Positions 1 through 64,000 of a DNA stretch of 64,000 bases are shown here, one piece after another. The position numbers and the translations under genes were made by a program. Numbering within the stretch: the stretch's first letter is position 1; each line of letters opens with the position of its first letter. Origin of the DNA: a virus (taxonomy: Duplodnaviria; Caudoviricetes); the IMG/VR virus record IMGVR_UViG_2675903370_000001, positions 466-64,465 of that record; one strand, given 5' to 3'. Under the pieces are notes generated by a model. It did no database searches. It was not told the origin of the DNA and worked only from the letters and a program-made list of their open reading frames with translations.

Positions 1-429
1 CTCCAGCAGTATGCGGCTGACCCAGCGCGGCATGTGAATGGATGGCCGAGTTTTCCCTGGCGTGATCATCGAGCATCCGTTTTGCCTCGAGGCTCCATCC
101 GCCGGGTACTGAATCGGTTCACCATGGCTCAGCTCTCGCGGCGCGATCGCATTCACCTGAGCGTCATCCTGCCAAGCCTCTCTTACCCATAGCCGGTCGC
201 CGGGTTGGCCGTAAGGGCAGTGGCTGCTGACAAAGTGTTTTGTTACCGGCTTGCCGTAAATGTCTTGCCCGTAGTTGGCGCCACCCACACAGAAATTACC
301 GCTAACATCAATGTGCGGTTGAACCTTGAGCGCACGCCGCGTGACTTTCTTTCGGCCAGATAGGATGGCGCGCACCATCGGAGCCGAGAAAAGGATGGGG
401 CGTTCTTTGGTTTGGTTGATCAATGGCAT
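1..429 (-). CDS. Phage early protein, 'ERPILFSAPMVRAIL...CPYGQPGDRLWVRE' family (ASCH-like); 3' end outside window
   Basis: Manual translation from ATG at 429: MPLINQTKERPILFSAPMVRAILSGRKKVTRR...RPSIHMPRWVSRILLE, open to position 1. Confidence 0.8.
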   Translation of the reverse strand, partial: MPLINQTKERPILFSAPMVRAILSGRKKVTRRALKVQPHIDVSGNFCVGGANYGQDIYGKPVTKHFVSSHCPYGQPGDRLWVREAWQDDAQVNAIAPRELSHGEPIQYPADGASRQNGCSMITPGKTRPSIHMPRWVSRILLE

Positions 430-587
430 AGCTCCGTCCCGTCCATCTAAGGCAGGATCATTACGAAAGACATGTTAGGTACCAGTTGACATAGACTGTC
501 ACCAGGTACCGCGGTATTCGCCGAACTGTGCGCTACAGCGCAAGCGAGCGAAAAAACTTCAACGGAAAATACTGGAAGAAACCATAC

Positions 588-1244
588 ATGGACATCGAAG
601 AAGTAAAGCAAGCTCTTGCTCGTACTGAGCAAACTTTAAGCACCGCGCACTTCGGATTAAATATTTTGAACTCCGGACCTCCTGAGCAAAAAACTGCCGG
701 ATTGCGGAACGTACTTGTATTTGGCAGGTCAGTAACATTTGTTATACAAAATCTAAAAACTATTGTCGGCGAGCAAAAGTTTACTGCTTGGTACAGTCCT
801 CATCAGGAACGAATGAAAGCAGATCCATTAATGAAATACTTTGTTGAAGCCAGAAACAATCTTGAAAAACGAGGGCAGTTAGACGTTAATCGGGAAATTA
901 ATGTTAAGTCCTTTAACTCCAATATACTCAGCGATCTCGAAAAACCACCGTTTGATAGCACTGGCTTTTTCGTTGGTGACGAAACCGGCGGCTCCGGTTG
1001 GCTTTTGGATATTGGGGACGGAGAGCCAATTAAATACTACGTTCAGATACCATCATCGCTTGTTGAGGCGAGGCAGGTTTTTCATAGCATGCCTGAGTCG
1101 GTTCCAGAGCATTTAAGGGAGCTTAGTACTAGCGAGCTGTGCAAAATTTACTTAGCGGCGCTGGGCGATATCGTCGAATCTGCGAAGACGGAGTTCCTGC
1201 CGCCGCCTAGGTCTCGCCCTCATCTAAGATTGGTCAAGGGGTGA
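588..1244 (+). CDS. Cargo protein of unknown function, possibly HEPN-like
   Basis: AT-richer ORF opposite to phage genes; motifs RSVTFVIQ and EARNNLEK; C-terminal RPHLRLVKG. Confidence 0.7.
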   Translation: MDIEEVKQALARTEQTLSTAHFGLNILNSGPPEQKTAGLRNVLVFGRSVTFVIQNLKTIVGEQKFTAWYSPHQERMKADPLMKYFVEARNNLEKRGQLDVNREINVKSFNSNILSDLEKPPFDSTGFFVGDETGGSGWLLDIGDGEPIKYYVQIPSSLVEARQVFHSMPESVPEHLRELSTSELCKIYLAALGDIVESAKTEFLPPPRSRPHLRLVKG

Positions 1245-1357
1245 TTAGCTAGGCGGCGATTGCCGGGCGCGCGAGTAGCTTGGCGAGCAGTCGCCAGAAG
1301 AGATTGAGCATAAATCGGCCTCGGCGCTATATTGCGCATTCATAATAGGGGTAAAAC

Positions 1358-1660
1358 GTGGATATATCTTGGTCGGTGTGGGTTGTTGTTCTACTCGTGG
1401 CAATACTGATTGCCGTTCTATTGCTGTTTTCCGAACTGAAGAGGTTGTCGCTTCGAATAGACGCGATAGAGGTTGACAGGGCATGGTTTGCTAACGAAAG
1501 ACACAAACAAATCGAGAGTATTCAGGGTGATCTAAGTGATCTTAAGTATTCGCTTTCTGACCTTTCTGATTTCCAGAAGGGTACAGGCCGCTATCTATAT
1601 GACCCGGACGATCCGTGCCTTCCCACGCACATTCGAGATCGTGAGGGGCGTGACCAATAG
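1358..1660 (+). CDS. Small membrane-anchored cargo protein
   Basis: N-terminal hydrophobic helix followed by coiled-coil-like segment. Confidence 0.6.
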   Translation: MDISWSVWVVVLLVAILIAVLLLFSELKRLSLRIDAIEVDRAWFANERHKQIESIQGDLSDLKYSLSDLSDFQKGTGRYLYDPDDPCLPTHIRDREGRDQ

Positions 1661-1671
1661 CTTTCAAGCGA

Positions 1672-2460
1672 TCAGGGGCAGGCACTTGCTGTGAGCGCTG
1701 GCGCTTGCTCCGCCCCGTTGGCTAGGCCTGCATGCAAGTCGACCTTGGTGCCGGCCAGCATCCCGGCGATCTGGGCGTTTAGGTCGAGCTCTGCCTCTCT
1801 GACCTTCCTGGCTTTGCCGATCTGCTTGTCTGCTAGGTAGCTTTCGATCAGCGCTTGGTGCTGGGCCTCTACTGCTACCAGCCCCTGTCCTGCGCTTTGG
1901 TATTCATGCGTTGTTGTTTCTTCACCGCGCGGCACCAGCTGTTGCAACTTGCTCTCAACCGCGAACACCCAGGCTATGGCGAAGTGATCGCCGGCAGTGG
2001 GGGCGGAATAGTTGCTCCGGAACTTGCCGGCACGTACCCCGGAAACGTATGCGTTCCGAGCCTGCGCCAGCTTCGCAAGAAGAGTTTCGTACGCGTACAG
2101 AGCGATGTGCTGGGCAGGGCTCACCCCTACAAACTTCGCACGCTCGACGCGATTCTTTTTGGTCTCGCACCAATGGGTGTAACGCAGGGCCTTGACGTTG
2201 AACACCTTGGCCACAACGGCGCTCAGTTGTTGATCCCATAACCGGCGGCGTGCAGCGCGCGACATAGAGGATTCAGCCTCGCCAACGTCGCTGACCTTCA
2301 CGTCCGTTTCGCTGAGGTGGTATTCACGCATCAGCGCCTGCGCCTGGCGCATCGCTGTGGCTGCTTCGTTCTCGTTCGAGCTTGGCGAAAGCGCCAGGCA
2401 ATGCTTGATCTTGCGGATAGCACGCTCGAGCTTTTTCGGGTCAGTTGTTTTATCGGACAT
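1672..2460 (-). CDS. DUF2786-domain phage protein
   Basis: KIKHCLALS.SSNENEAATAMRQAQALMREY N-terminal signature; GGAGA RBS before ATG 2460. Confidence 0.8.
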   Translation of the reverse strand: MSDKTTDPKKLERAIRKIKHCLALSPSSNENEAATAMRQAQALMREYHLSETDVKVSDVGEAESSMSRAARRRLWDQQLSAVVAKVFNVKALRYTHWCETKKNRVERAKFVGVSPAQHIALYAYETLLAKLAQARNAYVSGVRAGKFRSNYSAPTAGDHFAIAWVFAVESKLQQLVPRGEETTTHEYQSAGQGLVAVEAQHQALIESYLADKQIGKARKVREAELDLNAQIAGMLAGTKVDLHAGLANGAEQAPALTASACP

Positions 2461-2506
2461 GGGTGTTCTCCACTTGATCAGGATTTTATGAGTCGTCATA
2501 CTTGGG

Positions 2507-3376
2507 TTGTGTATTAGCGGAAATATCAGACAGGGAACTCATGTGATAACTTTTAGTGCTAGGCGATCTCGGTTAACTAATGAATTAAAAATTAATTGCT
2601 TGGTATATTCTGCGATCGTGCTTGCGGCTGTTGTAGTAGTTGCGGTCTTGACGTTTTATTGTTTAAGCTTCCCTTTCGACATTTCTACCTCTCAAGAGAT
2701 ATGGGGGCAGTTCGGTGACTATTTTGGCGGGGTCTTGAATCCAATTCTATCTTTTTTTGCTCTTACTGGGCTGATGATTACGTTGCGAGCGCAGCAAGCT
2801 GAAAGTAACAGGGCTGAAAAAAGGCACGAAGCTTCGGCATTCGATTCTCGGCTTTTTCAACTTCTTTCATTAATGCATACCTCAGTATCGTCAGTTAAAT
2901 TTATGCGAGCAGAGCTTTTTGGGCCTTCGGTCGAGTATGACGGTCACCGAGCAGTTGGATATGCTTTGAATAGATTGCAGGAGGATTATCTTTACCTCGC
3001 AGAACGTGGGCTTGGAGAGGAAATGTATGAGCGGTTAATGCCAGAATACGCGGCCTGGACAGGGAAGTATTGGTCAGGTATAGCTAACTATATTGAGTCA
3101 GTGTTGTTCGTGATTGAATATGTTCTAGCAAGTAAAGCAGGAAAAGATGATCTGGATTTTGCAATGCGAGCCGTTTTCGCACAGATGTCCTCAGATGAAA
3201 AGCTGCTTGTTTTTTATGTGATGATATTTTCCTTGCCGCAGAAAATCTTCATTTTTGAAGGTATGATGGATCACGGCTTATTTGGAAGCGCAAGCAAAGA
3301 CGATTTGATGCCATTTAGAAGTGATCTGATAAATAGCGCTATTATGCAGAGATTATTAAGTGGCTCGGTCGGCTAG
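2507..3376 (+). CDS. Putative abortive-infection membrane protein (putAbiC-like); start uncertain
   Basis: TM helices with WGQFGDYFGGVLNP, then FDSRLFQLL and RAVFAQMSSDEKLLVFY, resembling the RAQLS..E..LLFY motif. Confidence 0.6.
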   Translation: MCISGNIRQGTHVITFSARRSRLTNELKINCLVYSAIVLAAVVVVAVLTFYCLSFPFDISTSQEIWGQFGDYFGGVLNPILSFFALTGLMITLRAQQAESNRAEKRHEASAFDSRLFQLLSLMHTSVSSVKFMRAELFGPSVEYDGHRAVGYALNRLQEDYLYLAERGLGEEMYERLMPEYAAWTGKYWSGIANYIESVLFVIEYVLASKAGKDDLDFAMRAVFAQMSSDEKLLVFYVMIFSLPQKIFIFEGMMDHGLFGSASKDDLMPFRSDLINSAIMQRLLSGSVG

Positions 3377-3467
3377 GGTGACATGCGAGTTCCTCGCCGG
3401 GGTCGCGTAAGTCGTTGAAATGGGGTATTGGTGTGCTGCCCGACATGAGGTCGGTATTGGAGGAACC

Positions 3468-3734
3468 GTGGATCTAAAGGACGCTTTGAATTTCGTATCG
3501 CTGGGCACCGGACTGTTTTCCGCTTTCTGTTGGGTGTGCGCTGCCTTTGTCAGGGTAAAGCCCCCACCGGAATTCAACGAGGTATCCGACGGTATGTATC
3601 ACGGTCACATAATCGCCAACGGTGCGGATCTTGTGCCTACCGTCAGAGCTCAGGCGAAATGGAACAGCGCCGCTGCCATATCAGCAGCATTTATGGTGTT
3701 GGTTCAGATCGTGGCGAATATGACGTCAGGCTGA
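3468..3734 (+). CDS. Small two-TM cargo protein
   Basis: GGAGGA RBS before GTG 3468; two hydrophobic segments. Confidence 0.6.
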   Translation: MDLKDALNFVSLGTGLFSAFCWVCAAFVRVKPPPEFNEVSDGMYHGHIIANGADLVPTVRAQAKWNSAAAISAAFMVLVQIVANMTSG

Positions 3735-4813
3735 GCGCAGTCCCGAAACACATCCATTTGCGCCGCGCCATCCAGCCAGGCTGTGTCGATACGAGCGCGG
3801 GCCAGTGCGGCATACTCCTGATTCAGCTCGCAGATGATCGAGCGGCGGCCTTCCTGCATTGAAACCAGCGACGTGGTACCGGCACCGCCGAATGGGTCCA
3901 GCACCACGCCGCCGCGCGGTGCTCCGGCCAGAATGCATGGCCTGATCAGGTCGGGCGGGAAGGTAGCGAAGTGGGCGCCCTTATAGCCTACAGTGGGCAC
4001 TGACCAGACGGAGCGCTTGTTCCGCACGTCCAGTGGGTAATCGCTGTCATCCCGATCAGGTCTATGGGTGCCGACTGTCTGTCCGGGAATTGCCTGCTCC
4101 CGCTTCGAGTCTTCCCGCTTGAAGCTGTCCCGCCTGCTGCGCACTGCTTTCATCGGCCCATTTGTTTTGCCCGGCACTCGATCACTTCCCGCTTGATCGT
4201 CAACGTTCTGAGCTAGGCGGGCGATAGAGCTTGCTGCCACCGGTTCCTTTATGGCGTCCTGGTCGTAGAAGTACCGCCGCGACTTGCTGAGCAGGAACAG
4301 GTATTCGTGAGCTTTCGTGCAGCGGTCGCGTGTCGATTCCGGCATAGGGTTGGGCTTGTGCCAGATAATGTCCTGCCGCAGATACCAGCCATCGTCCTGC
4401 AGAGCGAATGCCAGGCGCCAGGGCATGCCCATCAAATCTTTCGGCTTGTACTCGGCGTGGGTTGTCGCTTTCGATTTACGCTGGCTAGCCATAACCTGGC
4501 GCTGGCTGAGTGTCGAAACACCGACGCCCATGTCGTCCCGGCCATGCGCGCCCCAGCTACCTGCATAGCTATCGCCCATGTTCACCCAGATCGTTCCGTC
4601 AGCGCGTAGCACCCGGCGCACTTCGCGGAACACGTCGACCAACCGAGCGATGAACTCGGCAGGGGTTTCCTCAAGGCCGATCTGGCCTTCTACGCCATAG
4701 TCACGCAGACCGTAGTAGGGCGGGCTGGTCACGCACGTATGCACGCTTTCATCTGGCAGCGTGCGCATCATGTCGATGCAGTCGCCTACCAGTATCTGGT
4801 GGAGCTGGCTCAT
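3704..4813 (-). CDS. DNA amino-methyltransferase (N4-C/N6-A, beta class)
   Basis: TSPPY catalytic motif near N-terminus; HFATFP and VLDPFGGAGTT SAM-binding motif near C-terminus. Confidence 0.93.
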   Translation of the reverse strand: MSQLHQILVGDCIDMMRTLPDESVHTCVTSPPYYGLRDYGVEGQIGLEETPAEFIARLVDVFREVRRVLRADGTIWVNMGDSYAGSWGAHGRDDMGVGVSTLSQRQVMASQRKSKATTHAEYKPKDLMGMPWRLAFALQDDGWYLRQDIIWHKPNPMPESTRDRCTKAHEYLFLLSKSRRYFYDQDAIKEPVAASSIARLAQNVDDQAGSDRVPGKTNGPMKAVRSRRDSFKREDSKREQAIPGQTVGTHRPDRDDSDYPLDVRNKRSVWSVPTVGYKGAHFATFPPDLIRPCILAGAPRGGVVLDPFGGAGTTSLVSMQEGRRSIICELNQEYAALARARIDTAWLDGAAQMDVFRDCAQPDVIFATI

Positions 4814-5129
4814 AAGCGATTCCGAATGGCGATGTGAATGAAAAGCTTGGTAAATAGTAGAGAATGGGAAAGTTTTAATTTCCCACTTCATTTCAGAAAT
4901 TTGGTATTTATCGGCGCTGTTCGAGGAAATTTACTTCCCCTTTTAGGCTTTCGGAAAGTTGCTTTTATGAAGGTTTTTTTCTCCACCACACTTGGCATCT
5001 ACCAATTGCACAGGTGTAAACGCAGATGAACCAGCGAGATCGAGCGACGGTGAAAGCATGGAAAAACCCCAAGTGGAACGATAAGACGTTGGCTAGGACA
5101 ATTCACCTCAATGACGTCGAGGTGATGAT

Positions 5130-5225
5130 ATGGAAAAGCTGATTAAGTGCTTGGAGTTAGTGAAAGTGGTGATAGGGCTTGCGGTATTGTTTTGGGATAT
5201 CTTGAATCAGTTTTTGGCCTCGTAG
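5130..5225 (+). CDS. 31-aa hydrophobic micropeptide (not in ORF track)
   Basis: GAGGTG RBS at 5119-5124; MEKLIKCLELVKVVIGLAVLFWDILNQFLAS. Confidence 0.4.
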   Translation: MEKLIKCLELVKVVIGLAVLFWDILNQFLAS

Positions 5226-5307
5226 CCGGTTGAACCGCTTCGGCTCTCATTATCGGCACTCAGTATCGTCATGGTATTCTCCTAAGTACCTTTGTATGGA
5301 GAGTGTT

Positions 5308-6105
5308 ATGGCGAGGACATTGGCTTGGGCGGGCGCGTTGATAAGTAGCGCTTATCTATTATTGATTTGGTGGCTGGTGGGCGACCGCATCGAGACGTTG
5401 AGGACGATGAGTCTGAATGAGGTAGGTGATTTTCTCGCCGGCGCATTCGGGCCGCTGGCAGTTCTGTGGTTGGTGCTTGGATTTTTCCAGCAAGGCATAG
5501 AGCTCCGTCAGAGCTCTCAGGCGCTACACCTCCAAGCCGAAGAACTTAGGAACTCAGTTGAAGCCCAGCGAGACCTAGTATCCGTAAATCGCGAAAAGGT
5601 ATCGGCTGATCTCGCGAGCGCTGCAGAGGCTAAGAGACAACGAGCAGCGTTGATTCAGCCATTCTTTGTAGCGACCGGGTCAGGCGGGATGCATGCGGGG
5701 GACCTGCATGATCTCAGATTCAGTTTCAAGAACCTTGGCGCTCCAGTGTCAAGAGTGATGTTCGGATTCAAAGGGGATTTAAAAGCGGCCACAAAAAGTC
5801 TTGAATCCCTAGACAAGGGGGAGTCTGCCAATTTTGAGTTTTCGTTCCGCGGAGCCGGCGATGGAATCGGGGATGAGCTCCATATTCTTTTCACGGATGC
5901 CGACCTTAACGTGGGTGAGCAATACTTCATGCTCTATGTCGATACGTCAAAGGCGCATCCGCAAATGATGATTACCCAGTGGCCTGACTCTATTGTTTGC
6001 ATCCTCGCAATTCCTTTGCTTCGCGACCGCGACCATCTTGGAGCCGCCAGGGGGGAAGCTTCTGCATTGCATGCGCCGCCCTCCGGTTCCGGTGGTGGCA
6101 AATAG
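5308..6105 (+). CDS. Two-TM plus coiled-coil cargo protein
   Basis: LNEVGDFLAGAFGPLAVLWLVLGFFQQGIELRQ...LQAEELRNSVE; GGAGAG RBS. Confidence 0.75.
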   Translation: MARTLAWAGALISSAYLLLIWWLVGDRIETLRTMSLNEVGDFLAGAFGPLAVLWLVLGFFQQGIELRQSSQALHLQAEELRNSVEAQRDLVSVNREKVSADLASAAEAKRQRAALIQPFFVATGSGGMHAGDLHDLRFSFKNLGAPVSRVMFGFKGDLKAATKSLESLDKGESANFEFSFRGAGDGIGDELHILFTDADLNVGEQYFMLYVDTSKAHPQMMITQWPDSIVCILAIPLLRDRDHLGAARGEASALHAPPSGSGGGK

Positions 6106-6106
6106 G
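6075..6106. repeat. 32-bp intergenic linker, copy 1 (copy 2 at 7764-7795)
   Basis: GCCGCCCTCCGGTTCCGGTGGTGGCAAATAGG vs GCCGCCCTCCGTGTCCGGTGGTGGTAAATAGG, 29/32 identical. Confidence 0.85.
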
Positions 6107-6123
6107 CTGGGGGTGAGCTATAG

Positions 6124-6450
6124 ATGATGATCGGCATAGGGCCGGTTCAAGGAGTGATCGTGAACAGTCAGCCAGAAGAGTCAGACCAAGTTCGCCGCAA
6201 CGGAATACTCGGCAGGGCTATCGGCCTGGATGCGTGGGAGGTCGCTCAATACGTCACGAACATCCAGAGGCATGACTCTGGCAGCGGGTACGCGGTTCAC
6301 TTTTCAATCGAGACCCCAGATCAAGTTCGGAAAAAAGTAGCCGGTTGGATGCCGCGCTTTTCATCCATACAGGCCCTATCGATTTCGAGGGATCACAGAA
6401 GAATCCTGAGTAAGGTTGAAGTGGTTCAAATAAAAAGTGTGTGCGTGTGA
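6124..6450 (+). CDS. Hypothetical cargo protein (start possibly GTG 6160)
   Basis: ORF opposite to phage genes, AAGGAG upstream of 6160. Confidence 0.45.
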   Translation: MMIGIGPVQGVIVNSQPEESDQVRRNGILGRAIGLDAWEVAQYVTNIQRHDSGSGYAVHFSIETPDQVRKKVAGWMPRFSSIQALSISRDHRRILSKVEVVQIKSVCV

Positions 6451-6491
6451 ATAAAAAAGCGCCGGAGTACCGGCGCGTGACGCTTTGAAAG

Positions 6492-7304
6492 TCAGGCGGC
6501 GAAGCTGCCCAGAGCCAGCTAAGCGGCATCGCCCACCTTCGCTTCAAGCACCGACTTGAACTCTTGCGCAATCTCTTCGCGCTGCACGTCCTCGCCGACC
6601 CAGCGCAGCTTCAGCACCGGCTGTGCACCGCTGGTGATGACCGAGATTCGCAGAATGATTTCGCGCAGTTGCAGGCCCTCAAACGGAATAGCCGAGAAGA
6701 TCAGCGACGTGGGCAAGGTTTCCTTGCTAGTCGCCTCGATAGCATCCATTGCGCTGCGGCTGGCGCGTGTTTCGCTGACGGTGTGATCGCTTTCCGAAGA
6801 TGCCTTGACCGTGATCGTGCGCACGGCTGCGATGGCTTTGGCCAACGGGATGTTCTGCAGCTCATCACCGACCGCCGACAGCGTGCTATGCCAGTCTTCA
6901 ATCCAGTCGCTCATGTCTTTCTGCGACATGCCCCGGCCACTGATGGCCTGCACGGCCTGATAGGCAGCGGTTGGCTTGAGCTTCAGCACGGCGCGGTCAT
7001 CTGCGTGGCCTGGCACTTCCTCGTTGCCCAGGTTGAACAGCACCGAACAGGTCATTTCGTCCTGATTGATGAAGCCTTTCGCGTCGGAGACTGCGCGGTC
7101 GGAAACGTATTTGGCGAAGTCCGCCAAGGAGTTGGTGGAAAACGTGCCACGGAAGCGACTGCGGCCAGCGCCGTATTGCTCAAGGTTCACGACCTTCGCG
7201 CCTTCGGGCAGCACGATGGTTGGCGTGACGGTGTTCAGCTCTTTGCCTTCTGCGATCAGCGCGGTGTCAGTGATCAGTTGAATTGCTTCTTTCGTGAGGG
7301 ACAT
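6492..7304 (-). pseudogene. DUF2303/YfdQ-family protein with TAG 9 codons before probable natural stop
   Basis: RSRFRGTFSTNSLADF, GHADDRAVL, DWIEDW motifs; reads KVGDAA*LALGSFAA* (TAG 6519-6521, TGA 6492-6494); truncated product may still function. Confidence 0.7.
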
Positions 7305-7344
7305 GTTTCAGGTCTCTTTGGGAAGTAAGGGTTGTTGCGGTTGA

Positions 7345-7698
7345 TCAGGTGCGCGGCTTGACCGGTGCTTGGTCGCGCTCGAATAGCTGGCCAGGGTGCG
7401 GAGCTTCAGCGAACAGCGTTACCTGGCCGCCGGTGCCGACGTTCATCGGGGTATCCAGCGCTGTATTCTCGCTGCGGGTTCCGCGCTTTGTCGGCACTTT
7501 GTAGTCGAGCTTGTGTTTGATCTTCACCATGTGGGAATCGCCGATCTGGCTCATGTCCAGGGTGATGACCAGCTTCCCGGCCTTGCCATGCTCGACAACG
7601 CCCGAGGCGACTTCGGAAATTGCGTAACCAATCTGGCTGGCGAAGGCTCCGCCATTCAGCTCGTTCAGAAACTCGGTTGTATCGGTAGGTGTGGACAT
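7345..7698 (-). CDS. YfdP-like phage protein
   Basis: TDTTEFLNELNGGAF...KHKLDYKVPTKRG...DTPMNVG, directly upstream of DUF2303 gene. Confidence 0.75.
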   Translation of the reverse strand: MSTPTDTTEFLNELNGGAFASQIGYAISEVASGVVEHGKAGKLVITLDMSQIGDSHMVKIKHKLDYKVPTKRGTRSENTALDTPMNVGTGGQVTLFAEAPHPGQLFERDQAPVKPRT

Positions 7699-7815
7699 GG
7701 TTTTCTCCGGGGCTTGATTCCACTGGGTGGGATGTTGAGTTGAAGAGGGGCGAAACCGTATTTGCCGCCCTCCGTGTCCGGTGGTGGTAAATAGGTTTGG
7801 GATGGGGTATTACGG

Positions 7816-8058
7816 GTGACCGGCATGGAGCCGGGCACTAGGAGCTGTACTTTGAAGAAGTCGATTTTTGCTTTATTTGCCGCCGTAGCCGTGTTGGCTG
7901 GCTGTTCAACCGCAGGGCCTTACGTGACCAACATCTCAAGCGATGGCAGAAACGGCCTGAATATTGAAAAGTGCTCTGTGCAGATGAATGCTTTCATGGG
8001 CACGGTGACTAACATCAATTGCATCAGCCAGAACGTTCAGCTCAGTCGCAGCAATTGA
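7816..8058 (+). CDS. Small lipoprotein (start probably TTG 7852)
   Basis: KK + hydrophobic stretch + lipobox LAGC; two further Cys. Confidence 0.75.
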   Translation: MTGMEPGTRSCTLKKSIFALFAAVAVLAGCSTAGPYVTNISSDGRNGLNIEKCSVQMNAFMGTVTNINCISQNVQLSRSN

Positions 8059-8128
8059 TGGCGAGCGATGAGATGGCCTCGCCTGATTCGTCTTGGTTGG
8101 CGCTCCGGATATTCCTGACGCCCGCGTC

Positions 8129-8395
8129 TTAGATTGCCCGCGCCACGGATTCGCTAACCACGATTTCGTGGCGCGGATAAACGAGAAATGCAGCCAGTTC
8201 TTCATCACTCATCAGATCCATCTTCATCGTCGCAATCTGCAATAGCTCGCTTACCGCGATCCTGTCAGCTCGATCTCTGATTCGCTGGATGGCTTGTTTG
8301 ATGCCCGGCCTTACCCGGTGCCGCAATTCCTCTTCCCCGGCTTTCTGCCGCTTGATCGCCGTCCTCTCGTCCCGCTGTTTCTGAGTCAGGGTCAT
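8129..8395 (-). CDS. Phage early hypothetical protein
   Basis: N-terminus homologous to truncated ORF 20429-20572. Confidence 0.65.
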   Translation of the reverse strand: MTLTQKQRDERTAIKRQKAGEEELRHRVRPGIKQAIQRIRDRADRIAVSELLQIATMKMDLMSDEELAAFLVYPRHEIVVSESVARAI

Positions 8396-8476
8396 TTATC
8401 AGCTCCGTGTTGCCGCTGGGCGGCAAGTGAATGTGTTGCTGGCGTCTGCCGTGGCGGACGCGCATTTGCAGGCGCT

Positions 8477-8834
8477 TCATTTCGCCCGGCTGCTGGGGTA
8501 GTCCAGGCTGTACTTCTGGACGATCCGCCTGATGGTGGTTCGATTGATCCCGGTGCTTCTCGGCCTGGAAGTGGCTGACGCCCAGATCGCGCATCGCCTT
8601 GATGCGCTCAAGCAGTTTCAGGTCTTCCTCCTCCTCGACATATTTCCGGTGATCCGCGCCGTTATAACGTGGCTGCCGGTGCGGCGGCTCTTTACGAGGT
8701 GGGCGGGGCGCAATACTGCATGAGCCAAGGTCGCATACCGTGCCACCGCTGCGCTGGAATTCTCTGACCGCGGCGGCCAGCCTGGATGACTGGACGCTGT
8801 TGCGCTGGATGGCGCTCAGTTCGGTAGTCATCAT
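8477..8834 (-). pseudogene. Frameshifted phage HTH-like protein
   Basis: N-terminus matches 21109-21348; after QAEK a shifted frame gives TGINRTTIRRIVQKYSLDYP, similar to the C-terminus of 17445-18032. Confidence 0.65.
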
Positions 8835-9640
8835 GCTGCCACCTGTGTGATGGTTACTCCGTCCATTTGGAAATCATCGCCTTGAATGTGGACCAGGTCG
8901 TTCAGCGCGCCCCAGTTCACTGTGAGGACCGATATCGGCGCACGACCTTCGTACACGGCTTTCACCAGCGCATGAAGGTCGGTGACGTTTGCTTCAAGCT
9001 TTGTCGGCTTGGGCGGAACCTTCGCGGATGGAGCGACGGCCGACATTCTCGGAGCTGGTTGTTCTACCGGTTTGGGCGCAACAGCGGCCTGCGGGGCGGG
9101 CGCGCTGGCTTTCGCTTTTTCAGCTTCAGCGACTCGCGCTGCTTCGGCCGTAGCCGCAAGCTTCGCTGATTCTTCAGCACGTATACGTTCACGCTGCGCC
9201 AGCTCTTTCGCTTCCTCGGCCTGCTTGTGCTCGTTGATCCGCACCTTGATGAGGGCCACCAGGTCATCATTGTTCTTGAGCACGATCTGCTGAGCATCGT
9301 TGAACAGAAACGCATGATCCACGGCGAGCGAGCGCAAGCTTTCCAGGTTGGCGCGGATGCCGTCGCCGATCTGGCTGGCCTCGATCTTGGCCCGGGCCAG
9401 TTCAGAGTCGGCGGCGTCACGCAGACTGGCGATATTTTTTTGCCTTTGATCGCGCCGGCGAAGTCTGCGGGGATCTCCAGCAGCCGCACCTTGCCGCCGA
9501 ACGAGGTGTTGATGTTGTCCAGGTGATCACGCAGCGCTGCTTTCGCTTTCAGAACGATCTCTTCGCGAATGGCCACCTTGCGAGCTTTCACCTGCGGAAG
9601 AGGACATCGATGGTTTCCGTCTGGATCAGCGCGTGCTGCT
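8831..9640 (-). pseudogene. 3' remnant of YqaJ-type exonuclease
   Basis: Near-identical to 21345-22210 but T7 vs T8 run (~9435) and a 55-bp deletion at 9592/9593; 5' half absent. Confidence 0.92.
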
Positions 9641-10010
9641 ACATCTACATGCAACCCACGGCCAACGTGGTGCAGGCCAACCTGGCGGCCGGCGACATTA
9701 TCGAAATGGTGTCGGCGGTGGAAATCATTGGTTCGTCGCGCGGCATTCTGGCTTGAGAGGCTGAGTTGACCATCACCAAGACGGTCAGCGGTGCTTCGTC
9801 CACGTTCTACTATCGGTCGATGGCAAGTACCAAGAGCCTTTCACCATGTCGGCCAGCTTTTCCGGGGCGTTGGAAACACCGCGCGGCACGATTGACCTGA
9901 GTGAAACCGTAATTACCTCGCGCATGGGCCTGTACCTGGCTGCAGGCGTGCCGCAGGACTCGACGGTCTCGACGGTCAAGGCCGCACGGTTCGGGATTCG
10001 CAAGGTTTAA
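9641..10010 (+). pseudogene. 3' remnant of SGNH hydrolase gene
   Basis: Aligns to 63639-64000; TGG>TGA at 9754, 1-nt deletion near 9825, 9-bp duplication CTCGACGGT at 9959-9976. Confidence 0.92.
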
Positions 10011-10091
10011 ATATTTATACCGAGCATGAGGAGCGCTTTTGAACGAGCTCAGTCATGTATGCTTCTGCTCAGCCATCCTTTAATATAAATA

Positions 10092-10517
10092 TCACCTGGT
10101 GTTTATGCTAAAACCCTCAATAGGAATTTCTTCGGTACGATTATAAATTGGTAAAGTGCTAAAGTTGATTTTTTCAAGAGTTTCGCAGTCCCATGCTTTG
10201 GTTTGGGCTGCGTTATACAGCATGCCTAATGTCATTACAGTCTTTGCGCGCCGATCTTTAGATCTGAAGAATACGAAAATGTCAGTCCCTTCTGGCTTGA
10301 AGTAACGATAGTGGTCGTAGTCACCGGGGTCAACGCCAAAGTGTTCGAAAAAATCTTGCATAAAGTCACTTGCGTCGTCACCGTCAAGCCCTAGATCCCA
10401 ACTGACTCTTGTAGCGAGGCTGAGAGTCTCGAATGCTTTTCGGCCAAATCCAACATAAAAGTAGATTCTCTCTGCGAGATAGTCAACTACCTCATGGTTT
10501 AGATGGCTTCTATCCAT
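10092..10517 (-). CDS. DUF1493-family protein
   Basis: TRVSWDLGLDGDDASDFMQDFFEHFGVD...YF.PEG...MTLGML signature. Confidence 0.8.
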   Translation of the reverse strand: MDRSHLNHEVVDYLAERIYFYVGFGRKAFETLSLATRVSWDLGLDGDDASDFMQDFFEHFGVDPGDYDHYRYFKPEGTDIFVFFRSKDRRAKTVMTLGMLYNAAQTKAWDCETLEKINFSTLPIYNRTEEIPIEGFSINTR

Positions 10518-10519
10518 TT

Positions 10520-10746
10520 TTAAAAAACCTGATCTTGTTCATCTACGATAGCGTTGTAGGCGTTCACCGTTACGTAACCTATTTTGCCAAGCTCGTATGC
10601 AGTATATGACCATCCTATAACGGGTGTTGCTCGTGCGATGAAGCCACCAATGCTTCGTGTCCATCGGAGGTGCGGCGGAAACCATCCTGTAAGAGATGGT
10701 GCTCTGAAGTCTCCAGGAAACTTGCGGTTGTTTAGAGTGCGCCGCA
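10520..10746 (-). pseudogene. C-terminal fragment of STM2901-like protein
   Basis: APSLTG...TRSIGGFIARATPVIGW...YNAIV...DQVF directly upstream of DUF1493; 5' end replaced by SGNH fragment. Confidence 0.6.
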
Positions 10747-10848
10747 TGGAAACGCAGCGCGGCACGATTGACCTGAGTGAAACCGTAATCACTTCGCGCA
10801 TGGGCCTGTACCTGGCTGCAGGCGTGCCGCAGGACTCGACGGTCAAGG
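10747..10848 (+). repeat. 102-bp internal fragment of SGNH gene (third copy)
   Basis: Matches 9871-9981 and 63870-63971. Confidence 0.93.
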
Positions 10849-11068
10849 ATCAGATATCCGGCTGTCCGCGTCTCTCAGCTTTATTCGGAGCTTGTCACGC
10901 TCGAGCGCCGCATCGCTGTGCATGTCGATGAGCTTCGTGACGTTTGCGATATCGGTCGACCTCGTCGCGCAGCAGTCTGTTTTCTTCCGCCACCAGGTGC
11001 GCGTGCTGTTTAAGCATCTGTTCCTCGGTGGGGCAAAACGGCCAGTCTTCGGCGTAGTCGATGTCCAT
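10849..11068 (-). pseudogene. Truncated prophage terminal gene behind an SOS box
   Basis: GAGG RBS, MDIDYAEDWPFCPTEEQMLKQHAHLVAEENRLLRDE..., early stop and cut by the repeat. Confidence 0.5.
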
Positions 11069-11087
11069 GATGGGGGATCCTCAAATT

Positions 11088-11103
11088 CTGTATAAAAATA
11101 CAG
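11088..11103. promoter_or_regulatory. LexA (SOS) box
   Basis: CTGTATAAAAATACAG fits CTGT-N8-ACAG, 20 bp upstream of ATG 11068. Confidence 0.8.
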
Positions 11104-11204
11104 TATTTGAGTCTTTCAGATTTGGGGAGTGGTGTTCGTCGGCAGGACGCCGGAGAAGGCATTTTTTAGGAATTGCGCACCACGACTGTTTTGCGAACCA
11201 AAAC

Positions 11205-11243
11205 AAAAAGGGCCTACCCGGCAAAATGCCCGGTAAGCCCTTT
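11205..11243 (-). terminator. Probable intrinsic terminator 3' of tRNA fragment
   Basis: Imperfect inverted repeat AAAGGGCCTACCCGGCA/TGCCCGGTAAGCCCTTT with a T tract on the minus strand. Confidence 0.55.
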
Positions 11244-11250
11244 ATATATG

Positions 11251-11307
11251 TGGTGCCCCGAGCCGGGGTCGAACCGGCACGTCCAAAGGACGAGGGATTT
11301 TAAGTCC
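11251..11307 (-). other. att core: 3' half of tRNA-Leu(TAA)
   Basis: Reverse complement GGACTTAAAATCCCTCGTCCTTTGGACGTGCCGGTTCGACCCCGGCTCGGGGCACCA: anticodon TAA, long variable arm, T arm, CCA; no D arm/5' half; 118 bp from integrase stop. Confidence 0.92.
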
Positions 11308-11424
11308 GTAAATTTATCCTTTATAAACAGGTAGTTATAAATAATCCTGCACCGCATGACACGTTAATTACCTGCCTTGCAGCCCTTTAAATTCAAGGGG
11401 GTAAAAATAATTGCGGTGCAGAAT

Positions 11425-12459
11425 TCACCTGGTTGGAGTGACCTTTTTCCCGATCCTTTTGCGGATGTAATTCTCGGTCATCACCACGGTGGTGTGCCCG
11501 AGCTGATCGCGAGCTTGAAGGATATCGCCGCTCGACTCAGCCTTATCCGTGCCGGCTTTCGCTCGCAGGTCTCGCATCTGAAATTCTCCCTTCTCAACAC
11601 CGGCCGCCTCGCGTGCTGCGTCAAATCTCCCCCGCAACATACTGCTCGTCATGGGCTGGCCGTTATCCATGACGATCAGCCTGGAGGTGCGGATCCTGTG
11701 TCCGTCCTTCCTGGTCATAATGCGGTCAATGACCACCTTCAGATCACCTGTAATTTCAATCCTCCTTTTTGCATTCGTCTTGCCTTGCTGAACCCATAGC
11801 CTGCCGTCGCGTATATCGCGCTCATCCATTTTTAGCGTGTCCGCAATCCGCTGCCCGGTCAGATAGAAAAGATCCAGCGCATCGCGTAGAGGTTGCTCCG
11901 CATGGCTGTAAACCAAGGCAAACATTTCGTCCTCGATGTAGTGGTCTCGCCCGACCTCCTTGTGGCCCTTGACGCCCGCGCAAGGGTTGGCCAGCGCCGT
12001 GTAGCCTGCGCTCCTTGCAAAATTCCAGATAGCACTCAGTAGCGCCTTCTCCCGGTTTGCTCGGACAGGAGCCGCCTTGCCTCGCTGGCGGAGGTACTGC
12101 ACGACGTGTTGAGGTTCGATCGCTTCCAGCGGTGCTGGCGGATCGTCGAAGAACTTCAGAAGTTGCTTCAGCTCCCTGGCATTGTCTTTCTGTGTTGCCG
12201 GGCTTTTGGTGGGCACGACCTCTGCCATGTACTTTTCCGCGACATACTCGAATGTCAGCACCTGCTGGACGAGAGCTGAGGATGTTCGGCTCTTCTCCAG
12301 CTTGGCGTACTCGACGATCGCCATGCCATAGTCAGAGCCAAGTGGGATTTCCTTTCGCGGTGAACCTCCGATGTCATAGTAGTAATAGACGACCCCGCTG
12401 CGCTGTTTACGCTTTCTGAGGCGTGTGACGCTGTCGGGATTAATCGGCTTTCTTCCCAT
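11425..12459 (-). CDS. int: Tyrosine integrase
   Basis: TGQRIAD, QGKT, RDLRAK, LGHTTVVMTENY catalytic motifs; adjacent to att. Confidence 0.95.
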   Translation of the reverse strand: MGRKPINPDSVTRLRKRKQRSGVVYYYYDIGGSPRKEIPLGSDYGMAIVEYAKLEKSRTSSALVQQVLTFEYVAEKYMAEVVPTKSPATQKDNARELKQLLKFFDDPPAPLEAIEPQHVVQYLRQRGKAAPVRANREKALLSAIWNFARSAGYTALANPCAGVKGHKEVGRDHYIEDEMFALVYSHAEQPLRDALDLFYLTGQRIADTLKMDERDIRDGRLWVQQGKTNAKRRIEITGDLKVVIDRIMTRKDGHRIRTSRLIVMDNGQPMTSSMLRGRFDAAREAAGVEKGEFQMRDLRAKAGTDKAESSGDILQARDQLGHTTVVMTENYIRKRIGKKVTPTR

Positions 12460-12675
12460 TTATCCCACCAGCCGTGGCTGCCATTTAGGTTTGCCTGTAG
12501 TCGTGGTGGTCACGGCTTCGCCAGTCAGCGCCGATGCGATGACGCACGGCCAACCACTTCTTTTGATCGTGTGCCGAATCCCGTTTCGCTTTAATACGGT
12601 TATTTGCCCGGCTTTCGTTTTGGCACCGGTTAGGGTGCATACCTCTTCGTGCGACAGAAAGTGAATTTCGTCCAT
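12460..12675 (-). CDS. Excisionase-like protein (DUF4224)
   Basis: FLSHEEVCTLTG.K....Q...L...GI.H.....G.P.V pattern, directly upstream of int. Confidence 0.8.
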   Translation of the reverse strand: MDEIHFLSHEEVCTLTGAKTKAGQITVLKRNGIRHTIKRSGWPCVIASALTGEAVTTTTTGKPKWQPRLVG

Positions 12676-12755
12676 CAGTAGCTCCTGCAGCCCGCTCAGG
12701 ACCGCCATTGTTAGATATTGAAGTGAGTGTGGGCCGCGCTTGGCGGCGGAAGGGG

Positions 12756-12986
12756 TTAGAGGTAAACAAACTGGCTATTGGGGTCGAAGGGGTTGCCTTC
12801 TGGGTCGAGGACCAGCTCAGGGACGTTCTGGCGAATGAACTCGTCGAAACAGACCGGGCAGTAAGTTCGATATCGAGTTGTCAGCCGGCCATGCCCCTTG
12901 TAATCGCACTTAGGGCACTTGATCGCGCTCGGCTGGACGGAAGCCATCGTGATTCCGGCACCGCTCATTTCTACTTTCATGGGCAC
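12756..12986 (-). CDS. Small zinc-ribbon protein
   Basis: CPKC...CPVC. Confidence 0.5.
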   Translation of the reverse strand: MPMKVEMSGAGITMASVQPSAIKCPKCDYKGHGRLTTRYRTYCPVCFDEFIRQNVPELVLDPEGNPFDPNSQFVYL

Positions 12987-13105
12987 GTCTCCGCCCGCCG
13001 ATCAGCGGCAGGCTGTAAATGGGAAGGGGATATCGGGCAGGTGCTACCGATCACTGCTATGGTCTACGCAGCCAGCAGGAGTTGGGACGGCACCAAGGAG
13101 AGGTC

Positions 13106-13318
13106 ATGGAATGCACCACAACGGCAGATGAGGTTTACGGCCCGCGTAATGCCAGGCTCGGCAAGCGGGCGGTGGACGGCAATATCTGGTCGGGTACAAC
13201 GATGATTTTCAGAATCATCGATGACCGGGTCTACTCAATGCACGAGCAGTACCTGGGCCGGCTCAAGTACGGTATGGCGATGACTGACAGGGGAGAGCTG
13301 ATTTTCATGGTGCGTTAG
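13106..13318 (+). CDS. Small hypothetical cargo protein
   Basis: AAGGAGAGG RBS, 70 aa. Confidence 0.6.
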   Translation: MECTTTADEVYGPRNARLGKRAVDGNIWSGTTMIFRIIDDRVYSMHEQYLGRLKYGMAMTDRGELIFMVR

Positions 13319-13320
13319 GC

Positions 13321-13650
13321 TCACGGGGTAACGCGCCGTGCCCACCAGCAGACCGGGCCGTCGTCCGTGTCATGAATAGACAGGCAGAACCAGCTTTCAC
13401 CACCAGGGCGATCTGGCTCCCAGTAGCTGCAATCAGGGTCGCCCGCTTCGAAGTAGCGATCGGCCACAGCTTGGTCGCTTGCATATTCAAGTTCGACCTT
13501 GCGCACCTCTAGAGCCTGCTCAGCCACCCACGCTTTGCATTTTTCGCCGTCGCCCTCATCGAAGGCCGGCATATCCGGGTGTTCAAAGAAGCCGTTTTCG
13601 TCACGAATGACCGGCGCTGACTGTATGAACACGATTTTTTGTTCGGGCAT
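13321..13650 (-). CDS. Phage hypothetical protein
   Basis: RDENGFFEHPD...DCSYWEPDRP...IHDTDDGPVCWW, recurrent in temperate phages. Confidence 0.7.
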   Translation of the reverse strand: MPEQKIVFIQSAPVIRDENGFFEHPDMPAFDEGDGEKCKAWVAEQALEVRKVELEYASDQAVADRYFEAGDPDCSYWEPDRPGGESWFCLSIHDTDDGPVCWWARRVTP

Positions 13651-13831
13651 GACTTCGTCCTTGCCGCACACGCGGCTGATCTAAATTGAGTGAAAATACT
13701 GTGCGACTATATTGCGGACTCCTAGCCATTGGTCAGATGGATCAGGTCGTCTCGCTGCTCAAGTTGTCTACCCTCTTAGATGGGAAATAGACCGGTGCTT
13801 TCTGGTCAGGCCATCTAAAGGGATATTTAAA

Positions 13832-14047
13832 ATGCCGCTCGAAGACGATTTCCGCTTCAAGGCACATGAGCTCTTGGTGGAGCTGGATGCATCTGTTACT
13901 AAAATGATGATGATGGTCTCTGCTAAAGAGATAAGTGGGGATTTCTGGGACGAGGCTACCTCTCGTCATCAGGAGGCTTCTCTAGCTTGGTGTGCATTTA
14001 TCAGCTCAACGGAAGCTTATTCAGCCGCTGAAGACATTAGGCATTAA
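13832..14047 (+). CDS. Small hypothetical cargo protein
   Basis: AAGGGA RBS, 71 aa. Confidence 0.55.
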   Translation: MPLEDDFRFKAHELLVELDASVTKMMMMVSAKEISGDFWDEATSRHQEASLAWCAFISSTEAYSAAEDIRH

Positions 14048-14093
14048 CCCCTCTCAAAATCTGCACCAAGTTCACTTTGCCCGCGAGAACTGG

Positions 14094-16226
14094 TCACGCC
14101 GCCGCTGAGCTCACTGCTTGCATACGCCACGGATCGTTTGCTCGAGCAAGTGCAGCCATCGGTGGCGGGCTCACGCTGTTGCCGCACATGTGCACCTGCT
14201 GGGTTTTGGTGAATGGCTTGCCGTCGGCGCCGTGGGTGATGACGTAGTCGGCGGGAAAGCCTTGCGCCTTGTACAGCTCGGACGGCTTGAGCATCCGCAG
14301 GCAGATGTCGACGATCACGTAGGGCGTGCCCTTGACCATGACGGTGACCAGCGCCAAGCGATCCTTGGTTGTGATAGTTGGTGCTGGTTCGCCTGCGCCG
14401 CTGACGTTCTCGGTTCCGTAATAGCTGATAAGGAACGCAGCTACACGTAGTGCACCTTCCTCATGCTCTGGGGAGAGCCTGAGCGATACGACCGAGCTTT
14501 TACCGCCGCCACCCGCCGTCACGGTAGGCGCTGGTTCGTCCAGTTGCTGGCCTACGCTGGCGCCGAACTGCCTTTCCATGAACGCGGTTACCAGTCCGTG
14601 GTGCTGGCCGCCTGCGCTGATGGTGTACAGCGGATCGTTCACGTCCCGCGCATCACAGTTGCCGCGCAGATGCACCAGATTTGCGGCCACAAGAGCGTGG
14701 TGCTGACCAGTTGTCAGGGTCGGTACCGGACTTTCCAGGCTCGTGGGTCCGTGGCCCGTTGTGTTGGTGATCAGAGTCGCGGTCACCAGTTGCTGCTGGC
14801 TGCCAGTATTGGTGATTGTCGTCATAGGCTCGTCAGCGCCTTTGGCGTGGGTGGTGTTGAAGCCGCCGTTCATCTGAGCCATAAATGCAGTGGCCACCGC
14901 TCGATGATTCCGAGTCATCAAAGCGCCGACCGGCTGATCAGCTGCTACTGGTTTGCCTGCATAAACTGGCCCGCCAGCACCCACCAGAATCGAACTTGTG
15001 AGCGCATGCTTAACGCCACCGGCAACGATCGTCCCTAATGGCTGATCGATACCCGGCACGCGAGGCTGTTGGCCTTCGCGTTCGCCGTAGCCAGACTGGA
15101 TCAGGGTAGGGCTGATCAGCGTCAGTTCGCCGCGGTTGGCGCACGTCACCGTTGGCAGCGGCTCAAGTGGATCGTTGATGCGATCGCTGCCATGGTGGGT
15201 GGCTGGTGCGATGACTGGGCTGACGACCGAGAAAGCGCCGCCCTTTGGATATGAGGTCACCGTGCGCAGCGGCTCGTTGGCCGATTGCACCGTCTCGCCC
15301 GACCAGTTCGCGATCGGCACAATGAACGGGGCCGGGTTGTCGATGACGAACTTCTTCATGCCCTTGGCGACCCGGCGCAGGGTGGCCGGCGCCAGGTCTT
15401 TCTTGCGTCCGAATATGCTTTTGCCCAGGTCGGTGAAGTCGATGCACTCGGCGGCGGTCTTCCAAGGCTTCTGGCCTTTGGCGGGGCGCTTGGCGTGGGT
15501 CGGCTCTGGCCACACGATCGGCTCCCCATCGCAGCGGGCAATCATGAACAGGCGTTCCCGGCTGGTCGGCGCGCCGAAGTCGCACGCTCGGATCACGCGC
15601 CACTCAACCACATAGCCCAGACGCTCCAACTCGGCCACGAACACCGCCCACGTCTGGCCGCGCCGGTCAGTGTCTGGCACCAGAAACTGCTGATCGACCG
15701 GCACAACCTCACCTGGTGCGGCAATGCCGCCGCCCAGCTTCACTACCCGCCCGGTCGACTTGCAACGCTTTGCCACCAACGGCCCCCATTGCAGGATCTG
15801 CTTCACGTTCTCCAGGCTGATGACGCGGGGTTTCTTCTTGCCTGCCCACTTCAAGCCGATCCAAGACAGGTTGCGGATCTCACGCTTGCGCGGCTGCCCG
15901 CCAGCGGCCTGGCTGTGGTGGGTGCAATCCGGGCTCATGTGGAACCAGCCCACGGCCTTGCCGTCGCATTCGGTGTCCGGATCGCCGTCGAAAACATCGG
16001 TCGTGAAGTGCTTCGCACCCGGGTGATTCACGGTGTGCATGCTGATCGCCGCCGGGCTGTGATTCTTGGCCACACTAACGGTGCGCCCAAGGCCCATTTC
16101 CAGCCCGGTACCGGCGCCGCCGCCACCGCAGAAGAAGTCCACAACGATCTCATCGTCTTGCGGATTGAAGCCAAGGCCGTACTGGGTTTTAAAATCGAAG
16201 GGGTGGTTCTTCTGGTGAGCGGACAT
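14094..16226 (-). CDS. DNA cytosine-C5 methyltransferase with repetitive variable region
   Basis: DFFCGGGG (I), SPDC (IV), ENV (VI), RERLF (VIII), AQGFP (IX), GNSV (X). Confidence 0.93.
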   Translation of the reverse strand: MSAHQKNHPFDFKTQYGLGFNPQDDEIVVDFFCGGGGAGTGLEMGLGRTVSVAKNHSPAAISMHTVNHPGAKHFTTDVFDGDPDTECDGKAVGWFHMSPDCTHHSQAAGGQPRKREIRNLSWIGLKWAGKKKPRVISLENVKQILQWGPLVAKRCKSTGRVVKLGGGIAAPGEVVPVDQQFLVPDTDRRGQTWAVFVAELERLGYVVEWRVIRACDFGAPTSRERLFMIARCDGEPIVWPEPTHAKRPAKGQKPWKTAAECIDFTDLGKSIFGRKKDLAPATLRRVAKGMKKFVIDNPAPFIVPIANWSGETVQSANEPLRTVTSYPKGGAFSVVSPVIAPATHHGSDRINDPLEPLPTVTCANRGELTLISPTLIQSGYGEREGQQPRVPGIDQPLGTIVAGGVKHALTSSILVGAGGPVYAGKPVAADQPVGALMTRNHRAVATAFMAQMNGGFNTTHAKGADEPMTTITNTGSQQQLVTATLITNTTGHGPTSLESPVPTLTTGQHHALVAANLVHLRGNCDARDVNDPLYTISAGGQHHGLVTAFMERQFGASVGQQLDEPAPTVTAGGGGKSSVVSLRLSPEHEEGALRVAAFLISYYGTENVSGAGEPAPTITTKDRLALVTVMVKGTPYVIVDICLRMLKPSELYKAQGFPADYVITHGADGKPFTKTQQVHMCGNSVSPPPMAALARANDPWRMQAVSSAAA

Positions 16227-16232
16227 AGTTCA

Positions 16233-16270
16233 TCCTCGCCGGGGTGGCGTGAGTCGTTGAAGTGGGGTAT
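16233..16270. repeat. 38-bp linker shared with 3391-3428
   Basis: TCCTCGCCGGGGT(G/C)GCGT(G/A)AGTCGTTGAA(G/A)TGGGGTAT, 35/38 identical. Confidence 0.85.
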
Positions 16271-16305
16271 GAAAGGTTTTCCAGGTAGACAGGCAGGGCG
16301 TTGAT

Positions 16306-16494
16306 ATGACTTTGAACAGTGATATAGAAGCGCTTGAGGCAATAGCGGAAGAGGCTGAGGACCTGTTAACCAGGCTGGAGCTATTGGAAGGTGACCAAAA
16401 GTCGGAGCTACTCGCCGGCATTCGGCAAATAATCGCGATGGCGCGCTACCGCAAAGCGCTGGGCAGGGCAGAATTCGTTCATCCCTATAACTGA
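16306..16494 (+). CDS. Small hypothetical cargo protein
   Basis: 62-aa helical acidic ORF. Confidence 0.5.
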   Translation: MTLNSDIEALEAIAEEAEDLLTRLELLEGDQKSELLAGIRQIIAMARYRKALGRAEFVHPYN

Positions 16495-16619
16495 GGATGG
16501 AGAAGAGTACCAATGGGATCTAAAAAACTTTGATTTGTCCCTGAACCCTCTATCACTTCAAATGAACCCTCACGGCCAGCGGCTGCCAACCCTGAACATC
16601 ATTATTTGGAGCACATGTC

Positions 16620-16853
16620 ATGGAAGCCATAATCAGCCTACTCTGGTTGCCGTTCTCGCTACTCGTCCTGTTCGCGAACATTGTCGTGATCATCGGCATT
16701 TGTAGGAGCAAGAGAAGTCCGGGAGAGAAAGCGGCTTGGAGCATAGGAATCATGCTGTTTCCGGTCCTGGGTCTAATCGTCTGGGGTGTAGCAGGGCCGC
16801 GAGGCATAAAACCGGGCACTGGGCCATCTTCAGATATGCACAGCAAAGGGTAA
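16620..16853 (+). CDS. PLDc_N-type small membrane protein
   Basis: Two TM helices with K..W.I.I.LFPVLGLIVW. Confidence 0.75.
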   Translation: MEAIISLLWLPFSLLVLFANIVVIIGICRSKRSPGEKAAWSIGIMLFPVLGLIVWGVAGPRGIKPGTGPSSDMHSKG

Positions 16854-17103
16854 GAGGAACTGCAGAAGTCACACCGTGACTTGCTCGCCGATTACCGTCG
16901 TTGAGAGCGTTACGGTGTATTCTCGTGCGGGGCTGAATTTCCCGCCGCTGGTATCGCAGCTCATGTCTTTTTGATCTTGGTCCCCGGACCGATGTGGATC
17001 ACAAGAAGCTTGCTGCGGTGCAGGGATCAAATTTTGGGAACTAGTAAAAATCGATCTGACCTAAACGTTACAGTCCCCTAATACCCGAAAAGGAGGTGGT
17101 GGT

Positions 17104-17367
17104 ATGATTTCTAGTCTGGAATTACGGCATATTATTGAAACGGCTTTTCTGCCCATGAAGTGCGTCTGTACGATTGTGCCGGACGGTTCAATGTTCATTC
17201 AGATCTTCGACCAAAGCACAGGTAAGGAGGAGCTGACGGTGACGGGAATTGACCCGTCAGGCCTTGGCTCGAGCCGCGCGATTGCATCTTTGGTCACGGA
17301 GCTAAAAGAAGATATGCGCCTTCGTAGCCTTGCACCCGAGCGCCGGAATAAGGCGCACAAGGCTTAG
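17104..17367 (+). CDS. DUF1652-family protein, copy 1
   Basis: LELRHIIETAFLPMKCVCTI; GGAGGT RBS; paralog at 26733-27005. Confidence 0.8.
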   Translation: MISSLELRHIIETAFLPMKCVCTIVPDGSMFIQIFDQSTGKEELTVTGIDPSGLGSSRAIASLVTELKEDMRLRSLAPERRNKAHKA

Positions 17368-17444
17368 AAAACCGAAGCCCCGGCGTTCGGTCTTAACTCG
17401 TCTTACAAGTCGCATTCTCATGGTCCGACTAGTACCGACTCTCC

Positions 17445-18032
17445 TCATTTCTCGCTTTGACGTTGCAGCGGGTAATCGATGCTGTAGTCAAGAATCAGCC
17501 GTTTGATCATCGTGTTACTCAGTCCGAGTTCGACGACGGCGGCCTTCCGCGATATACCGCGATCGCGGGCGGCTTTGATCCGCACTACGTTCACCGCGTC
17601 AGCCACCGGATCGGTTTGATAGGGAATGAGGTTCGAAGCCGGGCTGAACGCCTTGTATTCGAAGCCATGCACGCGGGCCATCTTCCGAAGTCTGTAGATG
17701 CTCACGTCAGTTTTGCGCATGACATCGGTGATCGTCATCGTCTCGGCAAGCTTGCGGATGACTTCCACCTGCTCGGCGCGGGCGTTGCAGCGGTCTTGGA
17801 TCGAGTCTTGCGGCGTTGCGGCCCGCATTGCTTCTTTAGTCCGCCGGCGTGGTAAAGGCTGGCGCGCTACCGGCGCACTCATCCGGCCGTATTCTTTTGA
17901 CTTGGGCTTCAACGGAAAGCCTTTTTGGGTTTCGATCACGCCACCGCGCTTTATGAAATCAGCCACCTTGGCCTCAAGGACGGTAGAACGCTCTTTGTTG
18001 CGCTGAATCATGCTCAGCTCTGGACTGATCAT
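17445..18032 (-). CDS. Phage early HTH-like protein
   Basis: N-terminus related to 21109-21348; two HTH-like segments. Confidence 0.7.
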   Translation of the reverse strand: MISPELSMIQRNKERSTVLEAKVADFIKRGGVIETQKGFPLKPKSKEYGRMSAPVARQPLPRRRTKEAMRAATPQDSIQDRCNARAEQVEVIRKLAETMTITDVMRKTDVSIYRLRKMARVHGFEYKAFSPASNLIPYQTDPVADAVNVVRIKAARDRGISRKAAVVELGLSNTMIKRLILDYSIDYPLQRQSEK

Positions 18033-18370
18033 CAGCTGGCACCGTATAGGGCGAACAGCGCCAGTCCGGTAGCGATGGCAGCAGTCCAGCGCAGCATGTG
18101 AGTGGCGAACGATGGCTGGCGCACGGGCTTCGCTTCCAGTTGCTCAGCGGCCTTGCAAGCCGCGCTGTGGCCTCGATGCACCCCGCGCACAGTACCGGTG
18201 GAGCGCTCGACGATGCCGAACTCGTTATTGCCGTTCGGCACGACAGTGAAGCGCGGCAGAGCTGCCGGATTCTTGCGGCCTACCTTTTCGTAAAACTCGG
18301 CAGTGGAAAGGTTGCAGCGCTGGCGCAGGCCTTCGAGGATTGCACGACGCTGGCTGATTGTCTGATGCAT
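18032..18370 (-). CDS. Phage early protein with C-terminal TM helix
   Basis: AAGGAG RBS, stop overlaps next start. Confidence 0.7.
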   Translation of the reverse strand: MHQTISQRRAILEGLRQRCNLSTAEFYEKVGRKNPAALPRFTVVPNGNNEFGIVERSTGTVRGVHRGHSAACKAAEQLEAKPVRQPSFATHMLRWTAAIATGLALFALYGAS

Positions 18371-18480
18371 ATGAGGCTCCTTGACCGCATTGGCCAGATG
18401 CCAGGCGCGGGCGACCAAACCCAGCCGTGAGACTGGCCTGGCACCTGCCGATGCGGTCGTTTGATTTGGGGGAGGGTGAT

Positions 18481-18656
18481 GCAGGGGGCCGATTTAACGG
18501 TGTGTACTCATCCGCATCGGGGTGTGATCTGCCTGTCCGGGCGCTCAGGGTTTCGGCGCGACTTGAAAGTGCATTCCGATCCGATTTCAGATCACACTCC
18601 GATGCATCCTGGCGCTATGACAGGGATCGGGCAGTTTTCGTCAGGCTGACGCTGGT
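18481..18656 (-). ncRNA. Candidate structured RNA scaffold, copy A (58-nt insert)
   Basis: 46/50 and 66/68 identity to flanks of copy B; inverted repeat 18514-18530/18589-18605; strand inferred from operon direction. Confidence 0.55.
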
Positions 18657-18794
18657 CGATTAGACAAACGCGGTCAGGATTCTCGATTCGCCGTCGTTGG
18701 GGGCATCACCTTTCAATGACGTGCTTAAAGTTTCCGACTTTGGGTCGATAGCCTGTTGAAGATGTCAACCATCATTGGAAAACAGGAAACTTAC

Positions 18795-20414
18795 ATGCGC
18801 CTTAGAAATCTCAACGTAGCTCCACGAGCTGCCCTGTTTTTCGCTTTAATAATCGCTTTGGTGTTTGTGCTAGGCGCATTCGCAGTGCTGCAAATGGGCA
18901 AGCTGAGGGACTCTGAGAAAGACGTAGAGCTCAATTGGATGGCCAGCATTCGCCAGACGGCGTTGATGAACAACGCAGCCCTTCGCCTCAGGCTGGAAAC
19001 ACAGCGCGGCCTAGCTGACCCACAATCGATTCAGAAAAACATCGAAAGCTTTGCTGGATATCGCAAAGCATTCAGTGACGCAGTGACAGGTTATGAGGCC
19101 CTCATAGCGAGCGATGAGGAACGTTCGTTTTACACACCGGTTAAAAACAGTGCTGATGCTTATTCCAAGCAACTGGATATTATCGAGCCGTTGATGAGGC
19201 AGGGGGATATTGCAGCGGCAGTCAACCAAGTGGCTACAGCCATTCGCCCTTTGACGAATACCCTGGAGCAGCAGATCAAGGACCTGACCTTCTATAACGA
19301 TAAAGGCGCAGCAAATGCTGGACAAACCGCAACCGATCTCTATGACAATGGTTTTTTGTTGGTAATTGGCCTTATCACGGGCGTGGTCATCTTGACGGTT
19401 GGATTGGCATTACTGCTGACGAAAAGTATTACTTCTCCAATTAACGATGCGCTGTCTGTGGCAGAGCGTATTGCGGCGAGTGACCTATCCAAGGAGGTAC
19501 TGGTTAGCGGGACTGATGAGGCAGGGCGACTATTGAAAGCGCTCGCGCAGATGCAGGCCAACCTCCGTTCCACAATTATGGAGATATCCGACTCGTCCAC
19601 CCAGCTGGCCTCTGCGTCAGAAGAAATGACGGCGGTCACTGAAGAGTCCAGCCGTGGTCTTGTTGCCCAAAATGACGAGGTCAATCAAGCTGCCACAGCG
19701 GTCACGGAAATGAGCGCTGCAGTTGATGAGGTAGCTCGTAACGCGGAGTCTGCTTCCGAAGAATCAAAGCGTACCCAAGGCTATACTGAGGTAGGTCTGG
19801 CGCGAGTGGCTCAAACACTGAAGTCAATTCAGAAGCTGAACGGTAACGTTGAAAACACAAGCGAGCAGATTCAGGGTTTGTCAGATCGTGCGCAAAGCAT
19901 TACCAAGGTTGTCGAGGTGATTCGGGCGATTGCAGAACAAACCAACCTGTTGGCCCTGAACGCCGCTATCGAGGCAGCACGAGCTGGCGAGCAAGGTCGT
20001 GGGTTTGCAGTTGTTGCTGACGAAGTAAGGGCTTTGGCTCATCGCACCCAAGTGTCGACGCAGGAAATCGAGCAGATGATCGCTGCCATTCAGAGCGACT
20101 CTGACCTGGCCGTAAAAGCGATGAATACGAGCAGGGACCTAGCCACCGAATCGCTGGGCGTCGCTCAAGAGGCCAGCACCTCGCTGGATCAAATATCGAC
20201 GGCTATTATCCAAATTAATGAACGCAACCTCATGATCGCTACAGCATCTGAAGAGCAGTCACATGTTGCCCGTGAGGTAGACCGCAATCTCGTCAGTATT
20301 CGCGAGCTGGCAACTCAGAGTGCTGCGGGTGCCAGCCAGACAGCAAGTGCATGCGGTGAAATGTCAAAACTCGCGGTCAACTTGAATCACCTAGTCAGCC
20401 GATTCGTTGTGTGA
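18795..20414 (+). CDS. Methyl-accepting chemotaxis protein (four-helix-bundle sensor, HAMP, signalling domain)
   Basis: Two TM helices, HAMP DEAGRLLKAL, IAEQTNLLALNAAIEAARAGEQGRGFAVVADEVR. Confidence 0.96.
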   Translation: MRLRNLNVAPRAALFFALIIALVFVLGAFAVLQMGKLRDSEKDVELNWMASIRQTALMNNAALRLRLETQRGLADPQSIQKNIESFAGYRKAFSDAVTGYEALIASDEERSFYTPVKNSADAYSKQLDIIEPLMRQGDIAAAVNQVATAIRPLTNTLEQQIKDLTFYNDKGAANAGQTATDLYDNGFLLVIGLITGVVILTVGLALLLTKSITSPINDALSVAERIAASDLSKEVLVSGTDEAGRLLKALAQMQANLRSTIMEISDSSTQLASASEEMTAVTEESSRGLVAQNDEVNQAATAVTEMSAAVDEVARNAESASEESKRTQGYTEVGLARVAQTLKSIQKLNGNVENTSEQIQGLSDRAQSITKVVEVIRAIAEQTNLLALNAAIEAARAGEQGRGFAVVADEVRALAHRTQVSTQEIEQMIAAIQSDSDLAVKAMNTSRDLATESLGVAQEASTSLDQISTAIIQINERNLMIATASEEQSHVAREVDRNLVSIRELATQSAAGASQTASACGEMSKLAVNLNHLVSRFVV

Positions 20415-20428
20415 AAAAAGGCTTTATC

Positions 20429-20572
20429 TTACCCTGCTGCTTTCCGCCTGATCCTGCCTGCAAGGTCATCTGGAGAGCATCCGGGCCGCACTCTGAGTCG
20501 CAATTCCTCTTCTCTGGCCTTCTGCCGCTTGAGTGCCATCCTCTCGTCCCGCTGTTCCTGGGTCAGGGCCAT
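20429..20572 (-). pseudogene. Truncated homolog of 8129-8395
   Basis: MALTQEQRDERMALKRQKAREEELRLRVRPG, then similarity stops at ~20480 next to the MCP gene. Confidence 0.7.
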
Positions 20573-20653
20573 TTATCAGCTCCGTGTAGCCGCTGGGCGG
20601 CAAGTAGATGTGTTGCTGGAGTCTGCCGTGACGGACGCGGCGCTGCACGCGCT

Positions 20654-21112
20654 TCATGCTGACTTGACCTGATGCCAGACCCCGGCCGCATAGAACACCT
20701 TCGCGGCCTGCGCCTCGTCGAGCGAAACCTCGGCGGGGATCGCAATCCAGCCAGAGGCCGCCAGATGGTTCTGGTTACAGTTGCCGCGTAGCTCCAGGTA
20801 GTAATGCTCGATGGCATCAGTGAGTCGGTCGACCTTGTGCAGGCCCTCGGGCGATATCTCAACGGACTTCACGTACTCAGCACCGCGCTCGTCTCGACAC
20901 ATGGCGCTGATGTAGATCGTCCATCGGTATGAGAAGTCGAAGAGGGCGTTCGCAATGGCCAGGGTGCGGATCTGCTTGTGGCTCTTCCAGTTCACCATGA
21001 CCTGCAAACCGCTTGGGTCTATATTAACCACGGCGACATGATTGGTGCTGAGCAGGGCGCGACAACTGCGTGCAGCGCGGACAAAGCAGTTGTTTTGCTT
21101 GCGGCGCTTCAT
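20654..21112 (-). CDS. Phage early hypothetical protein
   Basis: 152-aa ORF with ATGA overlaps on both sides. Confidence 0.75.
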   Translation of the reverse strand: MKRRKQNNCFVRAARSCRALLSTNHVAVVNIDPSGLQVMVNWKSHKQIRTLAIANALFDFSYRWTIYISAMCRDERGAEYVKSVEISPEGLHKVDRLTDAIEHYYLELRGNCNQNHLAASGWIAIPAEVSLDEAQAAKVFYAAGVWHQVKSA

Positions 21113-21348
21113 AGCTCCGCCGTCATTTTGCGCAGCGTGTTCCTTTCGCGGCGACTCATGGCAGGGGGCTTGCGGTTCAGCACCGTTGCCGGGTCGATCC
21201 AGTCCCTGCGCTTTGGCGGCGGCTCTGGCTTGAACACGCCCACCTGCTGAATCTTGCCGTCTTTCCGCTCGAACTCGGCGATGGCCGCAGCCAGGCGCGC
21301 GGATTCGACGCTGTTGCGCTGGATGGCGCTCAGTTCGGTAGCCATCAT
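21109..21348 (-). CDS. Phage early hypothetical protein
   Basis: ATGA-coupled to exonuclease. Confidence 0.7.
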   Translation of the reverse strand: MMATELSAIQRNSVESARLAAAIAEFERKDGKIQQVGVFKPEPPPKRRDWIDPATVLNRKPPAMSRRERNTLRKMTAEL

Positions 21349-23006
21349 GCTGCCACCTGCGTGATGGTTACTCCGTCCATTTGGAAATCAGCGCCTTGAA
21401 TGTGGACTAGGTCGTCCAGCGCGCCCCAGTTCACTGTAAGGACCGATATCGGTGCTCGACCTTCGTAGACGGCTTTCACCAGCGCATGAAGGTCGGTGAC
21501 GTTCGCTTCAAGCTTCGTCGGCTTGGGCGGCACTTTGGGTGAAGGTGCAACAGCTGACATCCTTGGTGATGCCTGTCCGACTGGTTTGGCTGTCTCAGCA
21601 GCTTGCGGCGCAGGCGCGCTGGCTTTCGCTTTTTCAGCTTCAGCGAATCGCTCTGCTTCGGTCGCGGCCGCAAGCTTCGCTGTTTCTTCAGCACGAATAC
21701 GTTCACGCTGCGCCAGCTCTTTCGCTTCCTCGGCCTGCTTGTGCTCGTTGATCCGTACCTTGATGAGGGCCACCAGGTCATCATTGTTCTTGAGCACGAT
21801 CTGCTGAGCATCGTTGAAAAGAAACGCATGATCCACGGCGAGCGAGCGCAAGCTTTCCAAGTTGGCGCGGATACCGTCGCCGATCTGGCTGGCCTCGATT
21901 TTGGCCCGGGCCAGTTCAGAGTCGGCGGCGTCACGCAGACTGGCGATATTTTTTTTGCCTTTGATCGCGCCGGCGAAGTCCGCGGGGATCTCCGGCAGCC
22001 GCACCTTGCCGCCGAACGAGGTGTTGATCTTGTCCAGATGATCACGCAGCGCTGCTTTCGCTTTCAGCACGATCTCTTCGCGAATGGCCACCTTGCGAGC
22101 TTTCACCAGCTTGTCCAGCTCAAGGCGCTTGCGTCGGGCCTGCTCCGATATTTCGTCGATGGTGCGGAAGAGGGCATCGATGGTTTCTGTCTGGCTCAGC
22201 GCGTGCTGCTTGGCTGCTTCCAGGCGCTCCTCGACTTCGCCGCACCACTTCACTGTTTTCTCTGCGTCAGCGAAATGCTGGTCGGTCTGTAGGTCAGTGT
22301 TGATCGCCGAAAACACGGCCAGCGAATGGGCCTTGAACTGCTCCAGGTTGCTTGCCGTGACCATGCCGGTGACTTCGATGCGAAGGGCTGGCAGCGAGTC
22401 GGGGGACTTCCCGACTGCCTCCGCAACGGCCTCGGTGGGCTCGTAAGCTTCAAGGTCGATTCCGAACTGTTTCCAGCCGGCAACCAGCTTCGCCGCCCGG
22501 CCTTTCACCGGGAAGTACTCCATCGAGACGAAGTTGTCTTCGGTCCCGTCCGAGCAAACGAAAATCACTTTCTCGGCACCGGACACCAGCAGTTGCTGCT
22601 CCAGCTGCCAGTAGTAATGCGCATCCAGATCACCCGCACGCACGTCGGCGGCGAGCTGCTCGTTCCACATTTTGTGCTCGAAAACGATCTCCCCCATCAT
22701 TGTGCAGCCGTCGAGGGAGGCCAGCAGGTCGCCCTCTGTGCCCACAACCGGAAACAGGTCTTCGCCGATTCGACCTTCAAGAATCGGCCGGGCCAGCGCT
22801 TCGGCTTCGTGACCCTTGTCGAACAAGTACTTCTGGACCCACCATGAGATGTCCCGGTCGAGCCCGGTCTTCTTGGCATGAAGCAGCTCGGTGCGCTTCA
22901 TCTGCTTGGATGCGCCCATCATCACCGGTGCTTCAGACGCGGTGCGATAGTTGGCGCGAAGTGCATGCCATTCGGCACTGCCCTGGGTGACTTTATGCGT
23001 CTTCAT
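21345..23006 (-). CDS. YqaJ/lambda-exonuclease family recombination nuclease with coiled-coil tail
   Basis: QGSAEWHALR, TASE, GH..E..AR, ASLDG, EHK, YYWQLEQQL. Confidence 0.9.
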   Translation of the reverse strand: MKTHKVTQGSAEWHALRANYRTASEAPVMMGASKQMKRTELLHAKKTGLDRDISWWVQKYLFDKGHEAEALARPILEGRIGEDLFPVVGTEGDLLASLDGCTMMGEIVFEHKMWNEQLAADVRAGDLDAHYYWQLEQQLLVSGAEKVIFVCSDGTEDNFVSMEYFPVKGRAAKLVAGWKQFGIDLEAYEPTEAVAEAVGKSPDSLPALRIEVTGMVTASNLEQFKAHSLAVFSAINTDLQTDQHFADAEKTVKWCGEVEERLEAAKQHALSQTETIDALFRTIDEISEQARRKRLELDKLVKARKVAIREEIVLKAKAALRDHLDKINTSFGGKVRLPEIPADFAGAIKGKKNIASLRDAADSELARAKIEASQIGDGIRANLESLRSLAVDHAFLFNDAQQIVLKNNDDLVALIKVRINEHKQAEEAKELAQRERIRAEETAKLAAATEAERFAEAEKAKASAPAPQAAETAKPVGQASPRMSAVAPSPKVPPKPTKLEANVTDLHALVKAVYEGRAPISVLTVNWGALDDLVHIQGADFQMDGVTITQVAA

Positions 23007-23890
23007 GCGGTTTCTCCGGTGATAGGAGCCATCTGGTTGATTCGGTCGATCTGATCGGCACTGAGGGTGTATTTCGATTCCAGGAAGGCGATCAGGCTTT
23101 CGGTGTCGGTCTTTCCGGTGTCGATTCCCTCCTGCCATTTGGGAAACATCGTTTCGAACTTGTCTTTTTCGTAGGCGGGAAGCTCGGACCCTTGCTGCTC
23201 CGGCTGCGGGGAAACATCTCGGAACCGCGGGGCGCTTTCCTCCAGCTCATCTGGGCTGTAAACGCCCAGAATTACGTCCGGGCAGTAGAGGCGGGACCAG
23301 CGTTTGGTCGCCAGGTACGCGAGCTGCTGGCGAGGGTCGTCAGCCCAGAGCGTGCTGTTGCGTGTACGCGCCTGAGCGAGCAACAGCTCAAGCACCCTTG
23401 GCTCGTCTTCACCGCGAAACGTTGCCCAGACCTTGACGCCCAGGCCTTCCTCGTCGGCAAGCTTCCAGCCTGGCTGCCGGTACTCACCCTTGTCGCCGTT
23501 TTTGATCACAAACTTGCCGATGACCTTTTCCCAGTTGCCGTACCACTCGTAGTGCAAGCGATCCACGACAGGTGCGCAGGTCGTGATCACGGCATTGACC
23601 AGCTGCGCCTCGTAACCCAGCACGCCATTCACCAGATGGGTTTTCTGTGCGACGGCGAAAGGGTTCATCCTCCACTGCATGGCCTGCATGACGACGGCCA
23701 GGCAATCGGCGGAATTGCCATTGAAGTGCTTCGGCAGAGTTGCTCGCCCGGTGGCCATTACTTCAGCCAGGCGCATCATCTTGTCCAGGCTGTCGCCGTC
23801 GAGGACCAAGGCGCTGGTCGAGGTGGCCGCATGCGGAAGCACATGCAAATTTTGATCGTGCGATACGGACGCAACGTTTCTTGCGGACAT
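23003..23890 (-). CDS. recT: RecT-family ssDNA annealing protein
   Basis: ADCLAVVMQAMQWRMNPFAVAQKT, LW..DP.QQLAY...KRWSRLYCPDVILGVY. Confidence 0.88.
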   Translation of the reverse strand: MSARNVASVSHDQNLHVLPHAATSTSALVLDGDSLDKMMRLAEVMATGRATLPKHFNGNSADCLAVVMQAMQWRMNPFAVAQKTHLVNGVLGYEAQLVNAVITTCAPVVDRLHYEWYGNWEKVIGKFVIKNGDKGEYRQPGWKLADEEGLGVKVWATFRGEDEPRVLELLLAQARTRNSTLWADDPRQQLAYLATKRWSRLYCPDVILGVYSPDELEESAPRFRDVSPQPEQQGSELPAYEKDKFETMFPKWQEGIDTGKTDTESLIAFLESKYTLSADQIDRINQMAPITGETA

Positions 23891-24219
23891 AGGAAATCCT
23901 CGCGCTCCATTCGGGCGCTGCGATTGGATAAGAATGGGCTTACTGAGTGATGTGCGATGCGTAAGCGCTGGCGAGCATCCAAGCGGTTACAAGAGCCAGC
24001 ACGATGAATGAGCCCCGCCAGGTGTAGATGCGCAGTTGACGCTGCTTGCGTGTCATGACCGGGCACCCACCGGCCGACGCTTGAGCCAGTCAGCTTTGAT
24101 CGGGTAGGGCAGGTCAGCAACTCGCATGCCGACGGGGTAGGTGATCGTTCCTCGGACTTGAGCGCGGGCTTTCACCTCGTCAAGTTGCTCATCAATCAGG
24201 GATTTAACGATTGGCTGGC

Positions 24220-24411
24220 TCATGCCGCCTCCTTGCGCTGTTGGCAGTGCCTCAGCAGGCGACTGCAGTAGTGGGAAAACTCTTCAAGGGTGATGAGCTC
24301 GTCGGTCATCATCTTGGTGATCATGCGCTGGACCAGAACAACCTCGCCGCGTGTGCTGGCGGGGTGCTTGAGGGTTTCGAGCGCCTCGTCGATCAGGATG
24401 TGCGGGCTCAC
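24220..24411 (-). CDS. Small phage early protein
   Basis: Overlaps upstream stop, 63 aa. Confidence 0.6.
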   Translation of the reverse strand: MSPHILIDEALETLKHPASTRGEVVLVQRMITKMMTDELITLEEFSHYCSRLLRHCQQRKEAA

Positions 24412-24815
24412 AGTTCTCCATCCTCGCGCTGGGCGATCACTCCGTCTGCCGCCAAAGGCCGCAAAAGTCCCTCTGCGATTTCGAACAGAGCGTCTTTGGG
24501 GTTGGGGCAGTTCAACACGGCGTCTGCGGCCTCTCTGGCACAGGCGGGTGAACCAAACTTTGCCATGTACACCAGTCGCCCCAGCGCCGACTGGCTCGCA
24601 CCGGATGCGCCGAGCTTCTCCATGGCGAACTCATCGACCGCAATCAGGAAGCGCTCGAATGTCACGACTTGAGGATCCTGTAGGCCGCGTTTGAACTTGA
24701 TGTCGCCGCCGTGGACCAGAGAGTGCGCACTGTTGGCAACCCAAAGTCGTTCGGCGGGTGTGAGTGCTCTCACTGGATTGTCCGCAAGAGGCAACACCTT
24801 TGCTGCTGCGTTCAT
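24408..24815 (-). CDS. Phage early hypothetical protein
   Basis: GGAGG RBS before ATG 24815. Confidence 0.7.
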   Translation of the reverse strand: MNAAAKVLPLADNPVRALTPAERLWVANSAHSLVHGGDIKFKRGLQDPQVVTFERFLIAVDEFAMEKLGASGASQSALGRLVYMAKFGSPACAREAADAVLNCPNPKDALFEIAEGLLRPLAADGVIAQREDGEL

Positions 24816-25136
24816 GTTCGCCTCCGAGGCGCATCGCGTTGGTGAACCCCTTCGACTGAACACTCAAGAACGGATAGAGGCCACACAGGCACCGGAGAGG
24901 GTTCAGTCGGAGAGGTTCGCGGGGTGGGAGGGGGCAGATGGCCGGGCGCGAATCCGGCGAGAGCGGAGCCTTTACGCACGACCGCTCTGAGGAGCAACCA
25001 GCCAAAGCTGGCGCCTATTAACCGCGTTTCTCCAGGGCCGCCGAAGCGTTCAACCCAGCTTTCAACGCCGCATCTGCTTTGCTGGTTACGTCTCCAGCGC
25101 GGACTTGCACCGCCGTGTTGATTCCCAAGGGTTGAC

Positions 25137-25351
25137 GCAGGGGGCCGCTTTCGCGGTATGTACTCATCCGCATCGGGGTGTGATCTACGCGAGGTCGTCA
25201 CCTCTGGCTTTGCCTGCCGCCGCGCTATGTCGACGGTGCTCAGTGGCTCGCCTGATTACGAGTCAGGTGCCTTGCTCCGCTGCAGATCACACTCCGATGC
25301 AGCCTGGCGCTATGACAGGGTTCGGGCAGTTTTCGTCAGGCTGACGCTGGT
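25137..25351 (-). ncRNA. Candidate structured RNA scaffold, copy B (97-nt insert)
   Basis: Inverted repeat 25170-25186/25284-25300; internal hairpins; CCGC-GAAA-GCGG tetraloop on minus strand. Confidence 0.55.
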
Positions 25352-25360
25352 GCTGGTTGT

Positions 25361-26140
25361 TCAGTCGTCGAAACCGTAAGAGAAATCGCTTTCCTCGCAA
25401 TCGATCAACAGGACAGCATTGCCAAAATAAAGCGAAGCGAGAATCCGCTCCCATTTCGAACGCAGGTTCATCGTTACCGAAATTTTCTTATCGTCGAGCT
25501 GTGCGCTGTATACCTTCCCGAATTCGACTTTCGGCCTCCAGCGGTCGCCAGTTTCTCGCTCACCCTCAACCATCACTTGCAGGTTGTGCTTCAGGCCGTA
25601 ATCGCTGCGTCGTTCATTGCTCAAGCTGTACCGGTTACCACCCTCGGGCTGTGGGTCGAAGTAAATTTGGTAGAACTTGCGAGAATGGCTGTCATCCGCA
25701 GTGATGCGAATCTCAGGCGCGCTCCACCGCTCTTCAGCGGCCTCTTCCTTGTGCTCATCAATGAACGCTTCGAGCAAATCCTTCAGCGAAATCTCACCAG
25801 TGAGCAGGCCTTCACCGGTCAATACCTCGGTGATGGATGCGTCGGCCTGTTTCATGATCGCTGATTCCATGCCGGCAGCCTCCCAGCGCTCACGCAATGC
25901 GTTGGCGATCAACGCGTTGTAGCGCTGAAGCTCGAACATGTCGGTGACATTTGCCGGAAAGGCTTCTTTTACCGCGGCTTTGATTGACTCACCGATGGTG
26001 CCGTAGGACCTGAAAGCATCCTCGACGACACTTTTAAACATCTTGTCGATGCCTTCATCGATCAGCTCGCGAGGGCGATCTGATAGGGCGTAGGTGCTGA
26101 CGCGCTCGGCCAGCAGTTGCTGAAGGGTTTGCTCGGTCAT
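25361..26140 (-). CDS. First substantial ORF of leftward (pL) operon, acidic hypothetical protein
   Basis: GGAG RBS before ATG 26140; 259 aa. Confidence 0.75.
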   Translation of the reverse strand: MTEQTLQQLLAERVSTYALSDRPRELIDEGIDKMFKSVVEDAFRSYGTIGESIKAAVKEAFPANVTDMFELQRYNALIANALRERWEAAGMESAIMKQADASITEVLTGEGLLTGEISLKDLLEAFIDEHKEEAAEERWSAPEIRITADDSHSRKFYQIYFDPQPEGGNRYSLSNERRSDYGLKHNLQVMVEGERETGDRWRPKVEFGKVYSAQLDDKKISVTMNLRSKWERILASLYFGNAVLLIDCEESDFSYGFDD

Positions 26141-26446
26141 TTGATGCTCCATGCTGGATATGGTGATTTCCCGTCTGGCCCTGTCGCCAAGGCCAGCCAG
26201 TGAAATCTGGTGTTGCACCGCGACCCGCTACTGGCGTCGGTCGCGGCTTGCTGCGTCAGCGGTAGTTGTCTCTCCCTTCTGCCGCTGGGATTCGCGGGGC
26301 GCATTGCTTGCCGGGTCATTCACTCGGTTCTGGCGTTTCACCATCGTCAGCCGTACAGGGTTCTCCCTGTCGTGGGCAGCCCTTCGGGGCTGTCTGATCG
26401 CCGGTCGCCGGTAGAGGCAATGCGTTCTGTTGTTTGTTGCGCAGGC

Positions 26447-26458
26447 TGTTAAAGAGCG
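26447..26458 (-). promoter_or_regulatory. boxA antitermination element
   Basis: CGCTCTTTAACA about 45 nt downstream of predicted pL start. Confidence 0.8.
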
Positions 26459-26509
26459 GCTCGATCCGCTGGGCCTGTTGAGGGGCTGTTTCGCGTCTCG
26501 ATGGATGCA

Positions 26510-26551
26510 AATATAGGAGAGCCCATATTTCAAGTCAATGGGTATTCCCAT
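26510..26551 (-). promoter_or_regulatory. pL promoter with two OL operators
   Basis: TTGACT-17 bp-TATATT (26538-26510); operators ATAGGAGAGCCCAT 26513-26526 and ATGGGTATTCCCAT 26538-26551 match OR sites. Confidence 0.85.
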
Positions 26552-26732
26552 ATTATTTTTGGTAGACGTAATAAAACAGCTCAGTGGCGGGTCAGGTCGG
26601 ATCAGAAAAGGCGGCTGCACGAGCGCCAGGAGGTCATTTAGGGTGGAGCGGGCATAACGCCAGCACTACCCGATATCTCGACTACACTCGTCGCAACGTA
26701 GGCCTCAGGAATTCTCCTGGCTTGCAACCAGG

Positions 26733-27005
26733 ATGGATCGAATGAATTCCCAAATGGATCTGAGGCCTTGCATAGAGGCTGCGTTTTTGCCAATGAAGTG
26801 CGTGTGCGTGATAGCACCTGACGCGTCAATGACGATCCAGGTGTTCGACACGAGCAGCGAGGCGGAGGAGTTCACCGTCACAGGCATCGATACTGCGGCG
26901 CTGGTGACGATCCGGGACATCGTCGGGCTCGTACTCCAGGTGAAAGGGGAGATGAGGCTGAGGCGGCTTGCGTCTGATCGGCAGCAGAGGGCGTGCAAGG
27001 GCTAG
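26733..27005 (+). CDS. DUF1652-family protein, copy 2
   Basis: IEAAFLPMKCVCVI...EEFTVTGID. Confidence 0.8.
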   Translation: MDRMNSQMDLRPCIEAAFLPMKCVCVIAPDASMTIQVFDTSSEAEEFTVTGIDTAALVTIRDIVGLVLQVKGEMRLRRLASDRQQRACKG

Positions 27006-27012
27006 AACGGAA

Positions 27013-27040
27013 AAGCCCGGCGCTAGGGCCGGGCTTGGGT
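27013..27040. terminator. Hairpin terminator between convergent genes
   Basis: AAAAGCCCGGC-GCTAGG-GCCGGGCTT. Confidence 0.7.
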
Positions 27041-27052
27041 TGGCGGTAATTA

Positions 27053-27961
27053 CTAAGCGGCTTCCGATTGCAAAAGTCGATCCGCAGCCTCATCAGGGGA
27101 CTGGACCGCTTGAACACGAAGCTCATGTTTGTCTCCTGCCTCTTCCAACGCCTCAATGGAGCGACGCAAGGAGTCTATCTGGCGCTCACTGTACGTTGGG
27201 TCGTCAAAAGCAGGCCTGAAGACCACAAGCTCAAAATGAGCCCTCGGGAAGAGCTTGTCGTCTCGATCTCTAACCACCAGCAAATCAAGAAGGCGCGCTT
27301 TGTTTCTTTCGAACATGCCCGACAGCGCCGAGCCCGGTATTAGCTTTCCGGTATTGATTGCAGCCCGCTCGCTCAAGTAAAAGATTTTCGCAGGACGGGC
27401 CTTTTCCGACACCTCAAATGTTCTATTGAAGTAGCCAGAAAGCCGTGCATCTCTGTCAACAACTGCTGATTCAAAAAGTTTCGGCCACGGATCCCGATTC
27501 GAGCCAGAGCCGATATCCATGCCATCAGTTAAGTCCTCTAAATCGTTTTCGGAGTCGGAAAAGTCTAGCGCCGCCAAGCTAGCTGTCATGGATACGGCTT
27601 GACGTAGTAAACCGACTAGATCGATTGATGAGGTTTCTCTAACCCTTCCTAGGCTGACTCCGGACATAGGAGATATCCACCCATCAAAGCTAGATCTGTG
27701 CTGAAGGTGATGCTGAAGGCTTGAGCAGATGAGGCCAATCATTTTAGCCATTCCTGCCGCCTGAGCCCCAAACATCGCCTCAATTACGTGCGGACGGATA
27801 GCAGGTGATACTCGGCATTCACCATTTACACCTATGGCTGCTACGGCAACAGTGAGCCGCTCTCCGGAAGCCATCATTGGCTCCAAATAAACCGAAGCCC
27901 AGCTACCTTGGAAAGAAGGTGCTGCCGGAACTGCTTTGAGGAGGGCCTCAAAATTGATCAT
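27053..27961 (-). CDS. Kinase partner protein (DUF3037-like N-terminus)
   Basis: YLEPMMASGERLTVAVAA motif; ATGA overlap with kinase stop at 27958-27961. Confidence 0.7.
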   Translation of the reverse strand: MINFEALLKAVPAAPSFQGSWASVYLEPMMASGERLTVAVAAIGVNGECRVSPAIRPHVIEAMFGAQAAGMAKMIGLICSSLQHHLQHRSSFDGWISPMSGVSLGRVRETSSIDLVGLLRQAVSMTASLAALDFSDSENDLEDLTDGMDIGSGSNRDPWPKLFESAVVDRDARLSGYFNRTFEVSEKARPAKIFYLSERAAINTGKLIPGSALSGMFERNKARLLDLLVVRDRDDKLFPRAHFELVVFRPAFDDPTYSERQIDSLRRSIEALEEAGDKHELRVQAVQSPDEAADRLLQSEAA

Positions 27962-28707
27962 AATTTCAGCCTCCCTTGTGCAGTTGGCTTGATTTTGTGA
28001 TGGAGCATTTCGCCCAGGCTGGAGATTCGCTCTTTCAGAAAGGATATCAGTTGATTTTGAGTTTTGGACTCGAAGTGGTCGAAAATACATGTCTCCGCCT
28101 GATCGACAGCCGGTTGAGACTTGCGTTCGGCCCATTCGGCTGCTCGTCGCGCCGCTCTCTCAGTGGACAAGTCGTCCCTACAGACGCTTATCGCGAGGTC
28201 GAGAAAGCGGTTGGCATAGTAGTCATCCGACGAATCGGAAGGACGCATTCCAGATGGCAGACACAGCCCATGGTCAATCAATAGAAACCCTTGTCCGTTA
28301 AAAAGAATATTACCGTCGTGCCGGTCAGGATTGGCTATAAGCTCATCAAAGCACGCTGCAGCTAGTAGCTCAGGCCACCGTTCAAGCTCATCCAGAATCG
28401 AATTGTCCTGCGAGCTGACAAATTTTGAGATATTTGGATGTCCTGTATCGGCGCTTCCAAAGTGCCATTCATTAGAAGAGTCAAGCAGAAGCAGGGGTTC
28501 CGGGATGGGGAGGCCTGCTGACCTACCTAGAGCCGCGCAAACAACCTCGACTGCCATTTCTCGGTTTGAGATCCTCTTTGCGATGACTGCCACTTCGCCC
28601 GCCACGGTGGCAGCAATACCCCGCCATGGCTGATTTGCGCCTTCGCCTACAAGTTGACCGCCTGGTAGCAATCGCCCAATACGAATTTGAACTGGTTCTT
28701 CTTGCAT
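27958..28707 (-). CDS. HipA-like (PI3/4-kinase fold) protein kinase
   Basis: Gly-rich GEGANQP, IAK lysine, FDELIANPDRHDGNIL catalytic loop, LIDHG. Confidence 0.88.
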   Translation of the reverse strand: MQEEPVQIRIGRLLPGGQLVGEGANQPWRGIAATVAGEVAVIAKRISNREMAVEVVCAALGRSAGLPIPEPLLLLDSSNEWHFGSADTGHPNISKFVSSQDNSILDELERWPELLAAACFDELIANPDRHDGNILFNGQGFLLIDHGLCLPSGMRPSDSSDDYYANRFLDLAISVCRDDLSTERAARRAAEWAERKSQPAVDQAETCIFDHFESKTQNQLISFLKERISSLGEMLHHKIKPTAQGRLKL

Positions 28708-28901
28708 AAAATCCCTGTTCAGCTGCTACGTCCATGGAGTAGTTGGGTCGCAGGCCTTCAATTAATCTGGTGGTTAAAGGGGCTTGGTCCGCGTCATCAG
28801 ACCATCCTTCGCTTCCTCGTCATGCCCAGCCAGCTTGTCCTCGCCGGCATGCAACGCTGTGCTCATCTTCAGATCGGCCCCTGCGCCGGCTTCCGTAGGG
28901 C

Positions 28902-29063
28902 TCAGTCGTTACACATAGTGATGAGAATGGCAAGCTCAAGCGTCACTACGATTATGCATATGATGACGAAGCCGGGCGAAAATACTCGCTTGCGCATGGG
29001 AGGGCCCGGCCATACCGTCAGGAATTGTCCGATCGCCGCGAGCAGATCAAAAAGCGTCGACAT
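28902..29063 (-). CDS. 53-aa membrane peptide between cI and kinase (not in ORF track)
   Basis: MSTLFDLLAAIGQFLTVWPGPPMRKRVFSPGFVIICIIVVTLELAILITMCND. Confidence 0.45.
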   Translation of the reverse strand: MSTLFDLLAAIGQFLTVWPGPPMRKRVFSPGFVIICIIVVTLELAILITMCND

Positions 29064-29125
29064 CAGAGCTTACCCAATAAATAGCCGTTCGCAGGCCGCA
29101 ACTCGCGATATGGAAGAGTGACAGG

Positions 29126-29788
29126 TCAATCGAATTTCGTCAGCGCTCTGACCACCACACCTATGATCCTGCAGTCTTCGGTGCATTGCACCATAGGGTA
29201 GGCCGAGTTAAGTGGCTTCAAGTATCTGACGCCTCCATCCTCCACCAGCTTCTTGAATGTCGCCTCGTTGCTGCCAGCCAGCTTCGCGATCACCAACTTG
29301 CCTGGGCGTACGTCTGCACGGGTGTCCACAAGGATCTGCGAGCCCTCTGGAATCGAAGGGGCAGTAGGCGCCGTCATAGAGTCCCCTTTGACCTCCAGCC
29401 AGAACGCAGGGCCCTTGGCCTTGTAGTCAGACACGTCGTAGTCATCAGAAGCACCTGGCGCGTAAGGCTCAACCGCCTCGGACCACTCGCCAGCCGCGAC
29501 CCAGCTCACCAGAGGGTATCGGTACATGCGGGTCGGCTGCTCAGCCATGGATACGTTGGAGGGTTCGTTAGACGTGATGACTGCTGTCATGTCGCCTTTT
29601 CCGTCCGAAAGCCACAGTGCATTCACGCCGCAGACGTCGGCGATCTTCGCCACATGCGCAGTTGCTTTGGATTTTCCACGCTCCAAGTCGGAAATAGATG
29701 TCTGCGTGATGCCAGCGCGGACTGCCAATTCTGCTTGATTGAGCTTTGCGTGCTGCCTTGCGGCCTTTAATCGGTCTTTAAATTCCAT
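29126..29788 (-). CDS. cI: CI-like repressor (HTH + S24 autopeptidase), probably leaderless
   Basis: RLKAARQHAKLNQAELA HTH; VAAG cleavage site, GDSM serine, TFKKL lysine. Confidence 0.95.
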   Translation of the reverse strand: MEFKDRLKAARQHAKLNQAELAVRAGITQTSISDLERGKSKATAHVAKIADVCGVNALWLSDGKGDMTAVITSNEPSNVSMAEQPTRMYRYPLVSWVAAGEWSEAVEPYAPGASDDYDVSDYKAKGPAFWLEVKGDSMTAPTAPSIPEGSQILVDTRADVRPGKLVIAKLAGSNEATFKKLVEDGGVRYLKPLNSAYPMVQCTEDCRIIGVVVRALTKFD

Positions 29789-29794
29789 CCGCTG

Positions 29795-29862
29795 AGTATT
29801 ACGGGCGCTCCCATATCCTTGCAAATCGGTGTTCCCATAATCTAGTATATGGGTATTCCCGT
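29795..29862. promoter_or_regulatory. OR1-3 operators with divergent pR/pRM
   Basis: ACGGGCGCTCCCAT 29801, ATCGGTGTTCCCAT 29825, ATGGGTATTCCCGT 29849 at 24-bp spacing; palindromic TTGCAA 29819-29824 could serve as -35 in both directions. Confidence 0.85.
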
Positions 29863-29875
29863 ATGGAGGGGCAGC

Positions 29876-30091
29876 ATGAACAGTATTTACAAGGACCTCG
29901 TTGCCTTCTTCGGCACCCAGGAGGCCACAGCTGAAAAGCTCAAAGTTGATCAAAGCACCGTTTCCGGATGGGTTCGGGAAAAGCATGGGATGTCTCCAGT
30001 AATTGCCAAGCGCGCGGAGGCTTTGACCGGAGGTGCTTTCAAAAAAGAGTCCCTTTGCCCGTCGTTTCCCTGGGCCGAAATGGCTGCTTAA
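29876..30091 (+). CDS. cro: Cro-like HTH protein
   Basis: FGTQEATAEKLKVDQSTVSGW; divergent from cI. Confidence 0.9.
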   Translation: MNSIYKDLVAFFGTQEATAEKLKVDQSTVSGWVREKHGMSPVIAKRAEALTGGAFKKESLCPSFPWAEMAA

Positions 30092-30173
30092 AAGACCGTC
30101 CCGCCGCTTCGGTGAATTGATATTGCCCAGCTTTAACGCGGGACACCACGGAAACAGAACAGAGGTTTTACGA

Positions 30174-30596
30174 ATGGAAAATTTCTTGCGGTCCTGCCAG
30201 AGCGCAGTACTCGAAAACGAGGCCAAGAGCCTGGCAGCGAAAATGGGAGTCGCTCACGTGAGCCTGCTCCAGCGCGCCAACCCAGACAACGATGCTCATC
30301 ACCTGACCATTGAGCATCTATTCGGGATTCTGCTGCACACGAATGATATGCGGCCGCTTAAGGAGCTTGCTGACGAGTTCGGCTGCGATGTCGTTGAGCG
30401 CCAGCGCCCAGCGCCTAAACCTCTGCTTGCGGCCTTGGCACATCTCGCCGCCGAGTCGGGTGACGTAAAGCGCCTGGTCTACGACGCCACTATCGACAAC
30501 CACATCAGCCAGCACGAAAAAGCCCAGGGCGACAAAGCCATTCAAGAAGCGATCGACGCGCTTCAGGTGCTTCGCGAATCGCTGAAGGCTGCTTGA
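30174..30596 (+). CDS. CII-like regulatory protein
   Basis: LAAKMGV....L...ANPDNDAHHLT; position after cro. Confidence 0.75.
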   Translation: MENFLRSCQSAVLENEAKSLAAKMGVAHVSLLQRANPDNDAHHLTIEHLFGILLHTNDMRPLKELADEFGCDVVERQRPAPKPLLAALAHLAAESGDVKRLVYDATIDNHISQHEKAQGDKAIQEAIDALQVLRESLKAA

Positions 30597-30629
30597 TGAG
30601 CCGGACCAAAAAGGTCGGGAAGTCCTGAT

Positions 30630-31607
30630 ATGCAGTACACCGTCACGATCAATCAGGTGAAGGCGTTGGAGTGGGGGCTGAATTCTCAGCAGGCCCTACT
30701 GTTTGCCTTCGTTTACGGGTGCCCCAGCTGGACCAAGCCAATCAAGACCGATGGCGGGATTTTCTTTGCGCTGAGCAAAGCGAAGATCATCGAGGAGCTT
30801 CCGCTACTCACTGACAAGCCTGATACCGCTTACCGCATGCTGAAGGCTCTGGAGGAGGCCGGTTTGATTGAGCTTTCTAGCACTTCAAATATCACGCTTT
30901 TTCGTCTGACAGCCAGGGCCGTCGAGTGGAATCAGAAGCTCGACGGGTCGGAAAAATATCCGACCCTACCAGACGGCAAGGCTCGGAAAAAAATCCGAGC
31001 AACCTCGGAGAAAAATCCGATCAAGGTCGGAAAAAAATCCGGGCAAGGGTCGGAAAAATCTCCGACAAATCAGGATACAAGTAATCAGGATACCAATCAG
31101 GGTACAGGTCAGGACTTGCAAGACCCTCCCGGCGAGCCGGGTCAGTCCTGCGGTTTGGCAGTGGTTGACGATCGCGCCGACACTCCACGAGTTGAGATTC
31201 CGGCCGATATGCCTGGGCCGAAAGATCGAACCTGCAAAACCTTCAAGGTCTGGGCGAACTACGCCATGGCCTACCGCAAGCGTTACAGCGCCTGGCCGGT
31301 TTGGAATGCCAAGGTCGGCGGCCAGCTCGGTCAACTGGTCGACCGTCTCGGCGCTGATGTCGCTCACCACGTAGCTGCCCACTTCCTGAAGACCAGCGAT
31401 GCCGCCGTTCTGCGCAAATGTCACAGCCTCAACGAGCTGCTGGCGAACGCGGAGAGTTATCACACCCAGTGGGTAACCGGTCAGCGCGTTAACGGCACAA
31501 CTGCGCGCCAGATGGAAAGGACCGAGGCGAATCTATCCGCAGCGGAGCAGGCCGCCCAGATGGTTCTGGCCAAACGCCAAGCAGGTGACCGCAATGAATA
31601 CCTCTGA
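30630..31607 (+). CDS. Replication initiator (O-like)
   Basis: N-terminal winged-helix-like region, internal iterons, position. Confidence 0.85.
   Translation: MQYTVTINQVKALEWGLNSQQALLFAFVYGCPSWTKPIKTDGGIFFALSKAKIIEELPLLTDKPDTAYRMLKALEEAGLIELSSTSNITLFRLTARAVEWNQKLDGSEKYPTLPDGKARKKIRATSEKNPIKVGKKSGQGSEKSPTNQDTSNQDTNQGTGQDLQDPPGEPGQSCGLAVVDDRADTPRVEIPADMPGPKDRTCKTFKVWANYAMAYRKRYSAWPVWNAKVGGQLGQLVDRLGADVAHHVAAHFLKTSDAAVLRKCHSLNELLANAESYHTQWVTGQRVNGTTARQMERTEANLSAAEQAAQMVLAKRQAGDRNEYL
30948..31108. repeat. Phage replication origin: five 16-bp iterons plus three AATCAGG(A/G)TAC repeats
   Basis: TCGGA-N6-TCCG(A/G) at 30948, 30983, 31005, 31027, 31050. Confidence 0.88.
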
Positions 31608-32391
31608 AATGAACGATCAGCAGGTTGCAGGACTGGCGGCCGCCATCTGCGCAACCGCTGAAGCCATGGGTCAGGAAATGAACCCCGGCACGGCAGCGAT
31701 CATGGCCGAAGACCTGTGTGCTTACTCGGTCCCGATCGTCAAAGCCGCGCTGAAGGCCTGCCGTTTCGAAGTGAAGGGAAAGTTGGCCATGGCTGACATC
31801 CTCCAGCGCGTCCAGTCTTCCGATGGCCGCCCAGGCAAGGACGAGGCATGGGCTATCGCCATGACCACCAACGACGAGTACGAGACTGTCGTGCTCACCG
31901 ACGAGATCCACCTCGCTCTGGCTGCCGCAAAACCCGTCTTGGATGCCGGAGACAAGATCGGCGCGCGCATGGCCTTCATCAGCGCTTACGAACGACTGGT
32001 GGCTCAGGTCCGCAATGATCAAAAGGCCGTCAGTTGGCGGGTTTCAGTCGGCTTCGACGCCAATCGCCGTGTCGAGGCCATCACCAAAGCCGTGCAGATG
32101 CAGCGCATCCCGCAAGAGCGCGGGCAGTTGTACCTGGCCGATTTGAACGTGGTGCCCGTCACGCAGGACGGCCAGGCCATTGCTGGCTTGATCACCGGCC
32201 AGGTTGCCAACCCAAGTCCAGACGTCCGCGAAAAACTTCAGGCGGTGAGAGACAGCATGCGCGAAATGAGCAAGGCCTCGGCCAAGCGCAGGGACGAATT
32301 GAAGATCAAGGCCGCCAATGATTTGGCCGACCGCCTCGCGCTGCTCCAGCAGCAGGCCGAGGAATTGCAATTGGAGAGGGCGGGGCAATGA
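31585..32391 (+). CDS. Replication protein in P (helicase loader) position
   Basis: Overlaps O-like stop; DGRPGKDEAWA motif. Confidence 0.7.
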   Translation: MTAMNTSEMNDQQVAGLAAAICATAEAMGQEMNPGTAAIMAEDLCAYSVPIVKAALKACRFEVKGKLAMADILQRVQSSDGRPGKDEAWAIAMTTNDEYETVVLTDEIHLALAAAKPVLDAGDKIGARMAFISAYERLVAQVRNDQKAVSWRVSVGFDANRRVEAITKAVQMQRIPQERGQLYLADLNVVPVTQDGQAIAGLITGQVANPSPDVREKLQAVRDSMREMSKASAKRRDELKIKAANDLADRLALLQQQAEELQLERAGQ

Positions 32392-32669
32392 GCAACGACA
32401 AGAAGCGTGGCGAGCTGCTCACAGCATTTGAGGCACACAAGAGCCGGATCGCAGCAGCCATGATCAGCGGCGGTGAAGGGGCTCGCGTCCGTCAGGTGCT
32501 TGAGCGAGTCAGCCTTTCTGATTTTGAAGCCGGCTGGCAGGCCTCCCGCGAGGCGCTGGTGATTGAGCTGCCCGAGCACTACCAGTACGACCACCCCGGC
32601 GAAGCATTCCATGCCATCAAAGATTGCCGCGAAGCCATCGAAGCCGCTGGCGTGAAGGTGACGCAATGA
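32388..32669 (+). CDS. Nin-region hypothetical protein
   Basis: WQASREALVIELP...AIEAAGVKV. Confidence 0.7.
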   Translation: MSNDKKRGELLTAFEAHKSRIAAAMISGGEGARVRQVLERVSLSDFEAGWQASREALVIELPEHYQYDHPGEAFHAIKDCREAIEAAGVKVTQ

Positions 32670-32759
32670 TCCTTACCTGGGAGCAACTCCGAACCCTGCT
32701 CAACACCACAACAGTTCTGTCCAATGGGCGCGGTGGGTATTCGTTCTTGGAGGCGCGCC

Positions 32760-33158
32760 ATGACTGAGTTCGCCATTCGCAGTACTCGGGATCTCAACCG
32801 CCTGTACGGTGCACTTCACGCCATCGACCTGACCAAGCCGAAGGTTGTTGTCATCAAGGATGAGAAGCGTCCTGACGTCCTCAACCGCAAGATGTGGGCA
32901 ATGCTCCGCGACGTATCCGAGCAGGTCGAGTGGTACGGCAAGAAACTCACCGATGAGAACTGGAAGTGCCTGTTCAGCGCATCGGTCGAGAAGCAGCGCG
33001 CAGAGCCTGGGCTCGATGGCGGATTCGTCGTCATGGCCACCTCGACCCGCAAGCAGTCTGCCAAGTGGTTCAGCGATCTGTTCGAGGTCATCCACGCGTT
33101 CGGCGCTGAGCGCGGCGTCCGCTGGACCGAGGCGGACAGGTGGGGAGGGCGTTACTGA
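32760..33158 (+). CDS. ninB: NinB/Orf recombination mediator
   Basis: NRKMWAMLRDVSEQVEW, WK.LF, PGLDGGFV, AFGAERGVRW. Confidence 0.9.
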   Translation: MTEFAIRSTRDLNRLYGALHAIDLTKPKVVVIKDEKRPDVLNRKMWAMLRDVSEQVEWYGKKLTDENWKCLFSASVEKQRAEPGLDGGFVVMATSTRKQSAKWFSDLFEVIHAFGAERGVRWTEADRWGGRY

Positions 33159-33742
33159 TGCTCAAGACCATCAAGGAGCGCAAAAAGAGGGCCTGCGACA
33201 ATCCTGCCTGCGATATCCAGTTTGTGCCTGCTCAGCTCGGTCAGAAAGTCTGTGGCTGGGCATGCGGCCTGGCCATCGCTCCGGCGAATCAGGATAGGGC
33301 GCGCAAGGCTATTGCGCAGCGCGAGCGATCTGAGCTCAAAGCTCGCAAGGAGAAACTGAAGTCCCGCAGCGACCACATTAAGGATACCCAACAAGCTTTC
33401 AACGAGTGGGTCCGTCATCGCGACATGGGCGAGCCATGCGTGAGCTGCGGACGGCATCACAACGGCCAGTGGCACGCCGGGCACTACCGTTCCGTCGGTG
33501 GACACCCGGCCCTCAGATTCGAACCGCTCAACGTATGGCGACAGTGCGCGCCGTGCAACACGCACAAGTCCGGCGACCTGGTGAATTACCGGGCTGAACT
33601 GGTGCGCCGCATAGGTATCGTCAACGTGGAATGGCTCGAAGGCCCTCATGAGCCTCAGAAGTACACCATCGAAGAATTGAAAGCCCTGACAGCCAAGTAC
33701 CGGGCACTGACCAGAGAATTGAAGAAAGGAGAAGCGGCATGA
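33158..33742 (+). CDS. ninG: NinG/Rap structure-specific endonuclease
   Basis: PCVSCG, HAGHYRSVG, LRF...N...QC..CN. Confidence 0.92.
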   Translation: MLKTIKERKKRACDNPACDIQFVPAQLGQKVCGWACGLAIAPANQDRARKAIAQRERSELKARKEKLKSRSDHIKDTQQAFNEWVRHRDMGEPCVSCGRHHNGQWHAGHYRSVGGHPALRFEPLNVWRQCAPCNTHKSGDLVNYRAELVRRIGIVNVEWLEGPHEPQKYTIEELKALTAKYRALTRELKKGEAA

Positions 33743-34422
33743 TGTATCGGAACGTTGTAGCAGCGGTGGTCCGGGCTCTGGCCGCGGAAACCATCAATTC
33801 GGCTGGCGGCTGTGATTTCGAGCCGAAGGTGCAGTGCGCCAAGCCGAAGGGGGAGATCACAGGCAAGGAGGCGGCGCTCCTTGCTGACAGCATCGTCCAT
33901 AGACTGCTGCACGCCCAGCTCAGCCCACGGCAGTGGAACGCGCTGGTGGCCAAGTACAGTACCCACAAGGGGCGCAAGATCGATTCTATTGGCCGTCTCG
34001 TTTCCGTGGTGAAGAGTTCGGCCCCGCAGCGGTTCACACAGCAGGCCGTACTGGTCTGGGCGGTGCCGCAGCAGTCGAAGGGAGTCCAGCGCCAAGTGCG
34101 GGAGGTTGCAGCACCGGAGGCGCGCATAGATGAGGATGGCACCGGTAAGTGGGATTGGCGTAACAATGCAGCACAGGACGCAGCAGAGCGCGCCAACCGG
34201 CATGCCAGTTCCATCGCTGAAACCCGGTCCGGTGAAATGATCGTGCTGGCTGCGTCCAACTACGACATGACTAACTGGGACAGCCAGGGCCTGACCGAGC
34301 GCACTTACCAGCGCTGGAACAAGGCAATCAGGGATGGACTGGAAGGCATCGTGAACGAGGCGCTGACAGAGGCTCAGCACCTCCTTGAGCTGGCTGGAGT
34401 GCTGGAAAACGAGGCGGCCTGA
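33739..34422 (+). CDS. Probable late antiterminator (Q position)
   Basis: Follows ninG, precedes pR'-like promoter; C-terminal ERTYQRW HTH-like motif. Confidence 0.65.
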   Translation: MMYRNVVAAVVRALAAETINSAGGCDFEPKVQCAKPKGEITGKEAALLADSIVHRLLHAQLSPRQWNALVAKYSTHKGRKIDSIGRLVSVVKSSAPQRFTQQAVLVWAVPQQSKGVQRQVREVAAPEARIDEDGTGKWDWRNNAAQDAAERANRHASSIAETRSGEMIVLAASNYDMTNWDSQGLTERTYQRWNKAIRDGLEGIVNEALTEAQHLLELAGVLENEAA

Positions 34423-34441
34423 AATAGTCCATCAAAAGTGC

Positions 34442-34471
34442 TTGCAATATCATGTCGCCATGTCGCATTAT
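34442..34471 (+). promoter_or_regulatory. pR'-like late promoter with tandem repeat (candidate Q-binding element)
   Basis: TTGCAA-18 bp-CATTAT with CATGTCGC x2 at 34451-34466. Confidence 0.6.
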
Positions 34472-34664
34472 TAACCCATCCTGTCATTTCTACGTGTGTA
34501 GGAGTGATGACCGAGCGATAAGCTGCAATTTAAGTGTAAGCGGCGGGATCACAGGCGAGTTGTTGATGTATGGCGGGCTGGTATGGGTAGTTTTAATGTG
34601 GTTCCTACAAGCTTTAGTCGACACACCAAATACACAACAATGCGGACACGAAGGAGGAAGGCGT

Positions 34665-34769
34665 ATGAAGAAAGTTATGTGTAAAACTGTGGTAAATTTC
34701 ATGGCAAATGCATCAACAGCCTTGTACGTCAACAACCTGCCTGCCCTAACCATTCGAGTTCGTCGATAG
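34665..34769 (+). CDS. 34-aa peptide in late leader
   Basis: AAGGAGG RBS; MKKVMCKTVVNFMANASTALYVNNLPALTIRVRR. Confidence 0.45.
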   Translation: MKKVMCKTVVNFMANASTALYVNNLPALTIRVRR

Positions 34770-34829
34770 CCAGCTATTGAAGATGCTCAACAGGTAACAC
34801 CGTGCTCTCTGTCCGGCACAACCAAATCT

Positions 34830-34863
34830 AAACCCGCCAGGTAGCACTGTGCGGGTTTTTTTT
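34830..34863 (+). terminator. Intrinsic terminator (tR'-like)
   Basis: AACCCGC...GCGGGTTTTTTTT. Confidence 0.65.
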
Positions 34864-34884
34864 GCCAACTATTCGGAGGTCACT

Positions 34885-35076
34885 ATGAAAAGCGAATACC
34901 GCCAAGCTGTTGAGTCGGTCATTGCGCAAGAGGCGAAGCTCGCTGAAGTTACCGTCCTGCACGCTGAAGCAGCTGCCAAAACAGGACGGTTAGCTGAGGC
35001 GCTAAAATTCAACCAAGAGTCCTTGGCTCGACATGAGAGTAGAGTCTCGGAACTAGAAAAAGAGATGTCTCTTTAG
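34885..35076 (+). CDS. Small coiled-coil protein
   Basis: GGAGGT RBS. Confidence 0.55.
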   Translation: MKSEYRQAVESVIAQEAKLAEVTVLHAEAAAKTGRLAEALKFNQESLARHESRVSELEKEMSL

Positions 35077-35372
35077 AATCCGACCCCTCTCTCCAGAAGG
35101 GACGGGTATTCGACCTCGCCTTTTGTAGCCTTCACTCTATTCTTCGTGTCTACGATGAGCATTAGATCCTTACTCGCATCAAAATCAGTTTCCAAGTACA
35201 GGCGACTGCAGAGACTATCGGCGCTTTCATTGGCTTCCAATGCATAGAAGGAAGACGTCTCCGCCCAAGGATGTATTGTTGCTATCTCGACGACTTTCTT
35301 CACAAATGAATCATATCGGCTTTGATATGTTGAGTCGGCCCTGAATCTGAACGTAATAACAAAGTTTGCCAT
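35073..35372 (-). CDS. Counter-oriented cargo protein, possibly ferredoxin-like alpha/beta fold
   Basis: AT-richer 99-aa ORF with alternating beta/alpha pattern. Confidence 0.65.
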   Translation of the reverse strand: MANFVITFRFRADSTYQSRYDSFVKKVVEIATIHPWAETSSFYALEANESADSLCSRLYLETDFDASKDLMLIVDTKNRVKATKGEVEYPSLLERGVGF

Positions 35373-35462
35373 GGTTCCGTCCGTCGTCTATCTGTGGGAA
35401 TTAAGACGATAGCATGGACCAATTCTCTCGCAAGCAACCGAGCTTTTTATCCCGGAGTTAAA

Positions 35463-35834
35463 ATGGACCCAACCGACCTCGGCCCAGGCACAGCTACCTG
35501 GCTGGGCGGTACGGGCACAATCTTGCTGGGTGGCTTCCTGTGGTTGAGGAAATTCCTCTCCCGGGATGCGACCGACCGCGCCATGGACAACGCCGATATA
35601 GGTACTGTCCGCAGACTGAACGAACTGCTCGACTCTGAGCGCCTTGCCCGCAAAGAGGCCGAGGCCCGATCTGACCAGTTCGCCAAAGAGCGCAACGAAC
35701 TCGCTGCTGCTGTCGGTCGGATGGAGGGGAAGATCGAAGCCCTGACCAGCCAGATCACTCAACTTACTGACAAGGTCACATCGCAGAGCGCAGAGATTGC
35801 CCGCCTGCGTACCAAGTTGGGAGGGCTCAACTGA
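35463..35834 (+). CDS. Putative holin/lysis membrane protein
   Basis: Single N-terminal TM helix plus coiled coil; early gene of late operon. Confidence 0.55.
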   Translation: MDPTDLGPGTATWLGGTGTILLGGFLWLRKFLSRDATDRAMDNADIGTVRRLNELLDSERLARKEAEARSDQFAKERNELAAAVGRMEGKIEALTSQITQLTDKVTSQSAEIARLRTKLGGLN

Positions 35835-36172
35835 TGGAAAGATGCGTCAGAGATTTCATCGCCCGGCGCTGGTGGCGTCGGGTAGAGGTGTGGGTGATCG
35901 CCTCGCTGCTGGTCACTGGCTCGTTCGCGCTGGGCTTCGGTGCTTCGCAATGGTCGCTGGCAAGCTGGTACAGCGCCCAGGTCGCCGAAGTACGCCGGGG
36001 TTATGACGAGGCTACCGTGCAGCGCGACATGCGCCTGAACAAGTTGGCCAAGACCGCGACCGATGCAGCAGGGAAGGTTGAGGACGCAGCCGGCAAGGCC
36101 ACCAAGGCGGCAGAGACAGCCAGCAAAGCAGCAGACAAGGTCAACGAGGCGGTAGAGCGGCAGACGCCGTAG
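35834..36172 (+). CDS. Membrane protein coupled to putative holin
   Basis: TGATG overlap, TM helix, Ala-rich tail. Confidence 0.7.
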   Translation: MERCVRDFIARRWWRRVEVWVIASLLVTGSFALGFGASQWSLASWYSAQVAEVRRGYDEATVQRDMRLNKLAKTATDAAGKVEDAAGKATKAAETASKAADKVNEAVERQTP

Positions 36173-36211
36173 CGCGCCACAGATTCAGACACTGCCATTT
36201 CGTGGCGCGGA

Positions 36212-36469
36212 GTGGCCATGCCCAATACCACCTTCCATAGTGCCGGTGACGGACGTGGTAGCAGAGCTGTTTTCGTAAATGGCAACGAGATCAAACACGT
36301 TCTTTGGTGCGATACCGCCATCGGAATTGTGGTCTTCGTACCTCAGCCCATGAGAGTAAAGCGCAATGCCCGCGACGTGGTTTACACAAGGCGCCTGCGC
36401 GGCCAAGTCAGGGTTTTCTATAACGGCGGCGTCACCCGGCCACAAATCTTTCCCGAAGATCCTTCTTGA
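36212..36469 (+). CDS. Phage hypothetical protein
   Basis: VFVNGNEIKHVLWCDT..G.V. Confidence 0.6.
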   Translation: MAMPNTTFHSAGDGRGSRAVFVNGNEIKHVLWCDTAIGIVVFVPQPMRVKRNARDVVYTRRLRGQVRVFYNGGVTRPQIFPEDPS

Positions 36470-36557
36470 ATGTGCCTTGATCACGCAGGCGCGCTAGCCT
36501 TTGCCCAGTCGATCTGGCCGAACTGCAAGGTTGAATGATTAGGTTTTTGTTCCTGCT

Positions 36558-36878
36558 TCATGGCTCCTGTTTTTTACGTTTTGCGCTAATAGAGCGAGCG
36601 CAGTTGCCCAACACTGCTGCTGAATAAAATAAAGCGTTAGACAGCGAAGCAGCGAGCGCATAAATGTCGAGACGGCTGGGGTATCCGCTAGCAACGCAGA
36701 ACTTCCATACGACAACGACAGAAATCCCTGCACCTACACCCATCACGAAGTTCCCCGTCAGGCTCTGCCAGTAGCCTAAAACTCTGGTGGGGTTTGTTGA
36801 GTGGGCCACTGCTAACGCAACGCTAAGCAAAAGAAAAAACGTCGGGATTCCGACGGTAAACATTTGAAAGCCGTTCAT
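36558..36878 (-). CDS. Counter-oriented three-TM cargo protein
   Basis: Three hydrophobic segments; AAGG upstream. Confidence 0.6.
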   Translation of the reverse strand: MNGFQMFTVGIPTFFLLLSVALAVAHSTNPTRVLGYWQSLTGNFVMGVGAGISVVVVWKFCVASGYPSRLDIYALAASLSNALFYSAAVLGNCARSISAKRKKQEP

Positions 36879-36997
36879 GCACACCTTCTTTTTTTGGATC
36901 GGTAGTCGCGAGATTGTCAGCAAAGTCGTTCAGCGCAGCAGTTTAAATGCATGGGCCATGCATCATCGATAACTTTTAGCAGCATCGGAGTCTCAAA

Positions 36998-37444
36998 ATG
37001 ACGACCATTGCCTACAAAAACGGCGTGATCGCCTATGACTCCCGAACCACAAGAGGCACGACAATCAGTGACGATGACTGTGAGAAGCTGCAGACCGTCA
37101 ACGGTGTTCAGTTCATCTGCACGGGATGCGCCTGCGATTTTGATGCACTGATGGCTGGTTACTTCGGGACTGTTGCAAGCAGCCAGGTGGAAGCGTTCGG
37201 TTACGCCATCGATGATGGAAAGCTTTTCCTGATCGGATACGACGACAAGGCCGGTTTCTGGAAGTCCTCTTTGAGCCTTGATCGGGTAGACGCCATCGGC
37301 AGTGGCTCACCTTTCGCTTTGACGGCGATGGATATGGGCTCCACTGCAGCCGAAGCGGTAGAGATGGCCAAGAAGCGGGATACGGGGACCGGCGGGAAGG
37401 TCAGGAAGCTGAACATTCGCGAAGAGGGTGTGCCGCAGGGTTAG
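36998..37444 (+). CDS. HslV/proteasome-beta-like Ntn peptidase
   Basis: N-terminal M-TTI, DSR, EKL, AIGSGS, D.GTGG. Confidence 0.8.
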   Translation: MTTIAYKNGVIAYDSRTTRGTTISDDDCEKLQTVNGVQFICTGCACDFDALMAGYFGTVASSQVEAFGYAIDDGKLFLIGYDDKAGFWKSSLSLDRVDAIGSGSPFALTAMDMGSTAAEAVEMAKKRDTGTGGKVRKLNIREEGVPQG

Positions 37445-37476
37445 CGGCACACTGCTGCGGGGTTCAATGAGACGCC

Positions 37477-37905
37477 TCACCTGCGGGCAGCAAAACACGC
37501 CTGCAAAGAAGTCTGATGCTGTTGCATCATGATTTGAAGGCCCGAACGCATCTCGTTCGTACTGTTGTACTCGTAGGCGCGTTCGATTTTTGCCTGCAGG
37601 TCGGAGATATCGCTGCGAATTGATTCGCACTGGTCACTCCTCATTCTGTTAATTGACGCGTTTGCCAATGAAAGTTCAGAGCCCAGCTTGGCATAGCCAT
37701 CTCGCCACTTTTCGTTTTCCTTGCGGTATTCATCGTTGTACTTGGACATTTCGGTGTTTCGTTTTATCTCGGTAGCGAGTGAGCTTCTGAGTTGCCCGTA
37801 ATCCATGCCTCCCAAGACTAAGGCAGAAATTCCGGCGCCTATCAATCCTGCGATAGGTACCGCCACGGCTAAATTCGAAATCGTTGACCAAAAACCGCTG
37901 CTCAT
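37477..37905 (-). CDS. Counter-oriented membrane-anchored coiled-coil cargo protein
   Basis: N-terminal TM helix, GGAG RBS, AT-rich upstream region. Confidence 0.65.
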   Translation of the reverse strand: MSSGFWSTISNLAVAVPIAGLIGAGISALVLGGMDYGQLRSSLATEIKRNTEMSKYNDEYRKENEKWRDGYAKLGSELSLANASINRMRSDQCESIRSDISDLQAKIERAYEYNSTNEMRSGLQIMMQQHQTSLQACFAARR

Positions 37906-37988
37906 CTAATGCTGCTCCATGCTAAGTAAACTGAATATTTTTTGATGATATTGAATATAAAAGCAAGGTGCTGGTCTAGGGAAGTACT

Positions 37989-38603
37989 TTGAAAAGACCC
38001 ATAACGCCACCCTCATTACTTGTCACGGCGGACCTAGTAACCCGTCTGATCCCTGCCCCAGAGGTAAGGGACTGGCTCCAAGCCGAGATCCTCGCGGACG
38101 ACGGCAGTATCCACAATCCCGATCATACTCATTTGCTAGACGCTGATATCCGTGTGATGTGGGCATCGACCAGCTTCGAGAAGCAGGGCCGACGAGTACT
38201 GGGTCAAGCTGAGCAAGTCACCTTCCGTGCGGGAGGGTGGCAAAAGGCGCGCATGGAACAGCAGATGCGTGACTGGTTCGGTGACATCCCAGACTTCATC
38301 ATCACGTTGGCCGCCGATTACTGCGCAACCTGTAGCGACGCCGACTTCTGCGCACTGGTTGAACATGAGCTTTACCACCTGGCGCAGGCGACCGATCAAT
38401 ACGGCCAATCTGTCTTCACCAAAGAGGGTGCACCCAAGCTGAAGCTGCGAGGCCATGACGTCGAAGAGTTCGTCGGTGTGGTCCGTCGCTATGGGGCAAG
38501 CCCAGACGTTCAGCTGCTGGTTGACGCTGCAAACAAGCCTGCTGAGGTAGGTAAATTGAATATATCGAGGGCCTGCGGAACCTGTCTGCTCAAGTCGGCC
38601 TGA
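37989..38603 (+). CDS. Putative phage metallopeptidase
   Basis: EHELYH and HDVEEF.GVVRRYG. Confidence 0.85.
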   Translation: MKRPITPPSLLVTADLVTRLIPAPEVRDWLQAEILADDGSIHNPDHTHLLDADIRVMWASTSFEKQGRRVLGQAEQVTFRAGGWQKARMEQQMRDWFGDIPDFIITLAADYCATCSDADFCALVEHELYHLAQATDQYGQSVFTKEGAPKLKLRGHDVEEFVGVVRRYGASPDVQLLVDAANKPAEVGKLNISRACGTCLLKSA

Positions 38604-38634
38604 AATTTGACAGGCATTAGACGGAATTCAACCT

Positions 38635-39096
38635 ATGGCAGCCCTGAAGCATGAGGTGAAGAGCTTCATCGTTCAGGCGTTGGCTTGCTTCGACACTCCC
38701 TCGCAAGTCGTAGAGCAGGTCAAACAAGAATTCAGCATTGAGATATCCCGCCAGCAGTGTGAGTCGCACGACCCAACCAAACGAGCCGGGGTGAACCTTG
38801 CGGCCAGATGGGTGACCCTGTTTCACGACACACGCAAGCGTTTCCGCGAAGATACGGCGGAGATTCCGATCGCCAACCGAGCCTATCGACTGCGTGCTCT
38901 TGGCAGGATCGTTGAGAAAGCCGAGAGCATGCGTAACCTTGCGCTGGCCCTCCAGGTGCTGGAACAGGCGGCCAAAGAATCCGGCGATATGTACGTCAAC
39001 CGCCACCGTAAGGATGAGCCGAGCGACGAACCGGCGATTCCGACTCGCATCCAGGTCGATGTAGTGGACGCGAGGAAGCCTGATGCCGAGCCTTAA
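38635..39096 (+). CDS. terS: Terminase small subunit (DUF2280-like)
   Basis: FIVQALACFDTPSQV; upstream of terL. Confidence 0.85.
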   Translation: MAALKHEVKSFIVQALACFDTPSQVVEQVKQEFSIEISRQQCESHDPTKRAGVNLAARWVTLFHDTRKRFREDTAEIPIANRAYRLRALGRIVEKAESMRNLALALQVLEQAAKESGDMYVNRHRKDEPSDEPAIPTRIQVDVVDARKPDAEP

Positions 39097-40384
39097 CGTC
39101 CCGCAATCGAAATTCCTGCTGCTGCCCCACAAGTTTCGCGCGTTCGTGGCAGGGTTCGGCTCTGGGAAGACCTGGGTAGGCTGCTCGGCGCTGAGCAAGC
39201 ACTTCATGGAGTGGCCGGGTGTCAACGCGGGTTACTTCGCGCCGACTTACCCGCAGATACGGGACATCTTCTATCCGACGATGGAGGAGGTGGCTTACGA
39301 GTGGGGCCTGAAGACAAAGATCAATCAGGCAAACCATGAGGTTCACATCTACAGCGGTCGGCAGTATCGCGGCACAGTGATCTGTCGTTCGATGGAGAAG
39401 CCGCAGACCATTGTTGGCTTCAAGGTCGGGCACGCCCTGGTCGATGAGCTGGACGTTCTGACCTCGATCAAGGCGCAGCAGGCCTGGCGCAAGATCATCG
39501 CGCGAATGCGTTACAACCTGCCCGGGTTGAAGAACGGCGTGGACGTCACCACGACACCGGAAGGCTTCAAGTTCGTCTTCCTGCAGTTCGTGAAGCAGCT
39601 GCGCGACAAGCCGGCGCTCAAGGAGATGTATGGGCTCATCCAGGCCAGCACCTTCGACAACGAGCTGAACCTGCCGGACGACTACATCCCGTCGCTGATG
39701 GAGTCATACCCAGAGCAATTGATCAGGGCGTACCTGAACGGCCAATTCGTCAACCTGACGTCTGGGTCGATCTACCACGCGTATGACCGCAAGCTGAACC
39801 AGTGTTTCGACACGGTGCAGGCCGGTGAGCCTCTGTTCATCGGCATGGACTTTAACGTCGGCAAGATGGCAGCGATCACGCATGTGAAGCGTGACAAGGG
39901 CCTGCCCCGAGCCGTGGACGAGTTCATGGACGGCTACGACACGCCCGACATGATCCGGCGCATCAAGGAGCGCTACTGGCGCCACGATGGCGACAAGTAC
40001 ATCAAGTCCTGCGAAATCAGGGTTTACCCAGACGCCTCCGGTGACTCGCGCAAGTCAGTCAATGCCAGCGTCACGGATATCGCCATGCTCAAGCAGGCAG
40101 GCTTCACAGTGATCGCACCTGCGGCCAACCCTCCGGTGAAGGATCGAATCAACGCCATGAACGCGATGTTTTGCAACGCGCAGGGCGAGCGCCGATACCT
40201 GGTCAACCCTTTCACCTGCCCGACATATGCCGATGGCCTCGAACAGCAGGTCTGGGCAGCCAACGGTGAGCCCGACAAATCACAAGGCAACGACCACGCG
40301 AACGATGGCGGCGGTTATTTCATCCACCGCGAGTACCCGATCATAAAACCGGTCACCTCTCTAACCCTGGGATACGCCCGATGA
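39083..40384 (+). CDS. terL: Terminase large subunit
   Basis: GFGSGKT Walker A, VDELD, TTTPEG, GMDFN, DHANDG. Confidence 0.95.
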   Translation: MPSLNVPQSKFLLLPHKFRAFVAGFGSGKTWVGCSALSKHFMEWPGVNAGYFAPTYPQIRDIFYPTMEEVAYEWGLKTKINQANHEVHIYSGRQYRGTVICRSMEKPQTIVGFKVGHALVDELDVLTSIKAQQAWRKIIARMRYNLPGLKNGVDVTTTPEGFKFVFLQFVKQLRDKPALKEMYGLIQASTFDNELNLPDDYIPSLMESYPEQLIRAYLNGQFVNLTSGSIYHAYDRKLNQCFDTVQAGEPLFIGMDFNVGKMAAITHVKRDKGLPRAVDEFMDGYDTPDMIRRIKERYWRHDGDKYIKSCEIRVYPDASGDSRKSVNASVTDIAMLKQAGFTVIAPAANPPVKDRINAMNAMFCNAQGERRYLVNPFTCPTYADGLEQQVWAANGEPDKSQGNDHANDGGGYFIHREYPIIKPVTSLTLGYAR

Positions 40385-41802
40385 GCAATGACGTTTCCTT
40401 CAAGCGGCCCGAATACATCGAGGCGTTGGATCGCTGGCTGACTGTGCGCGACGTCTGTGCCGGCCAGCACCGTGTTGTTGACCGGCTGCCTTACATCAAT
40501 CGGCACGACAAGTCAGAAGAGAACGTCGAGCGCAACAACGCGTACCGCGAGCGCGCAGTGTTCAAGAACGCCACCGGCCACACCCGAAACGGGCTGATTG
40601 GCTTGGCGTTCCACAAAGACCCCACGCTGACGGTCCCCAAGAACCTTGAATACCTGCAGGACAATGCCAACGGCGCAGGCGTGAGCATCTATCAGCAGTC
40701 GCAAGGCTCGCTGGAGAAGGTCTTGGAAGCCGGTCGTCATGGTCTTTTCGTGGACTTCCACGAAGACAGCGGCATCGGTGGGCATTCGGTCATCCTCACT
40801 TACACGGCTGAAGACGTTATCAACTGGCGCACTGGCATGGTGGACGGCCACAACGTCCTCACCATGGTCGTCCTGCGTGAGATGAATGAAGAGGCAGATG
40901 GGTTTGGGCTGAAGTGCACGGAGCAGTTTCGCGAGTTGGCCCTGGACGAGGCTGGACTGTACGTCTGTCGCGTCTGGCGTCGTAAAGGTCCGCGCGGCGG
41001 CGGCCCTCTTGAGGTGGTGGAAGAGTACATGCCAGCCGGGAAGGGCGGACGTCTCAAGGAGATCCCTTTCACGTTCATCGGCGCCCAGAACAACGACCCA
41101 AGCATTGATGAGTCGCCCCTATACGACATCGCGATGATCAACCTCGGCCATTACCGGAACAGCGCGGACTACGAGGACAGCGTGTTCTGGTGTGGCCAGG
41201 CTCAGCCGTGGATCAGCGGCGTGGATGACCAGTGGCTTGAGATGGCCCGCAAAGAAGGCGTTTACGTCGGCTCCCGCGCTCCGATCCCCGTGCCTGCTGG
41301 TGAAACCTTTGCCTTTGCCCAACCCCAGCCCAACACGCTGGTGAAAGAGGCGATGGCCGACAAGAACCAGATGATGATCGAGCTGGGCGCGCGCATGGTT
41401 GTGTCGTCCATAACTGCCAAAACAGCTACCGAGTCGAGAGGCGACCAGTCGGCGTCTACATCGGTGCTTGCGATCTGCGTATCCAACGTCAACGAGGCCT
41501 ATACCCGGGCGCTGGGTTGGTGCGCTCAGTTCCTGGGTGTCACCGGCAAGACGGCTTATCTGGTGAATCAAGAGTTCGTCGAGCTCAGCGCTGACCCTCA
41601 GATGATCACCGCTCTTGTGCAGCTATGGCAGAGCGGCGGATTCGCCAAGGCCGATCTGCGCGGGTACCTGCGCAAGTTGGGACTGATCGCGCCGGAGCGC
41701 ACCGACAAGCAAATAGATGGAGAGCTCCAGGAACAGAGCGACAACCTCGGCCTGGATGATGACGAGGACTTAAACGATGGCCGTCAACCAAGCGGTACTT
41801 GA
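40381..41802 (+). CDS. Portal protein (DUF4055)
   Basis: 473 aa after terL; PLYDIA.INLGHYRNSADYE. Confidence 0.88.
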   Translation: MSNDVSFKRPEYIEALDRWLTVRDVCAGQHRVVDRLPYINRHDKSEENVERNNAYRERAVFKNATGHTRNGLIGLAFHKDPTLTVPKNLEYLQDNANGAGVSIYQQSQGSLEKVLEAGRHGLFVDFHEDSGIGGHSVILTYTAEDVINWRTGMVDGHNVLTMVVLREMNEEADGFGLKCTEQFRELALDEAGLYVCRVWRRKGPRGGGPLEVVEEYMPAGKGGRLKEIPFTFIGAQNNDPSIDESPLYDIAMINLGHYRNSADYEDSVFWCGQAQPWISGVDDQWLEMARKEGVYVGSRAPIPVPAGETFAFAQPQPNTLVKEAMADKNQMMIELGARMVVSSITAKTATESRGDQSASTSVLAICVSNVNEAYTRALGWCAQFLGVTGKTAYLVNQEFVELSADPQMITALVQLWQSGGFAKADLRGYLRKLGLIAPERTDKQIDGELQEQSDNLGLDDDEDLNDGRQPSGT

Positions 41803-42862
41803 TGCCACGATCCGGCACTCGGTGTTTCTGGAGCAGTTGAAGGCTGGAGAGGTCGAGAAATTCGCTCCTTTCCTCAAGGAGATCGACAGGGCGGTGCGCG
41901 GGCAGCTCACCAATGCTGACTTGAGCGAGTACAACATCAAGCGGCTGAACCAGCTGCTCGACGAGGTCGACAGCCTTCTGCTCGGCATCTTCGACCGCTA
42001 TACCACGACGCTGAATCTTGATCTGATCGACCTGGCCAACTACGAGGCTCAGTTCGAAGCGACGGCGCTATCCCGGTCCGCGCCTGTGGGTGTCACATTT
42101 GATGCAGTGGTCCCGCCAGCACGCGCTATCCGCTCGGCAGTGCTCAACAACCCGCTCAGCGTGCGCGACAACGGCGGCGGCAAGCTGCTGGAGCCATTCA
42201 TCAAGGACTGGGCATCTACCGAGCGTGAGCGCGTCAGTGGTGCCATCAGGCAAGGATTCTTCGAGGGGCAGACGAACTTTCAGGTCATCCGCAAGATTCG
42301 CGGTACCAAGGCTGCGGGGTACAGCGACGGGATACTGGCGACGACCAAGCGCAATGCGAGTGCAGTCGTGCATACCGCTGTGCAGCATGTGGCCTCGCAG
42401 GCCCGGATGGAGACGATCAAGGCCAATCCTGATGTAGTCGCTGAGATTGAGATCGTTGCCACACTCGATAGCAAGACAACCCAGACCTGTAGGTCAATGG
42501 ACAAGCGCCGCTTTCCATTTGATTCAGGGCCGCGCCCACCGTTTCACATCAGGTGCCGGACGACCTTCGTGCCCGTGACCAAATGGACCAAGTTCCTCAG
42601 CGAGGATGCTACTCGCGCCTCGGTGGGGCCGAACGGCGGAGGCCAGGTGGCGGCCGATCTGAGCTATTACGATTGGCTCAAGCTCCAACCTTCGGCGTTT
42701 CAGGATCAGGCGCTTGGCCCGACCCGCGCGAAGCTGTTCCGCGATGGAGGGCTTACGCTTGAGCGCTTCTCTGAGCTGCAGCTCGACCGTAACTTCAAGC
42801 CGCTGACGTTGGAGCAGATGAAAAAGCTTGAGCCGCTGGCGTTCGAACGCGCGGGAATTTAA
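41777..42862 (+). CDS. Minor head protein (SPP1 gp7/Mu F-like)
   Basis: ATLDSKTT..CR, PPFHIRCRT. Confidence 0.9.
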   Translation: MAVNQAVLDATIRHSVFLEQLKAGEVEKFAPFLKEIDRAVRGQLTNADLSEYNIKRLNQLLDEVDSLLLGIFDRYTTTLNLDLIDLANYEAQFEATALSRSAPVGVTFDAVVPPARAIRSAVLNNPLSVRDNGGGKLLEPFIKDWASTERERVSGAIRQGFFEGQTNFQVIRKIRGTKAAGYSDGILATTKRNASAVVHTAVQHVASQARMETIKANPDVVAEIEIVATLDSKTTQTCRSMDKRRFPFDSGPRPPFHIRCRTTFVPVTKWTKFLSEDATRASVGPNGGGQVAADLSYYDWLKLQPSAFQDQALGPTRAKLFRDGGLTLERFSELQLDRNFKPLTLEQMKKLEPLAFERAGI

Positions 42863-42944
42863 CCGAACACTTTCAATCAGCCGCCTCCGGGCGGTTTTTT
42901 TACGCCCGTAAGGCGGGCCGACAAAACCCAAGGGGTGCATCACC

Positions 42945-43673
42945 GTGGCAGAAGAAAACGAAATCGACCTGGAGAACCCAGCCATCAAAGCCGCTATTGA
43001 GGCTGCTGTCAGGACCTCTGAGGCCGGTCTGAAAAATAAAAACAGTGAGTTGCTGGGTAAGCTCAAGGAAGCCACCGGCAAGCTGACTCAGTTCGAAACC
43101 CAGTTTGAAGGCATCGACATCGACGCTGTCAAAGGGCTGCTGAGCCGCGCCGGTCAGGACGAGGAAACCAAGCTGCTTACAGAGGGCAAGGTGGACGAGG
43201 TGTTCAACAAGCGCACCGAGCGTCTGCGCGGTGACTATGAAAAGCAGTTGAAGGCAATCAGCGAGCGCGCGACGAAGGCTGAAACATTCGCCGCCAAGTT
43301 TCAGGGCAAAGTCCTGGGCGACTCGGTGCGCGGCGCAGCCCTCAAAGCCGGCGCGCTGCCCGAAGCAACTGACGACATCATCCTGCGCGCCAAAGGCGTG
43401 TTCTCACTGAACGAGGAGGGCGAAGCGGTCGCCGTTGATGAGTCTGGTCAGACCATCCTCGGCAAGGACGGCAAGACCCCTTTGACCCCGCTCGAATGGG
43501 CGGAATCCTTGCGCGAAAGCGCTCCTCACCTGTGGCCAAGGGCCTCGGGTACGAATGCCCCGGGCGGGGGTGGCGGCCAGGCTGCACTGAAGCGCTCCGA
43601 AATGACAGCGACGCAAAAGCGCGACTACCAGCGCAAGCACGGCCAAACCGCATACCTCAATTTGCCCAAGTAA
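42945..43673 (+). CDS. Capsid scaffold protein
   Basis: Coiled coil, precedes capsid gene. Confidence 0.75.
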   Translation: MAEENEIDLENPAIKAAIEAAVRTSEAGLKNKNSELLGKLKEATGKLTQFETQFEGIDIDAVKGLLSRAGQDEETKLLTEGKVDEVFNKRTERLRGDYEKQLKAISERATKAETFAAKFQGKVLGDSVRGAALKAGALPEATDDIILRAKGVFSLNEEGEAVAVDESGQTILGKDGKTPLTPLEWAESLRESAPHLWPRASGTNAPGGGGGQAALKRSEMTATQKRDYQRKHGQTAYLNLPK

Positions 43674-43685
43674 GGGGATTCACCC

Positions 43686-44636
43686 ATGGCAACAACTGTG
43701 AACAGCGATCTGATCATCTACAACGATGAAGCTCAGACCGCATACCTGGAGCGTGTCCAGGACAACCTGGACATTTTCAACGCGTCCTCCAACGGCGCAA
43801 TCATCCTCGACAACGAGCTGATCGAAGGCGACTTCCGCAAACGTGCCTTCTACAAGCTGGCAGGTTCGCTGGATCACCGTGACGTCAACTCCGAAGCCAA
43901 AGTCGTCGCCAAGAAAATCGGCGCCGGTGAGGCAGTCGGCGTCAAGGCTCCGTGGAAGTACGGTCCGTACCAGACGACCGAAGAGGCGTTCAAGCGTCGC
44001 GGTCGCCCGGTAGACGAGTTCTCCCAGATCATCGGCCAGGACGTTGCCGACGCAACCCTTGAGGGCTTCGTGCAGTACGCAACTGCCGCACTACGCGCCT
44101 CGATCGGCTCCAACCCTGCAATGGTCGTTGAGGCCAGCATCGAGACAGACGGCAAGAAGACGCTGACTCGCGGCATGCGCAAGTTCGGCGACAAATTTGG
44201 CCGTATCGCTCTGTGGGTCATGCACTCTTCGGCATACTTCGACATCGTCGACGAAGCCATCACCAACAAGCTGTACGAAGAGGCGGGTGTCGTGATCTAC
44301 GGCGGCCTGCCAGGTACCCTGGGCAAGCCGGTACTGGTTACCGATACCGCTCCGGTTGACGTGATCTTCGGCCTGCTGCCAAGCGCCGTGACCATCACCG
44401 AATCTCAGGCGCCAGGCTTCCGCTCTTACGAAGTCAACGATGAGGAAAACCTCGCCATCGGCTACCGCGCTGAAGGCGTCGTGAACATCGATGTTCTGGG
44501 TTACAGCTGGAAAGAAACTGCCGGTGGTGCGAACCCATCGCTCGCCGCTGTCGGCTCGTCCGCCAACTGGGTCAAGCATTCTGCCAGCGACAAGGTCACT
44601 GCAGGCGTGATGATCGAACTCACTCCGGCTGCCTAA
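43686..44636 (+). CDS. Major capsid protein
   Basis: 316 aa, position, FNASSNGAI, VMHS, LGKPVLVTD. Confidence 0.88.
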   Translation: MATTVNSDLIIYNDEAQTAYLERVQDNLDIFNASSNGAIILDNELIEGDFRKRAFYKLAGSLDHRDVNSEAKVVAKKIGAGEAVGVKAPWKYGPYQTTEEAFKRRGRPVDEFSQIIGQDVADATLEGFVQYATAALRASIGSNPAMVVEASIETDGKKTLTRGMRKFGDKFGRIALWVMHSSAYFDIVDEAITNKLYEEAGVVIYGGLPGTLGKPVLVTDTAPVDVIFGLLPSAVTITESQAPGFRSYEVNDEENLAIGYRAEGVVNIDVLGYSWKETAGGANPSLAAVGSSANWVKHSASDKVTAGVMIELTPAA

Positions 44637-44681
44637 GCCATCCGACAGGTGCGGTCAGAAATGGCCGCCAGGGAGAACATC

Positions 44682-45110
44682 ATGGAACTCGTTTATAGCA
44701 ACCAGCGCGGTGACTTCGATCCTAACAAGCGCTATCGCAACCCGGATCTGTTCCGGAACGTCGAGCGCGGCGTGACCAAGGTCACCGTGGTTGGCGATTA
44801 CCCGGAAATCGTCGATGCCTACAAGGCGGTCGAGGTTGACGTGGAGATCGAGACACGCAAGACAGCGGTGAAAGGCAAGGCCAAAGCCGCTGATAAAACT
44901 CCTGCAAAGCCGGGCAAAGGCCCAACCAAGCCTGAGTCCAATGGCACCCAGAAGGACGGCACCAAGGACGAACCGGTCTACATCCCCAAGCTGGAGGCGG
45001 ACGACCAGTGGATCATCATCACCCGCGACGGTGTACGATTCAGCGACTTTGCTGGTGATGAAGCTCAGGCCAAGGCCGAAGCAGATCGCCTGAACGAAAA
45101 CAAGGAATAA
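44682..45110 (+). CDS. Head-associated hypothetical protein
   Basis: GGGAG RBS, position after capsid gene. Confidence 0.7.
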   Translation: MELVYSNQRGDFDPNKRYRNPDLFRNVERGVTKVTVVGDYPEIVDAYKAVEVDVEIETRKTAVKGKAKAADKTPAKPGKGPTKPESNGTQKDGTKDEPVYIPKLEADDQWIIITRDGVRFSDFAGDEAQAKAEADRLNENKE

Positions 45111-45113
45111 GTC

Positions 45114-45614
45114 ATGCTTATCATCGAGGACGGCACCGGCGTACCGGACGCTGAAAGCTACGCCACTGCCGCTGAACTGGTGATCTATGCCGGGAAATTC
45201 GGTGCGGCCATCCCGGCTGAAGAGGCTGCGCAAGAGGCTGTTTTGCGCCGGGCCGCCTTGGTGATGGACGGCATGACCTGGAAGGGACGCAAATCCACCG
45301 GCGATCAGGCACTGTCCTGGCCTCGCCGGGAGATTCGCCTGGATGGCGAGAACAAGCCGGAGCGGTACCTCCCGGCACGCATTCAGTACGGTCAGATGGC
45401 TCTGGCCGCTGAGATTCATGCCGACGACATTGATCCTATCGACAAGCGCAAGGGCGCGGTCACGAAGGAAAAGGTGGACGGCGCGGTAGAGCGTGAATAC
45501 GCGACCATCAGCAATACGAGCAAGCGACTTCTGCCTGCTGCGCCGGACAGGCCCAGCGCTACGCAGTTTGCAGACTATCTTCAACGACGCGGGCTGTTTG
45601 CAGTGCGCGCCTGA
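45114..45614 (+). CDS. Head-tail adaptor
   Basis: IEDGTG..DAESY, WKG, QALSWPR. Confidence 0.8.
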   Translation: MLIIEDGTGVPDAESYATAAELVIYAGKFGAAIPAEEAAQEAVLRRAALVMDGMTWKGRKSTGDQALSWPRREIRLDGENKPERYLPARIQYGQMALAAEIHADDIDPIDKRKGAVTKEKVDGAVEREYATISNTSKRLLPAAPDRPSATQFADYLQRRGLFAVRA

Positions 45615-45630
45615 TTGACTTGGAGCCACC

Positions 45631-45999
45631 ATGGCCTTCTACGATGAGATGGCTGTGATGGCTCTCGATCTGATTACCGAATACGGCCAGGCAGTCACCA
45701 TCCGCGATGCAATCAAGGGCGGCTATAGCCCGGCGACCGGCACCACATCACCAGATACGGTCACGGAGAGAACCGCCCGAGGCATCCTGCTCGACTTCAC
45801 TGGGCAGGAGTTCCAGACCAATACCCTGATCAAGGTAGGCGACAAGAAGCTGAAGATTGCCGCTCGAGGCTTGAGTGAGCCACCGACGCTGCTCAGCAAA
45901 GTGGTGGTCCAGGGTCGCACCTGGTCGATCATTCCACCGCTGAAAGAGATCAACCCGGCAGGCACACCACTGCTCTACGAGCTGCAGGTGCGCTCATGA
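45631..45999 (+). CDS. Head-closure/joining protein
   Basis: Position, size, C-terminal LYELQVR. Confidence 0.7.
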   Translation: MAFYDEMAVMALDLITEYGQAVTIRDAIKGGYSPATGTTSPDTVTERTARGILLDFTGQEFQTNTLIKVGDKKLKIAARGLSEPPTLLSKVVVQGRTWSIIPPLKEINPAGTPLLYELQVRS

Positions 46000-46652
46000 G
46001 TCTTGCAGGTGCTGGTCAGTCCGGCGGCTTCGCCCTCGACCTCGCCAGGTTTGCCGAGCAGGCCAAGGAAGCGGTCGATGTCAGTCTTCGCGAGATCATC
46101 ATCGAGATCGGCAGCAGCGTCATCCGGATGTCTCCAGTGGGCAATCCGGAGATATGGGCGGCCAACCTTGCGTTTCGTGATGCCAACACCCGCGCAGCCG
46201 ACGAATACGACTTCAAGGTTTCCCTGCGCAATACGGTCATCAACCTGACAGAGTCGAACTTTACGAAGTCCGGCAAGCTGAAGCGAGGCGTGAAATACGC
46301 CAAGCCGTTGACCAAGACCGAGCGTGTCCAGAACTTCAACGTAAACGGCCTTGTGGCTGGCCAGGATTACGTCGGTGGCCGATTCCGTGGCAACTGGATG
46401 TTCGGGATTGGCGCGCCAGATGGGACGACCACAGAAGAGCTCGATCCGAGCGGCAGCAAATCCAACGCACGCATCTCAAACGGCGTGCTGGAATTCCACG
46501 CCGGCGACGTCGCCTACATCACCAACAGCCTGCCGTACGCCATCCCGCTGGAATTTGGGCATTCGACCCAGGCACCGGGCGGTATGGTTCGAATCACCGT
46601 GGCGCGCTTCCAGCAGATTGTTGAGGCTGCCATCAGGAATCATCAGGTATGA
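45996..46652 (+). CDS. Neck/tail-completion protein (HK97 gp10-like)
   Basis: SPV, GRFRGNW, PYA..LEFGHS.QAP.GMV. Confidence 0.8.
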   Translation: MSLAGAGQSGGFALDLARFAEQAKEAVDVSLREIIIEIGSSVIRMSPVGNPEIWAANLAFRDANTRAADEYDFKVSLRNTVINLTESNFTKSGKLKRGVKYAKPLTKTERVQNFNVNGLVAGQDYVGGRFRGNWMFGIGAPDGTTTEELDPSGSKSNARISNGVLEFHAGDVAYITNSLPYAIPLEFGHSTQAPGGMVRITVARFQQIVEAAIRNHQV

Positions 46653-47059
46653 GCCACAAAATAATCCGCTCACTGTTCGAGCAGAGACTCACGACGTGGG
46701 CAGGTGGGCGCAACCTGAGGATCGCCTATCAGGGCGTCAGCTTCACGCCAGAGGAAGACGAGACGTATTTGGCAGCATTCATGCTTCCAGCCGGGACCGG
46801 TACCGACACGTTATCGGGCGATCACCGTATATATACCGGTGTGTTTCAGGTCAACGTTGTGACACCGGCAGGCAATGGGACTGGCGAAGCTGAGGGCCTT
46901 GTCGACGATATTGCCGCTCTGTTCCCGGCCTATCTCAGGCTCAATCAAGACGCGTTCGAGGTGCTGGTGCTCACGCCGGTAGAACCTGGGCCGCCGATCA
47001 CCGGTGACAGCACACTGACAGTCTCCGCCTCGTTTCAGTACCGCGCCGACACCAACTAA
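46649..47059 (+). CDS. Tail terminator (DUF4128-like)
   Basis: Position before tail tube; GVFQVNVVTP. Confidence 0.75.
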   Translation: MSHKIIRSLFEQRLTTWAGGRNLRIAYQGVSFTPEEDETYLAAFMLPAGTGTDTLSGDHRIYTGVFQVNVVTPAGNGTGEAEGLVDDIAALFPAYLRLNQDAFEVLVLTPVEPGPPITGDSTLTVSASFQYRADTN

Positions 47060-47130
47060 TTCGCCCATTGGGCAAACCCAGAACCCGCCATTGAGCGGGT
47101 TTTGTCATTTCTGCACAGAGGAAAACCAAC

Positions 47131-47787
47131 ATGGGCTTCAGACTCCCCAACGGCGCAACCCTTCAGATCGCCTCCGCATATGGCGCGGCAATCCCGGTAA
47201 CTGCGCTGAGCAATGCAAATCCAGCTGTTGCCACTGCCGCTGCGCATGGCCTGGCTGACGGTGACATCATCGCCGTAACGTCGGGCTGGACTCGCCTGAA
47301 TGATCGAGCTGCTCGCGTCGATAACAGCCTGAGTGGCACATTCGCGCTGGAGAAGATCAACACCGTCAATGTGCAGCCTTATCCAGCTGGTTCCGGCATT
47401 GGCTCGGTGCGCGAGGTCACGTCGTTCGTCGAGATCTCGCAGATCACTGATCTGGCATCGAGCGGGGGCGATCAGCAGTTCGCGACCTTTGGGTTTTTGG
47501 CTGAGGATGACGACCACCAACTTCCTACGTCCAAGAGCCCCGTCAGCATGGCGGTAACCGTCGCCGATGATCCGGCGCAACCGTATGTGCCCGTGGTCGA
47601 GGCTGCCGATGATGACAAGCAGACGCGAGTGCTTCGTTTAAATCTTCCGAATGGCGACAGCATTCTCTACAACGCCTACGTTTCCATCACATCGACGCCC
47701 ACCCTCACGAAAGGCAGCATCATGACTCGCGTCATCAGTGTTTCGCTCGCTGGCCGCCCAACACGTTACTCGGCAGTGGTGGCGTAA
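47131..47787 (+). CDS. Major tail tube protein
   Basis: LPNGA, ALSNANPAVAT, SGGDQQF. Confidence 0.85.
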   Translation: MGFRLPNGATLQIASAYGAAIPVTALSNANPAVATAAAHGLADGDIIAVTSGWTRLNDRAARVDNSLSGTFALEKINTVNVQPYPAGSGIGSVREVTSFVEISQITDLASSGGDQQFATFGFLAEDDDHQLPTSKSPVSMAVTVADDPAQPYVPVVEAADDDKQTRVLRLNLPNGDSILYNAYVSITSTPTLTKGSIMTRVISVSLAGRPTRYSAVVA

Positions 47788-47790
47788 CCC

Positions 47791-48174
47791 ATGGCCAAGA
47801 TCAAGATCGCTCAAAACCCGACGTTCAAAGCGCCGGTTATGATCCCTCGCATCGGCGAAGCCGCGGTGAAGGTGGACTTCGAATTCAAATACATGGACCG
47901 CACGGAGCTAGCCGAGATGTTCGGCCGCTGGAATAAGGCGCGTGCTGAGCTGAATTCCAGGCACACCGACGACGGCATCACCTGGCAGGAAGTGACCGCG
48001 TCCGAGATCGCGCTGCAGGTCGAGCAGATCAAGGACGTCGTGACCGGCTGGACCTTCGACGACAAGTTCACCGATGAGGCTGTAGCCGCACTGGTGACCA
48101 CTTGCGTTGGCGCGCCTCAGGCAGTGATCGACGCATACCAGTCGGCCTACGACCCAGCACGCCTGGGAAACTGA
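47791..48174 (+). CDS. Tail assembly chaperone (G-like)
   Basis: NPTFKA.V.IP, VTGW; ends in slippery site. Confidence 0.85.
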   Translation: MAKIKIAQNPTFKAPVMIPRIGEAAVKVDFEFKYMDRTELAEMFGRWNKARAELNSRHTDDGITWQEVTASEIALQVEQIKDVVTGWTFDDKFTDEAVAALVTTCVGAPQAVIDAYQSAYDPARLGN

Positions 48175-48485
48175 AGGCGGCGGCCCGGGCCCTGTATGAG
48201 CCTGGTCCGTCGGAGCAGGAGCTCGCCGCTTTTGGCATGACGCTGGCTGACATCCCCGTCGAAGAGGTCGAGGTCTGGCCTGACTCATGGAAGGCCTTTC
48301 GCCTCTTCGAATCGCTCTCTACGCAGTGGCGAACCGGGCCGGGTGGCGCTTCCGGCCTTGATTACTCCGCCATCCCCGCCACGGCGCACATGGTGGGCAT
48401 CAAACGGCACGAACTGCCTAGCATCTTTTCCGACCTCCGCACGCTGGAAGTCGAAGCATTGCTCGTGATGAGCGAATCGAAATAA
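48165..48485 (+). other. -1 programmed frameshift G GGA AAC (48165-48171) into T-like chaperone frame ending 48485
   Basis: X XXY YYZ heptamer before TGA; -1 frame open with TQWR...GLDYSA. Confidence 0.85.
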
Positions 48486-48495
48486 CGGAGCGCTC

Positions 48496-51400
48496 ATGAC
48501 GACCATTGCAGAACTCGGGATCAAGGTTGATTCCGGCGATGCCGCGCAGGCCGCTACCGATCTGGACAAACTGGCCGCCGCTGGTGCGCGGGCAGAGAAG
48601 GCTGCTGATGGGGTTTCCTCGGGCTTTGACAAAGCGACGTCAGCAGCATCGGGCCTGTCAACGGCGGAGGGAAAGCTCAACGAAACAACGGACCAGGCGA
48701 TCGCTCGCCTCACAGCGATGGCCAAGGCCTCGCTGGATTCGAGCGAGTACTACCAGCGCCTGACAACCAGTGTCACCGGAAACACGGCGGCTGTGGACGC
48801 CTCAAGCTCTTCTGCCAGCAGCCTGGCAGCGCTTCGGCGTCGATTGCAGGCTGATTCTGATGCCTTGGTGGGGTCGACCGACCAACTTGCTGAATCGACG
48901 AAAAAGGCAGCGGCTGCTACCGGCATTGAGGCTGAAGGGCTTCAAGCGCTGCTGGGTAAAATCAACCCTACGCTGACAGCGCTCGGCAAACTTGATGAGC
49001 AGCAGGCACAACTGCAGAAATACAAGAACGCCGGGCTCATCGATGCCGATACGTTCAAGGAGTACTCGACCCGGATTGACGCGTCCCGTCAGAAGCTTGG
49101 TGATTTCAGTGAGACGCTCAAAAAAACCACCTCATCGTCGGCTCAAACTGAGCAGGCGCTGAAGCAGCTGCCCGAGCAATTTACCGACATCTTCACCAGT
49201 ATCATCGCGGGACAAAGCCCGCTGCTGGTTTTGCTGCAGCAGGGCGGGCAGATCAAGGATTCGTTCGGCGGTATCGGGCCAACGCTCGATGTGCTGGGCA
49301 GCAAGATCAAATCCATCCTCGGTATTGGTGGGACGGTTGGTGCGGTAGGTGAGGCGTTCGAGAGTGTTGGTACTGGTGCCAAAGCAGCAGCCGATGGAGC
49401 TGAAGCGGCAGGTGAAGGCCTGGGTGCCATGGCCGAGGGTGCAAACACGGCCGCTGACGCTGCGAAGAATGCCAAGGAGGCTGCTGGAGCGCTGAACTCT
49501 GCAACTCCACCCCTCACCGCTGGGTTTGGTCTTGTAGTCGGTGGCGCGGTTGCTGCTGCCGCAGCTATCGGTACGTTGATCTACGGCTACAGCCAGGGCA
49601 CTAAGGAAACTGACAACTTCAGCAAGGCGCTGATTCTGACAGGCAACGTCGCAGGCACTACTTCCGGCAATCTGTCGGTAATGGCGCGACAAGTGGCGGC
49701 GGTCAACGGGACTATTGGCGAGGCGGCTGCATCCCTCGCACAGATCGCGAGCAGCGGAAGTATTGCCAGCGGCAGTTTCAAGACTGTGGCCGATGCCGCT
49801 GCGGCAATGGAGGATGCAACGGGCAAGTCAGTTGAGAAGACCGTCGCTGAGTTTGCCAAAATCGGAAAGGACCCTGTTGCTGCCGCAAAGGATCTGAACG
49901 ACCAGTACAATTTCCTTACTGCGTCCGTTTATTCTCAGATCGTAGCGCTGAAAGAGCAGGGCGACACCATTGGCGCTGCCAAGCTGCTGACCGACTCCTA
50001 TGCCGATGCGATAAATGACCGGTCAGGTGAGATCACAAAGAATCTCGGCCTATGGGAGCGTGGATGGAAGGCTGTAGGTGACTCGGCAAAAGCAACGCTC
50101 GACTCGGTCAAGAACATTGGCAGAGAGCAGGACGATGCGCAGAAAATAGTCGCACTGCAGCAGAAGGCTGCCTATGCCCAAAGCCAGCTAAATTACGATC
50201 CAACAGACACCGATGCGGCTCAGCGCCTCAGCACCGCGAAGCAGGAACTGGCTTTCCTTACCCAGCAGCGCGAAACACAGGCGGCGATCGCAGCCGCCAA
50301 GGGTAACGAGGCGCAGCGCCAGAAAGAGGGTATTGCTGCCGAGCAGCGTCTCAAGCTGATCAGTGATTCCAACCTCACCAACGCTGAGAAGCGCGACAAG
50401 CTGACTAAAGCCTACCTGCGCGATGTTGAGGTGCTGAAGAAGGCCAACCCGGACGACCCTAAAGTCCAGTCTGACTATGTCGCCAAGACCCTGCAAAACA
50501 TCAAGGACAAAAACAAAGACCCTGCCAAACCTGCTACAGCGATCGACCTGACTGCATTCAACGCTGCGCAAAATCAGCTGAAGTCGATCACCGGTTATTA
50601 CGACGGCATCCAGAAGGAGCTGGAGGCATCGCAGAAAGCCGGGCTGGTATCGGCAGAGTCCTATGCCAGTCAGCGCGCGGCGATTATTGAGCAGCAGAAG
50701 GGTGATGTATCGTCGGCTTATGAAGCAGAGATAGCAGCACTGGAAGCCGCTAAGGGAAAGGCCTCCGCCAGCGCTGAGCAGCGCATCCAGCTTGATCAGA
50801 AGATCGCCGACGCTCGCACCTCGATGGTGGAGGCGCAGAAGAAAGCTGACAGCGAACTGTCTGTACTCGCTACCAGTGAAATAGGCAGGCTCAAAAAGCA
50901 AGAGCTGGCTGTTTCGACCTACACCAGCGCTTTGGAGCAGCAGGTCAAAACGCTGCGCCAACAGGGGCAGCGCTCTGCTGCAACGCTTGGCATGGGCGAT
51001 CGCCAGCGTGGACTGACGGACCAGCAAAACTCCGTAGATGACCGGATTAACCAGCAGAAGGTCGAGCTGGCCAACCAATACGGTGATGGCTCTCGGGGGA
51101 TGAGCCTCGACGAGTACAACCTGAAGCTGGCAGCGCTCAACAAGAACCAGCAGGATCTGCGCGACACGGTTCAGTCCAACTACGACGACATGACGGTTGC
51201 CCAAAACAGCTGGAGCTCAGGAGCCTCGTCTGCGTTCCAGGACTATTTGGAACAGGCCAGAGATGTCGCTGGACAAACAAAAACTCTATTCACGAATGCC
51301 TTTGACAGCATGGATGACTCTCTGGCGAATTTTGTCATATCAGGGAAATTTTCGTTTTCTGATCTCACAAAGTCCATTTTGTCCGACATGGCTCGTATCG

Positions 51401-51969
51401 CAACGCGCCAGGCCAGTTCCGCTTTGCTCGGGAGCCTTTTCGGGGCAGCTACAAGCTACTTTAGCGGTGGAGCATCAGCAGCTACCTCCTTTGGTTCTGC
51501 GGCGGGGTCTACAGCCGCTGGCTACAGCGATGCAGCTCTAAGCAGTTGGTCTGGTATAGCTCAAGCCAAAGGCGGAGCGTGGTCCAGCGGCGTGCAGATG
51601 TTCGCTAATGGTGCTGCGTTCACCAACAGTATCGTCAGCAAACCGACGGCGTTTGGTATGGCTGGTGGAGGTGTGGGAGTGATGGGCGAGGCGGGTGACG
51701 AAGCGATCATGCCGCTCACCCGCACTGCCGGTGGCCAGCTCGGCGTCCGCGCGCTGGGCGGGGCCGGCAGCAGCGGAAGCAACACCTACAACTTCCCTGT
51801 TTCGGTCTCCGTTCAAACATCTGGCGACTCGGGCGGCGCAAGCACACAGGAAGCGTCCACACAGCTCGGCAAAGGCATTCAGCAGGCGGCAAAAACCGAG
51901 GCCGAGACTGCAATCGCTCGCGCGCTGCAACCTGGTGGTTCTATCTGGAGGCTCACAAATGGCAGGTAG
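48496..51969 (+). CDS. Tape measure protein
   Basis: 1157 aa Ala-rich; LQQGGQIKD, MGEAGDEAIMPL. Confidence 0.95.
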   Translation: MTTIAELGIKVDSGDAAQAATDLDKLAAAGARAEKAADGVSSGFDKATSAASGLSTAEGKLNETTDQAIARLTAMAKASLDSSEYYQRLTTSVTGNTAAVDASSSSASSLAALRRRLQADSDALVGSTDQLAESTKKAAAATGIEAEGLQALLGKINPTLTALGKLDEQQAQLQKYKNAGLIDADTFKEYSTRIDASRQKLGDFSETLKKTTSSSAQTEQALKQLPEQFTDIFTSIIAGQSPLLVLLQQGGQIKDSFGGIGPTLDVLGSKIKSILGIGGTVGAVGEAFESVGTGAKAAADGAEAAGEGLGAMAEGANTAADAAKNAKEAAGALNSATPPLTAGFGLVVGGAVAAAAAIGTLIYGYSQGTKETDNFSKALILTGNVAGTTSGNLSVMARQVAAVNGTIGEAAASLAQIASSGSIASGSFKTVADAAAAMEDATGKSVEKTVAEFAKIGKDPVAAAKDLNDQYNFLTASVYSQIVALKEQGDTIGAAKLLTDSYADAINDRSGEITKNLGLWERGWKAVGDSAKATLDSVKNIGREQDDAQKIVALQQKAAYAQSQLNYDPTDTDAAQRLSTAKQELAFLTQQRETQAAIAAAKGNEAQRQKEGIAAEQRLKLISDSNLTNAEKRDKLTKAYLRDVEVLKKANPDDPKVQSDYVAKTLQNIKDKNKDPAKPATAIDLTAFNAAQNQLKSITGYYDGIQKELEASQKAGLVSAESYASQRAAIIEQQKGDVSSAYEAEIAALEAAKGKASASAEQRIQLDQKIADARTSMVEAQKKADSELSVLATSEIGRLKKQELAVSTYTSALEQQVKTLRQQGQRSAATLGMGDRQRGLTDQQNSVDDRINQQKVELANQYGDGSRGMSLDEYNLKLAALNKNQQDLRDTVQSNYDDMTVAQNSWSSGASSAFQDYLEQARDVAGQTKTLFTNAFDSMDDSLANFVISGKFSFSDLTKSILSDMARIATRQASSALLGSLFGAATSYFSGGASAATSFGSAAGSTAAGYSDAALSSWSGIAQAKGGAWSSGVQMFANGAAFTNSIVSKPTAFGMAGGGVGVMGEAGDEAIMPLTRTAGGQLGVRALGGAGSSGSNTYNFPVSVSVQTSGDSGGASTQEASTQLGKGIQQAAKTEAETAIARALQPGGSIWRLTNGR

Positions 51970-51971
51970 TT

Positions 51972-52310
51972 ATGGCGATTGAAACCTTTACCTGGCCAAC
52001 CCAGCACGGAGACGCGCCCGATATCACCTATCGGGTGCGCACCTCTCAGTTCGGCAACGGCTACAAGCAGGACGTCGGCGACGGGCCGAATAACAAGGAG
52101 GACTCATACCCGATCACCTTCACGGGCACGAAGGACAGGGTCCTGAAGATCATGGAGTTCCTCGACAAGCACGCCGGAGCGAAAGCGTTCCTCTGGACCA
52201 CGCCGCTCGGACAGCTGGGTCTGTTCACCTGCAAAAACCCAGTGCCCACCCCAATGGGGGGCAACGTATTCAAATTGACGGCCACGTTCGACCGGGCCTT
52301 CCACCCTTAA
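51972..52310 (+). CDS. Minor tail protein M-like
   Basis: QFGNGYKQ, FLDKHAGAKAFLWT. Confidence 0.88.
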   Translation: MAIETFTWPTQHGDAPDITYRVRTSQFGNGYKQDVGDGPNNKEDSYPITFTGTKDRVLKIMEFLDKHAGAKAFLWTTPLGQLGLFTCKNPVPTPMGGNVFKLTATFDRAFHP

Positions 52311-52319
52311 GGACATATC

Positions 52320-53069
52320 ATGCCGTTGATTGCTGACATCCAGGCGCTTGAGCCAGGCAGCGAAGTGTTGCTGTTTGAGCTCGATGGGTCTGAGTACGGC
52401 GCGGATATTTTGCGCTTCCATGGTCATGCCATCCCGCACACTGCCGCTGAACTGATAGCCGTCGGCCTTGAAGCTGATCAACTGCCCGCCAAATCAATCT
52501 GGTGGCAAGGCAATGAGTATGGGGCCTGGCCAATGCAGATTGACGGCATTGAAGCGAATGGCGACGGTACGGCAGTTCGACCCACGCTTTCCGTGGGCAA
52601 CGTCAACGGGCGCATCACGGCGCTTTGCCTGGCATTTGAGGATTTGCTCGAGTTCAAGCTGACGATGCGGCATACGCTCGGCAGGTATCTGGATGCCGAG
52701 AACTTCCCTGGCGGCAACCCCGACGCCGATCCTACTCAGGAATCTATCGAGGTCTGGTATCTCGATCAGAAAACCAATGAGGACGGTGAAACGGTCAGTT
52801 GGGAGTTGGCCAGCCCGGGCGACGTCGGCGGCGAATCGATTGGCCGGCAGATGACCACGCTTTGTCACTGGTGCCTCACTGGTGGATATCGCGGGCCAAA
52901 CTGCGGCTACACCGGGCCATACGTCGACAAGGACGGTCAGCCCACCGATAACCCTGAACTTGATGTCTGCGATGCCACGCTGACGCGCGGCTGCACGCCG
53001 CGCTTCGGGGCTGGCAACGAAGTACCCTTTGGCGGTTTCCCCGCCGTCTCCCTGATCGCTCGGAGCTGA
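52320..53069 (+). CDS. Minor tail protein L-like
   Basis: C.W, YRGPNCGY, C....C..RFG, FGGFP. Confidence 0.9.
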   Translation: MPLIADIQALEPGSEVLLFELDGSEYGADILRFHGHAIPHTAAELIAVGLEADQLPAKSIWWQGNEYGAWPMQIDGIEANGDGTAVRPTLSVGNVNGRITALCLAFEDLLEFKLTMRHTLGRYLDAENFPGGNPDADPTQESIEVWYLDQKTNEDGETVSWELASPGDVGGESIGRQMTTLCHWCLTGGYRGPNCGYTGPYVDKDGQPTDNPELDVCDATLTRGCTPRFGAGNEVPFGGFPAVSLIARS

Positions 53070-53071
53070 CC

Positions 53072-53830
53072 ATGCTGAAATACATTTTGGCGGCCGTGCA
53101 GACGCATGCGGCGGCTGAGTACCCGCGCGAGTGCTGCGGGTTGCTCCTGAGCGTGGGGCGAAAGCAGCAGTACTTTCCTTGCTCCAACGCGGCGACCGAT
53201 CCAAACGAAGAGTTCCGCATCAGCCCCGACGATTACGCTGCTGCGGAAGACCTGGGCGTCATCATCGGAGTTATCCACTCTCACCCCGACGCGACCAGCA
53301 GGCCGTCACCTCGCGACCTGGCGATGTGCGAGGCGACGGCGCTACCTTGGCATATCCTGAGCTGGCCCGAGGGCGACCTGCGGACCATCGTACCGACTGG
53401 TAACACGCCGCTTCTGAAACGCCCGTTCGTGCATGGCGCATGGGACTGCTGGCAGGTCTGCGCCGATTGGTACAAGCGCGAGTTCGGCCTGGAGTTTGAA
53501 GCATTCAATCGCACGGACGGCTGGTGGGAAAGTGCGGACGCGGAAAGCCTGTACGAATCCAATTACGAGACCGCTGGTTTCGTCCAGGTCGATCAGCCTC
53601 AACGCGGCGACATGATCGTGATGGAGGTAGGGCGGACTAAACATCCGAACCACGCTGGCATCTATCTCGGCACCGACGCTTCATTACCTGAAGAGGAAGG
53701 CGGCGTGTTCGGTCCAGGACCTTTCCTGTTGCACCACCTGTACGGAAGACCATCGGAGATCATCGTTTTCGGTGGTCCGTGGCTGGATCGAACGCGCCTT
53801 ATCCTTAGGCATAGTGCTGCAGTAATCTGA
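53072..53830 (+). CDS. Tail protein K-like (JAB + NlpC/P60)
   Basis: ECCG, HSHP, DCW, NHAGIY. Confidence 0.9.
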   Translation: MLKYILAAVQTHAAAEYPRECCGLLLSVGRKQQYFPCSNAATDPNEEFRISPDDYAAAEDLGVIIGVIHSHPDATSRPSPRDLAMCEATALPWHILSWPEGDLRTIVPTGNTPLLKRPFVHGAWDCWQVCADWYKREFGLEFEAFNRTDGWWESADAESLYESNYETAGFVQVDQPQRGDMIVMEVGRTKHPNHAGIYLGTDASLPEEEGGVFGPGPFLLHHLYGRPSEIIVFGGPWLDRTRLILRHSAAVI

Positions 53831-53888
53831 TACGTTCGGTATGCGGTCGATACGATGGTATTCTCTGTCAAAACATGGAGAGTATTTT

Positions 53889-54281
53889 ATGCGCGTTTTT
53901 TTGATGTGTTTTATCCTGATGGTTTCATTGTCGGGGTGCGCCTCGAAGCCAACGCCCGAGCAAATTCAGGCGGCAGACTACGGCGCTTCGGTTTATCAAG
54001 CTGATGCGGAAAAGGCTGTAAGGAATTTCTTTCAAGGTTACTTGAAAGATCCTGAGTCGGCCCGCTACAGCTTCGGATCTGTTTATAGAGGGTATGTGGT
54101 TGGAAGTGTTTTTGAGGGAAGAAAGGTGGAAGGTGGATATCTTCTTGAGGTCGCAGTAAATGCAAAAAATAGCTTTGGCGGATATGTGGGAGCCAGGAAT
54201 TATAGATTTCTGATCAGAAATGAGCGGTTAGTTGGTGGCTGGGATATGGGAACAAGCAATATCCCTGTGAAAATCCTGTAA
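53889..54281 (+). CDS. Lipoprotein cargo gene in tail operon
   Basis: Lipobox LSGC; LKDPESA, NAKNSFGGYVG; AT-richer; followed by terminator 54314-54336. Confidence 0.85.
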   Translation: MRVFLMCFILMVSLSGCASKPTPEQIQAADYGASVYQADAEKAVRNFFQGYLKDPESARYSFGSVYRGYVVGSVFEGRKVEGGYLLEVAVNAKNSFGGYVGARNYRFLIRNERLVGGWDMGTSNIPVKIL

Positions 54282-54352
54282 ACGCTAATCTCAGTAAAAT
54301 CGAGTTAACTCGAAGCCGCCTCCGGGCGGCTTTTTCATGTCCGGAGAAACAC

Positions 54353-54946
54353 ATGGCAGCCATTCACTACTCGCCCATGACCACGATCAAGCTTTCAGGA
54401 GCTCTGGCCCGCAAGTTCGGCAGGGTGCACCGCAGGCAGATCGACTCAGGCCAGACCTGGGAGGTGTTCAAAGCCCTGAAAGCGACACTGGAGGGATTCG
54501 CTGACGAGATCCGACGCCTTGATCGACTCGGCATGCGCTTCGCGATATTCCGCAACGGCAAGAACGTCGGTGAGGACGGTTTTGGCCTGGGCGGATCACG
54601 TGAGGTGCGTGTAGTGCCCGTTATTCATGGCAGCAAGCGAGCCGGTGTGCTCCAGACCGTTTTGGGTGTGGCACTGATCATTGCGTCGTTTTTCGTCGCG
54701 CCCGGCTCTCAGCCTGCGCTCTTGGCGGCAGGTATCGGCTCAGCTGCTGGCGGCGTAATCCAGATGCTCAGCCCCCAGGCCTCCGGACTGAAACAGAGCG
54801 CATCACCGGAAAACTCCCCGTCCTACGCATTCGGCAGCGCCAAGAACACCACGGCCAGCGGCAACCCGGTCCCGATCTGCATCGGCGAGAGGCGTTGGGG
54901 CGGGGCGATCATCTCGGCCTCAATCTACGCCGAAGACAAAACGTAG
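54353..54946 (+). CDS. Tail assembly protein I-like
   Basis: LSG.L..KFG, SYAF, G.PVP...G. Confidence 0.9.
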   Translation: MAAIHYSPMTTIKLSGALARKFGRVHRRQIDSGQTWEVFKALKATLEGFADEIRRLDRLGMRFAIFRNGKNVGEDGFGLGGSREVRVVPVIHGSKRAGVLQTVLGVALIIASFFVAPGSQPALLAAGIGSAAGGVIQMLSPQASGLKQSASPENSPSYAFGSAKNTTASGNPVPICIGERRWGGAIISASIYAEDKT

Positions 54947-55003
54947 CCATATTCGCGAAACCACACCGCCCGAGAGGCGGTTTTTTTATGCCTGGAGAAA
55001 AGT

Positions 55004-58000
55004 ATGGGCGCAGCACTGAAGATCGATATCCACGGTGAAAAAGGCGGCAGCAGCAGTCCGAAGTCGCCGACCGAGGCTTCCGACAGCCTGCGCTCTACCA
55101 ACCTGGCAAAGCTGCTCATCGCGGTAGGCGAGGGCGAGTTTGAAGGCACCCCGACGGCAGCTGATATCTACCTCGACAACACGCCGATCAACGATGCCAG
55201 CGGCAACGTCAATTTCCAAAACGTGAAATGGGAATGGCGCACCGGTTCAGTTGATCAGTCGTACATTCCTGGCATTCCGTCGATCGACAACGAGACGACA
55301 GTCAACGTCGAGCTGCGCAACGACTCTCCGTGGGTGCGCTCGATCACCAACACGCAGCTGTCTGCCGTGCGTGTGCGCTTGGCGTGGCCCGCGCTCCAGA
55401 AGCAAGACGACAACGGTGTAGGCGGCTACCGCATTGAATACGCCATCGACGTGGCCACTGACGGCGGCAGCTACAAGGAGGCACTACTGGAGGCCGTGGA
55501 CGGCAAAACCACCACGCGCTACGAGCGATCGCGCCGCATCGATTTGCCCACCGCGACATCCGGCTGGCAGATCCGCGTCCGCCGCCTGACCGCCAACCAG
55601 AACACTAACAAGATCGCTGACACCATGTTGGTGGCCGGGCTCACAGAAGTCATCGACGCAAAGCTGCGCTACCCGAACACGGCGCTGCTCTACATCGAGT
55701 TTGATGCTGAGCAGTTCACCAACATTCCCGCAGTGACGGTCAAGTGCAAGGCGCGGAAATGGCAGGTGCCGAGCAATTACGATCCGTTCAACCGCACCTA
55801 TTCGGGCGTGTGGGACGGTTCCATGAAAGAGGCATGGACCAATAACCCTGCCTGGGTGACATATGGCGTATGCACTCAAGACCGGTTTGGCCTGGGCAAG
55901 CGCATCAAGCCGTGGATGGTCGACAAGTGGGAGCTGTATCGCATCGCGCAGTACTGCGATCAGGATGTCCCGAATGGAGTCGGCGGCGTAGAGCCTCGCT
56001 TCCTGTGCGATATGAACCTGCAGGGCAAGGCCAATGCCTGGTCGCTGCTGCGCGATATCTCCGGCATTTATCGAGGCATGACCTACTGGGCTCAGGGCCA
56101 GCTGGTTGCGCAAGCCGATATGCCGCGGAGCCAGGACTTCGATTACATCTTCACTCGCGCCAACGTCATCGACGGCAAATTCACCTACGGCAGCGCTTCG
56201 GCGAAGACACGCTACACCCGGGCAATCGTTGGCTACGACAACCCGGACAACAACTACGACACCGACGTTATTACGTTCGCCGACCCTGTGCTGCAGCGCC
56301 GCTTCGGCGACAAGCCGACCGAGCTGACAGCGATCGGCTGCACGCGCGCTTCCGAGGGTCAGCGTCGCGGCAAGTGGGTCGTCATGAGCAACAATCAAGA
56401 CCGTACTGTGAGCTTCAGCACCGGTATGGAAGGCGCGATCCCGCTTCCTGGCTACATCATTCCAGTCGCTGATTCGTTGCTGGCCGGCCGCGAGATCGGC
56501 GGACGTATTTCTGGTGCTGCTGGAAGAGTAGTAACGCTCGATCGCGACACCCTGGCAAAGGCTGGTGACCGCTTGATCGTCAACCTGCCCAGTGGCCAGG
56601 CCGAAGGTCGGACCGTGCAGTCGGTGGCAGGTCGTGAGATCACAGTCACCGTCGCGTACAGCGAGACGCCGACCACGCAACTGCAATGGGCGCTGGATGC
56701 CGATGACCTAGCTATCCCTCTGTACCGGGTGCTGAGCGTGAAGCGCAGTGCGGGAGGCGAGTACGCAATTACCGCTCTTCAGTATGAGCCGAGCAAGTTC
56801 AGCTACATCGACACCGGTGCCCGGCTGGAAGAGCGTCCGATCAGCGTCATTCCGATTACAGTCGTTGCATCGCCTGCCAGCGTTTCGCTGGCGTCAACGA
56901 CGGCGATCGCGCAAGGCCTGGCCGTTACAACGATGACCATCAGCTGGCCAGCAGTGGCCGGCGCCGTGGCTTATGACGTCGAGTGGCGCAAGGACAGCGG
57001 CAACTGGATCAAGGTGCAGCGCACCGGCTCCACTAGCGTCGACATCACTGGCATCTATGCCGGTGCCTATCTCGCCCGCGTGCGTGCCGTCAGCGCCTAT
57101 GACATCTCGTCGAGCTGGCGGAATTCGATCCTGGCGCAGCTCAAGGGGAAAGAGGGCCTACCGCCTGCCGTCACGTCGCTGACTGCGGCGTCGCTGATCT
57201 TCGGCATCAATCTTAAGTGGACTTTCCCGCCTGGCGCGGAGGACACACAGCGCACTGAAATTTGGTACAGCCAGACGACCGACCTGGCCAAGGCAACGAA
57301 GCTCAGCGACCTGGCCTACCCGCAGTCGGAACACGTCATGCAGGGGCTGCTGGCGGGCGTGACGTTTTTCTTCTGGGCGCGCCTGGTGGACCGGACCGGT
57401 AACGTGGGGCCGTGGTATCCGACCGGCGCCGGCGTGATGGGCCAGACCAGCAATGATGCTGGGGCGATCCTTGAAATGATCGCCGGGCAGATCACCGAAA
57501 CCGAACTCGGACAGAAGCTGCTGCAAAAAATCGAGCTGATCGAGCAGTTGCAAGACCAGATCAATGCGCTAGACGGACTCAAGGCCTACGACCCATACGA
57601 GACATATGAAAAAGGTCAGATGGTCGTGGACGATGGCCGGATCTATCAGGCTGAAAAGGCAGTGCCCAAAGGAACGCCGCCACCGAACGCCGCGTACTGG
57701 GATGACGTCGGAACGCTGCTAGAGACGGCCAACGGCTTGGCTGCTCAGGTTCAGACCCACACTACCGAAATCAATGAGTTGAATGGCGTCGTCACTGCCC
57801 AGGCGTCGAATATGCAGGCGCTGCGGGCCGCGTATCGTGAGGATGACGGAGAGGGCGCGCTGGCGGATGCGCTGAAGGGCTACAACAGCGCGGCCAGCAT
57901 TGTTCAGGAGGCTGTTACCCGAGCCGCTCAGAACGAAGCCACGGCACGAACAATAACGCAACTGACGGCCACGGTGAGTGCAAACACCAGCCAGGTCACT

Positions 58001-58588
58001 GATCTGCGTGAGGTAGTCAGCACCAACCAGGCATCTACCGCAAGCTCGCTTCAACAGCTTTCGGCCTCGGTCGCATCTGCAAATAATGCCGCTGCCCAGA
58101 ACACAGCAGCGATTCAGCAAACCGCTACCGCTTATGCGGACACTGCAGGGAAGCTGAGCACGATGTGGTCTGTGAAAATGCAGGTCACGCAGGACGGACG
58201 TTATGTGGCGGCGGGCTTCGGTTTTGGTATTGAGAACACCGAGGCAGGTCTGCAAAGCCAGTTCTTGGTGAGCGCTGATCGATTTGCCATCGTTAACTCA
58301 ATGGCGGGCGGGGCTATATCGACACCTTTCGTTGCTCAGAACGGCCAGCTGTTCCTCGGCCCTACGTTCATCATGGACGGGACGATCACCAACGCCAAGA
58401 TAGGCAGTTTCATAAGCTCGACTGACTATGTGGCCGGGCAGCGAGGTTGGATCTTGCGCAAGGATGGGACGCTCGAGATCAACGGATCAGGCGCTGGAGG
58501 CGGCAGGCTGGTGGTAACCAATCGATCAGTCCGGGTCTACGACACCAACAACGTCAAACGCGTGCAGTTGGGAGACCTCAGCGAATGA
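55004..58588 (+). CDS. Tail tip/host specificity protein J-like
   Basis: GEGE, LRYPNTA, WTNNPAW, SQFLVSADRFA, ITNAKI. Confidence 0.93.
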   Translation: MGAALKIDIHGEKGGSSSPKSPTEASDSLRSTNLAKLLIAVGEGEFEGTPTAADIYLDNTPINDASGNVNFQNVKWEWRTGSVDQSYIPGIPSIDNETTVNVELRNDSPWVRSITNTQLSAVRVRLAWPALQKQDDNGVGGYRIEYAIDVATDGGSYKEALLEAVDGKTTTRYERSRRIDLPTATSGWQIRVRRLTANQNTNKIADTMLVAGLTEVIDAKLRYPNTALLYIEFDAEQFTNIPAVTVKCKARKWQVPSNYDPFNRTYSGVWDGSMKEAWTNNPAWVTYGVCTQDRFGLGKRIKPWMVDKWELYRIAQYCDQDVPNGVGGVEPRFLCDMNLQGKANAWSLLRDISGIYRGMTYWAQGQLVAQADMPRSQDFDYIFTRANVIDGKFTYGSASAKTRYTRAIVGYDNPDNNYDTDVITFADPVLQRRFGDKPTELTAIGCTRASEGQRRGKWVVMSNNQDRTVSFSTGMEGAIPLPGYIIPVADSLLAGREIGGRISGAAGRVVTLDRDTLAKAGDRLIVNLPSGQAEGRTVQSVAGREITVTVAYSETPTTQLQWALDADDLAIPLYRVLSVKRSAGGEYAITALQYEPSKFSYIDTGARLEERPISVIPITVVASPASVSLASTTAIAQGLAVTTMTISWPAVAGAVAYDVEWRKDSGNWIKVQRTGSTSVDITGIYAGAYLARVRAVSAYDISSSWRNSILAQLKGKEGLPPAVTSLTAASLIFGINLKWTFPPGAEDTQRTEIWYSQTTDLAKATKLSDLAYPQSEHVMQGLLAGVTFFFWARLVDRTGNVGPWYPTGAGVMGQTSNDAGAILEMIAGQITETELGQKLLQKIELIEQLQDQINALDGLKAYDPYETYEKGQMVVDDGRIYQAEKAVPKGTPPPNAAYWDDVGTLLETANGLAAQVQTHTTEINELNGVVTAQASNMQALRAAYREDDGEGALADALKGYNSAASIVQEAVTRAAQNEATARTITQLTATVSANTSQVTDLREVVSTNQASTASSLQQLSASVASANNAAAQNTAAIQQTATAYADTAGKLSTMWSVKMQVTQDGRYVAAGFGFGIENTEAGLQSQFLVSADRFAIVNSMAGGAISTPFVAQNGQLFLGPTFIMDGTITNAKIGSFISSTDYVAGQRGWILRKDGTLEINGSGAGGGRLVVTNRSVRVYDTNNVKRVQLGDLSE

Positions 58589-58905
58589 GCAATGGCATGA
58601 GTGTGTGGGGCGCAGATGCAGCGCTCCAGTTGGACGAGAATTCGTTCACGATCCGGGTTGTGCTGTCGACGCTTGTCACGTTCTCCGGCTCCACAAAGAC
58701 CAGCCAAGACTTCGCGGTGCCTGGAGTGGGGCCGGGGAACGGAGTGGCAATGGTGATTCCGGCCGGCACCTACGACAGCAATCAACGGCAGCATGAAACA
58801 GAACTCGTTGACGGTGTCGCTAGGGTTTACAACCACACCAGAACTTATGGATCAAGCACGGTTTCCTCGGGAACTATGCGCCTGATCGTTATGAGGTTTT
58901 CATAA
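58585..58905 (+). CDS. Tail-associated hypothetical protein
   Basis: ATGA overlap with J-like gene. Confidence 0.75.
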   Translation: MSNGMSVWGADAALQLDENSFTIRVVLSTLVTFSGSTKTSQDFAVPGVGPGNGVAMVIPAGTYDSNQRQHETELVDGVARVYNHTRTYGSSTVSSGTMRLIVMRFS

Positions 58906-59591
58906 TGGCGGAAGCATACGGCCTAGAGTTTTCTAACAACAGTAACGTGGTAGTTCTTGACTCGCAATATGCGCGTCTGATGGTTATTGCTTCGGGACGT
59001 TTTCAGCCCACCGAGGAAAGTGGGCTTGGCTCGACCACGTATTTTCCTAGGCCAGTGACATCTCAAGAGCCGCCGTTGGTATTTGTTAGGCCTGATACTG
59101 TGAATGCAGTTGCAGGTCTTTGTATGATGCGTCTTGTGGGATCAACTGGTAATTGGACAGGGTTCTACGTCCGAGCGTATGACGTGAATACCGCGCAACC
59201 CAATGGGCGGTATTTTGTCGCGCAGTTTGCGGCGCAGCCGGTGGCGGATTACGGCATGCGTCTATGGGATGGCGCGACAAATCTGCTATTTGATTCTGGA
59301 ACGCCGAGCGCAAACTTTACCCGCGCGTTTCAGAACTGGAATTATGAGCGGTACGATTATTCTTCGCAGAACTTTGTTCGCTGCTATTACTCAGTACCGT
59401 TCAATTTTCCTGAGAACGAGTATCTATTGATTAACTCGTTTGGGATGGGGTTGAACTCGGGTAGTGCTATATCAAGGGCGCTGTATTGCTGGTGGGACTT
59501 TCCGAACAGCAAACTTTACGCGATCACCATTGCAGCGGCCAATCCAACAGCATTCTTTCTGCCAGCAGTCTTTGCAAAGATGAACGTCTGA
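58905..59591 (+). CDS. Tail-associated hypothetical protein
   Basis: YGL...LDS and YGMRLWD..LLFDS repeats. Confidence 0.75.
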   Translation: MAEAYGLEFSNNSNVVVLDSQYARLMVIASGRFQPTEESGLGSTTYFPRPVTSQEPPLVFVRPDTVNAVAGLCMMRLVGSTGNWTGFYVRAYDVNTAQPNGRYFVAQFAAQPVADYGMRLWDGATNLLFDSGTPSANFTRAFQNWNYERYDYSSQNFVRCYYSVPFNFPENEYLLINSFGMGLNSGSAISRALYCWWDFPNSKLYAITIAAANPTAFFLPAVFAKMNV

Positions 59592-59616
59592 CACATCAAC
59601 TGATTGAGTAAACATC

Positions 59617-60720
59617 ATGCCTTGGTACAAGTCGGGTACGGTTTCCGTCACCCAAAATTCGAATGCGGTCATTGGCACCAATACCGCTTTCATCGCAAAC
59701 AGCAGGGTAGGCGACGGCTTTCGCGGGCCAGATGGCGGCTGGTATGAGGTGACCAACATCGCCAGCAATACCGCGATGTCGATCGCGCCGAACTATCAGG
59801 GAGTCACAAACAACGCGGGCGGGTACGCGCTTGCTCCGATGCAGGGCTACGTCAAGGATTCTGCTGACGCACTCCGGGCGTTGGTCAATCAGTTCGGCTC
59901 TACCCTTGCGGTGTTGGGCACTTCTGGTACGCGCGAAGGTGTGCGCGCAGCACTTGCTGCTGCCGCCAGCGGGAACAACAGCGACATCCTCTCCCTGTCG
60001 GGTCTGACAACGGCGCTGACGATTGAGCAGGGTGGGACCGGCAAGAAGAGTGCTGGCGAAGCCATCCAGGCACTGGGCGGTGTGCGCTTGGGGGCGGCTA
60101 ATTCTTCCGTTGGGACAAGTCTTTATTCGGGAGCTCCGCCCGGCATAGCCTCAATAGGCCCCACTAACAATAACGGTAACACGGCGCTACGAATAGGTAA
60201 TGGCAACAACAATAGCGCATCCGCGGTAATGACATTTATTCGAGATGGGGCGTTTGGTCTTCACCTTGGAATTGACACCGACAACAAATTCAAGGTCGGT
60301 GGGTTTTCAATGGGTGAAGTAGCACGGACCTTATACCACGAGGGTAACGCAGTAGGGACCGTTTCACAGTCGGGAGGCATGCCCACCGGGGCGATAATAG
60401 AAACTGGAAATTTGAATGGGGGGACGTTCACGAAGTATTTGGACGGCACGATGATTTGCCGAGGGATATCGCCAGCCCCAGTGGCGGCTAGCCAGGGCGG
60501 TGGACCGATCTTCTACTCAGGCGGCGTTTCTTTCGTATTTCCTGCGCCATTTGCTGCTGTTCCGGCAGTGACGATGCAGGCCATGACCTCTAATGGTTAC
60601 TTTTGTTGGGGGGCATCCGATGGTAGTGCCACTACTACGGGCATCATCGGTCGAGTTGTTTCCCCGTCGAGTACCGCTTCTTCGTACCTTTGTTATATAG
60701 CCGTTGGCAGGTGGTTTTAA
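59617..60720 (+). CDS. Tail fibre protein
   Basis: WYKSGTVSV anchor; EQGGTG; KYLDGTMIC; YIAVGRW. Confidence 0.85.
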   Translation: MPWYKSGTVSVTQNSNAVIGTNTAFIANSRVGDGFRGPDGGWYEVTNIASNTAMSIAPNYQGVTNNAGGYALAPMQGYVKDSADALRALVNQFGSTLAVLGTSGTREGVRAALAAAASGNNSDILSLSGLTTALTIEQGGTGKKSAGEAIQALGGVRLGAANSSVGTSLYSGAPPGIASIGPTNNNGNTALRIGNGNNNSASAVMTFIRDGAFGLHLGIDTDNKFKVGGFSMGEVARTLYHEGNAVGTVSQSGGMPTGAIIETGNLNGGTFTKYLDGTMICRGISPAPVAASQGGGPIFYSGGVSFVFPAPFAAVPAVTMQAMTSNGYFCWGASDGSATTTGIIGRVVSPSSTASSYLCYIAVGRWF

Positions 60721-61034
60721 TGATTATCAAAATAGCTCCCCAGCGACGGGATGATGCATTTGTTGTAGAAAAAAACGGCATGGTATTGAAGGTTAATGGA
60801 GATACTTTCGACTTTTCGCCAATGCAAGAAGGGGGTACGTTGCCGAAGTCCGCCATTGCATGTGAATGGATATGGGATGACGTTAATTTTGAGGGCGGAC
60901 AACTTGTCGTATGCCTGATTTTACCTGTTCCCGCAAACTACAGCCCCGAGCAAGCTTACCCCGCGGACCTAACTGATGTGCCTGACGGTATCGTCCAGTT
61001 TCCGAAAGCTCTCCCTCTGATCGAAACGGTTTAA
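60720..61034 (+). CDS. Tail-fibre-associated protein
   Basis: PQRRDD, NG..FDFS...EG.TLP..AI. Confidence 0.75.
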   Translation: MIIKIAPQRRDDAFVVEKNGMVLKVNGDTFDFSPMQEGGTLPKSAIACEWIWDDVNFEGGQLVVCLILPVPANYSPEQAYPADLTDVPDGIVQFPKALPLIETV

Positions 61035-61047
61035 AGGACCTGAACAT

Positions 61048-61416
61048 ATGTCCAACATTGACTGGTCGCAATTAATTACCAAAGAAATGAAAGACGCAGT
61101 TACTGAAGCTCGATCCCTTGCCAAGGCGAAGAGCGATTTGCTCGAGCGGAGCAGTGCTGCAGCTCAACAGATCGCCCGCATTCAGGACCGCATTGAAACC
61201 CTGGGCTATGGAATTGAGGCCGGAGATGCTACCGAAGAGGAAGAGACGGAAGCGGCTGCACTCGCGCCCATTCTCAAGGCTTGGAAGGCTTACAAGTTTG
61301 CCCTGGGAAAGGTAACCGCCCAACCTACCTGGCATCAGGCCCCGGTCTGGCCGGTCGCGCCTGCTATTCCAGAGATCGCCGCCGCACCGATGCTTGTGGA
61401 AGAATCACTGGCCTGA
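61048..61416 (+). CDS. Tail fibre assembly chaperone
   Basis: NIDWSQLIT, AWKAY, WP.AP. Confidence 0.8.
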   Translation: MSNIDWSQLITKEMKDAVTEARSLAKAKSDLLERSSAAAQQIARIQDRIETLGYGIEAGDATEEEETEAAALAPILKAWKAYKFALGKVTAQPTWHQAPVWPVAPAIPEIAAAPMLVEESLA

Positions 61417-61476
61417 CGTACACCTGCCACCGAACCCCGCCATCGAGCGGGTATTTTTTTGCCTGGAGAAAACCGA

Positions 61477-62010
61477 ATGTCCATCACCGCGCAGCAGTTG
61501 CTGCAGATCCTCCCAAACGCCGGCCAGAGAGCCGGCGTTTTTGCACCTGTCCTCAATACGGCGATGAGCAAGTACCAGATCGTGACCCCGCTGCGCATCG
61601 CGGCGTTCATCGCCCAGGTCGGCCATGAGTCCGGTCAGCTGCGTTATGTCCGCGAGATTTGGGGGCCGACTCCGCAGCAGTTAGGGTACGAGGGGCGCAA
61701 AGACCTGGGCAATACCGTGCCGGGCGATGGTTCCAAATACCGTGGGCGCGGCCTGATCCAGATCACTGGGCGGGCGAACTATGCCGAGTGCGCCGAAGCG
61801 CTGGGCCTGGATCTGATCAACCATCCCGAATTGCTCGAGCTGGCGCAGCACGCCGCGATGTCGGCGGCGTGGTTCTGGCACCGGGCCGCGCTCAACACGC
61901 TGGCCGACAAGGGCGAGTTCGTGACCATCACCAAGCGCATCAACGGCGGCACGAACGGCCTGGCTGATCGGCAGGCGCTTTATGCGCGGGCGCTTGAGGT
62001 GCTGGCGTGA
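61477..62010 (+). CDS. Endolysin, glycoside hydrolase family 19
   Basis: FIAQVGHES, YRGRGLIQITGRANY, INGG.NG. Confidence 0.93.
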   Translation: MSITAQQLLQILPNAGQRAGVFAPVLNTAMSKYQIVTPLRIAAFIAQVGHESGQLRYVREIWGPTPQQLGYEGRKDLGNTVPGDGSKYRGRGLIQITGRANYAECAEALGLDLINHPELLELAQHAAMSAAWFWHRAALNTLADKGEFVTITKRINGGTNGLADRQALYARALEVLA

Positions 62011-62534
62011 AGGCCCTGCCGTGGAAGGCAGTCGGCCTGCTGCTGGTCCTGCTGGCGCTGGCCGGTGCGTTGTACGGGGCATACCGGCACGGCGTGACCG
62101 TCACTGATCTGGCCTGGAAGGCGAAGTGGGCCGAGGAAGTCAGCATTCAAACCGAAACGGTGGCCACCACTACCACCGAATATCGAACCGAAGAGCAACG
62201 CCGCCAGAAAGCGGCCAACCAGGTGGCAAACGATGCAAGACAAGAACAGACCGCTGCGCTTACTGATGCTGCTGTCGCTGACGCTGCTGGCGACCGGCTG
62301 CGTGTCGAAGCCGGAAAGCTGGCAGCCACCACCAGTTGCGCCCCCGGCAATACCGGCGCTGCCGAGCGAGGCAAGGCAGCCAGCCGCGCCGCCATGGTGC
62401 TCTCCGAGCTGCTCAGCAGGTCTGACGCGCGAGCGGGAGAGCTCGCTAAATACGCTGACTCAGCCCGAATAGCCGGCCTAGCGTGTAACCGCTTTGTTGA
62501 TGCGCTCCCAAAGCCCCTGATTACCTCCGAGTAA
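62007..62534 (+). CDS. Rz: Inner-membrane spanin (Rz-like, DUF2514)
   Basis: N-terminal TM helix, coiled coil, AG.AC; follows endolysin. Confidence 0.85.
   Translation: MKALPWKAVGLLLVLLALAGALYGAYRHGVTVTDLAWKAKWAEEVSIQTETVATTTTEYRTEEQRRQKAANQVANDARQEQTAALTDAAVADAAGDRLRVEAGKLAATTSCAPGNTGAAERGKAASRAAMVLSELLSRSDARAGELAKYADSARIAGLACNRFVDALPKPLITSE
62233..62472 (+). CDS. Rz1: Embedded outer-membrane spanin lipoprotein (Rz1-like)
   Basis: +1 frame within Rz; lipobox LATGC, proline-rich, C..C. Confidence 0.75.
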   Translation: MQDKNRPLRLLMLLSLTLLATGCVSKPESWQPPPVAPPAIPALPSEARQPAAPPWCSPSCSAGLTRERESSLNTLTQPE

Positions 62535-62546
62535 CAGAACAATAAA

Positions 62547-62759
62547 ATGGCAAATACCCAGCTGATTCAAAAATACATGGGCCAGACGATGCTGATCGTC
62601 AAGGCGAACGGCGGCAGCGTGACCGTCGAAAAGCAGGCCGGCGGTAGCTGGGTGGTGACTGACACCTTCACCAAAGACGGCGGCTACCTGCTGCAGCTCG
62701 GCAATTCTTCGACGCGCATTACACCCAATGCTGGCGCTGTCTTCGAGGTGACGCGATGA
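62547..62759 (+). CDS. Small beta-rich protein coupled to SGNH gene
   Basis: ATGA overlap at 62756-62759. Confidence 0.75.
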   Translation: MANTQLIQKYMGQTMLIVKANGGSVTVEKQAGGSWVVTDTFTKDGGYLLQLGNSSTRITPNAGAVFEVTR

Positions 62760-64000
62760 GCCTTCTGGTCAACCCGATCCCACGTCGCCAACCGATCCGG
62801 CGTGGCCTGGGTCTGCTCGGCGATAGCTTCTCGGGCAACTGCCATACCATCGCCGCGACGGCATTCGGCACCGAGGCCTACGGCTATGCGGCCTGGATCG
62901 CGGCGCGCACCGGGCTGTTTCCCAGCTACGTCGACAACCAGGGCAAGCTCGGCGACCACACCGGGCAGTTCCTGGCCAGACTTCCGGCCTGCATTGCGTC
63001 GTCCACTGCAGACGTGTGGCTGTTGCTGTCGCGGACCAACGACAGCACCACGGCAGGTATGAGCCTGGCCGACACGAAAGCCAACGTGATGAAGATCGTC
63101 ACCGCGTTCCTGAATACGCCGGGCAAGTACCTGATCGTCGGTACCGGTACGCCGCGCTTCGGCGGCAGGGCGCTGACCGGACAGGCGCTGGCCGATGCGA
63201 TCGCCTACAAAGACTGGGTGCTGAGCTATGTCAGCCAGTTCGTACCGGTCGTGAACATCTGGGACGGCTTCACCGAGGCAATGACCGTTGAAGGCCTGCA
63301 CCCGAATCTCCTGGGTGCCGAGTTCATCAGTTCGCGTGTGGTGCCGATCATCACCGCCAACTTCGAGTTTCCCGGAATCCCGCTGCCCACGGACTCTGGC
63401 GACGTTTACTCGGCCATCCGCCCGTTCGGCTGCCTCAATGCCAACCCGCTGCTGGCGGGTACTGGCGGCACGCTACCGGCTGGCGTGAACGCTGTGGCCG
63501 GGTCTGTGCTGGCGGACGGCTACAAGGCCGTTGGCTCTGGCCTGACCGGTATCACCACGCGCTGGTTCAAGGAGCCAGCCGCCTATGGCGAGGCGCAGTG
63601 CATCGAGCTGCGTGGCAACTTGGCGGCGGCGGGCGGCTACATCTACATGCAACCCACGGCCAACGTGGTACAGACCAACCTGGCGGCCGGTGACGTTATC
63701 GAAATGGTGTCGGCGGTAGATATCGTCGGGTCGTCGCGCGGCATATTGGCCTGGGAGGCTGAGCTGACCATTATCAAGACGGTCAATGGCGCATCGTCCA
63801 CGTTCTACTATCGGTCGATGGACAAGTACCAAGAGCCGTTTACCTTGCCGGCCAGCTTTTCTGGGGAGTTGGAAACGCAGCGCGGCACGATTGACCTGAC
63901 TGAAAGCGTGATCACCTCGCGCATGGGCCTGTACTTGGCTGCAGGTGTACCGCAGAACTCAACAGTCAAGGCAGCGCAGTTCGGGATTCGCAAGGTTTAA
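62756..64000 (+). CDS. SGNH/GDSL hydrolase with C-terminal beta-rich domain
   Basis: LLGDS (block I), RTND (III), EGLHPN (V). Confidence 0.82.
   Translation: MSLLVNPIPRRQPIRRGLGLLGDSFSGNCHTIAATAFGTEAYGYAAWIAARTGLFPSYVDNQGKLGDHTGQFLARLPACIASSTADVWLLLSRTNDSTTAGMSLADTKANVMKIVTAFLNTPGKYLIVGTGTPRFGGRALTGQALADAIAYKDWVLSYVSQFVPVVNIWDGFTEAMTVEGLHPNLLGAEFISSRVVPIITANFEFPGIPLPTDSGDVYSAIRPFGCLNANPLLAGTGGTLPAGVNAVAGSVLADGYKAVGSGLTGITTRWFKEPAAYGEAQCIELRGNLAAAGGYIYMQPTANVVQTNLAAGDVIEMVSAVDIVGSSRGILAWEAELTIIKTVNGASSTFYYRSMDKYQEPFTLPASFSGELETQRGTIDLTESVITSRMGLYLAAGVPQNSTVKAAQFGIRKV

Follow-up and report, generated by a model that had tools for sequence, protein, structure and literature searches.

The window analysed here is a 64,000-nt stretch of DNA from a lambda-like Pseudomonas prophage. 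Two related non-coding elements, copy A and copy B, lie in its leftward early operon, flanked by a cI-like repressor and an integrase (Table 1). A preliminary description of this DNA had reported the twin copies and assigned them to the leftward early transcript; the location, the coordinates and the counts are all confirmed. The left flanks (18481-18530 and 25137-25186) are identical at 46 of 50 positions and the right flanks (18589-18656 and 25284-25351) at 66 of 68; by repeat search, the right-flank repeat is 69 nt at 97%. The middles, 58 nt in copy A and 97 nt in copy B, have no similarity to each other. Three of the four left-flank differences fall inside a small hairpin, CCGATTTAACGG vs CCGCTTTCGCGG, as was noted earlier. 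A 17-nt inverted repeat, GCATCGGGGTGTGATCT / AGATCACACTCCGATGC, is present in both copies, and the single mismatch said to be kept does occupy the same position in each; it reads G.T on the plus strand and A.C on the minus strand. The tail motif matches twice in the window (0.06 matches expected). The likeness of the two copies far exceeds chance. Copy B, including its insert, is 97.8% identical to phage Medea1 over 226 nt.

A third, degenerate stem-loop, A', adjoins copy A. It ends 17 nt ahead of the ATG (18370) of the phrog_6742 gene, and its sense strand folds with -37.1 kcal/mol (z -3.25). The same arrangement is found in three other loci (L042, L088 and L093).

Table 1. Elements, and their parts, in the window.
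Feature	Position	Strand	Remarks
Copy A, whole element	18481..18656	-	read on operon-sense strand
Copy A tail hairpin	18639..18651	-	CGTCAGGCTGACG
Copy A small hairpin	18608..18624	-	
Copy A stalk (18 bp) and cargo A	18514..18605	-	cargo A is 18531-18588
Copy A optional flank hairpin	18489..18500	-	CCGATTTAACGG
Stem-loop A' (third, degenerate)	18387..18454	-	clamp GCATTGG...CCGATGC; adjoins copy A
Copy B, whole element, portion in common with copy A	25137..25351	-	read on minus (operon-sense) strand
Copy B tail hairpin	25334..25346	-	CGTCAGGCTGACG; 5'-most in sense RNA
Copy B conserved single-stranded block	25322..25331	-	TCGGGCAGTT
Copy B small hairpin	25303..25319	-	CCTG-GCGCTATGA-CAGG
Copy B stalk arm (plus-strand 3' arm)	25284..25300	-	clamp CCGATGC at 25294-25300
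Cargo B, multi-hairpin insert, 97 nt	25187..25283	-	family of 8 distinct sequences
Copy B stalk arm (plus-strand 5' arm)	25170..25186	-	clamp GCATCGG at 25170-25176
Copy B optional flank hairpin	25145..25156	-	sense RNA is CCGC-GAAA-GCGG

In plus-strand order, the parts of an element are an optional hairpin, the clamp, the stalk, the apical cargo, a small covarying hairpin, TCGG and a tail hairpin. The clamp is 7 bp long (GCATCGG/CCGATGC). Of 183 distinct stem-loops gathered from Pseudomonas and phage sequences, 135 have GCATCGG and 173 have CCGATGC as an outer box; elements were retrieved with exact sequence anchors (the clamp, TCGGGCAGTT and part of the tail), so the invariance of these parts is partly by construction. 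For TCGGGCAGTT, a portion of which was the anchor, this applies to the first set collected. The clamp variant GCATTGG/CCGATGC is frequent. The stem had been described as constant; across the family this is true of the outer 7 bp only, and the other ~12 bp vary yet remain paired.

Stalk length, measured with at most one mismatch tolerated, is 18-20 bp in 138 of the 183 stem-loops (median 19 bp, range 15-26 bp). There are at least 11 mutually unrelated stalk classes. Within an element, 9.4 of the 10 positions above the clamp are paired (52 distinct arm pairs); when arms are mixed across different elements this is 4.3 of 10 (1838 cross pairs). Stalk pairing is under selection. Across 68 aligned sequences pairing of the tail hairpin is complete (100%), with compensatory changes at two of its five pairs (UA to AU four times, UA to GC three times, CG to GC once). 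The small hairpin has at least five stem variants (CCTGGT/ACCAGG, CCTGGC/GCCAGG, CCTGC/GCAGG, CTCTC/GAGAG and GCCTC/GAGGC), and the TCGG that follows it is near-universal in the family. The optional flank hairpin has stem variants in other members; many members lack it. The 5' module of the window variant is thermodynamically unremarkable (folding z 0.28).

The wider search for relatives proposed in the preliminary description finds many. At least 200 IMG/VR phage loci have the frame, each of them one or two times, and named phages that carry it include Medea1, phiPSA1, psageB2/K9, Cruim01, phi1, phi2, MD8, zjk6 and BR153a. A model of the 3' domain has matches in 54 of 151 sampled Pseudomonas genomes, a sample of a single genus (53 of 150 without the unpublished genome G102). 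Two elements are present in 14 of 190 loci, often spaced 115-300 nt apart with no intervening gene, and the cargos differ within all 14 pairs. The element is widespread in temperate phages of Pseudomonas and has been unnamed to date. It had not been recognised as a named family, and no Rfam family is matched: Rfam 15 gives no match for the whole window at gathering scores, and for copies A and B at E up to 10 it gives only chance miRNA, snoRNA and lncRNA entries. For five loci whose cargos are tRNA-like, the only entries at E up to 1 are terminator-like Trp_leader matches located elsewhere. Membership of the Rfam classes considered (C4/c4-type, put-like, Y RNA, tRNA and ribozymes) was rejected, as no covariance model matched.

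Cargos are 26-179 nt long and form 68 unrelated families among the 183 stem-loops, which bears out the earlier idea of a constant scaffold with an exchangeable insert. That so many unrelated families sit in flanks alignable across the whole family indicates active exchange rather than drift. Members with cargos of 26-30 nt are simple long hairpins; a complex cargo is therefore not obligatory. The cargo A family has three distinct members (L152, L194 and the window). The cargo B family includes a sequence of P. aeruginosa phage BR153a, and comparison of P. syringae and P. aeruginosa phages gives 42 predicted sense-strand pairs, six of which have compensatory double changes. Covariation, the check suggested earlier, is thus strong in cargo B, as it is in the stalk and the tail hairpin. 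In the largest cargo family, 14 of 17 distinct combinations have two hairpin loops that complement each other (GCUGAU/AUCAGC); in one combination there is a concerted loop change to GCGAU/AUCGC. Five cargo families, a minority, have tRNA-like D- and T-arm motifs, all on the sense strand. ARAGORN finds no tRNA gene in 125 element stretches or in the window; among 206 loci, it calls one cargo (L145) a defective tRNA, the anticodon loop of which has 6 nt. The cargos are conserved and are predicted to be folded.

The inserts had also been proposed to act as guide or antisense RNAs. Complementarity was searched as exact matches of at least 11-12 nt in phage sequences, and no complementarity of inserts was found at this length. 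Cargo and stalk have none beyond chance to nearby phage DNA (33 complementary 12-mers, six of which stem from the twin copies themselves, vs ~21 expected), and inside the window the inserts have no exact complement of 12 nt or more. The same leader is found with different cargos, which counts against cis targets. Guide or antisense action is one among several possible cargo functions.

The best reading of these sequences is that the element encodes a new modular phage RNA, whose stalk would be a scaffold on which exchangeable structured RNAs are processed or presented. Copies A and B would then belong to a so far undescribed family of modular RNAs; this explanation as a whole, with the mechanism proposed below, is given a probability of roughly 0.45.

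The main alternative comes from the genomic context. The element is always located between cistrons of the leftward operon, starting ~10 nt past the upstream stop codon and ending 20-150 nt ahead of the next start. The flanking ORFs, ordinary early phage genes across the family, form 37 upstream and 41 downstream clusters; the element is independent of its neighbouring genes, in line with the modular reading. The gene blocks which it heads also differ (phrog_6742, the sigma/LuxR-like phrog_3282, and phrog_4801). A strong intrinsic terminator is found on the sense strand within 300 nt downstream of 24 of 176 elements (background 0.036 per 300 nt), and in BR153a it is only 22 nt past the element. 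The position between cistrons, the different gene blocks and the terminators are consistent with an intercistronic element that acts purely in cis within the early mRNA. Such an element could serve in processing, stability or insulation, or as a checkpoint tied to termination and antitermination; its apical part would have no function of its own, as the members with 26-30-nt tops might suggest. Models for such a site are found between the early genes of T7, where RNase III cuts, and in the lambda N-leader, sib and tL1 region. However, the cargos are conserved and covary between distant phages, and they include complementary loops that change in concert and tRNA-like arms. Two or three elements can stand in tandem without a gene between them, which a cistron separator would not need; exchange of the cargos, rather than drift, also argues against it. 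A purely cis-acting role is possible but unlikely. Even this modest reading, as a processing site, would provide a conserved reference point when the early-left operon and the borders of its modules are annotated.

Which strand is folded bears on the other alternatives. In strand-neutral pair sets of cargo hairpins, wobble columns number 20 on the sense strand vs 8 on the other (intersection set), or 55 vs 35 (union set). The folding z-scores are -2.4 and -3.1 on the sense strand and -1.95 and -1.0 on the other. When consensus folding energies are added up for 12 cargo families, the two strands come out equal. The stalk has 36 G.U-type events on one strand and 37 on the other, together with 37 transversion mismatches; as the G.U-type events are balanced, it has no wobble bias. 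No sigma-70-like promoter was found at copy A or copy B on either strand. The RNA data sets examined comprise two raw-read runs, from which the prophage is absent, and two RNA-seq contig sets, which give neither ends nor strand. Judged by cargo wobble bias and the orientation of the tRNA-like motifs, the sense (minus) strand is more likely the folded one. The cargo wobble columns thus favour the minus-strand reading of the preliminary description.

The unbiased stalk could also point to an element that works as DNA: a single-stranded hairpin serving as a structure-specific recombination or priming site, or a conserved linker for exchange of phage modules. Phage-phage homology breaks exactly at element edges, and morons directly abut the element (an MCP gene by copy A, and a lipoprotein-like ORF in L349). 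In the window, the element precedes recET-type recombination genes. The form is like that of integron attC sites, which act as folded single-stranded DNA with the IntI integrase and flank gene cassettes: both have constant 7-nt outer boxes, a variable complementary inner stem, a top of variable length and exchangeable cassettes. However, the exchangeable unit here is the hairpin top itself, and no IntI-type integrase context was seen. The attC core consensus is RYYYAAC / GTTRRRY; the outer boxes counted above differ from it, and attC core sites were rejected. No dedicated recombinase accompanies the element, whose neighbours vary widely; apart from the prophage integrase (11425-12459), no tyrosine recombinase was seen in the window. 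Covarying mini-hairpins, kissing loops and tRNA-like arms are features of a folded RNA, and the cargo wobble bias points to the transcribed strand. Lambda-like phages are not known to pass through a single-stranded stage at this locus. A DNA-level element is improbable.

An antisense RNA, transcribed from the plus strand and opposing the early genes, is less probable again. It would agree with the conserved non-Watson-Crick position of the window's stalk, the frequent GCATTGG/CCGATGC clamp and several small-hairpin variants, all of which give G.U on the plus strand. However, no promoter-like site was found on either strand, nor a terminator that would delimit such a transcript; the independent stalk events are balanced, and both the cargo wobble bias and the tRNA-like motifs favour the opposite strand. 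Insertion of various miniature transposable elements (MITE-, REPIN- or Correia-like palindromes) at a single favoured site would explain terminal inverted repeats of 15-26 bp enclosing a short interior, but this idea is largely refuted and hardly credible, as cargo B is found in 4 of 401 genomes as a single copy that is always within the scaffold, the arms evolve in a compensatory manner inside a homologous stalk class, and stalk and cargo copies elsewhere in the examined loci are not above chance.

If the element is a modular RNA, it would be transcribed within the early polycistronic RNA of a PL-type operon. The sense RNA would begin with a 5' module (tail hairpin, conserved single-stranded block ending CCCGA, and small hairpin), followed by the 7-bp clamp GCAUCGG/CCGAUGC and then the stalk, ~19 bp in total, whose upper ~12 bp would tolerate any sequence provided that it is paired. 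The apical cargo would be a folded RNA that phages exchange as a cassette, often with a 3' hairpin beyond. Host RNase III is the most likely candidate for a double-strand-specific activity that would recognise the near-perfect stalk of fixed length, and a factor reading the clamp and the 5' module possibly guides cleavage. Cleavage would free the cargo hairpin from the mRNA; alternatively, the stalk would present the cargo. A cut would also part upstream from downstream cistrons. The cargo might act in trans, for example by mimicking a tRNA, by serving as a decoy, or as a regulator when phages are in conflict with hosts or with each other. Such a role is directly testable, given a hypervariable cargo with tRNA-like members.

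The modular reading, if true, would make this a common, unannotated structured RNA of Pseudomonas prophages, present in about one third of the sampled genomes, with the unusual design of a fixed frame showing interchangeable folded RNAs. The early programme of Pseudomonas phages would gain an RNA layer, and the element could account for some non-coding space in the phages of pseudomonads from plants and clinics. A natural scaffold would also be available for the expression of small structured RNAs. A bolder version, which is speculative and rather unlikely, is an RNA cassette system in temperate phages of Pseudomonas. Here a universal clamp-and-stalk scaffold in the early transcript would receive unrelated folded RNAs by recombination, tRNA mimics and kissing-loop three-way junctions among them. 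With one to three different cargos per phage, these would form a rapidly evolving arsenal, in which RNAs act as decoys, mimics or regulators against host RNA-targeting defences or rival phages. Such a system would parallel, at the RNA level, integron cassettes or anti-defence gene islands.

Several known systems resemble the element in part. Bacterial Y RNAs (YrlA), which are bound by Rsr/Ro and also occur in some phages, have a long stem formed from both ends and a tRNA-like module. The element has a similar end-formed stem, and a tRNA-like module in a minority of cargos only; a YrlA/Rsr reading was rejected, as PF05731 (TROVE/Rsr) has no match in the provirus record (controls were positive) and no Rfam family matches. 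A retron msr-msd was also rejected, as PF00078 (reverse transcriptase) has no match in that record.

The P1/P7 c4 and P4 CI immunity RNAs (Rfam C4) lie in an early or immunity operon transcript. They have a closing stem and specificity loops, are processed from the mRNA by RNase P, and their loops are complementary to targets in the same transcript. The element would likewise be a phage non-coding RNA in an early operon with a closing stem that carries hairpins. In contrast to c4 and CI, it has no Rfam match, its scaffold sequence and ~19-bp stalk are different, and one leader serves different cargos. Nearby cargo-complementary targets were not found as exact matches of at least 11-12 nt.

RNase III stalks (rRNA operon stems, T7 early intercistronic sites, lambda N-leader and sib) are long, near-perfect, structure-defined stems in polycistronic transcripts, and those of rRNA enclose a functional RNA that is released. 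The element likewise has about two turns of predicted near-perfect double-stranded RNA (median 19 bp) between cistrons. Unlike these stalks, it keeps a 7-bp clamp, two flanking hairpins and a fixed stalk length, and the enclosed RNA is replaced by unrelated ones.

The Pas sRNAs of enteric lambdoid prophages are conventional base-pairing sRNAs of Escherichia and Shigella (Zhu, Shabalina and Storz, bioRxiv 2026, 10.64898/2026.05.13.724894). The abstract of that work does not describe a common scaffold with swapped structured inserts; Pas sRNAs and the element would share their nature as non-coding RNAs in conserved places of lambda-like prophages, with copy number and sequence that vary by strain (10.64898/2026.05.13.724894).

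Copies A and B, the two look-alike non-coding elements of the window, belong to a family that is new, widespread and unusual in its cassette-like design; it is found in temperate phages of Pseudomonas. Each consists of a constant frame, a clamp, a paired stalk and an apical insert, the cargo. The observations of a preliminary description are confirmed: 46/50 positions are identical between the left flanks (18481-18530, 25137-25186) and 66/68 between the right flanks (18589-18656, 25284-25351), the middles (58 nt in A, 97 nt in B) are unrelated, and the 17-nt inverted repeat GCATCGGGGTGTGATCT / AGATCACACTCCGATGC is present in both copies, each time with one non-Watson-Crick position at the same place. 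Its interpretation, a cassette for small-RNA release with a constant stem and an exchangeable insert, is partly supported. Two matches to the tail motif lie in the window, where 0.06 would be expected. A third stem-loop with a clamp, degenerate, lies at 18387-18454; the rightward operon of the window has no further copy of the element.

The frame is built from several hairpins (plus-strand notation is used here). An optional hairpin, such as CCGCTTTCGCGG, GGCCGGTATAAGCCGG or CCCCGGTTAAGTTTCCGGGG, is followed by a pyrimidine-rich linker. The 5' box of the clamp is GCATCGG in 135/183 stem-loops and GCATTGG in 22/183; the 3' box is CCGATGC in 173/183. The stalk varies in sequence and keeps its pairing. 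Among 52 distinct arm pairs, 9.4 of the ten positions above the clamp are paired, 8.9 in Watson-Crick fashion; when arms are taken from different elements (1838 cross pairs), 4.3/10 pair and 0.16% of the combinations reach 9. The stalks fall into at least 11 classes unrelated to one another. The commonest shows clean double changes, among them from GTGATCT/AGATCAC to GTGAACT/AGTTCAC, to GCGTGATCT/AGATCACGC and to GAGTGGTCT/AGACCACTC. Stalk length has a median of 19 bp and is 18-20 bp in 138/183; so tight a distribution suggests a measured distance.

After the clamp comes a small hairpin with one of several stems (CCTGGT/ACCAGG, CCTGGC/GCCAGG, CCTGC/GCAGG, CTCTC/GAGAG, GCCTC/GAGGC), then TCGG and the tail hairpin, which is GGGCAGTTnnCGTCAGGCTGACG in the main type. 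Compensatory variants of the tail hairpin include CGACAG/CTGTCG, CGGCAG/CTGCCG and CGTGAG/CTCACG; it is 100% paired in 68 sequences, with double changes at 2/5 pairs, and its covariation score is reached by 0/500 shuffles. Other tail types have different hairpins in this place, or an insertion of ~55 nt. RNAalifold proposes a CCGA/TCGG helix around the small hairpin; this putative helix shows no variation in the anchor-selected set. The elements were collected by exact anchors, and the invariance of the anchors itself therefore proves little.

Cargos range from 26 to 179 nt (median 84) and fall into 68 families without detectable mutual similarity, 31 of them singletons. One stalk is shared by many cargos, and one leader is found with different cargos in copy A and in two other loci (L088 and L093). 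The family of cargo B has 8 distinct sequences; one of them, ~76% identical, comes from BR153a, a phage of P. aeruginosa. The predicted sense-strand fold of the family has 42 pairs, 6 of them with double compensatory changes; in BR153a the clamp itself has changed compensatorily, from UA to GC at pair 4/128 of the family alignment. The largest cargo family has a first hairpin GCCGG-yGCTGATCT-CCGGC, a hypervariable centre and a last hairpin GCGC-ATCAGCCT-GCGC. The loops of the two hairpins are complementary over 5-6 nt in 14/17 distinct combinations, with a concerted change to GCGAT/ATCGC in one, and the complementarity is broken in 3.

Five cargo families contain tRNA-like D-arm and/or T-arm motifs (GCTCAG...GAGC, GGTTCGAATCC), and in several of these cargos the T-arm adjoins the stalk's 3' strand, as it would in a tRNA. 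None is a real tRNA. ARAGORN finds no tRNA gene in the window or in 125 elements, and its sole call in a cargo is a defective tRNA with a 6-nt anticodon loop. Matches of these cargos to host genomes are limited to the generic D-arm (19-24 nt).

A BLAST search of phage records locates one copy of the frame each in Medea1, phiPSA1/PSA-2T/psageB2/psageK9 and Cruim01, and once each in the P. aeruginosa phages phi1, phi2, MD8, zjk6, D14E and BR153a; in all of them it lies between leftward early genes. With its insert, copy B is 97.8% identical to the Medea1 element. Two IMG/VR scans for exact patterns, each with a different anchor, gave at least 120 and at least 119 stretches. The collected loci yielded 227 stem-loops, of which 204 are distinct and 183 remain after removal of mirror detections. 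A covariance model of the 3' domain (R1, from the 68 sequences of alignment A2) matches 5/5 Pseudomonas genomes traced via the loci, at 2-6 places each. It also matches, at E <=1e-5 and at 1-4 places each, 54/151 genomes sampled from the genus of one locus genome (53/150 without the unpublished G102). A gapped-pattern scan of genome contigs gave true elements in 5/120 among the matches listed, all in records titled Pseudomonas; this pattern is too loose, and its result has no bearing on other genera. Medea1 has a tRNA-Met gene (3572-3649) on the operon-sense strand, ~350 nt downstream of the element in the same intergenic region. In BR153a (vB_Pae_BR153a; stretch 2458-3232), the gene directly upstream of the element carries the annotation carbon storage regulator (CsrA-like), and a strong sense-strand terminator follows 22 nt after the element.

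The window covers almost the whole of a 64.5-kb IMG/VR provirus record whose kin are temperate phages of P. syringae, and its map agrees with the left arm of a prophage of the lambda type.

Genes and element copies in the left part of the window
Feature	Position	Strand
Integrase	11425-12459	-
C5 methylase	14094-16226	-
phrog_9129 + phrog_6742 genes	17445-18418	-
Copy A	18481-18656	
Methyl-accepting chemotaxis protein (MCP) gene	18795-20414	+
RecE-like gene	21345-23138	-
RecT	23003-23890	-
phrog_4801 gene	24408-24863	-
Copy B	25137-25351	
phrog_2600 gene	25361-26218	-
cI-like HTH + S24 repressor	29126-30226	-

The gene map therefore places both copies between cistrons of the leftward early operon, in agreement with their earlier assignment to the leftward early transcript. 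No sigma-70-like promoter or convincing terminator is found at copy A or copy B. Copy A heads the phrog_6742 gene and copy B the phrog_4801 gene; the prophage thus unites two blocks, each of which has its own element in other phages. Across the family, a heuristic treatment of flanking ORFs gave 37 upstream clusters from 118 ORFs and 41 downstream clusters from 112. Three partners recur downstream: phrog_6742 (a cluster of 30), phrog_3282, a small GerE/sigma-region-4 protein (17), and phrog_4801 (12). Two elements are present in 14/190 loci, within the locus DNA examined, often 115-300 nt apart with no gene between them, and one locus (L017) has three. Cargo families differ in 14/14 pairs, which is statistically not strong given 68 families. 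Morons abut the edge of the element, for example the MCP gene at copy A and a lipoprotein-like ORF in another locus (L349).

The MCP gene (phrog_8572) is complete, with 4HB_MCP, HAMP and MCPsignal domains, and is moron-like in appearance, lying on the opposite strand within the early-left operon; in phages MR13 and MR15 a comparable 'HAMP domain' gene lies close to the repressor. Between copy B and the cI-like repressor, an ORF at 27958-28707 (-) is weakly similar to kinases of the HipA type (E 3e-5, short of the Pfam cut-off). Downstream of copy A, the phrog_9129 protein (17445-18032, -) is weakly similar to DNA invertases (phrog_125, E 1e-4) and to the HTH_28 domain. Left of the integrase, 8304-9640 contains stretches of 48-300 nt that are 85-96% identical to parts of 20481-22210, a region occupied mostly by the RecE-like gene (the pairing spans about 8304-9654), and a 380-nt stretch (9631-10010) resembles the right end of the window (63629-64000) at 88-89%. 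The record may include part of a second, related prophage, or the arrangement may be a tandem one. Intergenic places of the late region (42879-42908, 54312-54350, 54963-55001 and 61434-61472; repeat families D7 and D9) share a hairpin that resembles a terminator, complete with T-run, and a conserved GCCTGGAGAAA(A/C) motif behind it; this may be a common terminator and ribosome-binding unit.

The analysis shows a conserved multi-hairpin structure, selected for pairing and carrying exchangeable structured tops, within the early-left transcript unit. Ribosomal RNAs are released via stems, and phages have intercistronic RNase III sites; by analogy with these, the ~19-bp stalk, the clamp and the flanking module would form a scaffold for processing or presentation, RNase III being the most plausible enzyme. 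The chief competing explanation is a checkpoint of processing, stability or termination that acts in cis alone. A strong sense-strand terminator lies within 300 nt after the element in 24/176 cases (background 0.036 per 300 nt). The cargo would act in trans. Its hypervariability, the tRNA-like members and the tandem arrays of elements whose cargos differ suggest a function in conflict, for example mimicry, decoy, immunity or regulation. A guide or antisense RNA is one of several possible cargo functions; no target of >=11-12 nt was found nearby, in the flanks or the window. Complementary 12-mers are not enriched in up to ~14 kb of flanking DNA per locus, and the window has none.

The element probably acts as an RNA of the sense (minus) strand. 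A DNA-level hairpin site of attC-like form is possible. Independent mismatch events in the stalk are balanced (36 of G.U type on the plus strand, 37 on the minus strand and 37 transversions), and stalk wobble is thus uninformative on strand; summed consensus energies of 12 cargo families are equal on both strands. There is moderate evidence for sense-strand RNA, which is favoured because of cargo wobble, tRNA-like motifs, fold energies and the location of the element, which has no promoter of its own, in a minus-strand operon. In strand-neutral cargo pair sets, wobble columns number 20 on the minus strand vs 8 on the plus strand for pairs predicted on both, and 55 vs 35 for the union. All tRNA-like motifs read on the minus strand. 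Compared with shuffles, the minus-strand folds of the two copies have z of -2.4 and -3.1, and the plus-strand folds -1.95 and -1.0. RNA data from four of 24 listed runs were compared: two raw-read runs match only the MCP gene homologue; two contig sets span 22078-26488 in a relative, with 90-99% identity, and contigs carry no strand or ends.

Dispersed mobile or palindromic repeats are ruled out, since cargo B occurs in 4/401 sampled genomes, once in each and invariably within the scaffold. The provirus has no reverse transcriptase, as a retron would need, and no TROVE protein, as would be expected for a Y RNA. Short ORFs start in the clamp (the ATG of CCGATGC), and neither frame nor length is conserved between the copies, which speaks against a small peptide. 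The copies had not been recognised as a named family; Rfam 15, at gathering and permissive thresholds, likewise gives nothing relevant. Searches limited to the main texts of articles found no description of the element. The Pas sRNAs of E. coli prophages, described in a 2026 preprint (10.64898/2026.05.13.724894), offer a loose parallel only.
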